Assembly (NCBI GenBank): GCA_051294375.1
Contig: CM119269.1
Location: 19,162,418 to 19,226,417 of the forward strand
Reading direction: 5' to 3'
DNA length: 64,000 bases
Source: Paraspadella gotoi
Taxonomy: Eukaryota; Animalia; Chaetognatha
The notes beneath the pieces are model-generated. The model did no database searches and was not told the DNA's origin. It saw nothing but the letters and a program-made list of their open reading frames with translations. Numbering within the stretch: the first letter of the stretch is position 1; each line of letters begins with the position of its first letter. Made by a program: the position numbers and the translations under genes. Below, in pieces: positions 1-64,000 of this stretch.

Positions 1-960
1 TTCTCACCAAATGCGGCTCTACTGTCAAAAACCTTTACAAGCCACCGGTATACACAGAAAATGGCCGCCGCTTCCGAGCTTCAGGACGGCCCCAGGGCCG
101 CCCGTTCGCGAACGTCGCGTCGATGCGCTTGGGCCCTTCGACATCAAGATCGCCGTGGCCCCGACATAAGCGCGGGTGGCGCTCTTACCTGCCTATTATT
201 CTCGCGCCCGTTCAATCTTGAGGATTATTTTCTCTCTCGACTTCGTCCTTCATAAATGCCTTCGATGCGCATAGGAACGAAAGTCGGGCATACGCACCTC
301 TTCCAGCGATAACGCAACAAATTTCAAACGGTCCGGACAAAGCTGCTGCGCGACGCAAATATTAAAGGAGTGAACCGGCAACGACAATGATAAAAAATTC
401 CATTGTCTTGGCTTCGACTGGGACTTCGCGGCCGCCTCTCACGCCGCACTACGGTGGGAGTTTTGGGTGAGCGGATGGTTCGCTCGGCTAAGCGACATCT
501 CTACGCCCTAAACTTGGCGACAGTCGGCTGTCGATGGAGACGTTTCGCCACCTTCATCACCGGGCGCCGAAGGAATCATCAATCGTCGGCCTTTAACGCG
601 ATTAGCCAGCGATGCTTCAAGACTTTGCTACCTTTAACGCCAGCTGATAATTATATCCGGGAGTTCGCGATAGGAACGACGGCCGTCGTCTTACCACCGG
701 CGCCGTCTTCCGGGCGATGCTTTGCGTCTGGAGTATAAGCAAGCGTTGGGATTTGATTCTCAATTCGACGACGCTTTTCTCCGCGATTTTTACCCTATCT
801 CCAACGCCCGAACGTTGGCAAACGACGCAGCCGGAATCTCAAAGTCGGCCAAGCTCGCCTTCTTGTCGCGAGACCAAGTCAAGGAACGAGTGAGTAGGAC
901 TTGGCGTTATCAAAAGGGTGGCATGGCACGACACGCACGGTCATGCGACGCGCGTTCGTG
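1..960 (+). mobile_element. Decayed BEL/Pao LTR-retrotransposon pol fragment (integrase core plus C-terminal region), frameshifted
   Basis: Frame-hopping translation gives BEL/Pao integrase motifs in the right order: GPFDIKI..LTCL..R..LE (~130-222), SDNATNFK (~306-329), TPHYGG / ERMVRSAKRHL (~440-500), EGIINRRPLTRLASD..LTPAD (~569-650). There are many indels (decay or raw-read errors). No LTR was identified. Confidence 0.8.
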
Positions 961-3900
961 CGGACCGCGAATGGAAAAAATATATTGAACGCGATCGATC
1001 AAGAATCGTTGCCGTTTGAACTAGATGAGTGAAAGTAAAAAAAAACGAATACCTTACATCCCCCAAAGAACTTAAAACTCTTTGTGACTATTATATCAAT
1101 TATTGCCATGCATAAACCCGGAATTATTTTTCAGAGCTTCGAATCGAAAAAACGAAATTTCGTTATTTACCAAATTGCTTTGATTTCGCTTCGAATCGAA
1201 TTACCCCATAGGGGGACTGCCACCAAAAACCAGAATTCAGATTAAATGTTTTTCAAATTTGAATTTTTTGATTTTTTATTTTTACTGTTTAAGACAATGA
1301 TTTTTTCAGAAACTGTTTTGTTTTGGTAAGAGTTTAATTTTAAGAATTTATATCTTATTATCTCAGTGCTTGGAAAGTAGGTTTTTAAGAAAAAAATTAT
1401 TTTATTTATTTATTTCGATTTCGTAAGTGCGACCCCTTACTCGAAATTTTTCTCCAGATTTTGACCAGTAAAAATGGTAAATTTGGATTATTCGAATTCG
1501 CTTTAATTTATTTATGACAATTTTCAAACTTATGATAGATCAAATTGATTTTGGCGTACAGTCGTAATCGTTTATCTCGATTTCTTTTATTCATTATTCA
1601 ATTATTTCAGCGTACGTCACCACGGACCGTTTAATTTTGAAAGTTCGCGAACTTTGTATATTTTTTGAAGAAAAAAGAAAAATATTTTTTTATTGCCTCC
1701 CATATTATTTTTCTGGGTTTTCAATACGGCTGCGGGTTTCGCTTCTCCTTTGTTTTTCTCCTTTTTCTCAGGTTTTAGTACCCGTTTTTTCCTTGTTCTG
1801 TACCGCTTATCAGGAGGTTTTCAAGTTTGACGCGGAAAGAACTTTATTAATTATATTTCAAAGCTCTCGAAAGCAGGCCACATACTAGTGGCGCAGGTGT
1901 CATGCTGGGTGGCAGCATTCCAAGAAAAAAGGGGTGCAAAAGACCAATTACTACTTCATCAACACCTGATATGAGTTTACCTATGTCGACGTAATCAAGC
2001 CTTGATTTGGTAGGAGGTAATGTTGTCTCGAAAGAGTCGTGAGGGTGCGCGCGAGCGGCGGGCGACGTCATAACCAATCAACTCAGGTCGCTTGCCGAGA
2101 TGTTCCGAATCCACAAGTCCTAATGACTTCACCCTGCTGCGTTGACAAAGCAGATGACCGTCCTAGGTAACCGCGCCAGTGACTGAAGGCGTCACTGAGG
2201 CGGAAGCCCCGAAGCCAACTAGTAAGAGATGACCCATCCCAATGGGGTCCTGCACAGGCAACCCGGCGTGCCATAATATTCAGGTTATAAACGACAATTA
2301 GAGGCAACTATGAGCTTGTTAGTAAGATTTTGACAAGGAAAAAATGTTAGAACCAGAAAAGAGTACGTTTAGATCTTGTTGAGTGATACGAGGTGAAGCG
2401 ACTCTTTAGTGCGTATTTTAAGTTTTTACTCTTGTTCATGTGTACGTCGAATACAAGTATACATCATTAGTTCGATTTATAAAATAGTCAGGATCGATAT
2501 CCTGTCGTCGTTGACGGCTTTTTGGTCTTATAAATTTATTTTATTCTAAATTCTGCATTTTGAAACCCTGATATTGTTTTTAGATTGGGGCGCTCTTCGT
2601 AAGTGCTCTCGCTCTCTGCGATTTGCGAACTTCATATAAAGTCAACATGTTTCGTTGCCAGTGTGTCACGTACGATAAAATAAACCAACGGGTGAAAAAA
2701 TAAAAGTCAACTGACTGATAACGCAAAACATTGGATGGACCGATCTTGTTTCGGGTTCATTTTCTCTTTCTTTTATGTGTTTTTAAATAAATTCTTTCGC
2801 GCAATCAGAAGTCTTCGTTTATTCTATGATTTATTAATTATTATATCACAATTTTTTAAGAAATTTGTTCCTTTTTAACGGCTCTCTCGTTCCCGCTCTC
2901 GAGCGCCGCTGTTCCCCCTTCCTACTGCGCCCCGTTACCCCTTAAACCACTTCCCTTACTCCGCTATTTCCCCTTTTCCTATTATCCCTGTGCCCCTTTT
3001 CTCCTGAATCCTTTACCTCCTTTGTAACACTCTTTCCCTACTCCCCTTTGCTCCTTATCCCTTTATCCCGCTTCTCATTCCGTATTCAACCGCATCCCGC
3101 TTTCCCCCGTAATTCCCTATTCAATACCTTATGCGCACCCGTGTTCCTCAGTTGTTCACCCCACATTGCAGGACTACCCTTTTCTGTCCTCCTCATTTCT
3201 CCCGCGACGGAATTAACCCCCTTGCCCGGTCTGTTATTCCCCCGATGAGTTTCCAATGCCTTTCCCACTTGGCCCCAGCAAGAGCGGTGTTCCGCGATCC
3301 CCATGTGGACAGCTTTACCCTCTCTCCTCGGCCCAGATCATAGTCATGATGTTTAGCAGCGGCTGGTCAGTGCAGAACTCACTCCGTTTTTTTCACCCTT
3401 CCTTTGCTCTAGTGTTCCTCAAACTCCTTGTTATTTGGTGCCGACACCAATTGACTTCTATTTACTCGGATCACTTTTTTGCTTTCGTTTACTCTCTAGC
3501 TTTCCTTTGTGTTATTTTCTACATTTTGCTCTTTTTACGCTTCTTCCGGCACTCTTGCACCTGCCAAGCTTTTACGCGCTTTTGTGATATATTTCCTTTT
3601 CAGCGCATTCTTAACTCTAATGTTGGTTCTCTCTTAACTTTACCTGCGTAGTCTCCAACCCGCTGGCAGCTCCAGGAGCGTATGCGGTGCAATCATACAA
3701 TCTACAGTAGCTTTTCCGCAGTAGTGCGTGCCTCATAGTAATCCTAACCGTTTCAACTTACAGAGATCCCGTCTTCTGTGTGTGATCTGGGTCTGACTAA
3801 CCGTCTAAGTCCAACCGACGTTTTCTGAGTTGACCTGATTCTCGACCCGCTCTCGTCCCCTTTCGCCGATCTTGTAGTACATTGAATTTTACAACAATAG

Positions 3901-4543
3901 TTAGTTTAATTAAAGTAATAGCTAAATTATGTATTTAAAAATAGAATCACGTCTGGAAATAATAGAAGTGCATATAGAGGTATAGTTTGAAAAAGTAGTT
4001 TTTTTAGCGATAAACTTTTTATTGATTTTTTATTTTAAGCCTCAAACTAAAAGAAACGTTTAAGGTGTGTGTCTTGTGTGTGTTTCTCGATCTGATATTG
4101 TCACATTTGCAGACTTCAGAAAGCACCACGAAGAACGAAGACACGACGTAGCGACGATCGACGACGACGACGACGACGCCGAGTCAACAAAACTCCATTC
4201 AGGGACGTTTCTCTCACTTTTCGCCTTTTTACAGCAAGGATCTCTCTCTTGTCTGACAGCCGGTCTCTTCCCTTTTAGAAATATAACACGAACAAAACTA
4301 GCCTTTTTCTCAATTTTGTGTATTATCATCTGTTTTCATTTATCTCTGATCTCTCCATTCCCTCCATTAGGTCAGTCGCGTCCTTCTCTTCGCTGAAATA
4401 CAATCAAGGCTGATAGGGAACACAATTTTAGAGTAAACTCGAGTACCCCCTTGTACACGAAGATCTCGACTGGATAATTTCTTTTTCCTTTTTTTCTTCT
4501 CTTCCTCCTTCTCCTTCATGCGCCCATTGCCCACTTCCTTTAG

Positions 4544-5083
4544 GTTCCGTGACTCATCGCATCTCTGTCTGCACTCTGTCCCGGGAGGTGCAAATTACTG
4601 CCCTCCCCGGGAGGCTGTGGAGAATCTGACTGCCAGAAGGGCTCGGTATTCGGCTGGGGGGCCGCGCCTCTTTGCCAACGTGCCTCGCCGGTGGAAATGC
4701 CGCCGCCAAGGATGGGAAGTTGAAAACACGGAATGCTTGCGCCTGAGTCGAAAAGGGAATCGAGGAAAGTGATCGAGAATCATTTGGAGATATTTGAATG
4801 GATTGGTTTCCACAAACAAGAGTTGATTCGCTTGATTCAGATATATTGCTTAATTGATTGATTGATTATGATTGATTGATTGATTGAATTGATTTATTTA
4901 TTTATTTATTTAATAATTATTATTTTAATTTATTTATTATTATTTATTATTGTATTTATAATTACGATTATGATTAATTGATTTATTAATGTTGATTGAG
5001 TTGATTTATTTATTTATTTATTTATATTTATTTATTTATTTATTATTTATTTATTTATTTTATTTATTTTATTTATTTTATTT

Positions 5084-5114
<31 letters not shown>

Positions 5115-8100
5115 TATGGCTTGATTACTTGATTGTTTCACTAAATAATTTATTATAGGAGAAAAAAATTGATTTTTTTTTATCGGCCAGGGTTGGTTCT
5201 CTCTGGCCAATTCCACCGCGTCGCACGTCGTGCCCTCTGGCCGGCCGCTGTTCCGTAGCACGTCGACCGAGCGACTCCAGCATCTGTCTTCCCAGAGAAC
5301 TTTTCCTCCGTCGCGCGGCAGGCGTGAGGCAAAGGAAATTTGATAAGGTTTTTCTGCCTGATTCTTTCGGTCGCATCTCTTGATTTTTACGATGTTATTT
5401 CGTTTTAGAATTTCATTCTTTCGTTGTTCTATCTATGGATTTTATAAGTTGTTATCGCTTCCTTTCTTGCGTTCTCAATCCATATGAGTGTTTCAACGAC
5501 CACCTCAGTGGTTTTTTCTCCAAACTTCGCCCACATTTCGTTCTCGGCAAAGAACAAGATGTTATCTGTGTATTCGCATCGTCTCATTACTTCGTTATAC
5601 GCATCTAATGCTTCTTATGTTTGCATCTGTCTCATTACTTTGTTGCATTATAATTCTTTATATGTGTGCGGCAAATCTTATTTCTTCGTCTCACACTTAC
5701 ATTCTTCTATGTTGCGCATTTCTTCATTTCTATTTGTTTCGAAGTAATTGTCTTTATTAGAGTTGCGTTCGTCTTAATTATTTATTCTTTCGCATTTATT
5801 GTTCTTTCTATGGTCACACATCTTCTATGTTCGCCTCATTTCTTTTTGTTTTCTTCGCTCTTTCTTCTTTTTTCACGTTTCGTTTCTTTCCAACTCGAAT
5901 TCACTTCAGGAAAATTAGTCTCTTTGTTTTCCCCTCGTCGTTTTTGTTTTCCCCTTTGTTTTTTCTTTTCCTTTTTCGTGATTTTTTTTTTTTGGTCTTC
6001 GATGTAGCATGGCTTTTAGTCAGAATCTGCTGTATCGCATGTTCCGTACCTACTTAATTCACTTTGTCGGTCCGTCTGTTGGACCCCCAACAATCTGTCT
6101 CGCGTTTATTCCACTTAGATCACCGTGTAAAACATCAAATAATGATAATAATATGCAACAAAAAAATTATGCAAGTTTAAAAAAATTATTTCAAGTTTAA
6201 AAAATTATGCCAGTTAAAAAAATTATGCAAGTTTTTTTATCACTTTTAGCCTTGCATCTCGTCACTTGTCCTTGTTTTAACCTTTGTTCATTGTCACTTA
6301 GCGGTGATGATTGTTTCGTCGCGTCTGCATCTTGCGCATATTTCTGTTCTCACAAGAAGAAGACTAAGTCATTATTAATTAATTTTTGTCGTTGTTTTCG
6401 CCTTTCTGTTCTATGTCGTGCTTCTTCTTTGCACCTTTCTCTCGGCTCTGTCTTCCGAGAAGGAAAACGGCGGAATCAGTCACAGGTGGTTCGGTTGAAA
6501 AGAGCTTGCAAATCAATCTCCTCTCTCTCTCTGTGAAGATTGTTTACTCTCACGCTATATGGGAGACTATCTTCGAACGTCTCCGAGCTCGAACTCGGTT
6601 TAACATGGATTCCTGAAGAATAAAAGTTTGTTGTCCTTTGAACTTTATTATAAGATAACAACATAGTTATCGTGCTCTCCTCTGCTCAACACAGTTTTTC
6701 AATACTCAAAGATCATATTAAACATAAGCAAGAGACACGGTAAGAAAATACTGGGCAGATTGCAGGACTGGCTCCTGAACGCGAAAGNNNNNNNNNNNNN
6801 NNNNNNNNNNNNTTTTTTGGTCTTCGATGTGCGAAACACAACAACAAAATGGCTTTAGTAAGATTGCTTATCGCAGTTCGACTCTTAATTCACTTGTCGG
6901 GTCGTCTGTCCCACCCAACACTCTTGTCGGTTATTCACTTAGTCCGTCGAATTGTGGCCACCTAGAAGAACCTTTGTTCTCATCATTGCCTCAAGAGGTC
7001 GCCCGATTTGTTCCTTTTGTTCGGTACTTTTTTTATTAATTACTGAAGATTTTACGAACTGATTTTAGCTTTGATTGTTAATGTATTACCTTGTTTTTGG
7101 TTCCTACCTGTATCTGTTCTTTTAACATGACTTTTTCTTTGCTTTTTATTCTTAAATGTAATAACTCCTTTTGGGAGACATTACCAATCATTCAATCAGT
7201 TAGTCAAGTGACTACCTTCCTGCTGCACAAGTGGATTAGAATTGTGTCAAAGATTATTACGTCACGTATCCGTATGTGGTGAATCGGGCCGTGCCCCTGG
7301 TGAGCCGAGTGTCACCATGTGTGGCAGGCCGGATTCACCCAACGTGGAGTTGCCGTTGATTAATTTGTGAACGTTCTAATGTCCCTTGTTGGGCCCGCAG
7401 GGAAGGTGAGTTCACGTGACAACTTTGAATTGATTTGATTGGTTTAAGTTTTCAATGATATTTATTTACATTGTAGAGTTTAAGCAAGAAGTGTTCAATG
7501 TTTGTAATAATTTATTATAGGTGAGACAAAAAGGTATTATCAGTTATCATTCAAAGTGAATCACCCCAGTCTGAATCTTCAGTTAAATGTTGAATTAAGA
7601 AGGGGTTACGACAAAGGAACAAATCGGGGCGACCCTTTGGGGGCTGAGTTGAGAACAAAGTTGTTTTCTTCTAGGTGGCCACCAAAATAATATTATCAAT
7701 ATGCACAAAAATTAATCGCAAGTTTTAAATTATTTCAAGTTTAAAAATTATGCCAGTTACAAAATTATGCAAGTTTTTTTATCATTTTAGCTTGCATCTG
7801 TCATTGTCCTTGTTTTAACCTTTGTCATTGTCTATTCAGGCGGTGAGATTTGTGTTCGTCGCGTATTTCGCTTTTTTGTTTTACAAGAAACATAGTCATT
7901 ATTGATTTATAAAAATTTTTGTCGTTGTTTTCGCCTCTGTCGTTGTTGTTCTTTTTACCTTCCTCGGCTTTCATCGAGGAAAACGGGCGGAATCAGTACA
8001 GGTGGTTTCGGTGAAAATGGCTTGCAAATCAATTCCTCTCTCTCTCTGTGAGATTGTTTACTCTCACGCTATGGGGACTATCTTCGAAGCGTCTCAAGCT

Positions 8101-9898
8101 CGAAACTGTTTAACATGGGATTCCTGAAGAATAAAAAGTTTGTGTCTTTAGAAAACTTTATTATAAAAATATTTATCGTTCTCATCTCTCTCAAAATTTC
8201 AAATAAAAAATACATATAAAAAAGACGGTGAATTGGAGTGAACGCCCGACAGATAGTTCAAGGCGAATTGGTTGAGAGAAAGGAGAGACGGAAAATTATT
8301 TCATGCTCAGGTGCACCTGTACTACCAACAGATTGCGTTTTAGTCAAGCATTGGTTTAATTCGCTGAACGTTGTAAATTTCTTTATCCTCAGATTATACG
8401 TCTTTATAGCTACCTCCAATTACTTAATGAAGGAAACATAACGGATTTTTTTCCTTTCCTTTGTGAACTCCGCGCTTCTGTCACCTCCTTGTCTTTTGAA
8501 CATCTTACCTTTGTGAACTTCGCGCTTTGTGAACTCCGTGAGAATTCCACAGTCTCTGTTTTCAGGCGTCGAATCCATTTCTTTTTTTTTCCTTACTCCC
8601 GCGATCGCCAAAATGGCGATAAATGGAATTCGTGCCAAAATTGGAAAATCTGGGGAGTTTCTTTAACCTGAAGATTCTGCGGGAAGGAACCGTGTTTCAT
8701 TCACTGCACCTTGTATTGGCGACATTAGGGTTCTTTTTTGCCTCTTTGTTCGTTATGTCTGTCATCTACATCTTTTTATTGTTCTGTCTTTGTTGCGTTT
8801 TGTCTTTTTTATTTGTTTCGTGGTTTTTTCTTGTTTTCTTTCGTTTATTTTCTTTTCTATATTTAGTGCGTCGCTTTCTTTCTCTTTGCTTTTGATGTGT
8901 TTGTGTCTATCTTACTCTTGCTAGAATACTCTAATTATTAGTTTTCTGTGTTTACGATTGCTCTATCTTTCCTTATCCACGAGGATCCAGCTTCCTATTT
9001 TCCTCGTGCTGCTCTTTATGTTGTCCGCTTTAACTTTTAGACGCGCAGTGATTGCCTAGCTTTTGCGAATCTTCTCAGATAGTTCAAGCGAATTGTATGA
9101 GAGAAAGAGAGAGACGGAAAATTATTTCATGCACAGGTGCACCTGTACTACCCAACAAGAATTGCGTTATAGTCAAGCATTGGTTTCAATTCGCTGCAAA
9201 CGTTGTAAACTTTTCATTTATCCTCAGATTATACGTCATTTATAGCTACTACAATTACTTAATGAAGGAACATAACGGATTTTTTTCCTTCCTTTGTGAA
9301 CTCCGCGCTTCTGTCACCTCCTTGTCTTTTGAACATCTTACCTTTGTGAACTCCGCGCTTTGTGAACTCCGTGAGAATTCACAGTCTCTGATTTTCAGGC
9401 GTCGAATCCATTTCCTTTTTTTCTCCTTACTCCCGCGATCGCCCAAAATGGCGCTAGAATGGAATTCGTGCCAAAATTGGAAAATCTGGGGAGTTTCTTT
9501 AAACCTGAAGATTCTGCGGGAAGAAGAACCGTGTTTTCATTCACTGCACCTTGTATGCGACATTAAAGGATTGCTTCTCGCTTTTTGCTTCGTTCGCTGT
9601 TTTTTTTTTTTGTTCTGTCTTTCGTTCGTTTGTTCCTTTTTTAGTTTCATAGTTTCTTTTTATCGTTTTATCTTCTCGTTTATTTTTTTTATAATTTGTA
9701 TATATTCTTTTGCTTATGATGTGTTTGTCTCTCTGCTAAAATCTAATATTAAGCTTCCCATTTTCTCCGCCAGAGTTGCACAACCTGCCCACCGGGATTC
9801 GCCTGTCCGAAAACCGATTCAAATACGATGACGGAATGCCCGCTTGGCACCATGTCGTCAGGAGGACGGGAGAAGTGCGAAGACTGTCCGGGTAAAGA

Positions 9899-9930
<32 letters not shown>

Positions 9931-10211
9931 NNNNNNNNNNNNNNNNNNNNNNNNNNNNNNNNNNNNNNNNNNNNNNNNNNNNNNNNNNNNNNNNNNNNNN
10001 NNNNNNNNNNNNNNNNNNNNNNNNNNNNNNNNNNNNNNNNNNNNNNNNNNNNNNNNNNNNNNNNNNNNNNNNNNNNNNNNNNNNNNNCCTCTTTTCACAC
10101 TGACTCCTTTTCGCTCTCTAATTTCCTTCCAATAGAATGATCAGTGAACGAGGGGAAAGAATCTCTTAAGGCACGCTCATAAAATCCTGATCCAATTTAA
10201 CTCTCTTTCTC

Positions 10212-10259
<48 letters not shown>

Positions 10260-10260
10260 G

Positions 10261-10311
<51 letters not shown>

Positions 10312-10510
10312 TTCCGCTCGCACTTACTCACTTTCTCTCTCTCGCCCTCTCTTCCTCTTTAATTCCAGCCGGATACGAATGTCCGTCCAAATTCGAGAGC
10401 CACAAGACTGAATGTGCCGCCGGGACTTTTTCTCTTAAAAACGAAGAGGTAAGTTAACTTACTTTTGAGTGTGAGTTTTTAATTTTTTTCGTTACTTATC
10501 TCCGAAAAAC

Positions 10511-10598
<88 letters not shown>

Positions 10599-13500
10599 GA
10601 AAGAAAAAGAGAAAAGAAAAGAATAGGCAAGCTATCAACCAAGCAACCTTATGAAAGATATTTTAGTTTGAGTGACTCGTAAAATCTGTTCACTCGCAGT
10701 CTGCGTTCCAGGTGATTATTTTCCTCGTCGTTGTCATCGTTTGCGTCTTTGTCATCGTCCTCGTGAGATTCGTGGTTTTCTCCGTCGTCTCGAGTTGTCG
10801 TCGGATCGTTAGTATCTGTAATTTCCGGATATTGAGACTCGTTACAGAAATAAAAAAAAAACCGTTGAGTAAACAAACATTCGACGTCCCGTTGGAGCGA
10901 ACGCAAATTTCGGTTCAAAAACAAACAAAACGAAAGAGAAATCGTTCGTCCGTCTGACGGTATTTCCCTCCAAGGAGTAAATTAGCTTTAGAGAGGATCA
11001 GATGATTAATTTTAGGATCAGGCGAGGATTCTATTCCTAAATTTTCGTCGGTGTACTTATGCTTTTTTTGGTTCTTCGAAGAAGAAAACCATGGGAATGT
11101 TCGAAAAGCCAATTCGCTTTAATTACTTTTGTCGTCCGTCAATTCTCCGTTCCGACTTCCAGGAATGCCAACTTTAAGAAATGACAGGTTGTAGCATGGT
11201 CAAAAAAAAAAAGGATAATCTAAATCATACGCTCACGTTGCCATCTTTTGTGCATGAATAGTATAAATAGTTGACAGTGAACCGAATTTATTTTCAGGCG
11301 CAAAAAAAAAGGAGTGTGAATATTGAAAGTTTCTCTCGGGTGTTTCACGTTCACCCACTTCATCTCGGCGCGCGAGAGCTCAGGCGTTTTCTCCCCCGTC
11401 GCCTCTCAGTTAATAATTTATTCAGACTCTCAATCTCATCGAAATTCTTCCCAACCGAATTTAATTTTTTTCTTCTCTTTTTTAAAATCTTTTGACTAGA
11501 GATGGAGACGGTGTAGAATGATGGAGAATGAGTCTGTGACAGGGTTGCAGATGTTGTTCTAAATTTATTTGTTTATTGATTTATAAATTTATTATAACAT
11601 TATAATACTTAAGGGAGTGGTCTTTTCATACTATTGAAACATTCTTTGAAACATTATACTACTTCATTGATAGGGAAGCCAGGTACTCTGGGAGTGAATA
11701 AACGAGACTGTGAGTGAGTCTTGTTTGAAAGCTTGCAGGGACCTGCTATGTTATTATCTTGTAAGAGTGATGGAGGCCTTAAACCACCAAAGCCACTCCA
11801 AAGTCAGGGTCATGATAGCTTATTTATTAAATAAATGGATAATTTTTATATTGGTTGTACCAATTTAATTTCTTTATTTACCTTAATGAACGCGATGTTA
11901 TAATTAAAAAATAATAAAATATGATAGAAGCCTCGTTATCTTTATTCACGACCGATTGATAATATCACCTCCCTAAAATCTTACCAGACCCTTACCCTTA
12001 CCTCACCAAGTGCGCTCCTTACACGACCGCTGCTTTTGATCGTGCGCTCCTTACCGGGACGCTGCCTCCCTACGCGCGGTTCTTACTTTCCTCAACCCGT
12101 CGCCGCTCTCTGTCATCAATATCTCGTTAGCCGCCGTTTCTTCCCTCAAACGGTTTTTTTTTTAATAACATTGATCGCGAATACTTTTAAAATTTCATTT
12201 TCCTCCTTTTGATTTTTGTACATATTTGTTTTGTTTTTTCTTTTTACATTAGCGTTTCTTCAAAAGCCAAACAAGAATTAGCTAAGAAGAAAAAGAAATT
12301 AAGAGAGGAGAAACAAAGAAAAAAAAATTCACAAAAGAAAAAAGGAATTCTAAGGTTTTTTTTATTGAAAATTCATTTTGTTTTATTTTTTTTTGGTTTG
12401 TTTATTTTTACAAAATATCAAAAAAGAACCGAGTGGAAATGCATTAAAGCCGAAAAATGGAGGCGTGGCTATTTTTGTAGTCATGGGGACCGTCCGGCTT
12501 TTTTCCCCCTTTTTTATTCGCTCTTTTATGAGGTGATATGACCCGATTTATGGCGGAGTCCTCGTTGGTGTCGCGGAAATATTCTTGGATTTGACCTATT
12601 TTAAGGTTGAAAGAGAACTCCCTCCTCCTTCCTTACCATCCATGTAGGCATTTTGCTAAAAAATGTTTTTATTGCTACAAACTACAAAGCATTAGATAAT
12701 TAGATTTATGGTTCAAGTTCAAGGCAAGGTCGTCAGGCTGTTTTCTGTTTTTAAAGAAAAGCTTTTTCTTTAAGGATATCCGAACAAAAAACACCTGGCG
12801 TTCTTTCGAGGTTCCACCGAGATTCGAACTCGGATCGCAGGATTCAAAGTCCTGAATGCTAACCATTACACCATGGAACCATGTACGTAAAGTGGCACGC
12901 GCGGTGTTTCTATTCTCCTGAGTGGTCACTCAATTCGAAAGAAAAGTTCCAACAAAGAACCTCGTCGAAATGCATTACATAGTTTACATTATAATCTAAT
13001 CTCGTCTGCTCGTAGTAACAATTGATATACGCGAAATGCCGTTCCTTGATTTCACGAGCTTCCTCATTCTCTTCAAGTCTTTATCCCTCCTCGCCTATCC
13101 ATTTCACGCCCTGCTCCCTTTCGTTACTTTCTGAATTGACTCCTTCGTTCCCCACGTGTTTCTCCCTCCCTCAGTCAATTCAAGGCAGTTTGGTTTTGTG
13201 ATTAATTTCTCGCCGAATTAATGTCGGGACTAATTTAGCAAAAACTTTCGGATAGAAGACATTTACGAACTTCGTTTGGCGAGAAAATGAATTAAAAAAT
13301 TATTGGGACAATGCGTAAAAATATATATGGGCTTGAAAAAATACTTAGCCGACGTAACTAAAAAAAACATTTTTCAAGAACAGGAAATCCTCGGAAAATA
13401 AATGAGCTAATTTCTAGAGATTTCCTCAGACCTCGTGGTTTTTGTGCAAAGAATTGACGATTCGACCGAGATTCGACGGCGATTAGTCAATATCTGATAA

Positions 13501-14640
13501 TTCTAATTAAAAATCGAGAATTGGGACAAAAACGAAGGCAAACGACTATAAATATCACAGTGACAAAAGCAATAAATGAAATACAAGGAAATGTCAGATT
13601 AGAAAATTAAAAAGTCAAGCAAGCATGAACGAATATAAAACAAAAGTATCATTGTCGACCGATTAAAACCGTCATAAAAAGGGGAAAAGAATTGGAAAAC
13701 CACCGGGGAATCCGGAATCCCGTCTCCGACAGAGGCGCCATCTTGGAATTGCTAATTTTGCAATTTTAACCAAAAGTAGTGAAAACATTTTCCCCCTTTA
13801 ATGCGGAGGTGAATTTCTGGGTTTTTTCTTTCACTTTTTACTTTTTTTGGTTTAAATTACTTTTCTGTTGTTGTTGTTTTTTTGTGTGTGTTTTTTTGTA
13901 ACTTATTTGTTTTTATTTTTAGCTCAGACTTTTACTGTAACTTTACTTTATATTTTTCGCAAAATTTGTAGTTTCCCACTTTTTACGAGGCCATAATTCT
14001 AAAATTTAATTTTTAATTTGTAATTTTTTATTGTCAAACGTAGACTTGCACCGACTGCCCGGCTGGGGAGGCGTGCCCGAAAACGACCGAAGCGGGCTCT
14101 TCGTGCCCAACAGGGACGTATTCTTTCGGCAAAGCAACAGTGTGCGACCCTTGCCCTCAGGGATACAAATGCCCCGACGGAAAAACAACTGAAATATGTT
14201 CGAAAAACACATACAGGTAGAAAAAGACGACGACATTCAGTGATCCATACAAATATATTGAGTCATTCGTATATTAATTAGTTGGTTCGTTTATTTTACA
14301 GCCCTTCGGTTTTATCAAAAAGAATAGAATGTTATGACTGCAAAGCTGGACGGGAATGTGATGTCGGTATTACGCAAGACGAGATGGAGAAAGCCCTCTG
14401 CCCGAAAGGTAAAGGGGGTCGCGACGGCGAAGGTGGCCTATTATATCTGCTAATCGTAAACATTTTTAATGTTGTGAGGATCTGTATTTGTTTGATAATA
14501 ATTTCTTTCCACGACAAATCCACGTTTACGAGGCTGGAGTGCCCACTGAAGGATTAAGCGAAATGAATTCCTAAAAATAACGTAGTGTTTATAAATAATA
14601 ATATTCTGGAAGAAATAACTCTCGTTACGACCCCCCTCTC

Positions 14641-14682
<42 letters not shown>

Positions 14683-14713
14683 GCTCTCATCTCCCTCTCC
14701 TCTCAATCTCTCG

Positions 14714-14744
<31 letters not shown>

Positions 14745-14896
14745 TTCTTCGCTTTCTCCTGCGTGTGTTTCTTTCCCTCGCAGGTTTTTATTGTCCGCGG
14801 GAAGCCGACAAAGTGAAATGTCCTCGGCGGGAAAATACGGAAAAAGGAATGGGCGGAGACAGAAAGACGACGGGTGCCTCTATGTCAAGCAGGTGA

Positions 14897-14954
<58 letters not shown>

Positions 14955-17900
14955 GAGGAGAGAGGAGAGAGAGAGAGCGGCCTTTTTTTTCGCAGGTTGC
15001 AAGCAATGTCATCGTTCAAGCTTTCCCTTGCGAATCAAGCTCAAGGATCCAGGCGTTTCCGTAAAAAAACAAATGTCGGGGATTTTTTATTCGTGGGTTA
15101 ACGTTCGCCATCAAAGCAACGGATTTCCTCTCCATTCTCTTCGTGGAAGAGAGTGGGACGAGGAGAGGGAGAATGAGAGAGAGAGAGTGATTTTAGAGTC
15201 GGAGAGCGAGAAAGTGAGGAATGCGAAAGGAACGAGGACCGACGGACGGACGGACGGACAAAGTGGATCATAGAGACGGGATCTGCTGGAAGCAGATCCG
15301 ACTAAAAACTTATTCTAAAGAAAATAGTTATTTAATCAGGCAGACGAGGGAGCATTTATAAGTATGGTGAAAGATGCAAAAACGGTTGTAATAAAAAAAA
15401 AGAGCATTTATAATTTCACAGAAAGATCGGGATTATTTTAGAAAAGAGACGACGAGAAATAAAAGGCGGAACCGTGAACATGGTTTGAGTTTGGCGGGAA
15501 TTAAGCGAGGTCGACCTCACCTCACCTCATTAATTCCAATTCCCGAAAGGAGGCAAGAGGCAACGCCTTCCTGAGGTCATTGACTCTTCCGCTAATTTGG
15601 TTCACCAGTATGTTGTTTTATCCGGAAGTTCTTTCGTTTTCTCATTTAATTATTCATAGCTTACGTTTCAATTGATACTTTTTAATCCGTTTTTGGAGCG
15701 CTTCTATTCAACGTTGACTTAATTTGTTCTATGGCAAACCCATTCTTTCGTTATTTTACTCTTATGTACTATCTAGGAAAAAAGTATATAACATTTTTAT
15801 TAAAAGATATCTATTCGAAAACTTGTTGAATTTAAAAAAAATCAGAATGTTTCCGGATCTACATTTAATTTTTTTTCAGTAGATTCCTTCCTTTTTTTTG
15901 TAGGTCAAATCGTTTAGAAGTTACAAGCCAAAAAATATTGTTACTTCAAATGAAAAATGTTGAAAAATTTTTTCTAATATTTAGTTATTTGTTTTTATTT
16001 TAAATAGTTATTTTTTAATTTTTTTTCAATTTGGCAATGCTAAAGGCCTTTCATCTTTTTTTGGTTCAAAAAAGTACTATTATACTTTTTAGAAAACAGG
16101 GAAAGATATGCAACATCAATATCGGGTCTGAAAAGAATTGCGTTAAAGATATGGAAAAATATTTTACTGTCATACCTCAATTTGCTGTATGAGGGTATGC
16201 CCAGACGAATGCAGGCAGTAGTCGAAGCCAAAAAAGGGCATACCAAATATTGAGAATGTTTTACCAATATTTTGTATACTTTTTATTGAATAAATGAATG
16301 ATGTTATATACTTTTTTCCTAGATAGTAATATGTATTTTAATTTATCCAAACGAGGTGAACTATCATAATTATTTATAAGGTATGCTCAATAATGTATTA
16401 ACAACCCTCCCTTATTTCTAGGATATTTCTGCCCGGATCGCGAGGGCGGAATCGTCGCCCTTCCTTCCGCCGATCTCGCTTGTCCCGTGGGACATTATTG
16501 TCCCGAAGGAACGAAAGAAGGAACGGAGAATCCGTGTCCCAAAGGTAGGGATTTTGTCTCAAAGTTTTCAATCTTGAATGGTTTAAATTTTTACCCCGTC
16601 TGACTTTTGTTTTGGTTTTTTTTTTTTTTTTNNNNNNNNNNNNNNNNNNNNNNNNNNNNNNNNNNNNNNNNNNNNNNNNNNNNNNNNNNNNNNNNNNNNN
16701 NNNNNNNNNNNNNNNNNNNNNNNNNNNNNNNNNNNNNNNNNNNNNNNNNNNNNNNNNNNNNNNNNNNNNNNNNNNNNNNNNNNNNNNNNNNNNNNNNNNN
16801 NNNNNNNNNNNNNNNNNNNNNNNNNNNNNNNNNNNNNNNNNNNNNNNTAAAAACGCTTATAACTTGCCTATAGGTTGTTGCTCATTTGTTAAAAATCAAA
16901 TGTAAGCAACTAGTGGCGCCGCCTTTTATTTTTAAAGAAATAAGTAAATAAATAAAAAAAAAAGTAATGCGGCGCAACACCTTGTTTTGTTCTATGAAGC
17001 TTATATTTCACCATGAATTCTTTGTGTCCTCATTGTCAATTTAACTTGGTCCCTCTTTCCCTATTTCTGCTTTTTCGCCTTTAAGGAAAATACATCTCCT
17101 CGCGCGGAAAGACCAGGGAGTCGGATTGCCTCGAATGTCCCGATGGAAGTTTTTGCGATTTGGGAACGGGAGGTGAGGGGCAGAGATTAACAGGCTTGGG
17201 GACAGAGTGACCAGAATGAAAAAAAAAATAATTTCATGCCAAATTTAGTAACGCATCGGAGACGCAACGACTAAAATGGTATTGACATATTCTTTTCCAG
17301 ATAAATCTGGAGTCAAGTGCGAGCGCGGTCACTATTGTATACGGGGAACTAGCGAGCAAACTCCTTGTCCAGAGGGAAAATACACAAACAAGGAAGGAAG
17401 CACGAGTAAGTTGAATTTTTGTTTCTCTGCTTTGGTCTTCTGCGGCCTGTTTTTACTTGAGCCTTTCCATTTTATTTAAGACGAAATGGACTGCATCACA
17501 TGCCCCACGGCCAGCTACTGCCCAAGCGGCACGGCTTATCCGAAAAAGTGCCCATCCGGTACCTACAGCTCAAAAACCGGGTTGACCAAAGTCGGAGATT
17601 GCACTCAATGCCCACCGGGATGGGCCTGCCCAAGGGATGGGCTGACCAGACCCGACACTAGCTGCGCGCAAGGGTGAGTCATAAACAAGGGAATGGCCGG
17701 TGTTTAACCAATGACAAATTAAACGTATTGAAAATTTGCAATGTCCCGAAATTGCTTGGTATTTACGATGTTCTTTTGTCAAACCTCTTCTGACAACTAC
17801 AAGAAAGGCGGATGTTGGGTCATCTGCAGAATAGAAATAAGAACTAAACAAAGAAAAAAAAAGAACAAAGTTTTTCATTGAATTTTTGACACTAATTTCT

Positions 17901-18460
17901 CGCTTAAAAAAAAAAAGAAATTCAAACAAGCTCTATGAAATTTTTGTATTGTACAAACATAGTATATTATAAAAGTGCATTCCTAAGCACAAAAAGCAAT
18001 ACATATGATTAGGCGGAGGTATATGTATATTTTTCAATTCCTCCCTTTCCATTCTCTTTCTTTCTCTCTCTCTCTCTCTGGCTCTGTCTATCTTCTCTCA
18101 CTCTCACTCTTGCTCCTCTTCTCTCTCATGTCTCTCTCGTCGTCTCTCATCTCTCTCCTCTGCTCTCTCTTCTCTCTCTCCATTCATCTTCTCCACAGCT
18201 TGATTCGTCTTAAATAAAGTAGTAGATAACGTTTAAAAAAATGTTATGTGATAATCTAGATGGCGCAACACGACGTCGGAAGAAAAAAGTCCCGCCGAAC
18301 TTTTCCGTTGCCGATCCTGACATTTGCTGTTTTCATTTGGTCGTTCAAACTGCCCCATTGTGAGTCGAGTAAAGGGCACGGCATTTGCGATTGGAACGGG
18401 CGGCTATCGTCTCTCTCTCTCTCTCTCTCTGCTCGTCTCCTTACTCTCTCTCTCCTCTCT

Positions 18461-18492
<32 letters not shown>

Positions 18493-20163
18493 CCCTCTCC
18501 TCTCTCTCTTCTCTCTCTCTCTCACTCCGACACGCTCCTTTTCCGCTTTTCTCCTCCTCCTTTCTTCTTTCTGCTGCCCCTTCTTTCTTTTCTTTCTCCT
18601 TTTCCTTCTCCTTTTTCTCCTTCTTCTTGTTCCTTTCTTTCTCACCTTTTCCGTTTTTCTTCTTCTCCACCTTTTTCTTTTTCTGCTCCTTCCTCCTTTG
18701 AGATTTTCTATCTTCCACTCCATTGTGCCGGTGACCTCGACGAGCTCGTAGCCTCCGAAGGCGGGGAACAACGCGCTGCAGAACCTGGTAGAAATATACT
18801 TGTAAGTGTGTAACGTTCTTGTTCTAGTACTTGTAATTTCTTCGATTCATGGATGTTTCCCTTTGTTATGGTTGAATCTCTTTTTAATTAGGTAAATTGT
18901 TCGTTACATTAAATAAGATTATTTAATATTCCTTATTCTCTTGCTCCTTTCCCTTCGCCTAATTTAATTGTTCTCTCTACTTTCTCTACTCTCCTCTATT
19001 TTTCTATTCTTTTTCCCACACTTTTTTCTTTCTTAACCTTTTGCATTATCTGGAAACGACTGCGAACGCCTTCCAGGGGAGCTTCCATCTGCTTGGCTTC
19101 CTTGTCCTCCAGGATGATGGAGCCTCTATTGGAGTCGGGGCGACGCTTCGGCTCCTGTTGCGAAAGTTTCGATCCGTTCGATGACTCCGCCGCAATATGA
19201 CTTTTTTAAATTTCCATCGCCTACGTTTCTCACTTTCCAAAGACCTCCTCACTCTTACCCGTAAACTGCGCTTCTGGAGAGCTGACGACTGCTCTGTAGG
19301 AGTGGGGCTCTTTGCGCTCATCAGTTGACTTCGGTGTCGGGCTTGAAGGTGGGATGTGGAAAGGGAAATGGGATAGAAGGGGTCGGAAGAGTAAGAAAAG
19401 AGGAGGGAAATGTAAACGAGTCCGGTCTATTTAGATTGCTTCTTTTAAATCTAAACAAATTCACCTTGAACTCTCCTGCTGTGTGGTATTGACTCCGGTG
19501 GTTAAGCTCGAATGGTGTGTTTGATGTTTTCCTTTTGTTCCTTTTAAGTCCTTGATACTGAATAGACGGGGAATCCATTCCTCCCTCACTTCACCTGGAA
19601 AAAAATGTAGGGCGGCTTAAACTTGGTTGCTGCTCTGTTATTTTTGCTGATATACGCGACAGCAAGAAGCGAGCGCTTAGTTTCTGTTTTTTGAAGAAAA
19701 TCGATGCCGTGCATGTGGAAAGAAAGTCCTTTGCGGCGCAATCGCAATATGAAATCAAATAGAACGATCGCCAGATCCAATGAAGAATAAACTTTTTCGG
19801 TTTATCTTATTGTTGTTAACTCCTCACTTTCCAACTATACTAGCAGTAACAGCTTTACCCTAAACAATTGCCGAAATCTCAGTGAATCAGAACACGAGAT
19901 TCCTTACTTCCTGGAACGAGCTGCTCTGAATTTGCTGATCCGTCCTCGTCCGATAAAAATGAGACGAATGTAAATCTGTTTAAGAATATGAGATTTTGGT
20001 CAACTAAGTTTTAAGCTTGAACTATAAGGGCTAGGATGGTTAAATTTTCCGTTTAATGTTTGACGTTAAAAACTAATAAGAAAAACGCAAAATAAGGATA
20101 GAGAGAGGGAAGAGAGAAAAGAGAGAGAAGAGAAGAAAGAAGATAAAGAGATTAAAAGAGAGA

Positions 20164-20200
<37 letters not shown>

Positions 20201-20206
20201 TAGAGA

Positions 20207-20237
<31 letters not shown>

Positions 20238-21002
20238 GAGAGCGAGTATAAAAATATCGAACTAATTTTTTTAAAAAAAGGTAATTAAAATAGATAAATA
20301 ACTTTGCGATCGTCACCTGAATTGTTTGTCAGTCGTCCGGACTTAAAATGTCGTCGTCGGCTGAGGCGGCAGCCGCACTTCCGCCCCCGAATCTTACGCC
20401 CCTCCTCGAATGCTGGGTGGTGATGGGTGAATGGGAGAAGAGTTGGGGCAGCGAGGAAAGAAGGAATTGTGAGGCGATAAAAGAAAATGAAAGGCGAAAG
20501 AGAATCTGGAGAAATATAAGTTAGGTCAAGTAAGAATCGTAAAAGTGAGGGGCAAAGGGGCTACAGTCAATTCAAAGTAAAAGTAATCCACCACAAGTTC
20601 ATCGGCAAACGACTTTGACAGGTTCACGTGATTTGATTTCAATCAAAGATCACAACTAACATGACGCCATGCGAACGAAATTAATCGAAAAAACTGACCG
20701 AAAAAGATTAGCAATAAAATTATATAATAAAATTAGAATGAACCCATAAGGAGCTATAATTGTATAGTCAGCTCTAAAGCAGACGACCAAACAAACTAAA
20801 GTTGGTGATATTCTATAGAAACAAAATTAAATAGGAAAGAAGGGTTTGAAGTTTTTTATTCGTTACAAACGCAACCTGTAAAAGAAGAACCCATCGCCTT
20901 TATTGCAGCAAATCCGCCGGAAGTCGCAATATGATCAGTTCTCAAGCTCGTTTCTCTCTTTGCTGTGATGAAATCCACCTGTGAAGAAACAAGAGAGAGA
21001 GA

Positions 21003-21075
<73 letters not shown>

Positions 21076-24000
21076 AGTGTGAATTTTGAGATGTCTGAAG
21101 CAAAGTACACAGGTAAAAAACTACAAGGTAAAACGCGTAAAACAATCCTTGGCGAATGGACTCGAACTGAAACGTAAGGATACTACCTTGACAGCGGTGT
21201 CCGTCGATCTGTGGATGATCTTCCTGTTCCGTCATCGTAGAAAAAAAGAGCTTCTGGGTTTCCACGTATAACTTGAGAGGAACGAAGCGATTTCAGTAAG
21301 GCGGGGGGGGGGTGAAAAAGAAATATTAAGTTACTGTGAGTTTTCTCATGAGCAATTTTCTTTGGGTGTCGTCTCAATTAAATATTTAATACGATTTAAA
21401 AACAGCTATTTGGTTTTTCTTCATGAATCTTTAATAAACGTCGGTTTTTTTTTTTTTTTTCTTTTTTTTTTAAATTTTGGCACTTGACATTTGAAAATTG
21501 GCTTTGGGGTGGTATTTTGCCAGGAATGTTTTTCTCGGCTCTCTTGCCTCTCTTGTTTTCAATAACTCGAGAATATCAAAAAAGAATTAAACAAATAGAA
21601 AAATGCCTACGGACATCTGACAGAGAGAGAGAGAGAGAGAGAGAGGAGAACGAGAGAGAGATAATTATCACGCCTGCATTGGGGCGAGAAGCAATTTGAG
21701 AAATCTTGATGTTTTTAATTCCGTTAAAATAATGTATTCGACTGGGACACGGAATTCCTTGAGTCTCGTCAGCGCGATTTACGTGAATTTAAATATCTGT
21801 CGAGGGTAATTGAAATCAGTTGTCGACAAAAAATAGCCATCAGTTTGAAGATAAAAATAAAAGAGAAAAAAGTAAAAAGAAGAAAAGGTTTGTTATAAAG
21901 TAATAAAAGTATGTAAATAAAGAGTTTTCATCAGCTTTTCAAAATAAAAGAGCGCTTCAGTTCGTCAGTTCCTGAAGAAAAAGTGCAATCAAGTTTCGGA
22001 TCATTTTCTAAAAAAGAGAAGATTTGTTTTAATCGGGAGGACGAGAAGGTGGCGATTGAAGTTTGAAAATAAAAAATAAATTCCTTATAAATTCTGAAGA
22101 AAAAAAAAAAGTTGCAACCTGCTACATGACATAATGAGAAGCGGAATCCCAATAAGGAAACACGAGGAGGACATAAACTTAGAAATTATTCTAAAGTTTA
22201 TCCCAAACGATTCAATAATGCAAATGAGAATTTTGAAGAAACTTTAAAGTTTCTCCCCATACGCCCGGCGACTGCACCCCCACTCTCCGTGTTTCCTTCG
22301 AAATAAAAATTCAGCGCGGAGAGATCGGATCGGAAGACGAGCACGAGTTTGTAGCGGTTGGGGAATCGGTGGGTCTTCCCTGCAAGCGGGGAAAAAAAGG
22401 GGGGATGGGTAAGAAAATATATGAGCGGGTAAGGTTTGAGTTTGTGTTTACTGCAGAGAGGACGGAAGAGTGTAGTTTTTAGAAATGAGAGTCGAAAGGC
22501 CGGAGAAAGATAAGGGTTGATTGAGTACAGTGAGAAACTGAGAAGAGTCAGTATTGAGTAATAAGGCGTAGTAAAATTCCTAGTTTAAACTTTAAATTAA
22601 AATTCTAAAAAGTGAGGAAAGAACAACGATTAAATACTTATGAAACAATTTATGTATAAAAAATTTATAAAAAATTTTACAATTTACGCAGTAGGCCATA
22701 ATTTATATAGTACTAACCCAATAAAATGTTAATTTTCAAAACAGTTTTTTTCTAAAATTTTTTTTGCAGATTTGGATTTGTCATAAAAAGTTGATAAAAA
22801 GAAAATTAACTCTTAATTTGAAAAAATTCCTTCATTAAGTGGGTCCAAAATTAGAAAAAGCTATATTTTAAGCTGAAATTAACTTTTTAATATATTAAAT
22901 ATAGTTTTTTTTAATTTTTAACCCACTTAATGAAAGAATTTTTAAAAAAATGATTTATATTTTTCTTTTATCAACTTTTGAACGAGGAATTCAAAATCTG
23001 CAATTCAAAATTAAGAAAAGCCTATTTTGAAATTTTCGATTTTTATAAGGATTAGTACTATATATAAAATATAGCCTACTGCAAAATTAATACAACATAA
23101 ATTAAATTTTTTTTACAATTAATGGTTCACTGATGGTAATGTTGTTCAAATTGACTTTTAGAAATTTTCGTATGTAACTTTCACTACGGCCTTATTGGTA
23201 AGGTTGAGAATTTAATTAATTGTTCGCTTTTCCTCGTTTCCCGACCTTCAACTTGAAAACAATTTTATAAAAGTTGTAAAGAAAATCAAGGTCGAACAAA
23301 AACCCTTTTAAGAATCACAGGTTGTGAATTTTTTAAAATTTTTTATAATTTATGGGAAGAAAAAGTAAAAAAAAATAAAACTTGGAATGAAAGAATCCAT
23401 TTAAACCGAAGCCTTAGAACGAATAGATAAGACCTTGGTTGTTGAAGTAAAGTTTTTTTTTTTGTTGCCATGCAACCAACCGTTAAGCGTGAATAGTCTA
23501 ACATTGGCAAATTAAATAACTAATTAAACAATTAATAAACTTTGACCGCTACGCCGCAAAAAAATATCGCCGCCGTTTTGGTTTTAAAAACTCGAACCCT
23601 GCGGATCCCACTCCCGACTTAAATCACATCGCCTGAGCCCGGACGATAGGGCACTAGGAGCGCCGTCGATCTCTTTGGTGTGCCAACTTCTCTGAGGCTG
23701 CCCTTCGGACACGTGGCGAAGCCCTCGTTCCGAGAAGGACTCCTCCAGAGGAGCCTTTGGACTTTTTGTTCCCCCATCGAACTTGGTCGGGGGATGTGTG
23801 TGGAGCCGGGAGAAGAGTGGAATAACCAAAAAGAGATTAAAAAAAAAAAAAACATTAAAAAAAGAACAATCATTTAAAAAAAAAGGGAGTCACTTTTAAC
23901 ATCCTTTTATATATTAAAAAACATCACAATATATACGATCACATAAATAATTTTAAAAAAATATCAAAGCATCTGCGAAAAAAGGTATAATAAAAGGGTT

Positions 24001-25405
24001 CTAAATGTTGTGACCGCCTTAAGGGTTTTCGAATCAATCTGCATCAACAATTAAACAAGACGGACAAATCGTCAACAACAAAAGTGCCTCACCTTCTCTT
24101 CTAATTCCCAAAGATTTGCCCGCCAAGGAGGGAGCAAGTTCGACTCCTTCCTCGGAAGTTTCTCGATCGCTCCGAAGCATAATATTTCTCCTTTCCGTGT
24201 TGTTGTTGTCGGTTTTTTGTTGTTTGTTGTTGTGTCGAGCGGATAACTCAAATTAAATCTACGAAAAATAGAGATTTGAGTATTCGTTTTAAAAAATTAT
24301 TGCCCAGGGAACAATCCGGTAGGAATCGTAAGAGAAAGTATCATATTTTAATGGTACGTACCAATTTCTTTAGATTAAGCCGAGGTTGTTTTAATTTAGA
24401 AAAAAACAACTCCTTTGCACGAGAGATAACAAAAAAAGTGTCAAGGCGAAGAAACAATTTTTTTTATATAATCCAATTCCAACGCCTCTTATTTATTTTT
24501 CGACCGAGGCGTCGACTTAAAAATAGAAACATTATGAATGATGATGATGATGATGATGATGATCCATGAATGATGATGATAGAATGGATGATGATGATTG
24601 TGCATCTAGAAGACGACGCCTGATGATGACTATGGAACGACTAATGAGAATGATAAATGATGAAGATTATTATGACTATCCGATGATGATGATGATGATG
24701 ATGATGATATGAATGATAGAATGATGATGAAAAAAAAATTGGGGAAATTTGGGAAAAAATGATATATTCGACCAAAACATTGACCACCACAAAACGTCAG
24801 ATTGGACCCGCTACGACGATATTCTTTCAATTACGTAAAGCTATAGACAAGGTTGTTGAATAAAATTAACGTACGATCTTAGATGCAGACAATGACAATG
24901 TACAAATGATGTTGTGGGCGAAGCACGAACGACCGCCGGCGACGACGATGAAGAAGCGGACGACGATTTTTCTCCAACGGAACGCAAAACCAACGAAACC
25001 AGAGTCATGCGATTTTCGGATGAAGAAACAACAGAGAAAAAAAAAATGGGTAGTCTCCTAAAAGAGGTAAAGGTAGGGTGGTCGTTATTTTTTTTTTCAA
25101 AAAATGGCAAATAAAAATAGGGGAAAATCGCTGAAAACAAAAATATGTTAGTATTTAATAGAAAAAATAAGGAGAGTGAAGAAAATCAAAAGATTTCTGT
25201 TTCAGCTTCCCGGTGCGAAATAGAGTGTCACATAAAAGGGCAATAATTAAATTAACGAGACAAGTTTTGAAATAGAAGATAGTAAGGTGGTGTAAATTGG
25301 AAAATTTAGAGGGGGCTTAAAAATAAGAAAAATGGGCTAATGTTAATGGAAACGCAAATTGATGTAAGACCGATGTTGTAAGAAGATGAGAGAGAGAGAG
25401 AGAGA

Positions 25406-25479
<74 letters not shown>

Positions 25480-28400
25480 AATGAAATGAAATGAAGAAAA
25501 AATGTATTAATTAGTTTAAATGATTGGGGAAAGCAAGAAGGGTCACGATACAGAAGGAGAGGAGAAAATAGAAATTTAAGTTAGGGAAAAAGAAAGGAAA
25601 GAGAAACAGATTCTAGGTTGAAAACGATTTATTATTGCTCTCGTTATTTTTTTGAAATTTACACCCAAACATGTTAACACCTGGCTGTTAAAGAAATGAA
25701 ATGGGCCGTTGTGACGAGGTATTTAATGCTAATCGCTTGTCATTTGTTTTCCATTTTTTTTTAATTGTTATGTTTTCTTCTTGCCTCGTTCAAACGATAA
25801 ATGAGATTGAGCAAGACTAATTGCACTAATAGCACTAAAAATAAAAAAGCTGACCCGAAACAAAATCAAGCCTGAACCGGCTTCGCCAGTCATGGCTCGA
25901 TAAAAAGATATTTTATAAATTTCACAATTAAAGGATCAATCGCGGGACACTGTAAATTGGAAAAGTATTAAGTATACATGAAAATCACGAGTAAATATTA
26001 TCATTATGGTTCATAACATTTACACTAGGCCATTGCAATTTTTTTTTTTTTTTTTAGTCAGAGACAGAAACTTTTAGTCAAGGTTACAACCGTAACTCGT
26101 ATCAATATATTGAACCCAAAAGCAAAAAGCGAAGATAGAAAATAGGCTCGGCGTTTAGTGTCGGATGCTCTCTCAGTTCTTAGCAAAACTAGAGCCGAGG
26201 CTAATGGCGTTGGGTTTCCATAAGAGTTTAGGTGAAAGGCAAGATTAGACGCGTTGTTTGGTGAAAAAGACCGCCATTTTTTTTTTTATCGGGGCTTTTT
26301 ATGTTTTCCTTCTATCGCGAGTACGCTGTTTTTCTCTCGCCGGTCGTTAATTTCTTTTAGATATTTGTAAGTATTACTGTATATTTTGAGTATATGAAAT
26401 TGGTACAACAAATATAAAGATTGGTACAACCAATAAAAAATTATTTGAATCGTGTCATTGACAAGTTTTGTTAAAAAATGATCTGATGAATAAATTGAAT
26501 AAATTTATTAAATGAATGGATAATTTTTATATTGTTGTACCAATTTCCTAAATGCAATCTATTGACAAAATAAATATTTTTAGGCATGAAACCAAAAAGA
26601 AAAACCGCTGAGAACGAATCAGTTCTGCTTCCAGAGCAACGCGCGAAAATCGACTTGTTCGGATCTTCGTCCTTTAGTCTACAGGGTGTATGAAAAGTGG
26701 CAGATTTTGGTATCTGGCTCTGTATGGAGAGATGCGATGGCTGAAAGCTGCTAATCTATTCCTAAACTATACGTAACAATTCAAATTTAGTTTACATTTT
26801 AAATTCAACCGAGCCGAATGTTATTCTTTGTATTTTTGCCGAAACCATAAGGTTAATCTATAACGATATTAGTGTTAATTGACAAAAAGGCGCTTGTTTA
26901 TAATATACACTGTATAGAAAACCAAGGCGATATCGATGATAACGGTGACGACGACGACGAAAACGACGCCGAAAACGACGACGACGACGACAACTACGGA
27001 CCACGCAAAAAGCGCAATTTAAGGAGAGAATCTGAATAAAGCAAAGACAGAATAAACATTGAAGAGAATTTGGAGAGGGAAGGAAATCTGAAAGGAAGGA
27101 GAGAAAAAGATTAATGAAGAAAATTAATAAACAAAAAATATACAGTAGGATAAGTGAGAATTAATGAAACAACGTTCTCATTTTAACAGGCGACAAAATT
27201 TAGAAAGAATTCCGTTAAATGGATTCGAGATGAAAATGAAAATGGGAAACTGATTCCGAGAAAATCTGATTTTTTTTTCGTTAGAGACCATCGATTTTTC
27301 TCTTCATCCTCAGTTTCTGGCTTAAATTCTTTCCGTTTCCATTGCCACCCTCCAGATGCCTATCCATGCCATGCCAGATGCCATATCCATCTCTTCCTTT
27401 ATCCAATATATTTTTTGTCTTCTCTGACGGATGCCATCTCCAACCCTTTCTCTCCGAGTGCCATCTCTACGTCTCCCCTAAACGTTGCCATCTCTATCCT
27501 CTTCCTGTCAGATGTCCCAATGATCGAACATTTATCTGTTATTCATTTAGGTCCGATGCCCGATGCGTTCATTCATTGCATCCTTTGCCCGATCTTTCGT
27601 CATTTAATCTCATCCCTCTCTTTAACGAATAGAAATAGAAATAATTTCCAACCCTTGATAGCTGATACATCTTTCACTGTACAGACACACTTCCTGAAGG
27701 CACCAAACAGCCCACGGACAACCTTGCCCTGCGGGAACTCTCACCGACCACCGAAATCTCACAACAAGGACGAGTGCGATCCTTGTCGGCAAAAATTTGC
27801 ATGCTCGGCGGGTGAGGATGATTCATTATTCATTCATTGATGATTTATTGATTGATTCATTCATTCATTCATTCATTCATCATTCATTCAGTCATTGATT
27901 TATTGATTGATTTATCATTGATTGAAAGAATGACTACAAATTTAAAAAAAACAGGAACCGGCGGGCCAAACGCCCTTCGGAGTGCCTCAAGGGTCACTAC
28001 TGTCCCGGGGACAGCATCCGAATCGGAAATAAAAATGTGTCTCGGTTCTTGGACAAACCGAACAGATTTTAGCCGCTCAAAAGGTTGCTACATCTGCCCC
28101 AGGGCCGCTACTGCATTGGAGGCCAATCTTATGCGGGGATGAGTGTATCGAGGGAATGTACTGTCCAAAGGTTCGCTGGACTGGTATTAATATGAGAAGA
28201 TAATTGATGTATTAAGCGTACTCATTTAATAATAATAAGTTTGTGAAATGCTTTGTCTCTATGTATTTACAGGAACCAAAAAGGCGTCTCAGCACAAATG
28301 CCCTGCAGGACTTACTCTGGCAACAAGGGCAACTCAGAGTGGAGCAGTGCGACACATGTCCGCTGGTCTTATTGTGAAAAAGGGCAGCGGGAACTCAACC

Positions 28401-28532
28401 CCATTGCCCCATCAGTGAGTCTATCATCGAAGCTATGGAACCGATTACAGCAATAAGTGATAATTATTCAGAAAAAAAAAAACATAATTTCTCTTGCGCA
28501 CGTCTCTCTCTCTCTCTCCTCTTCTCTCTCTG

Positions 28533-28604
<72 letters not shown>

Positions 28605-31600
28605 CTCTTTCTCTCTCTCCCACTCCCAGAGACCTTTCGGCGAGGACGAAGGTTTAAAAGCAGAGTCTGAATGCACAGACTGCCCGCCGGTCACGATGCC
28701 CGCGGGAGGGTAATGACGGAACCGGAGCCGTGCGGGAGGGAAAGTTTTCGGTGAGTTACTCGGTTTACCTACTAGTTTAGTTAATTTTCCAAAAATAAAA
28801 CAAAGATTACTTAAAATTCGCAAAATCTATCAGAAACCAAAGGACGTGTGCTTCACCTGTTGGGCGGGTCACACTGCGATTCGGAAAAAACTTCGTTGCA
28901 ATCCATGATGGACGACAAAAATGTCGGCTGGAACTTTCTGTCCTCAGGACAAGATTCTCTTCCGGATCTCACGACCAACGCCTGCAAGCTGGGCCACTAT
29001 TGTCTCAAAGGGGTAAATAGAAGGACCTCGAGAGTCGAGAGATGTTTCCTACTTATGGTCAAGCTATCAAATATAAATAGTGCTCGTGCGGAATTAGGTG
29101 GTTTTCTAAGTGATAATTTCTCGTAGTTAAGTAGATCGGATCGTAACGAGATAAATGAAGAGCACATAGTAAGAGGGCATGGGAGAAAACATTGATGCAA
29201 AAATTTATTTTTTTTTATTTCTTAGTGAAAGCGATGAAACAGATTTTTAGAGAAAATTTCGGTTCTAATTTGGGATATGGGTTAAGGAAATTGAAAGAGA
29301 TAGAGAGACAGAGAGAGAGAGACAGAGAGAGAACTCACTTGATTATCTCCTATTCATATAGTTTATATCTTGTTCACATACCAGACAAGACAGAACAACC
29401 TTGTCCAAGTGGAAAGTACGGCCACGAACTGGACTCAGAAATGTCACGGAGTGTCTTCAATGCCCACCTGGGTATTTTGCTACCCAGAAGGGGATCAGTG
29501 AAAAATTGTAAGTCTCTTTCCAATAGTATTTTTTTTTAATCAGTTCAATCAAGTGTTAATTTTCCATTAAATATTTCGTTTTCTTTTCTTTTTCTGTAGA
29601 CGAGAGTCAAGCGTGTCCAGACGGCTACTTTTGCCCAGAAGGAACGGGCCATCACTTGTCTAATCCTTGCCCAATTGGATATTACAGAAAACGTAAGATC
29701 TAAACTAAATTAAACTTTATCCAGAATGGTATTATACTTAATAAAATCGTGAAAAAAATTAGTTCATTTTGAGACTCCACTACATCAATTTTTGCATTCT
29801 TCATGATGATAACTGAGAAATGTGCATGCACATTATTCTATGTATGATGACCAATTTATCTGTCTTTCCTTCCAGGATCGTCAGCAATTCCGTTAGCGAC
29901 TGTACCCCTCTGTATTTCGGGATTTATTCGACGAGCAAGGGCTGGCCACTCCAAAGATATGCCCTCGAGCCAATTCTGCCCAACAGGAGCTTTAAACTCC
30001 ACTCCTTGTGACCGGGTTACTATCCAACGCCACGGGGCTTTTCCGGCTCGCACCAATGCAACCCTTGCCCTGGGGAAGGTACTGCGCCGGATATGAATTA
30101 CTAAATCATCGGGGCCGTGCGAGGAAGGCTTCTACTGCAGAACTAAGGCAGTCTCTGAGGTAAGGTTCTTTCTCAGGAGTACTTATTTTTTTCTTTTTAG
30201 TTGATAATTAATTTCATTACTACGTAATAATCTCACAAAAAAATTGACAAAAATATTTTTTACTGTTATTTAAACATCATTGTTTAAGTAAAAAGCTAAC
30301 TTTTATATAATTATATAAGTATATATTTAAAAAAGTTTTTACCTGAACCAGATTTTCTTTCATTAGGCGCCAGTTGACGGTTGCGACTGGTGGGGCTCTG
30401 TCTTAAGGGTGGTTACTGCCCAGAAGGGTCAGCTTGGCCAGAAGCGTGCAAGCCTGGGTACTACACAAACAAGATAGGAGCCAAAACTTTCACGATTGCC
30501 TCTCATTGCGATCCCGGGTATGGAAAGGGTGAGAGATGCAATGAGGTTAACTTATTGTACTCAGTTTGATCTTTAATGGAGATAACATGTAAAAAATTGA
30601 TCGATACAAAAACTAAGTTATGTATGTGTGATCTCATGTCATCTTGGCAATGTAGTGATGCGTGCAAAATTACTCATAACTTAAGAAAATATAGAAAAAA
30701 TTGTTTTAATTATTTCCCTTACATTTTGCCTCGCCTCAACAGAAAGTAATTGTCCGGGTGGTGCTGGCGAAGACGCCAGTCTCAATGTCACGCGGGTTAT
30801 TACTGTCCTGGAGGCTCTAAAGTCCCCAACGATAAGAAGCAAAAGCGGGCACTACAGCAAAGAGGTAAGGTCTCAAAGTGACCTTGCTACCTTTTTACTC
30901 TCTACCTTTGGCCCTCAAAAAATTAAAATATGTATTATCATTATCCTTATTATCATAATCCTCACAAATCTCTGTAGGCGTCTTACATTGACACACCATG
31001 CAATCCTGCTACTATCAGCCCTCCAGTGGGCAGTCTGAATGTCGCCTGTGCATCCAGGGCAGCTTTTGTACGAGACAGGCACGGCTGATGCAACGCTCTG
31101 CCCGAAGGCTTTCTACTGCCCTCTCGAAGCGTCATTCCCATTGCGTGCCACGTTGTAAGACAATCCGTTTTTTGGAAGCATCCAACTTCCCAGTCAGCTT
31201 TTTTTTTTCTTCTTTCTTCTTTTTTTTTTTTAAATTTTTCCCCTTTCAGTCTCTCACTGACAGTAAAAATTTCCCTAACCTTCACCATCGTATGGGAACT
31301 TTCCTCGATGTGGAAGGTAAGGACTCGGAATATGCCTGCGAGCTCTGTCCCTTGGGGTACTACTGCAACGAAACGGGCCTGGCGAAACCGAAGGGAAAAT
31401 GTGCGGCTGGTCACTAATTGTAACAGGAGAATTCTACTTCGCCGTTTCCAGTAAGAGAATACTTCTACTAAAAAAACAGAGAGATAAGAGAGAGATATCG
31501 TTTTTAAAGTATTTCGTCTGTTCCAATTATATCATGAATGGTACTAGCTTTAATGGTAGCTTCGTGACATAGTGAAACACTCATTATCAAAGCAAAATGA

Positions 31601-34600
31601 AAAAAAAGTCACCCCATAGTCTATATTCCCCTTCTTGAATATAATTTTTCGTCGACTACCATTCATAACTCCTCCATATGAAGGACAAATCGGCTGGCGA
31701 CGATTTTGGTGACATTTGCCCCCGGGATTTTTCTGCATCGAGGCACAATCACGCAAACAGTGCGGCAACGGAACTTACAGCAACTCCAGTGGCCTTAGGC
31801 CGAAGAGGATTGCGAGCCCTGCGACGCCGGGCGGGTCTGTACGGGCTCGGCCTGACTGAGGCCCAACGGAGTCTGCGCTAAAGGTGCGAGTGAAAGAGAA
31901 AATTTTCTATTTTTATGCAGTTACCTTTATTTAACTCTGTTTGAATTTTCGCCTTCCTTCCTCCTTTCCTTTTCGTCCTTTCCTTCCTTCCTTCCCTCTT
32001 TCGCCTTCCTATTTTTCCCTTTCCTTAACTTTGTCAGGGTTTTACTGCTTGCCGGCGCCAAAACTCCAACTCCGAGGACAAAATTACCGGGGGGAATGTG
32101 CCCGGGCGGTTACTATTGCCCTCAAGGCAGCACTCATCCCCTGCGATGCCCTCCTGGGCTTTATCAAGAGCGAGGGCAAGGAGGCCTGCGACCCTTGTCC
32201 GGCCGGTTTTTACTGCAGGGGTGAATATATAGACGTTTTAGCACCTGATGGAGGAACATTATTAGTAAAGTGACAATATTCCTATTATAGTTTAGAGAAC
32301 TTTTAATCACTTTTTAAGCACGATTTAAAGAAAATGTTACCGGCGTTTAATTTTTTTTGTTTTTAAATCTTAATTTTTTTAGACAAAAAAATTTAAAGCG
32401 TTAAAGCATTAAATATTGCCTTTTGTTAACTGTTTTTGTGATCTCGTTGGCAGGAAACGAATGGATGCGAGTCAAGAACCCCTGCCTTGGGTCATTACTG
32501 TCCCGATGGCTCCGAGTCAGGTGTGCCCTGCCCAAGAGCACATTCAACAATGAGACGGAAAGGAAGAGTGTTAGTGCGTGCTCGCCATGATGTAAAGGGT
32601 AAGTAAAAAAAAAATAGAAGAGCTAACAGCAACGGGAAACCGAAAATGAAATTAAGAAAGACAATAAAGTTTTTTGATTCCACTAGGCCGATACTGTTTC
32701 GCCTCTGTCTCGAAGATTCTTCCCAAATTCCCGGCACCGGAGAATGCGCGGCCGGATTCTATTGCGAATCCGGCGTGACTACCGCCACCCCCGGAGCCCC
32801 CGAACCAACATTTTGGTGCACCCACGACCACAGACGCATCGCCACATCTCGCCCTGCAACGTCTCGACCGTGCCGGAAACGTGGCGGATCCTGCCCCGGG
32901 TCACTTTTGTCTCAAGGGCGGACTAGGGGGCCCCCAGCGGTCGGTATCCATCTCCTTGCCCCGTGGGAACGTTTTTTTGGGTAGTAAAGATGGACCGGGT
33001 TGCGATGTTTTTGAAGTTACGTGTCGTCAATAAAAATTTGATCAAAATTTAATTAGAATAACGTAATTCATAAAGAAAATTAAGGCCACTCAGTATAAAG
33101 ACTTGATCTTTTTTATCTGTCTCATCGAGTCCTTTAAAAAGGATGGTTGCTGTTAAGAGAGGAAAATAATTTTGGAAAAAAAAACCAGACCAAAAAAAGC
33201 NNNNNNNNNNNNNNNNNNNNNNNNNTCTTTCTCCTTTTCCTTCTCCTTTTTCTCCTTCTTCTTGTCCTTCTTTTCTCCCTTTTCCTTTTTCTTCTTCTCC
33301 ACCTTTTTCTTTTTCTCTCCTTCCTCCTTGAGATTTTCTATCTTCCACTCCATTGTGCCGGTGACCTCGACGAGCTCGTGGCCTCCGAAGGCGGGGAACA
33401 CGCGCTGCAGAACCTGGTAGAATATACTTGTAAGTTGTAACGTTCTTGTTCTAGTACTTGTAATTTCTTCGATTCATGATGTTTCCTTTGTTATGGTTGA
33501 ATCTCTTTTTTATTAGGTAAATTTCGTTACATTAAATAAGATTATTTAATATTCCTTATTCTCTTGCTCCTTTCCTTCCCTATTTTATTTTCTCTACTTT
33601 CTCTACTCTCTCTATTTTTCTTTTCTTTTTCCCACACTTTTTTCTTTCTTACCTTTTGCATTATCTGGAACGACTGCGACGCCTTCCAGGGGAGCTCCAT
33701 CTGCTTGGCTTCCTTGTCCTCCAGGATGATGGAGCCTCTATTGGAGTCGGCGACGCTTCGCTCCTGTTGCGAAGTTTCGATCCAGTTGATGACAATATGA
33801 CTTTTTATTCCATCGCTACGTTTCTCACTTTCCAAAGACTCCTCAATCTTACCCTGTAACTGCCGCTTCTGGAGAAGCTGACGACTCTCTGTAGGGTGGG
33901 GCTCTTTGCGCTCATCAGTTGACTTCCGGTGTCGGGCTTGAAGGTGGGATGTGGAAGGGAATGGGATAGAAGGGGTCGGAAGAGTAAGAAAAGAGGAGGG
34001 AAATGTAAAGAGTCCGGTCTATTTAGATTCTTCTTTTAAATCTAAACAATTCACCTTGACTCTCCTGCTGTGGGTATTGACTCCGGTGGTTAGCTCGAAG
34101 GTGTGTTTGATGCTTTCCTTGTTTCCTTTTAATCCTTGATACTGATAGACGGGAATCCATTCCTCCCTCACTTCCACCTGGAAAAAAATGTNNNNNNNNN
34201 NNNNNNNNNNNNNNNNNNNNNNNNNNNNNNNNNNNNNNNNNNNNNNNNNNNNNNNNNNNNNNNNNNNNNNNNNNNNNNNNNNNNNNNNNNNNNNNNNNNN
34301 NNNNNNNNNNNNNNNNNNNNNNNNNNNNNNNNNNNNNNNNNNNNNNNNNNNNNNNNNNNNNNNNNNNNNNNNNNNNNNNNNNNNNNNNNNNNNNNNNNNN
34401 NNNNNNNNNNNNNNNNNNNNNNNNNNNNNNNNNNNNNNNNNNNNNNNNNNNNNNNNNNNNNNNNNNNNNNNNNNNNNNNNNNNNNNNNNNNNNNNNNNNN
34501 NNNNNNNNNNNNNNNNNNNNNNNNNNNNNNNNNNNNNNNNNNNNNNNNNNNNNNNNNNNNNNNNNNNNNNNNNNNNNNNNNNNNNNNNNNNNNNNNNNNN

Positions 34601-36100
34601 NNNNNNNNNNNNNNNNNNNNNNNNNNNNNNNNNNNNNNNNNNNNNNNNNNNNNNNNNNNNNNNNNNNNNTAAAAAAGGTATTAAAATAGATAAATAACTT
34701 TGCGATCGTCACCTGAATTGTTTGTCAGTCGTCGGACTTAAAATGTCGTCGTCGGCTGAGGCGGAGCCACTTCCGCCCCCGATCACGCCCCCTCGAATCT
34801 GGGTGGTGAGGTGATGGGAGAAGAGTTGGGCAGCGAGGAAAGAAGGAATTGTGAGCGAATAAAAGAAAATGAAAGCGAAAGAGAATCTGGAGAAATATAA
34901 GTTAGGTCAAGTAAGTTCGTAAAAGTGAGGGCAAAGGGGCTACAGTCAATCAAAGTAAAAGTAATCCACCACAGTTCACGCAACGACTTTGACAGGTTCA
35001 CGTGATTTGATTTCATCAGAGATCACAACACATGACGCCATGCGACGAAATTAATCGAAAAAACTGACCGAAAAAGATTAGCATAAAATTATAATAAAAT
35101 TAGAATGACCCATAAGGAGCTAATTGTATAGTGAGCTCTAAGCACGACCAAACAAAAACTAAAGGTTGGTGATATTTATAGAACAAAATTAAAAAGAAAG
35201 AAGGGTTTGAGTTTTTTAATTCGTTACAAACGCACCTGTAAAGAAGAACCCATGCCTTTATTGCCATGCAATCCGCCGGAAGCGCATATGATCAGTTCCA
35301 GCTCGTTTCTCTCTTTGCTGTGACTGAAATCCACCTGTNNNNNNNNNNNNNNNNNNNNNNNNNNNNNNNNNNNNNNNNNNNNNNNNNNNNNNNNNNNNNN
35401 NNNNNNNNNNNNNNNNNNNNNNNNNNNNNNNNNNNNNNNNNNNNNNNNNNNNNNNNNNNNNNNNNNNNNNNNNNNNNNNNNNNNNNNNNNNNNNNNNNNN
35501 NNNNNNNNNNNNNNNNNNNNNNNNNNNNNNNNNNNNNNNNNNNNNNNNNNNNNNNNNNNNNNNNNNNNNNNNNNNNNNNNNNNNNNNNNNNNNNNNNNNN
35601 NNNNNNNNNNNNNNNNNNNNNNNNNNNNNNNNNNNNNNNNNNNNNNNNNNNNNNNNNNAACTGACGTACGGATACTAACCTTGACAGCGGTGTCCGTCGA
35701 TCTGTGGATGATTCTTCCTGTTTCGTCATCGTAGAAAAAAAGAGCTTCTGGGTTTTCCACGTACTTGAGAGGACGAACGATTTCAGTAAGGCGGGGGGGG
35801 GGTTGAAAAGGAAATATTAAGTTACTGAGTTTCTCATGACATTTTCTGGGTGTCGTCTCAATTAACTCGCTATTTAAATACGATTTAAAACAGCTATTTG
35901 GTTTTTCTCTCATGAATCTTTAAATAAACGTCGGTTTTTTTCTTTTTTTTTTCTTTTTTTTTTAAATTTGGCACTTGACATTTGAAAATTGGCTTTGGTG
36001 GTATTTTGCAGGATGTTTTTCTCGCTCTCTTCCTCCCTTGTTTTTCATAACTCGAGATATCAAAAAAGAAATTAACAATAGAAAAATGCCACGACAATCT

Positions 36101-36141
<41 letters not shown>

Positions 36142-39004
36142 TTATCACCTGCATTGGGGCGAGAAGCAATTTGAGAATCTTGATGTTTTTAATTCCGTTG
36201 AAATAATTGTATTCGACTGGGACGACGAATTCCTTGAGTCTCGTCAGCGCGTTTACGTGAATTAAATATCTGTCGAGGGTAAATTTGTAATCAGTTGTCG
36301 ACAAAAATAGCCATCAGTTTGAAGATAAAAATAAAAGAGAAAAAGTAAAAAGAGAAAAGGTTGTTATAAGTAATAAAAGTATGTAAATAAAAAGTTTTCA
36401 TCAGCTTTTCAATAAAAGAGCGTTCAGTTCGATCAGTTCCTGAAGAAAAAGTGCAATCAGTTCGATCATTTTCTAAAGAGAAGATTTGTTTTAATCGGGA
36501 GGACGAGAAGGTGCGATTGAGTTGAATAAAAAAATAAATTCCTTATAATTCTGAGAAAAAAAAAAGTTGCAACCTGCTACATGACATAATGAGAAGCGGG
36601 AATCCAATAAGGAAACACGAGGAGACATAAACTTAGAAATTATTCTAGGTTATCCCAAACGATTCAATATGCAAATGAGATTGAAGAACTTAAAGTTTCT
36701 CCCATACGCCCGCGACTCACCCCCACTCTCCGTGTTTCCTCTCGAAATAAAATTCAGCGCGGAGAGATCGATCGGAGACGAGCACGAGTTTGTAGCGGTT
36801 GGGGAATCGGTGGGTCTCCCTGCAAAGCGGGGAAAAAAAGGGGGGATGGGTAAGAAAAATATATGAGCGGGTAAGGTTTGAGTTTGTGTTTACTGCAGAG
36901 AGGAGGAAGATGTAGTTTTTAGAATGAGAGTCGAACGGCCGGAGAAGATAAGGGTTGATTGAGTACAGTGAGAACTGAGAAGAGTCAGTATTGAGTAATA
37001 AGGCGTAGTAAAATTCCTAAGTTTAACTTTAATTAAAATTCTAAAAGTGAGGAACGAACAACATTATACTTATGAACATTTATGTATAAAAAAAATTTAT
37101 AAAAAATTTTACAATTTACGCAGTAGGCCATATTTATACTAGTACTAAACCAATAAATGTTAAAATTTCAAAACAGTTTTTTCTAAAATTTTTTTGCAGA
37201 TTTGGATTTGTCATAAAAAGTTGATAAAAAGAAATATAACTCTTTTTGAAAAATTCCTTCATTAAGTGGGTCAAAAATTAGAAAAAGCTATATTTTAAGC
37301 TGAAAATTAACTTTTTATATATTAAATATAGTTTTTTTAATTTTTAACCCACTTAATGAAAGAATTTTTAAAAATGATTTATATTTTCTTTTATCAACTT
37401 TTGACGAGGAATTCAAATCTGCAATCAAAATTAAGAAAAGCCTATTTTGAAATTTTTCGATTTTATAAGGATAGTACTATATATAAATATAGCCTACTGC
37501 AAAAATTATAAAACATAAAATTAATTTTTTTTACAAATTAATGTTCACTGATGGTATGTTGTTCATAATTGACTTTTAGAATTTTCGTATGTAACTTTCA
37601 CTACGCCTTATTGAGTAAGGTGAGAATTTAAAATTGTTCCTTTTTCCTCGTTTCCCGACCTTCAACTTGAAAACAATTTTATAAAGTTGTAAAGAATCAA
37701 GGTCGACAAAACTTAAGAATCAAGGTTGTGATTTTTTTAATTTTTATAATTTATGGGAGAAAAAGTAAAAAAAAATAAAACTTGGATGAAGAATCCATTT
37801 AAAACCGAAGCCTTAGACGAATAGATAAGACCTTGGTTGTTGAAGTAAAGTTTTTTTTCGTTGCCATCACCACCATTAAAGTGAATGGTCTACCATTGCA
37901 AATTAATAACTAATTAATAATTAATAACTTTGACCGCTTCCCCCAAAATTATCCGCCGTTTTGGTTTTAAACTCGACCCTCGCGGATCCCACCCCCGACT
38001 TATCCACTCGCCTGAGCCCGACGTAGAGCGGCACGTAGGACCCGTCGATCTCTTTGGTGTGCCAACTTCTGAGGCTGCCCTTCGGACCCACGTGGCGCAG
38101 CCCCTCGTCCGAGAAGGACTCCTCCAGAGGAGCCTTGGACTTTTTGTTGCCCATCGAACTGTGGTCGGGGAATGTGTGTGGAGCGGGAGAAGAGGGGAAT
38201 AACAAAAAAGAGATTAAAAAAAAAAACATTAAAAAAAAAGACATCCACTTAAAAAAAAATGGCAGCCACTTTAACCATCCTTTATATATTAAAAACATCA
38301 CAATATATACGATCATATTAAAAAATTTCAAAATATCAACATCAGCGAAAACAAGGTATACAAAAGGGTTCTAATGTTGTGACCCCCTTAAAAGGGTTCC
38401 GCATCATCTGCATCAACGTTAACAACATCGTCAACATCAAAGTCTCACCTTTCTCTTCTATTCCCAAATATCGCCTCCGCCAAGGAGGGAGCAAGTTCGA
38501 CTCCTTTCCTTCGGAGTTTCTCGATCGCGTCGAGCATAAATATTTCTCTTCCGTTGTTGTTGTTGTTGTTTTTTGTTGTTGTTGTGTCGACGGATACTCA
38601 AATTAAATCTACGAAGAATAGAGTATTCGTTTAAAATTATTGCCCAGGGAACAATCGGTGGGAATAGTAGAGAAAGTATCATATTTTAATGGTCGTACCA
38701 ATTTCTTTAGATTAAGCCGAGGTTGTTTTACTTTAGAAAAGAAAAAAAAAACTCCTTGCACGAGAGAATACAAAAAAAGTGTCAAGGCGAGAACAATTTT
38801 TTTTTATATAACTCAATTCCAACGCCTCTTATTTTTTTTCGCCGAGGCGTCGACTAAAATAGAAACATTATGATGATGATGATGATGATGATGATNNNNN
38901 NNNNNATGAAGGTGATGATGATGATTGTGATCTAGAAGACGACGCTGATGATGACTATGACGACTATGAGAATGATAAATGATGAAGATTATTATGACTA
39001 TCCC

Positions 39005-39073
<69 letters not shown>

Positions 39074-42000
39074 AATTCGACCACAGCGTTGACCACAAAA
39101 ACGTCAGATTGGACCCTTACGACGATATTCTATTCAATTACGTAAAGCATAGGACAAGGTTGTTGAATAAAACTTACGTACATCTTAGATGCAGACAATG
39201 ACAATGACAATGATGTTGTGCGAAGACGACGACGCCGGCGACGACGATGAGAGCGACGACGATTTTTCTCCAACGGAACGCAAACCAACGGAAACCGAAG
39301 AGTCATGCGATTTTCGCGATGAAGAAACAACAAGAGAAAAAAAAATGGGTAGTGCTCCTAAAGAGTAAGGTAGGGTGGTCGTTATTTTTTTTTTCAAATG
39401 GCAATAAAAATAGGGGAAAATCGCTGAAAAACAAAATATGTTAGTATTTAATAGAAAAAATAAGGAGAGTGAGAAAATCAAAGATTTCTGTTTCCGCGCC
39501 CGGTGCGAAGAGAGTGTTACAAAAGGCAATAATTAATTACGAGACAAGTTTTGAATAGAAGAATAGTAGGTGGTCTATTGAAAATTGAGAGGGGGCTAAA
39601 AAAAGAAAAATGGCTAAGTTATGGAACGCAATGATGTACCGATGTTGTAAGAAGATGAGAGAGAGAGAGAGAGAGAGAGAGAGNNNNNNNNNNNNAAGGA
39701 AAGAAAAGAATGAATGAATGAAAGAAATGTATTAACTTAGTTTAAATGATTGGGAAAGCAAGAAGGGTCACGATACAGAAGGAGAGGAGAAAATAGAAAT
39801 TTAAGTTAGGGAAAAGAAAAAGGAAGAGAACAGATTCTAGGTTGAAAACGATTTATTATTGCTTCGTTATTTTTGAAATACACAAACATTTTAACACCTG
39901 GCGTGTTAAAAGAATGAAATGGGCCGTTGTGACGAGGTATTAATGCTATCGCTTGTCATTTGTTTCATATTTTTTTTATTGTTATGTTTTTCTTCCTCGT
40001 TCAAACGATAAATGAGAATTGAGCAAGACTAATTGCAGTAATAGCACTAAAAATAAAAAAGATAATTTTATAAATTTCAACAATTAAGGATCAATCGCGG
40101 ACACTGTAAATTGGAAAAGTATTAAGTATACCAATGAAAATCACGAGTAAATATTATCATTATGGTTCCTAACATTTACACTAGGCCATTGGCAATTTTT
40201 TTTTTAGTCAGAGACAGAAACTTTTAGGTCAAGGTTACAACCGTAACTCGTATCAATATATTTGAACCCAAAAGCAGAAAGCGAAGATAGAAAATAGGCT
40301 TCGGCGTTTAGTGTCGGATGCTCTCTCAGTTCTTAGCAAAACTAGAGCCGAGGCTATGGCGTTGGGTTTCCATAAGAGTTGAGGTGAAAAGGCAAAGAAT
40401 AGACGCGTTGTTTGGTGAAAAGACCGCCATTTTTTTTTTATCGGGGCTTTTTATGTTTTCCTTCTATGGCGAGGACGCTGTTTTCTCTCGCCGGTCGTTA
40501 ATTTCTTTTAGATATTTGTAGTATTACTGTATATTTGAGTATATGAAATTGGTACAACAAATATAAAGATTGGTACAACCAATATAAAAATTATTTGAAT
40601 CGTGTCATTGACAAGTTTTGTTAAAAAATGATCTGATGAATAAATTGAATAAATTTATTAAATGAATGGATAATTTTTATATTGTTGTACCAATTTCCTA
40701 AATGCAATCTATTGACTAAAATAAATATTTTTTAGGCATGAAACCAAAAAGAAAAACCGCTGAGAACGAACAGTTCTGTTCCAGAGCAACGCGCGAAAAT
40801 CGACTTGTTCGGATCTTCGTCCTTTAGTCTACAGGGTGTATGAAAAAGTGGCAGATTTTGTATCTGGCGTCTTGTATGGAGAGATGCGATGGCTGAAGCT
40901 GCTAATCTATTCCTAAACTATACGTAACAATTCAAATTTAGTTTACATTTTAAATTCAACCGAGCCGAATGTTATTCTTTGTATTTTTGCCGAAACCAAA
41001 AGGTTAATTATAACGATATTAGTGTTAATTGACAAAAAAAGGCGCTTGGTATAATATACACTGTATAGAAAACCCAAGGACGATATCGATGATAACGGTG
41101 ACGACGACGACGAAAACGACGCCGAAAACGACGCCCATGACGACGACGACGACGACGACAACTACGGACCACGCAAAAGCGCAATTTAAGGAGAGAATCT
41201 GAAATAAAGCAAAGACAGAATAAACATTGAAGAGAATTTGGAGAGGGAAGGAAATCTGAAAGGAAGGAGAGAAAAAGATTAATGAAGAAAATTAATAAAC
41301 AAAAAATATACAGTAGGATAAGTGAGAATTAAATGAAACAACGTTCTCATTTTAACAGGCGTCAAAATTTAGGAAGAATTCCGTTAAATGGATTCGAGAT
41401 GAAAATGAAAATGGGAAACTGATTCCGAGAAAAATCTGATTTTTTTTTCGTTAGAGACCATCGATTTTTCTCTTCATCCTCAGTTTCTGGCTTAAATTCC
41501 TTTCCGTTTCCATTGCCACCCTGCCAGATGCCATATCCATGCCATGCCAGATGCCATATCCATCTTCTTCCTTATCCAATATATATTTTTTGTCTTCTCT
41601 GACGGATGCCATCTCCAACCCTTTCTCTTCCGAGTGCCATCTCTACCGTCTCCCCTAAACGTTGCCATCTCTATCCTCTTCCCTGTCAGATGTCCCAATG
41701 ATCGAACATTTATCTGATATCATTTAGGTCCGATGCCCGATGCGTTCTTCATTGCATCCTTTGCCCGATCTTTCGTCCATTTAATCTCATCCCTCTCTTA
41801 ACGAATAGAAATAGAAAGTAATTTCCAACCCTGATAGCTGATACATCTTTCACTGTACAGACACTACTGTCCTGAAGGCACCAAACAGCCCACGGACAAC
41901 CCTTGCCCTGCGGGAACTCTCACCGACCACCGAAATCTCACAACAAAGGACGAGTGCGATCCTTGTCCGGCAAAATTTGCATGCTCGGCGGGTGAGGAAT

Positions 42001-42679
42001 GATTCATTTATTCATTCATTGATTGATTTATTGATTGATTGATTCATTCATTCATTCATCAGTCATTGATTTATTGATTGATTTATTCATTGATTGAAAG
42101 AATGACTACAAATTTAAAAAAAAAAACAGGAACCGGCGGGGCCAAACGCCCTTCGGAGTGCCTCAAGGGTCACTACTGTCCCGAGGGGACAGCATCCGAA
42201 TCAGAAATAAAATGTGTCTCGGGTTCTTGGACAAACCGAACAGATTTAGCCGCTCAAAAGGATTGCTACATCTGCCCCAGGGGCCGCTACTGCATTGGAG
42301 GCCAATCTTATGACGGGGATGAGTGTATCGAGGGAATGTACTGTCCCAAAGGTTCGCTGGACTGGTATAATATGAGAAGATATTTGATGTATTAAGCGTA
42401 CTCATTTAATAATAATAAGTTTGTGAAATGCTTTGTCTCTATGTATTTACAGGAACCAAAAAGGCGACTCAGCACAAATGCCCTGCAGGGACTTACTCTG
42501 GCAACAAGGGCAACTACAGAGTGGAGCAGTGCGACACATGTCCGCATGGGTCTTATTGTGAAAAGGGCAGCCGGGAACCAACCCCATGCCCCATCAGTGA
42601 GTCTATCATCGACGCTATGGAACCGATTACAGCATAAGTGATAATTATTCAGAAAAAAAAACATAATTTCTCTTGCGCA

Positions 42680-42775
<96 letters not shown>

Positions 42776-45700
42776 TCTCTCTCCCCACTCCCCAGAGACC
42801 TTCGGCGAGGACGAAGGTTTAAAAGCAGAGTCTGAATGCACAGACTGCCCGCCGGTCACGGATGCCCGCGGGAGGGTATGACGGAACCGGAGCCGTGCGG
42901 GAAGGGAAAGTTTTCGGTGAGTTACTCGGTTTACCTACTAGTTTAGTTAATTTCCAAAAATAAAACAAAGATTACTTAAAATTCGCAAAATCTATCAGAA
43001 ACCAAAGGACGTGTGCTTCACCTGTTGGGCGGGTCACTACTGCGATTCGGAAAAAACTTCGTTGCAATCCATGATGGACGACAAAAAATGTCCGGCTGGA
43101 ACTTTCTGTCCTCAGGGACAAGATTCTCTTCCGGATCTCACGACCAACGCCTGCAAGCTGGGCCACTATTGTCTCAAAGGGGTAAATAGGAAGGACCTCG
43201 AGAGTCGAGAGATGTTTCCTACTTTATGGTCAAGCTATCAAATTATAATAGTGTTCGTGCGGAATTAGGTGGTTTTCTTAAGTGATAATTTCTCGTAGTT
43301 AAGTAGATCGGATCGTACGAGATAAATGAAGAGCACATAGTAAGAGGGCATGGGAAGAAAACATTGATGGCAAAAAAAAGTGTTTTTTTAATTTCTTAGT
43401 TGAAAAGCGATGAAACAGATTTTTAGAGAAAATTTCGGTTCTAATTTGGGATATGGGTTAAGGAAATTGAAGAGATAGAGAGACAGAGAGAGAGAGACAG
43501 AGAGAGAACTCACTTGATTATCTCCTATTCATATAGTTATATCTTGTTCACATACCAGACCAAGACAGAACAACCTTGTCCAAGTGGAAAGTACGGCCCA
43601 CGAACTGGACTCAGAAATGTCACGGAGTGTCTTCAATGCCCACCTGGGTATTTTTGCTACCCAGAGGGGATCAGTGAAATTGTAAGTCTCTTTCCAATAA
43701 GTATTTTTTTAATCAGTTCAATCAAGTGTTAATTTTCCATTTAAATATTTTCGTTTTCTTTTCTTTTTCTGTAGACCGAGAGTCAAGCGTGTCCAGACGG
43801 CTACTTTTGCCCAGAAGGAACGGGCCATCACTTGTCTAATCCTTGCCCAATTGGATATTACAGAAAACGTAAGATCTAAACTAAAATTAAACTTTATCCA
43901 GAATGGTATTATACTTAATAAAATCGTGAAAAAATTAGTTCATTTTGAGACTCCACTACATCAATTTTTGCATTCTTCATGATGATTAACTGAGAAATGT
44001 GCATTGCACATTATTCTATGTATGAATGACCAATTTATCTTGTCTTTCCTTCCAGGATCGTCAGCAATTTCCGTTAGCGACTGTACCCTCTGTATTTCGG
44101 GATTTTACTGCGACGAGCAAGGGCTGGCCACTCCAAAGATATGCCCTCGAGGCCAATTCTGCCCAACAGGCAGCTTTAACTCCACTCCTTGTGAACCGGG
44201 TTACTACTCCAACGCCACGGGGCTTTCCGGCTCGCACCAATGCAACCCTTGCCCTGGGGGAAGGTACTGCGCCGGATATGGGAATACTAAATCATCGGGG
44301 CCGTGCGAGGAAGGCTTCTACTGCAGAACTAAGGCAGTCTCTGAGGTAGGTCTTTCCTCAGGAGTAACTTATTTTTTTCTTTTTAGTTGATAATTAATTT
44401 CATTACTACGTAATAATTCTCACAAAAAAATTGACAAAAATATTTTTCTACTGGTTATTTAAACATCATTGTTTAAGTAAAAATCTAACTTTTATATAAA
44501 TTATATAAGTAAATATTTAAAAAAGTTTATTACCTGAACCAGATTTTCTTCCAATTAGGCGCCAGTTGACGGTGCGACTGGTGGGCTCTGTCTTAAGGGT
44601 GGTTACTGCCCAGAAGGGTCAGCTTGGCCAGAAGCGTGCAAGCCTGGGTACTACACAAACAAGATAGGAGCCAAAACTTTCAACGATTGCCTCTCATGCG
44701 ATCCCGGGTATGGAAAGGGTGAGGGATGCAATGAGGTTAACTTATTGTACGCAGTTTGATCTTTAATGGAGATAACATGTAAAAATCTGATCGATACAAA
44801 AACTAAGTTACGTATGTGTGATCTCATGTCATCTTGGCAATGTAGTGATGCGTGCAAAATTACTCATAATTTAAGAAAATATAGAAAAAATTGTTTTAAT
44901 TATTTACCTTACTATTTGCCTCGCCTCAACAGAAAGTATTGTCCGGGTGGTGCTGGCGAAGACGCCAGTCTCAAATGTCACGCGGGTTATTACTGCCCTG
45001 GAGGCTCTAAAGTCCCCAACGATAAGAAGGCAAAAGCGGGGCACTACAGCAAAGAAGGTAAGGTCTCAAAGTGTCCTTGCTACCTTTTTACTCTCTACCT
45101 TTTGGCCCCTCAAAAAATTAAAATATGTATTATCATTATCCTTATTATCATAATCTTCACAAATCTCCTGTAGGCGCTTACATTGACACACCATGCAATC
45201 CTGGCTACTATCAGCCCTCCAGTGGGCAGTCTGAATGTCGCCTGTGCATCCAGGGCAGCTTTTGTAACGAGACAGGCACGGCTGATGCAACGCTCTGCCC
45301 GAAGGGCTTCTACTGCCCTCTCGGAAGCGTCAATCCCATTGCGTGCCACGTTGTAAGACAATCGTTTTTGGAAGCATCAACTTCCCAGTCAGGCTTTTTC
45401 TTTCTTTCTTTCTTTCTTTTTTTTGTTTTTTTGTTTTAAATCTTTTCCCCCTTTCAGTCTCTCACTGACAGTTAAAATTTCCCTAAACCTTTCACCCTCG
45501 TAGGGAACTTACCTCGATGTGGAAGGTAAGGACTCGGAATATGCCTGCGAGCTCTGTCCCTTGGGGTACTACTGCAACGAAACGGGTCTGGCGAAACCGA
45601 AGGGAAAATGTGCGGCTGGTCACTATTGTAACAGGAGGAATTCTACTTCGCCGTTTCCAGTAAGAGAATACTTCTTACTAAAAAAACAGAGAGATAAGAG

Positions 45701-48700
45701 AGAGATATCGTTTTTAAAGTAATTTCGTCTGTTCCAATTATATCATGAATGGTACTAGCTTTAATGGTAGCTTCGTGACATAGGTTAAACACCATTACCA
45801 AAGCAAAATGAAAAAAAAAAGTCACCCATAGTCTATATTGCCCGGTCTTGAATATAATTTTTCGTCGACTTACCATTCATAACTCCCCCATTGAAGGACA
45901 AATCGGCTGGCGACGATTTTGGTGACATTTGCCCCCGTGGATTTTTCTGCATCGAGGGCACAATCACGCCAAAACAGTGCGGCAACGGAACTTACAGCAA
46001 CTCCACTGGCCTTAAGGCCGAAGAGGATTGCGAGCCCTGCGACGCCGGGCGGGTCTGTACGGGGCTCGGCCTGACTGAGCCCAACGGAGTCTGCGCTAAA
46101 GGTGCAGAGTGAAAGAGAAAATTTTTCTATTTTTATGCAGTTACCTTTATTTAACTCTGTTTGAATTTTCGCCTTTTCTTCCTCCTTTCCTTTTCGTCCT
46201 TTCCTTCCTTCCTTCCCTCCTTTTCGCCTTTCCTTTTTTCCCTTCTCCATAACTTTGTCAGGGTTTTACTGCTTGCGCGGCGCCAAAACTCCAACTCCCG
46301 AGGACAAGGTTACCGGGGGAATGTGCCCGGCGGGTTACTATTGCCCTCAAGGCAGCACTCATCCCCTGCGATGCCCTCCTGGGCTTTATCAAGAGAGCGA
46401 GGGCAAGGAGGCCTGCGACCCTTGTCCGGCCGGTTTCTACTGCAGGGGTGAATATATAGACGTTTTTTAGCACCTGATGGAGGGACATTATTAGTAAAGT
46501 GACAATATTCCTATTATAGTTTAGAGGAACTTTTAAATCACTTTTTAAAGCACTATTTAAAGAAAATGTTACAGCGTTTAAATTTTTTTTTTTTAAATCT
46601 TTAATTTTTTTAGACAAAAAAATTTAAAGCGTTAAAGCATTAAATATTGCTTTTGTTAATTGTTTTTGTGATCTCGTTGGCAGGAAACGAATGGAGCGAG
46701 TCCAAGAACCCCTGCCTTGGGGGTCATTACTGTCCCGATGGCTCCGAGTCAGGTGTGCCCTGCCCAAGAGGCACATTCAACAATGAGACGGAAAGGAAGA
46801 GTGTTAGTGCGTGCTCGCCATGTGTAAAGGGTAAGTAAAAAAAAAATAGAAGAGCTAACAGCAACGGGAAACCGAAAATGAAATTAAAGAAAGACAATAA
46901 AGTTTTTGATTCCACTAGGCCGATACTGTTTCGCCCTCGGTCTCGAAGATTCTTCCCAAATTCCCGGCACCGGAGAATGCGCGGCCGGATTCTATTGCGA
47001 ATCCGGCGTGACTACCGCCACCCCCGGAGCCCCCGAACCAACATTTGGTGCCAACCTCACGACCACAGACGCATCGCCAACATCCTCGCCCTGCAACGTC
47101 TCGACCGTGCCGGAACGTGGCGGACTCTGCCCCCGGGGTCACTTTTGTCTCAAGGGCGGACTCGGGGGCCCCAGCGGTCGGTATCCATCTCCTTGCCCCG
47201 TGGGAACTTTTTTGGGTAAGTTAAAGATGGACCGGGTTGCGATGTTCTCGAAGTTACGTGTCGTCCAATAAAAATTTGATCAAAATTTAACTAGAATAAC
47301 GTTAATTCATAAAGAAAATTAAGACCACTCGCAAAGTAAGAAACGGAAGCTAGCGGAGTATAACTACTTGATCTTTTTTCATCGGTCTTATTTTTATTTT
47401 AATTTTTTTTCAGGTATTTAAATTAAAAAAATTATAAACTATGCCAAATATAGAAGAAAATTAATTTATAATGGACTTACCTACCTTAATATAGGCTTTC
47501 AAATACATATATAGTAAGCTTATTATGATTTATGTTTTGATATAGAAATACTAAATAATTTAAATAATTAATATATGAAAAAATTGATACTTTGATTTTT
47601 GTTTAGCATGAATAAACATAATTTTTCAATTATTTGTTCATGATGCTTTTAATAGATTACTGGTTCAGTGATCCTTTTCAAATTATAATAATTGATAAGC
47701 TTCTTTATTTTAGTAATTACTGACTGCTATATTTATCTTACTTTGTGACAAAATCCAAAAATTACTGATATTAAAAATTATTGTATGTAAACAGACGAAA
47801 ACTTTTTTTAATTCAGATTGCTATTAATTTTTTGGAGGATATGTATATTGATCCTTGGACTAAAATTTAAAAAGTTTCAACAATCTCAACTCGACATTTT
47901 AAGCCAAAAAGTTAGGTTGTTTAAAAAAATGCAAGATGCAAAAAGTAATAAAAAGTTATTGTCTTGAATATCTTTTGAAAAAAAGAGGAGCAAGGTGGGT
48001 GTGGTATCCAAATTAAAGCCCCTAATCTGGGACACATTTTCTAGAACAGTTTATTAAAATTTTATCCATTAAATCTTTACACAGTTTTATTTAATACGAT
48101 TTAAAAGATATAACAGTGTTTTTGCATTACAATTTCAATGAAGGCATTATGAACATTTTTGTTTTTCTTTTGACATTGAAAGAGAAAGTCTGAATTACAT
48201 TCTGTAATTATATTAAATTTTCTCAACTTTCATAAATTGCTTGTATTTTTAGTTTAAATAAAAAACAAGCAAAAATTTGTAGTAGCTTGATACAAATGTT
48301 TTTTTTTAAATTGAAAATGATTAAATATAAAATTTTTTCAGTCTTGATAAAAACAGTCTGGAGTCTACCTTCTTGTTCTGTGAAAAAAACATAATCATTT
48401 TTTCATTATCTTCAACTGCAAAGCAAAAGCTGAATACTGCCTGTTTATCGTAATAAATTTTAAAAAACATTACTTAACTGCTGACATATTTGACAAAGCA
48501 AGACTCATTGTGTGTGAATTGTATTGCTAATATTTTTCTTTTAAATATAAAACCTTTATAAGGAATTTAATTCTATTATTTATCATCCATTTTAACTAAG
48601 AAAAAAATTCGCAAAAGGGATTCATTGAACTTGACTTAATGATTTGATTTTTAAGGTTTCTTTACTGCCGCCACATTACGCAAGACTAAAAAGGTCTATT

Positions 48701-51635
48701 ATAATATCATGTCATATTGTACAGATTTTCTCTACCCTTATATGCACCTTGCATTCTGATTTCTTTTTTTTCCTTTCAATGATATTAATTTAAAAAAATT
48801 AATTGATAGAGAACGTAACAGCATGGAGATACTGTGGAGCCTTAGTTACCCCACTCCCAATCAAATTTTTAAACAAGGGTTTTTTTTTTCATCTATTCTT
48901 AGACATTAACTCTAATATTGGTCACTATTTCTTTAAATTTTTTACATTCTCTTTTAGCGTAAGTCAAAGAAAACGTTTTGCGTGTTCATAAAAATTATTT
49001 CAGAAAAAAAGTTCAAATGTTTTCAAAATTTAAAAAAATCTATGAGGATCTACTATACTTAACACAATATCTGACGTTAATATGTATTTAGAACTTTGAT
49101 GCCCACTCCAAATAAAAAAAAAGTTAAATATACTGCTTTTCTGTCATATTTACAAGAGGCTCTTGAATTAAGGTTGTAAACCTACAAAGCAGTTCGAAAT
49201 ATAATTATTTATACATTTTGACAACCTTGTAAAAATGTCTAGTTGGGGATGATTTTAAATTTTTTGATTTTGTCAAAGGATAATTATTATATGCAGTTCG
49301 AAACAATTAAAATAGATTGATTTAAAAAAAGTTTGTGGTGTGTATACATAATTTTTAATAGTCGGAAGTAATTTTTGGATTTTGTCAAAAGTAGTAATAT
49401 AGCAGTCAGTATTATTAAAATAAAAAGAAGTTATAAATTATTATAATTGGAATTGATACAGGACTGAGCCAGTAGCTATTAAAAGGCGGGATCGTGAACA
49501 TTAATTAAATAATGTGATGGTTTAGTGTATGCTAAAAAAAAATGTCAAGTTAAAATTTGTTTTCATATATTAATTTTATGTAAATGTATTTAGTTTTCTA
49601 TGTAAAGAGCATCATAAGATAACGTGTACGTATATATGTATTTGAAGGGCCTATTATTAGGGTAGGTAAGTCCCTTATAATATAAATTTTTCTTCAATCA
49701 TTTGGCATAGTTATAATTTTTTTTAATTTATTATTTGAAAAAAAATTAAAATAATATTTTTAATTAAAGAAAAATTATTACAAATAAAACGTATTAAAGA
49801 TAGCAATTAATGGTTATGGGACTCAAACGAAAGAAAATTGTTCAAGATATGTATGATGCATTGAAGATTTTCATTTTAAAAAAATTTAAACCATTTTTTA
49901 ATTTTTTTTTATTCTACTTTATTGTTTTATATAGCATTAATTTTAATATTAATTATGAAAAAAAAACTGTCATGAGGAAAATTTGATTACCCTTTTTTTG
50001 TGTAGCCCAAAGTCCGGAAAACCGTATCCCGGGACATCTCATTCTTGTGCCTCCATGCCGATTTAAATCGATGTTAAAAAGGAACCGTTGCTTTCGTATC
50101 CAGTCTCGCGTCTCTCTNNNNNNNNNNNNNNNNNNNNNNNNNCGTCTTGCATTTCTAGTTTTCGCATTTTAGAACTTTTTCAAGATGGCGTCCTTACATT
50201 TTTATTTGTGGATGATAAGCTCCAGAGCTGTCGTGATTTTATTTAGAAGCAATAAGTTCGAAATGCCAACACAGTTAGCGATTATGATTATTATACTAGA
50301 AGTATATTGAGTTATAATTAACTCTTTTGCCTTATCCCTCTACTCCACTTCTTCCCAACTCAGACTCGGAGGGAGGCGCGTCGGCGTCGGATTGCCGACC
50401 CTGCTCGGGCGGCCGGTTCTGCTCCGGCGAGGGACTCGCCTCGCCTTCCGGTCTCTGTTCCGCCGGTTACTTCTGCCTCGGCGGGGCCGAGAAACCGGAG
50501 CCGGAGGATGACCCCAGTTCCGGCGGCGGCCCTTGTCCCGTCGGCCGATATTGTCCGGAAGGTGAGGGTTATTCTTTCGGAAGATTTTGGCGCCGAAAAG
50601 GTTTTCAACCGACGCTAAGTGGTGGTTGAAAATTTAATGTTTGTGAATGATTCTGCACCCATGGCAATTTATTCCGGGATCAGCCTTGTTTAGATAAATA
50701 ATATTAAATATTGTATAAACTATAAATACATTACATCATAAGCTTTACCTTTTTACTCTACTTCTTTAACACAAATAGTCACGATTAACTCTCTCTTTCA
50801 TTGTTTATCACCTCGATTCACCCACTCCGCTCTTTGCCGTAAACCATCAGATTTCTCTTTTTTTCCCTCTAGGACACACGTTTTTTTTTTCTTTCTTGAA
50901 ATCCGAAGGGAAACCTCGAAAATGTTGAGGGTTATTTATTTCTGCGAGGCGATCTCTAATTCTCTAATTCTCTAATCTCTATCTTACTCTCTCTCTCTCT
51001 CTCTCTTCTCAAATAAATATTATAATCTTTCCGATGTTATTCCTTCCTTTTTTCACTTCTCTGATGTATAAAAAAAACTTTTTTTCACTTTTTGAAATAT
51101 GATTGTTGGTCATTTATAAAGTTTTTTCTCCCCACAAAAATCAACATCGATTAAGGTACGGAGCACCCGCTGCCATGCCCGTCTGGCCGCTACAACGATG
51201 AACCGGGCTGGTCGGAATGTCGGCCCTGCCCGCAGGGATTTTCCTGCCCGGCTGGGGTGACGAGATTCGACCAAGCACCGGCCTTTCCGTGCCCTGTCGG
51301 CCGCTACTGCCCGGAGGGCACGGTGGCCAACGCCGAGCCCCTGTGCCCGCGAGGAACATTCAGGTTTGCTGGCCGATCGGAAAAATAAAGTTTCGCCGGA
51401 GAAATTAAAATAAATTAGCAAACAATAACAACCATTTCTCAGAAACGAATCGGGCGGCGCTGACGCTTCCGACTGCCGCCTCTGCGACGGCGGCCGCTAC
51501 TGCGATGTGGACGGGTTGTCGGCGCCGGCCGGAGAATGCAGCGCCGGGTTCTTTTGCATCGGCGGCGCTGTTTCAAAGACACCCAGTACCGGAAGTGGCG
51601 TTATGGAATGCGTTGATGAAGGTAGGAGAGAGAGT

Positions 51636-51671
<36 letters not shown>

Positions 51672-54600
51672 AAAAAAACAAAAAAAGGGAGACTCATAAG
51701 TTTTGTTTTTTAAAGCTTCAATTTGTGCCGCTTTCGGAAACAAGACGAGTGGTCCGTGCCCTGTTGGCCATTACTGCCCCGTCGGGACCACCATTCCCCT
51801 CTCATGCGACGAGGGACACTTTTGCGGAAAAGGAGGGCTATGGGAACCTCAAGTTAGTAGAGATTTTATCCAATCTTTTGTCACTTCTTCTTAAGTCACA
51901 ACCGTAACCTCCAATTTTTAAAACATGCATCATTCGTATTGGGACTGATTCTGAAATAAACTGATTTTTCTTACAGGGTCCGTGTCACTCCGGCTTCTAT
52001 TGCAAACCGGGATCATCAGTTCCGAATCCACAAAATTCCACTGAGGGTGACTTGTGTCCCGAAGGAAGATATTGCGGTGAGTCAAAAGTAGTCAGAAAGG
52101 GTAGACATCTTTACTTAAACTTAAAATCAGTCATCACTTTCTAAAGCTTGGTATTATTCCATGTAACCCTCAATATTTTTAAAAAATTCAAATTTTAAAG
52201 ATTGTATTTTCACAATGACGGGGAAATAAATTTAAACAAGCAGTAAGAAAATGCATTATCAGTATAAAATACACAAGAAACCTCGTTCTTCTATTATTAT
52301 TGACTTTTGCTTCGTGGTTAAGTACATCGATGTGTTTTAGCAGAAGAGAGAAAAAGTTGAACCTCATTTTTGATGAAAAAATAATACACTGAGGCGAAAA
52401 AAAAAGGAAACGACTTGTTAGCTTCAAATATCTTCGTTCCACCTTTAACAAAAAATATTAATTAAAACTATAGCTCTTTTAAAGATCGTTGCAAGAAAAA
52501 TTTAAATTAGTTTAGGTAGTACTTTTTTTTGCGCCACAGTGTAAAAGGGAATGAGGATTGTTGTGTTAGATTTGGGATTTTTTAGATTTGTGATTTGTTG
52601 GAATTTGGTCGGATTTGGTTGTGTAGTACAGCCGAGGGGAGAAAAACTGGCATTTGATGAAGGTAAATGAATGGGCTTAAGAAATACCAATAAAAATGTT
52701 GAAATCATGTGGAGTTTTGTTTCACCGATTAAAAACCAAATCATTTACTTATTCTTTTTTGTACTTTATAAGTACAAAAATTGTATCATCATTACTACTA
52801 ATTTTACAATGTACCAATTGATCAACCAACATGGTTGTCAAATATTTATGGTTTAAATCAAGAGCAGGACCAGCTGCGATAAAAATCTTAACTTCTGTTA
52901 ATTCTCTGTCTCTCCATCTCTCTGAAAAAAATGTTTCGAAGTCCCACATGCCCGACAGTCCGGTCTCAGATTTCCGCTGCAGGATCGTCCTGATTGAAGC
53001 AGCACCAACTGTAGGTCTTCACGTGAAGAGACTTGAGGGTGTCCCGGAAGGCGGCTCGAAGGGCCTTCATGCGGAGAGCGTAGACGAGCGGGTTGATGGC
53101 CGAGTTGGCGATGCCGGCGAAGAGAAAGGCGATGCGCGCAGTGAGGAAATCTTCGGTCACACGGGCTGCAAAAAATGTCAAAATTAAAGAAATATTATAT
53201 ATTATATTACAAAAAATTAATTGTTTTTTCGCGAAAAACTTTCGTTTCTTCTGAAAAAATATGTTAAAATATTTAAAAAAAAAAAATTAAAGACGATTAT
53301 ATAATGGGGAGTGATGGAAATTTTAATATATATATAATGTATAGAAAAATATTTGAAAATCGTGAAAGAAGAAAAGGATGAAAATATGCAATTGAATGTT
53401 AGTATCAGCACTAAGCAAAGATTAAAGGATAGATCAAAGCGGAAAAAGAAAGAGAACAATAAGAAAAGATAAGGAAACAAAAACTAAATCAATCTCACTG
53501 GAGGAATTGTAGACGAGAAGAAAGTGAAAGGGCGTCCAACAGAGAACGAAGATCATGACGATGATCATCATCGACGTCGTCTTGTGCAAAGAACGCTTCA
53601 GCTTGCCCTTGGACCCGAAGGCCTGCTTGGTCAGCGGAGACGACTCCGAGTCCACCGAGTTGAGGGAACCGTTCAAGGCTCCGATCAAGACGCCCCCTTT
53701 GATCCGCTCGACCAGGTGAGGCTGGCGGAGCAGCGTGGAGACGGCTGACGGGGCGGCGCTGACGTCGGCCGTGGCGTCAGCGGCGGAAGGGTGGGTGGCG
53801 TCGACGAGACTCTCCGAGGCGACGGAGGGTTCGACGCCAGAGTCGGCCGAATCGATGGATCGGTGGACGGTCATGCGACTGGAGGGTGGGGAATAAGGGG
53901 ATAGAACGACGAATAGGTATTAGTGGTTAAGAAAAGAAAAATTTACGCGTCAAAGACTCTTTTGTCAAATTACTACCTCAATCCGTAGACGGAATTCCCC
54001 ACGCTCATCAGACCTTGAGATATTTCCGTCGAGCACGCCTGAATTAGCGTAAAAAATGTTTTATTTAGATGGCGTTATAATTAAATTGGGCTATTCATTT
54101 CGCCATCGCGCGGAGAAAAAAAATTTGCGACCGATTTTCCCGCACAGTTGATGGCAATGTCAAGAATGATTAGTTATTTTTTTATTTTTTTATTTTGGCT
54201 CAATGAAATTTTCTTTTTTTATTTTTGGCTCAACGAAATTGATTATGGTAATTAGATAAATTTAAATTTAATCAAATCGATAAAAGTTAAAAACTGTTTA
54301 AGCGAAAACTGACCTCGGAGGAACTCTTATTTTCCAGCCGAGTCGCCGACAACATTTCCGACAAAATTTGTTGCTTGTGACACTGAAAACGAAACGATGA
54401 CATTATAAATATTTTTACGTATTTTTTGAACGTTGTACCAACACAAACGGATCTTTTATTTAATTTTTTTTTCATTAGTTATTTTCTAAATTATTTTCAT
54501 GTTTGAAACAAAACAAAGCGTCCTCTTTCTCTCCCTCCTCACCTTAGCCGTTCTGAAGATGACGTAATAGAAGCCGAGCATTATTATTGTAAAGACGGAA

Positions 54601-54706
54601 TACTGTGCCGAAAGGAAGATGAGATACCACTGTGGCAGAGCGCACTCCATTATGCAAACGGTGTAGTCCCTAGCGGAGATTAGAAGGTTCCGTCGTACAA
54701 ATCTCG

Positions 54707-54752
<46 letters not shown>

Positions 54753-57700
54753 TTCTCTCTCTCTCTCACCTTCTTTCTACGTGAAATGGCGTTCTCTCGT
54801 TCCACGAATGGAAACGAATCGGGAGACAACCGACGACCAAGGAGTAGACCTGAGGGATAGAGAGAGATTAGAGAGATATTATTAAGGGGCATCGGGGGGT
54901 GAAAGAGAAATAAATAAATAAAGAATGAAAGAAAGAAAGAAAGAAAGAAAGACAGAAATCAATCAATCAAGTTCATACTATTTTACTCACCCAAACTGCG
55001 GTAATTATTTTGATTCCCCTTCGTTTCGTCATTATTGTGTGATAATGCAACGGGTAAGTTATATAAATGAAGCGATCCAGGGCTGAGGAAGACAGTAAAT
55101 GTGTGTCTATAATTTATAATTATACAAGTATTATCATCTCCGAAGTTTTCCCTCTACGAACTTACCAACTGCGAGCAGAGTAGCTATGGAGCAAGTGTAC
55201 GATACGAAGACAATGATAAACATAAACAAACAAACAGTTTTGTTGTTGTAGAGATCGGGAAGCATGTAAAACAAGGACCATGTCGGCATCGTTATTCCAA
55301 CTGACATTAAAAAAATATATATATATATATGAAAGTTTAGTTCATTACGCTTTAGTCTCGGAGAGAAGCGGCCACAAAACCTTACCCATGCAGTCGGCGA
55401 CGGCGAGATTCAGAATGAAAGAGTAGGTAAGGTTGTGAAGATTCCTGTGAGTCGCGATGGACGCGATCACCAAAGCGTTGCTGATAAAAAAAAAATAGTG
55501 TAAAAAAAAAACCATTTGGTTTTCTCCGGGAAAACGAGACCAATAATTAACGAAAAGTGCAGAGAAAAATATCGTGTCAAAAGTCGTGAGTCTCTCATTA
55601 AATTAAACCTGATCACTGTGATTGGCGTGAGAAGAAAGTAAGTGGTGATCCATGCCATCGAGATGAATTCGTTGCTGGTTGTTTTGTTCTCGAAACTCTG
55701 ACAAGTTTGGAGCCGTTCCAGGGCGAGGGAGTTGCACTGCGGAGGAAGAAAGGGGGTGATCGGGGGGGGGGTGTTGTGGATTTAGCGGTGGTGGTCAAAA
55801 TTATAGGAAAAATCGAGAGAGGTGATATAAGATACTGTAGGCGTAGCGTAATGACGAGAAATAAATGACTCCCGATTAATGGATTAAGAAGGGAGAAAGA
55901 GAGAGAGAATGGGGCTGACAGTGAATGAATAATGATCGAACTAATTAGTATTTGAATTAATATATAAAAGGATGTGTGAAAAAAATATAACTCTAAAAAA
56001 GGGATTATGCGCTGATGAAGGTTGGCAAAAACGAGAGCCGGAACATGTATTCTGTTTTCATTAAAATCTTCTTTTTTTTTTGTGAACAAAATTATACTTT
56101 GTTTTCTCTCTAAATAAGTATGAGAGGAAAAAAGATAAACTAAAACAAATAAGAAAGAACTTACGTCCTGCATTTCGCCGTCTAATAATTGCGACGATAT
56201 CGCTGTCGTCTCTGTCGTCGTCGTCTCGTTCTGTATCGTCTCCGAAATTTGATTAACGACGATGACAACGAAATCTTCGAGAAGCGAGGAATTCGAAGGG
56301 CGAATCTGCGACGAATTAGAAGGGCGAATCTGCGACGAATTCGAAGGATTTGGAGGCGAAATCCTATGACGATTTTGCGCCCAATTTTCCATCAGTAAAG
56401 AGGCTCCGATTGTTAATCAATAATTTGTTCAATCATCGTTTTGTATTGATTTAATTTCGGAGGGTAAATTGTTCTCTTGTTATTTTAAGTTTTTTTTTTC
56501 GATAGTTTCTCAATCAATGGTTTTTCGGTTTCGTTGTAACTTGGTTACAAACGCCGCTCATCTTAAGTTTTCACGTATTTTTTTTCCTGCTTTTTAGACA
56601 ATTTTGTGAATCTGTTTTCGGTTTGTGTTTTTCATCATGTCACAAGAAGTGTTTTAGTTTTTGAGGGAAAAAGACGCCACTGGTTTTCGGTCGTTTAATA
56701 ACCGGAAACGAAAACTGAGGGAGAAAATAATTAAACTGTCAAGTTAAAAGGTTAAAGGTTAAAGGATTAAAAGGCCAAGGCAAGGATTGACGAGACGAAA
56801 CGAAGAATAGTTAAGGGCGTAGAACCTTATTTATACAATGATATTGATATTGATTGAGAGATGATATTGACATAAGAAATATTATTATTAAGCTATAAGC
56901 ATAATGAAATTGAAAATCTGTGAGAGATTTATTCTTTTCTCTGGCATTTTTAAAAAAAAAATGTAACAATAAATTATTTAAATATTCATTCATTCATTCA
57001 TTCATTCATTCATTCATTCATTCATTCTTTCATCTATACATTGATATCGATCTATTCTTACGTTCTTAGCGTCGACAAACGGAAATGGTTTTTGTGAAAA
57101 AAAAGAAGTTTTTTTCGCATTTTTCACGATTGACGATTCGTGAGAAAAAGTTTTCATCGAGAGGAGATAAAGCGAACGCGTTCGGTGAAGATGGAAAGAA
57201 AGATCGTGAAAGAGAGAGAGAGAGAGAGTGTCGCGCGCGTGCTGCGTCGAAATGAAACGCCCAGGCGAAAACCGCTCACGCGAGTCCGTCACGCGTTCGC
57301 GGTTGCTTGCTACGCGTGACTCGAGCGCTTGCTTCACGCGACCCTAGTGCTTGGTTCACTGGGCACGTGCGCTTTGACTCTCGGCGCCACGTGAGCTCTG
57401 AAAATTCCCCGCCTCGACGATCACGCGTCGTCGTCGCGATTACGACACAGATTTCGGGGGAAACAAAAAAAAATACGCCAACTCTAATTTGGCTTTGAGG
57501 TCGAAAATATGGTTGTTTTTTTTTTGCTTTTGTTATTATTTGATTTTTGGTTTTCCCTTTTTTTTTCCCCCGTTTTCCGGTTACGCAATCACGGTTTTCG
57601 TTCGTTTCGCTTCAAGTTAAAATGGGTTTGTGATTTACCGGGTTTTTCGTTCGACTACAATTGGTGAATGCGGTACAAAAAATAAGTGCATATCTTTTAT

Positions 57701-59820
57701 TTTTTGTTTGATATTCTTAAAGAAAGATAATCCATGTTGTCTTCAGCTTAAAAAAAAACTTCATTCTCGAACATCTAAGTTTGGTTTTCAATTTCCGTGA
57801 AGTTCGAGAAATGATAAAAGCAATATTGCTCTCATGCGGATAAAAGGCACTCGAGGAATCAGCCAATTTTTGTTTTTTGGTTTTTTTAGTTATATTTATT
57901 TATATATATTTTTAGAAATCAAGAGATAAAAAAAGAAAGTCTGTTGTTTGGTTAATTTCATAAAACGTGGGAAGACAAATAATTTTTCGATCGGTTAGTT
58001 CCTTACGTTGTGCTTTGGCGGATTTTCAGTTCATTTTCAGTTATTTTTTTTTTCGCGGTCACGCCGAAGTGGACCTTCGTAATTAAAATTTTTTGCGAGC
58101 CTCTTCTTTCGTATTAAATATTTTAGCTTAGATTAAATTAAGTAAAAGATTTATCGTATAGTCAAAAAGGAAAAAAAAAATGTAAATCATCTCTTCCATT
58201 TCTTGTTGTCTCTTTGTAATAAAAAAGTAATAATATGTAGTAATAAAGAAATAAGGAAAGAAAATGGGATCATGTGTCGCCAATTGCCAATTGAGCCGGC
58301 GGGTGGGCCAGTTTTATCCGGTTTAATAACAAACCTGGGTCCAAGCCAAGTAATTTCCTTTCACTTTTAACTGATGGAGAAACTTCTATTTTAAAATGAA
58401 ATGTAAAAGCTTTTTATTATGACTATGGATTAAATTGTAAATGTAACGATTAATAAGTTAAAAAAATACCATATTTTATTTCCTATCAAACAACAAACCA
58501 TTAGACGATAATATGGTAACATTAACAGTAAACTCATTCTCGGAGGATGAAAACCCTCTAATCAGAATCAATAAAGAAGTGACTTCCCACGGGCATCCGT
58601 CCAATATAAAAGTGATTGAAACATTATTTATCTTCTTACCCCGTAGGTAATCTTTTTCGAGTTTCAACCAGTTTTGACTGGATGTTTAACAAACGAAAAG
58701 AATTTAATTAATGTATCGTGTTATAAATTTATTATTTATCTTGAAGCGAAATTTTTAACAGATCTAGTTCGATTAATGAAGACTTCAAGTTAGTTTACAA
58801 TAAAACAAAATTAGGTACTGATTCTAAAGACGATTTTTAAGATCAGTGAAACGGAAAAAAGGGTGAAAAAAAACCCGATGAATTATTTTTTTAAAGAAAA
58901 ATTACAGGAAAAAAATAGCATGTAACCTGAGTGATTGCCAAAAGCGCGACCGTTTCAGCCACTTATTAATTAACAGAAAATCGGGCCGTGACTCCCGATG
59001 TTAATTTGCGAAGAAATCGTCGAAGAGACTGGGACGCGGGTCCTCGTTCACGCTGGGTTTTTCGATTTTTTTTAAAGTTTAGTTTAGCTTTAATTAAAAA
59101 AATTGCTAAATAAACATTTTATACTATGAGTTTTAAACTGACAATACAATTCCTCTACCTTCTTTAATTTTTTTTCATTTCCTCGACCCAGAACTCGGGA
59201 CCGGTTCGAGCCCGCCCCCGTGCCCGGCCGGCACCTTCTCCGCCCGGCGCGGGTTGACGGCCGCGTCCGAGTGCTCCCCCTGCCGCAACGGGTCCTACTG
59301 CGGATCGCCGGGACTCGTCGAGCCGTCCGGGCTGTGCAAAGAAGGTAAGGAGGCTTTGCGATAAAAAAGTAATGGACTCATGAAAAGTGGGGGAACAGGG
59401 GCATTCTCAATGCGGAGAAATCGTAATGCTCAATATAAACAAATAATTGACGCAGTTGAATTTAAGATACAAATAATTTAAAACAGAAGAGGAGCGCCGA
59501 GATTTTCGTTAATATTTGGAAACAAATCCGAACAAATTAAACTTGAGGTCGGCGTCGTAAACTAATTCGAAACAGGTCGGCCATTCAGAGGGAAAAAAGG
59601 GAAGAATGATCTCGAATCTCGCGGATTTCTAAGAAAAGCTATCAAGCAAAAACAAAACCAGACAAAATCCAAACGATAACAAAAGAGAAGAAGACACATT
59701 TAATATCGGGAATTTTTTATTTGGCACAAAAATAAAAAAAAAGTTCTACCATAACTGTTCAGACGGTCTGATTGACGCTTTTGTTCGATTTGGAAAAAAT
59801 CTCTGAATAACGTCTTGGTC

Positions 59821-59907
<87 letters not shown>

Positions 59908-62017
59908 CCCCCACCCATTTTCCTGCCTTTTCTCCTCCGTTTTTTCAAACAATATCTTTATTTCTTTCTCCTTTATATATTGTTATTCTCTACTTTAATT
60001 CCCATATTTCTCTGTTTCTTCCTTCCACCTATTTCCCCTTTTTTCGCACAGAATCCTGTATTCTTCTCCTCCTTTTCGGTTGATTAATTTCAATCCGTTC
60101 GGTACGAGAGCAACGAAGCTTTTTCCGCTGCTGCCGTCGCCGCCCGTGCTGTTGTCGCAGCTGTTTATGCTGCTGTGATAGTCGTCGTCTTCGGGAAAAC
60201 CTTCCTCCCATTGAACGTCTCTGATCCGAAGAATTGTGGGCGGGTCGGACCACGGGGTAAACCACACCCACCCGCGTTGTGGTCCCGGATAGAAGCCCCA
60301 CAACCATATTTGGTCGGGGGTCTTCGCCCGCGCGCGGCTGCCGATCTCAGTCATTTCCTGGTGGTCGGGAGGAGGCAGGGGAAGAGTAAGCGAGAAGGAA
60401 GGGAGGAAAAAGGGTGAAGAGAGATTAAAAGATAAAAGAGTAAAGGATGGGGAACAAAAAGAAATTAAGCGTAAAAAATATTATGAGTAGAATACTAGGA
60501 GTCGCGGTCGATTCATTAGTTTAATGATAGCGACGAAAATTAATTAGTCCATTGTACAAATACCAGTAAATACTCCAAGATTTTAATTAATTTTTATTAT
60601 AATTCGTTGAAGACTTGAATAAGAATATTGAAAAGAAGCCGATGAAGCAGATTTTCTCGCCTCCGGATCTTCCATCGCCGAGAGAAAAGATCCGGGGAAA
60701 AGATCTCGGCATATTTCTGACGCTTCCTCCCACGTCGCGTCGAAAGAGGATAAGTAGTAGTCAGCGTTCTCCCAGTGGCCGAGATGGTGCCACTGAGAAG
60801 GGACACCATCTGGAGTTGATCAAAACAAGTGGTATAAACTGAAATTGCAGTAGTCAGACCGAACGGTCAAGACCCTAAATAACAACAAATCTATAAAACT
60901 ATATACAATTCGTTGCCTTCACGAATGGGCGAATTTTTGTTCTCATCACGAATTGTGATTGTGTTTACCGTTTTCGAGTCTGGTTCCTGATGCCAAAAAA
61001 ACGGAGAGCAGATTCCAAGGGATAAAAACAATTAAAAAATTGTAATGCATGTCAATTTAATAAATTCGAATACCTTCGGAATTAAAACCCAAAATTTATG
61101 TTGTTTTAAAATTTAACAAAAAAATCGAAATGAATTGATTTTCTTGAGGTTAGAAAACTAACCGCGAGACGCAACACAACGATCAAGACCTGAAATTAAA
61201 AGGACCACAATGAACTCGTCAACGACTGACAGTGACAAGTTTTTTGTTGACGAATTTCGAGTTTCTTGTTTGGTTTCCGTCAGATTCAAAAAGATATGGT
61301 TTCTTGCTCGATTAAAACAAAGAAGATAAGCGGATAAAAGTGGAATCGGAAGCGTGTAGAATGAAATATAAACAGTTTGAAAGGACTGCAAAAAAAAAAT
61401 TGAATAAAAGAGAATAAAATATTTTTTGTTTAGTGAACGCATAAGAGAACGACTCTAAGAATGTACCGATTGCCGCCTCCGCTCATCAATTCCGGCAATC
61501 CGATAGTTTTTGTAAATCACTTACTCCCTAAAATTATACAATATTTTTTTCCTTTTTTTTTCAATTTTTTTACACATTTATTTAATTTTTCCTTCCTACT
61601 TGGAGAATTTGTCTCTTACTTTTTTTTACTATGAGCACATAGAGCAGTTTCCCTTTACTTTCTATAGAATTTTGCTCTTCGGTCTGCACCCACTAGATCT
61701 TCACTTTACAAACAAAAGAACATTTTTCAAAATAAAATATTGGGAAACGTTTTAATGTTTTTTATAACGACTTTATTAGTATCAGAACATATATGTTTTG
61801 GCTTATGTACAAGCCTTCATTAGCGTTAACATTTGTTTTGTGAATTTGTGAAATTATTTTGCGCAAAAGAAGAAGAGAGAGAGAGAGAAAAAAAATAAAG
61901 AGAGAGGGCAAAGTTTCCAACACAGAGATGAGAAAAGAATAGTGGTCAGATGTGAGGACAGGTTCAGGTGAGGACAGATTGAGTTAAATTGTGAAAAAGA
62001 AATTAAATGGTGAAAGG

Positions 62018-62057
<40 letters not shown>

Positions 62058-63970
62058 AATATTAAAAAACAATACATTATGCAAAATATAACAAAGATAA
62101 ATTCTTTAAACTAAAAGTAAAAATAAATATTTAACAGTTAACTACTATAAATTAGTGAATATGAAAATGAAAAATGAAAGGTGATACTAATAAAATCGTT
62201 GTAAAAAACATTAAAATGTCTCCCAATACTCAATGAAAAAAAAGGAAATTCATGATGTCCAAAAATAAAAAAGCAATAAAATTTATTTTAAGTATATCCA
62301 ACCGGTTTTAATCTTTTTTCTGAAACAAAAGAACAGTCCTATTATATTTTATTTATGTTTTTACCCTATTCTACTAGAGAGCACTACAAAAAAAGATGTT
62401 ATTTTTAAGACAAAGGAATATTAAAATAAACTTTAGCTGCTCCCACTAAATCTTTACTTGCACCCACTCTTCAACAAAATAGCAATTTTTTTTAAAAATT
62501 TTGATTATCTTAAATATTTTCTTTTTTTTCTATTGTTCAACAAATATTTTTTTTTATTCTATTTTATTTTATTCTTTTTTTTCTATGTCTTGATCAAAGC
62601 TTTTGAATCAAATATCAAAACAAAAATAATATTGTTTTGCTTTATAAAATATTTTTGCAAGTACCAAAATGATATTAGTACCACAGTAACAGTTCAGTTT
62701 AAGCCCTTGAAAGTGATTTACATGTATTGGCGCAGCCACTAGTTTGCTTGTTCTTTGATCTAAATACTATCCGATATCAGGATATGTTCTCTATTCAATA
62801 CAACGACAACGACGCCAACAATAGACTATTGTGGGCGTCGTTGTCGTCGTTGTCGCCGTCTTCTTCGTATCCTTTCCAGTTTTCGTCAACGATTTCCGAT
62901 ATTTATTTTTAATTATGCTAACGCTATGTTCATTTGTTCCTCGCGCACCTTGTTTGAATCTAACTTGAATGAATATTTGTTTCCTTTCGATGATGATTAA
63001 TGATGATAGTGATCTAGCAGTTAACGAGAAAGACGCCGAGGACGACTATTATGCAAAAAATGATATGTTGTGTTTTTTTGTTGCAATACTAATGATTAAA
63101 TTAGCAAGGCGAATGCAACCATAACGATGACGATATTCAACAAAATTATAGTATAGTATAATACTATAAGCAATAGTATATGAAGAGCAACTCCGCAATT
63201 TTCCCAAAAACAAATAATAACAACAACACCAAGCAACACCATAATAAGAAAAAAGCCGATAATTTCTATCAAAAGGAAATAAAATGAGATGACAACGAGA
63301 ATGATGACGATGACGACGACGTCGTCGAATTGACGAAAGAATCCTCAAAAAATTCTCAGCGGAAGTTGATTTTATCGTATTTCAATACGGGCTTATTAAC
63401 AAGATGCCTAGTTAGTAAAGTGTCCTTTCTTTGCTTTTTAAAATATTTTTAGGAAAAGCGAGAAAAAATCTTGAATAAATTTTTCACGATGAGTCGAGTT
63501 AAATATGACGAATGAGATGAATCGATGTATTGAAACAAAAAAAAATTAATAGAATCGATTTGACTAATTTTACAATGCGGCATTTATTTTTAGAGGGATA
63601 GATTTGCAATTAAGACAATTCCAAAAATACTTTCAAATATTTTATAGGGTAAAGTTTTGCGATCGGCGTTGAAACAGAGCGAATGAATTAATAATTCCTA
63701 GTGAGAATTTGAATCTTCAAAGAATTTTCTTTCATAATAATAATAATATTTATCATGATCTCCACTTTACAGTTCATCCCATGGTTCCTTTTCCCATTTG
63801 ACCCTCAAACCTTTCAGGCTACTACTGTCCAGGCGGCGCTGTGACCCCCGACGCTTTTCCGTGTCCGGCCGGCTACCACTGCCCTGAAGGGAGCCCCCTG
63901 TACGTTAAGTGCCCTTCGGGGTCGTATCAGGATCGAGCAGCTCAAGCAGCGTGCAAAGAATGTCTCGAGG
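4544..63970 (+). CDS. Giant cysteine-rich repeat protein (tandem C-x2-G-x-Y/F-C-P-x-G, ephrin-receptor-like/GCC2-GCC3-type repeats); partial, no start or stop in window
   Basis: Exons with AG/GT ends, phase-compatible from 9774 onward: ~4544-4750*, 5191-5323*, 9774-9891, 10369-10448, 14044-14216, 14302-14408, 14784-14892*, 16422-16544, 17086-17172, 17301-17405, 17481-17673, 41861-41991, 42130-42351, 42453-42596, 42796-42916*, 42999-43181, 43559-43681, 43775-43868, 44056-44345, 44559-44707, 44933-45057, 45174-45352, 45504-45659, 45897-46101, 46262-46447, 46684-46830, 46919-47215, 50364-50561, 51156-51363, 51443-51621, 51716-51852, 51977-52076, 59192-59344, 63818-63970 (* = contains indels). 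Examples: CPTASYCPSGTAYPKKCPSGTYS, CPAGYYCPQGSTHPLRCPPGLYQ. Confidence 0.9.
5990..9730. repeat. Local near-duplicates (5990-6787 vs 6813-8230; 8250-8900 vs 9075-9730), probably assembly or haplotype duplication
   Basis: The same sequence occurs twice with dense small indels. The first pair sits either side of the 25-N gap at 6788-6812. Confidence 0.75.
6953..7683. mobile_element. ~730 bp fully palindromic (foldback/MITE-like) insertion
   Basis: TGTGGCCACCTAGAAGAA...TTCTTCTAGGTGGCCAC termini. The arms align along their whole length to a central hairpin at ~7278-7340 (GGTGAATCGGGCC...GGCCGGATTCACC). The element is absent from the duplicate flank at ~6110-6150. Confidence 0.75.
9774..17673 (+). 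CDS. Exon cluster (9 exons) of the giant Cys-rich gene
   Basis: SCTTCPPGFACPKTDSNTMTECPLGTMSSGGREKCEDCP|AGYECPSKFESHKTECAAGTFSLKNEE|TCTDCPAGEACP... Phases match at each junction; exon 14784-14892 needs indel correction. Confidence 0.9.
10205..10620. repeat. (TTTC)n and (GAAA)n microsatellites flanking exon 10369-10448
   Basis: Directly visible tetranucleotide arrays at ~10205-10315 and ~10510-10620. Confidence 0.95.
12786..12791 (-). terminator. Pol III oligo-T terminator of tRNA-Gln
   Basis: T6 run on the - strand about 17 nt downstream of the tRNA 3' end. Confidence 0.7.
12809..12880 (-). tRNA. tRNA-Gln (anticodon TTG), intronless, nested antisense in a host intron
   Basis: Reverse strand GGTTCCATGGTGTAATGGTTAGCATTCAGGACTTTGAATCCTGCGATCCGAGTTCGAATCTCGGTGGAACCT, 72 nt. 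Acceptor stem, CAGGA-CT-TTG-AA-TCCTG anticodon arm and GTTCGAAT T-loop are intact. Confidence 0.97.
15769..16326 (+). mobile_element. Internally deleted Tc1/mariner element (558 bp)
   Basis: Perfect 26-bp TIRs CTATCTAGGAAAAAAGTATATAACAT with TA on both sides. It retains the transposase C-terminus IWKNILLSYLNLLYEGMPRRMQAVVEAKKGHTKY* (~16095-16253), matching the Tc1 MPxRxxAVxxAKGGxTKY ending. Confidence 0.9.
18256..23777 (-). CDS. Mytilectin-like beta-trefoil protein, copy 1 (indel-rich sequence; supplies exons missing from copy 2)
   Basis: Same exons as 33226-38154 but with frameshifting indels. Unique coverage of exons 19975-19908 (RFTFVSFLSDEDGSANSEQLVPG) and 19834-19595 (..LDLAIVLFDFILRLRRKGLSFHMHGIDFLQKTETKRSLLAVAYISKNNRAATKFKPPYIFFQ), and of the 3' end (possible TSCCAI* at 18256; unresolved). 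Confidence 0.65.
22561..23195. mobile_element. Palindromic MITE-like element (copy 1)
   Basis: ATAAGGCGTAGT...ACTACGGCCTTAT termini, with arms complementary to the centre (TTCATTAAGTGGGT/ACCCACTTAATGAA). Confidence 0.7.
27685..32980 (+). pseudogene. Frameshifted duplicate of 16 exons of the giant Cys-rich gene (probably a low-quality allelic or assembly copy rather than a true pseudogene)
   Basis: Exon-by-exon match to 41861-47215 with many 1-3 nt deletions. Confidence 0.75.
33226..38154 (-). CDS. Putatively N-myristoylated mytilectin (MytiLec/CGL)-like beta-trefoil protein with possible aerolysin-like C-terminal domain, copy 2 (cut by N-gaps)
   Basis: Exons 38154-38012 (GC donor), 36819-36721, 36269-36149, 35763-35680, 35334-35236, 34798-34713, [gap], 34141-34055, 33936-33853, 33815-33653, 33413-gap. 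The first six are phase-compatible. Protein: MGNKKSK...FPNRYKLVLVSDRSLRAEFYFERKHGEWGYLIHV...ALFFYDDETGRIIH...FRFTFVS, resembling MytiLec KLVLHSD..R..FQF....WGYIKHV / ALFAMD....IMH / EFIFVS as recalled. A probable 5' UTR exon has its donor at 38448. Confidence 0.75.
36998..37611. mobile_element. Palindromic MITE-like element (614 bp) with 6-bp target-site duplication
   Basis: TIR ATAAGGCGTAGT...ACTACGCCTTAT, flanked by TGAGTA at 36992-36997 and 37612-37617. Arms are complementary over most of their length. Confidence 0.8.
38869..41189 (+). CDS. Possible Asp-rich (highly acidic) protein gene nested on the host strand; duplicate at ~24530-27040
   Basis: Mixed GAT/GAC Asp tracts with non-repetitive spacers (DEDYYDYPDDD..., EDDDAGDDDESDDDFSPTERKPTETEESCDFRDEE). 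The donor AAAGA|gtaagg (~39365) is phase-compatible with the acceptor at 41069, giving EKPKDDIDDNGDDDDENDAENDAHDDDDDDDNYGPRK. No start codon is resolved and indels are present. Confidence 0.4.
40545..40697. repeat. ~150 bp inverted-repeat element (also 26396-26547; single end at ~11835-11866)
   Basis: GAAATTGGTACAACAA...TTGTTGTACCAATTTC termini. The same end motif recurs at an independent locus. Confidence 0.55.
41510..41760. repeat. Degenerate TGCCATCTCT/GATGCC minisatellite (also ~27340-27600)
   Basis: The TGCCAT core is repeated at roughly 15-30 bp spacing. Confidence 0.55.
41861..47215 (+). CDS. Exon cluster (16 exons) of the giant Cys-rich gene, better-preserved copy
   Basis: Exon 17673 ends in phase 2 (CAA GG) and 41861 continues (A CAC TAC TGT = G-H-Y-C). 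The 16 exons are open and phase-compatible except for a 1-nt deletion near 42850. Confidence 0.9.
47391..49756. mobile_element. ~2.4 kb non-autonomous element with ~430 bp terminal inverted repeats
   Basis: 47391-47830 is the imperfect reverse complement of 49305-49756 (CTATGCCAAAT/ATTTGGCATAG; GACTTACCTACC/GGTAGGTAAGTC; TGACAAAATCCAAAAATTACT/AGTAATTTTTGGATTTTGTCA). The interior is AT-rich with no transposase ORF. Confidence 0.75.
50364..52076 (+). CDS. Exon cluster (5 exons) of the giant Cys-rich gene
   Basis: DSEGGASASDCRPCSGGRFCSGEGLASPSGLCSAGYFCLGG...GPCHSGFYCKPGSSVPNPQNSTEGDLCPEGRYC, with canonical GT-AG sites in phase. Confidence 0.9.
52966..56392 (-). CDS. Class A (rhodopsin-like) GPCR, 11 coding exons; adenosine/GPR119-like flavour, ligand unknown
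   Basis: Exons 56392-56165, 55736-55609, 55480-55386, 55300-55166, 55082-54991, 54849-54770, 54669-54543, 54382-54314, 54038-53977, 53878-53499, 53165-52966, all GT-AG and phase-compatible. Motifs: SNALVI (TM1), NLAVAD (TM2), ALDRFIYITYPLHY (TM3), W..SLVVGCLP (TM4), FVLCWTPF (TM6), NSAINPLVY (TM7). Confidence 0.95.
56288..56348 (-). repeat. 24-bp coding tandem repeat (PSNSSQIR x2.5) in the GPCR N-terminus
   Basis: GAATT(C/A)GAAGGGCGAATCTGCGAC is repeated. Each unit encodes an N-S-S sequon. Confidence 0.85.
59824..59903. repeat. (CT)n microsatellite, representative of many CT/GA, ATTT, ATTC and GAT arrays in the window
   Basis: Directly visible. Other arrays at ~4850-5115, 14635-14745, 14897-14977, 18410-18522, 20992-21075, 42680-42780. 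Confidence 0.95.
59995..61300 (-). CDS. Divergent C-type lectin-like domain protein; 5' end unresolved
   Basis: Exons: ?-61163 (FIVVLLISGLDRCVASR, donor gttagt); 60809-60661 (DGVPSQWHHLGHWENADYYLSSFDATWEEASEICRDLFPGSFLSAMEDPE, GC donor); 60357-59995 (EMTEIG..IWLWG..GWVW..WEEGFPE..SC..FVAL..RILCEK). Phases match. CTLD pattern W-x-x-A-x-x-x-C / L-x-x-x-x-x-x-x-E / WLxG / ILCE. Confidence 0.8.
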
Positions 63971-64000
63971 GTGAGTTTTTTTACTGAATAATGATAATAA

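What the first reader, a model, noticed from the sequence alone, without database searches (positions are those of the whole stretch)
33226..38154. Hidden intronic gene: myristoylated mytilectin-like beta-trefoil protein with a possible pore-forming domain
Seen: a gene of at least 12 exons on the - strand, not visible as a unit in the ORF track. It starts MGNKKSK (MGxxxSK N-myristoylation consensus) with no signal peptide. It contains PNRYKLVLVSDRSLRAEFYFERKHGEWGYLIHV, ALFFYDDETGRIIH and FRFTFVS. Established: mussel MytiLec-1/CGL beta-trefoil lectins carry KLVLHSD..R..F.F..WGYIKHV, ALF..D....I.H and EFIFVS in that order (recalled, not aligned), and chimeric mytilectins add an aerolysin-like domain. 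Inference: the downstream ~200 aa (GKWEL after indel correction, HTFELTTGVN, SFQIMQKV..FGGHELVE) may be such a domain. That would make this a cytosolic, lipid-anchored relative of a lectin/pore-former family, possibly acting on membranes from inside the cell.
Basis: partly seen in the sequence, partly recalled or inferred. Interest (0 to 1): 0.85.

Follow-up and report, generated by a model that had tools for sequence, protein, structure and literature searches.

The report
Diverged mussel-type lectin relative, nested gene
This is a real, spliced 12-exon animal gene hidden in an intron of a larger gene; its front half is a distant relative of mussel sugar-binding proteins that lacks their sugar-binding motif, and it likely acts as a non-lytic protein inside the cell, because the proposed pore-forming half was not detected and the proposed lipid anchor would work only if translation skips an earlier start codon.

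Summary
The gene is real. Spliced contigs of one public run show 10 of its 11 introns and match the exons at 33.2-38.7 kb; the other copy (18.5-24.4 kb) is indel-ridden and probably an assembly artefact. The N-terminal domain is a distant mytilectin-type beta-trefoil: a 104-protein family profile scores 17.1 bits (P 2.6e-7, 0 of 2000 shuffles), and a two-exon profile ranks six mytilectin-class structures first in the PDB. It has none of the family's HPxGG galactose motifs. The whole protein could not be folded. Verdict: new, strongly diverged variant of a known family, probably non-lytic; the lipid-anchored pore-former reading is open but unsupported.

The parts
38449..38727 (-).
   Evidence: RNA contig piece 1-279 with 0 differences and GT-AG joint 38449/38158; frames; GC 52% against 34% upstream, codon log-odds +5.2, reached by 5 of 333 non-coding windows
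38012..38158 (-). Exon 2: ATG 38154 with MGNKKSK (residue 32 of the long form), start of trefoil lobe 1; GC donor
   Evidence: GPKG aligns to the family's GPIG start
36721..36819 (-). Exon 3: second half of trefoil lobe 1, best conserved stretch
36149..36269 (-). Exon 4: trefoil lobe 2, HPxGG absent
35680..35763 (-). Exon 5: end of lobe 2, start of lobe 3
35236..35334 (-). Exon 6: lobe 3, start of a Gly/Ser-rich insertion
34713..34798 (-). Exon 7: Gly/Ser-rich insertion
34192..34670 (-). N gap that holds exon 8 (last trefoil strand and linker; inferred 64 nt); seen only in the noisy copy at about 19908-19975
   Evidence: length from contig positions
34055..34177 (-). Exon 9: start of the C-terminal domain of unproven fold
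   Evidence: no hit
33853..33936 (-). Exon 10: region where a membrane hairpin would lie; hydrophilic
33653..33763 (-). Exon 11: C-terminal domain
33226..33413 (-). Exon 12 (runs into an N gap): end of the domain and a Lys/Glu tail (20 K and 10 E in 34 residues); stop not seen
18591..24430 (-). Second, indel-rich copy of the gene inside a 14.5 kb tandem repeat (18591-33091 against 33226-47330); probably a false duplication from uncorrected long reads
42078..47268 (+). Exons of the host gene (large Cys-rich repeat protein) that follow the intron holding the nested gene; host-like exons also at about 17250-17660
   Evidence: Ephrin_rec_like E 0.005, DUF7631 E 1e-4, both under the curated cut-off; a 10,355-nt contig of X1 lies on the duplicated host exons at 32036-32976

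Best explanation
This is an expressed, intron-rich gene nested antisense in an intron of a large cysteine-rich gene; it encodes a strongly diverged mytilectin-type beta-trefoil without the family's galactose motif, followed by a domain that is likely a decayed, non-lytic remnant of the family's aerolysin-like domain and by a lysine/glutamate tail, and it likely works as a cytosolic, membrane-associated binding protein rather than as a lectin toxin. Shown: splicing, trefoil homology, loss of HPxGG, no signal peptide, upstream in-frame ATG, charged tail. Inferred: ancestry of the C-terminal domain (position and length only); two N-termini, a long unmodified form from ATG 38537 and a short myristoylated form from ATG 38154 by leaky scanning or a second start site; membrane attachment by myristate plus lysines, as in hisactophilin-like myristoyl-electrostatic binding; a protein or lipid partner bound by the trefoil.
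For: Splicing. Trefoil: 17.1 bits, P 2.6e-7, 0 of 2000 shuffles, hhalign probability 73%, E 3e-5 over 129 collinear columns; glocal z 3.9 and 4.7, 0 of 300 shuffles, 0 of 77 decoy windows; best pairwise 67, 0 of 100 best-of-family shuffles; PDB ranks 1-6 of 11 are mytilectin class, E 5e-4 to 0.075. Sugar site lost; HPxGG is the class motif per PMC9468336 (passages). Non-lytic: best central hairpin score 1.1 against family median 3.95, 2 of 103 as low. Position: W-to-G 25 residues (family 21-22), G-to-MQ 72 (family G-to-WQ 44-67), length 128 (family median 119.5), from 66 of 104 parsed rows; most mytilectins are chimeric (PMC10744619, text parts 1-4). Two starts: extension is coding-like and MGxxxS[KR] is rare; MytiLec-1 also has an in-frame upstream ATG in exon 1 while the purified protein starts at the second Met (PMC4882566, passages); 3 of 124 sequences in File S1 of PMC10744619 start MG-x-x-x-S (hand count).
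Against: The C-terminal landmarks were picked by eye and no statistical test links that region to the family, so it may be unrelated. No short isoform was seen; the single transcript has two ATGs upstream of MGNKKSK. A stretch in exon 12 scores 3.65 as a hairpin, within the family range though outside the expected position. The trefoil match is distant (29% at best, end branch 5.3, unplaceable) and lobe 3 is poorly aligned. No fold prediction of the whole protein, no orthologue and no functional data.
Confidence: 0.45

Rival explanations
1. One reading: an N-myristoylated, cytosolic lectin with a working aerolysin-type domain that perforates membranes from inside the cell.
For: Trefoil homology; rare MGNKKSK; C-terminal region of the right place and size; mytilectin C-domain profiles also miss the proven aerolysin domain of SaroL-1 (PMC10744619), so sequence failure does not exclude the fold.
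Against: Upstream in-frame ATG in the only transcript; no HPxGG; no C-domain similarity: 0.1 bits, 945 of 2000 shuffles as high, hhalign E 0.39, z 0.4 and 0.2, 40 of 100; hydrophilic central region; GKWEL not supported.
Confidence: 0.12
2. A mytilectin-type trefoil joined to an unrelated C-terminal domain, a lineage-specific fusion with no pore-former ancestry.
For: All C-domain tests null; an aerolysin/ETX_MTX2 domain from P0051 scored 26.3 on the same profile against a shuffle mean of 4.0; other fetched relatives carry unrelated C-terminal parts (L002).
Against: Landmark spacing and length fit the family domain; the best, non-significant pairwise match falls at the expected first strand; the control is weak, since one decoy window reached 27.5.
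Confidence: 0.25
3. Only the long form is made; it is not myristoylated and, like mussel mytilectins, leaves the cell by a non-classical route to bind a different ligand.
For: Only transcript seen has the coding-like 31-residue extension; family members lack signal peptides, and the MytiLec-1 extension was proposed as a non-classical signal.
Against: Leaves the rare MGNKKSK unexplained; the lysine-rich tail suits a cytosolic membrane face (inference); sugar residues lost.
Confidence: 0.15
4. A decaying transcribed pseudogene or a chance resemblance.
For: Very long branch; no orthologue found.
Against: Open frame through all 11 exons visible in the clean copy, canonical splicing and coding-like codon use; significant trefoil statistics.
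Confidence: 0.03

Closest known systems
Chimera-type mytilectins (MytiLec-2/-3 and relatives; PMC10744619, PMC4882566)
   Same: Homologous beta-trefoil at the N-terminus, no signal peptide, a following region of similar length; in-frame upstream ATG in a separate first exon as in MytiLec-1.
   Different: No HPxGG; Gly/Ser-rich insertion in lobe 3; C-terminal region not recognised by a family profile; Lys/Glu tail; 12 exons against 1-3 coding exons; about 440-460 residues against about 280-330; at most 29% identity.
SaroL-1 of Salpingoeca rosetta (PMC9468336)
   Same: Mytilec-class trefoil followed by a domain that mytilectin C-terminal profiles do not detect.
   Different: SaroL-1 keeps HPxGG, binds Gb3 and has a solved aerolysin-type domain with shown pore formation; none of this is shown here.
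Vent-snail (Peltospiridae) mytilectins in File S1 of PMC10744619
   Same: Three start MG-x-x-x-S and have a similar short motif at the start of the C-domain (by eye only).
   Different: They keep recognisable HPxGG motifs and a WQ motif and are intronless in the coding region; myristoylation is not discussed in that paper (0 hits for 'myrist').
Hisactophilin of Dictyostelium (PMC9245636)
   Same: Functional analogue for the short form: a myristoylated cytosolic beta-trefoil that binds membranes by lipid plus charge.
   Different: No sequence comparison was made; hisactophilin is a single His-rich domain with a pH switch, and homology is not claimed.

Membership tests
Mytilectins | N-terminal domain homologous to the mytilectin beta-trefoil | tested here: met
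   17.1 bits, P 2.6e-7, 0 of 2000 shuffles; PDB ranks 1-6. Much weaker than the E 1e-31 to 1e-70 that the paper reports for members with its own model.
Mytilectins | HPxGG sugar-binding motif in the lobes | tested here: not met
   0 in the query; 91 of 104 family members have at least one, 13 of 104 have none.
Mytilectins | Beta-trefoil fold of the whole domain | not testable with these tools
Mytilectins | Galactose/Gb3 binding | not testable with these tools
   Needs a glycan array or calorimetry.
Chimera-type mytilectins | C-terminal domain recognised by the family's C-terminal profile | tested here: not met
   0.1 bits, 945 of 2000 shuffles as high; z 0.4 and 0.2; 40 of 100. Own profile of 103 proteins; the paper's own HMM was not run.
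Chimera-type mytilectins | Gene of 1-3 coding exons with shared intron positions | tested here: inconclusive
   12 exons here; one intron falls near the middle of the C-terminal region and others in lobe 3, as the paper describes, but exact positions are in a figure that is not held.
Aerolysin-type beta pore formers | Aerolysin/ETX_MTX2 fold | tested here: inconclusive
   No Pfam or PDB match for single exons, low power; no fold model.
Aerolysin-type beta pore formers | Amphipathic insertion hairpin in the middle of the domain | tested here: not met
   Central score 1.1, family median 3.95, 2 of 103 as low; a 3.65 stretch lies in exon 12. Home-made score.
N-myristoylated proteins | Consensus G-x-x-x-S/T after Met (PROSITE-type pattern, recalled) | tested here: met
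   MGNKKSK; 11 of 1215 ATGs meet the loose pattern, 2 of 1215 the strict one.
N-myristoylated proteins | That Met is the initiator | tested here: not met
   Not met in the one transcript seen: in-frame ATG 38537 and out-of-frame ATG 38682 lie upstream. Other isoforms and leaky scanning cannot be tested with contigs.

The most novel reading that the evidence does not exclude
A chimeric mytilectin that turned inward: it gave up sugar binding, gained a myristoyl anchor under start-codon control and a polybasic tail, and keeps an aerolysin-type domain that acts on the cell's own membranes from the cytosolic side, with vent-snail mytilectins as a parallel, unnoticed case of myristoylation in the family.
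Probability: 0.12. Interest if true: 0.75.

Novelty: new variant of a known kind. Interest (0 to 1): 0.42.

Why it matters
Mytilectins are seen as secreted or non-classically exported sugar-binding immune proteins, most with a pore-forming domain. A member that has lost the sugar sites, gained ten or so introns and may be lipid-anchored inside the cell would show the scaffold being re-used for an intracellular job, and it lies beyond the reach of the usual family searches, so such offshoots may be widely missed. If the pore domain proved functional, it would be a candidate inside-out aerolysin-type effector. As it stands the case rests on one gene in one assembly with one RNA run.

Tried and rejected
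No whole genome held. Pfam on 11 single exons: no relevant family. Word-based homologue search with exon 9: 0 of 2 candidates scored. HMMER search of 1.84 billion representatives with the two-exon profile: 1 hit, a 4814-residue unrelated repeat protein, used only as a decoy. ESM Atlas with exons 3 and 9: no usable hit. PDB with exons 5, 9, 10, 11, 12: nothing relevant; exon 3 alone gave Mitsuba-1 at E 0.38. A four-fragment alignment was out of register and was dropped. Motif scan of prokaryote genomes: 0 hits. First profile from 43 mostly near-identical relatives gave only P 1.7e-4 for the trefoil; the broader profile is the one reported. hhalign shuffles timed out and were replaced by hmmsearch shuffles. 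Beta/alpha periodicity has no power (family 0.98, shuffles 1.00, query 0.82). The tree could not place the query, quick search only, 44 of 104 family rows kept after thinning. No paralogue elsewhere in the window: of 2021 six-frame segments none is significant alone, and exons 5 and 3 rank first and third. Earlier findings: three look-ups, nothing. Paper searches for myristoylation with aerolysin and for lost pore activity gave 0, 12 and 0 papers; the 9 listed titles and abstract openings describe no such protein. The taxon of the window was not determined. A second promoter in intron 1 (TATA-like at about 38289) was considered; nothing supports it.
Full report
Observation. The quoted motifs lie on the minus strand in short exons between 33226 and 38154. 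The window holds a 14.5 kb tandem repeat, 18591-33091 against 33226-47330, so the gene appears twice. One public run (X1, labelled 'RNA?' by the tool) holds 28% of the sampled words. Its contigs skip eight introns in the 33-38.7 kb copy and two more in the other copy. That is 10 of 11 introns; seven of the first eight are listed with GT-AG ends and one reads as GC-AG. Contigs that skip introns show spliced RNA, but this is one run and contigs give no start sites or levels. The three gene pieces listed match the 33-38.7 kb copy without a difference.

The second copy. Over 1414 aligned exon bases the copies differ by 84 indel events and 18 substitutions; the same excess of indels holds across the repeat, and the RNA contig differs from the 18.5-24.4 kb copy by indels in every listed piece. 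This is the error profile of uncorrected long reads (established knowledge), so a false duplication is the likely cause. Read depth was not available to prove it.

Corrections to the gene model. A joint at 38449/38158 adds an upstream exon, 38727-38449. It holds an out-of-frame ATG at 38682 and an in-frame ATG at 38537 with a stop codon before it, so MGNKKSK begins at residue 32 of this transcript. The 29 codons in exon 1 have 52% GC against 34% just upstream, and a synonymous-codon score of +5.2 against -17.1 (sd 9.6) for non-coding windows, 5 of 333 as high. The extension therefore looks translated. Exon 8 lies in an N gap. The stop codon lies in or beyond the N gap under 33226. With X at the breaks the visible protein is 438 positions long.

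Context. The gene lies antisense in an intron of a large plus-strand gene of cysteine-rich repeats (weak Ephrin_rec_like and DUF7631 matches). A rhodopsin-type receptor gene is nested the same way at 52.9-55.8 kb, which points to an animal; the taxon was not determined.

N-terminal domain. Exon 3 alone finds Mitsuba-1 first in the PDB at E 0.38. A profile of exons 3 and 5 ranks six mytilectin-class sequences as hits 1-6 of 11, E 5e-4 to 0.075. To test this properly I found a mytilectin in a metagenome contig by a short motif and collected relatives (52; the best 120 of 174). A profile of 104 trefoils scores exons 2-7, read with X at each junction, at 17.1 bits (P 2.6e-7; 0 of 2000 shuffles; best shuffle 10.0), and hhalign gives 129 collinear columns at probability 73%, E 3e-5. 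A glocal alignment gives z 3.9 and 4.7, with 0 of 300 shuffles and 0 of 77 decoy windows as high. The best pairwise partner is a brittle-star protein (score 67, 0 of 100), but a tree leaves the query on a branch of 5.3 with no supported place. HPxGG, the sugar-binding signature of the class (PMC9468336, passages), is absent, as is any His-Pro; 91 of 104 relatives have HPxGG and 99 of 104 have His-Pro. Galactose binding is therefore unlikely (inference).

C-terminal region. Against a profile of 103 family C-domains, exons 9-12 score 0.1 bits (945 of 2000 shuffles as high; hhalign E 0.39), z 0.4 and 0.2, and 45 in the best pairwise match (40 of 100 shuffles). An aerolysin/ETX_MTX2 domain from another protein scored 26.3 on that profile, but one decoy window reached 27.5, so the control is only suggestive. 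PMC10744619 (text parts 1-4 of 9 and File S1 read) reports that its own C-terminal model fails on SaroL-1, whose aerolysin-type fold is solved; a null result thus does not exclude the fold. For common ancestry speak only position, length and hand-picked landmarks. Against a working pore: the central part has no alternating hydrophobic hairpin (1.1 against a median of 3.95, 2 of 103 as low), although a stretch in exon 12 scores 3.65. A tail of 20 lysines and 10 glutamates in 34 residues follows.

Myristoylation. MG-x-x-x-S-[KR] follows 2 of 1215 ATGs in the window, so the motif is unlikely to be chance. Yet the only transcript seen has two ATGs before it. MytiLec-1 has the same layout, an in-frame ATG in exon 1 and a purified protein that starts after the second Met, and its authors list leaky scanning, cleavage or a second start site (PMC4882566, passages). 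By hand count 3 of 124 sequences in File S1 of PMC10744619, all from vent snails, start MG-x-x-x-S; 2 of 125 proteins fetched here start MG, and the one that fits the loose pattern looks truncated. I put use of the second ATG in a real fraction of molecules at about 40%.

Mechanism. Most likely a cytosolic, non-lytic offshoot of chimeric mytilectins, made with two possible N-termini, whose short form would attach to membranes by myristate and lysines and whose trefoil would bind a partner other than galactose. Hisactophilin is the working analogue of a myristoylated trefoil (PMC9245636, passages); no homology is claimed.

Verdict. Real gene, real but distant family link, two of the three striking claims unproven or weakened. 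New variant of a known kind; interest 0.42. The fold of the whole protein was not computed, which leaves the C-terminal question open. Searches of the paper library for mytilectin (18 papers, listing seen) and for myristoylation with aerolysin showed no description of such a protein; most subscription journals are not in that library.

Noticed in passing
window 17250-17660, 27850-33030, 42078-47270, 51155-52140, 59137-59361, 63802-63984 (+): Host gene: very large plus-strand protein of cysteine-rich repeats (weak Ephrin_rec_like, DUF7631), with a 10,355-nt contig in run X1; it spans most of the window and holds several nested antisense genes.
   Followed up: partly
window 52969-55781 (-): Nested rhodopsin-family GPCR gene (7tm_1 matches E 9e-6 and 5e-7).
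   Followed up: partly
window 59998-60819 (-): Two exons that look by eye like a C-type lectin domain; no Pfam match at E 0.01.
   Followed up: partly
window 18591-47330: 14.5 kb tandem repeat with indels far outnumbering substitutions; probably a false duplication from uncorrected long reads that also duplicates host-gene exons.
   Followed up: yes
window 38011-36820 (-): The intron after exon 2 has a GC donor (GC-AG), supported by the RNA joint.
   Followed up: yes
window 38731-38745 and 39173-39178 (-): A pyrimidine tract and AG lie just before the start of the RNA contig, and a strong GTAAGT donor lies at about 39178: a further upstream exon or a trans-splice acceptor is possible.
   Followed up: no
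window 37035-37600 and 47394-49754: A high-copy AT-rich repeat with inverted arms in intron 2 (depth in the thousands; inverted matches) and another inverted pair near 47.4-49.8 kb; probably non-autonomous transposons.
   Followed up: no
PMC10744619 File S1: Three vent-snail mytilectins start MG-x-x-x-S, a possible myristoylation signal that the paper's main text does not mention.
   Followed up: partly
L002 343-1308 (-); P0038, P0042, P0045, P0047, P0052: Mytilectin relatives with unusual C-termini: L002 has the trefoil followed by a low-complexity region; the P0038 group has a long extra C-terminal part without a Pfam match (P0038 and P0052 scanned).
   Followed up: no
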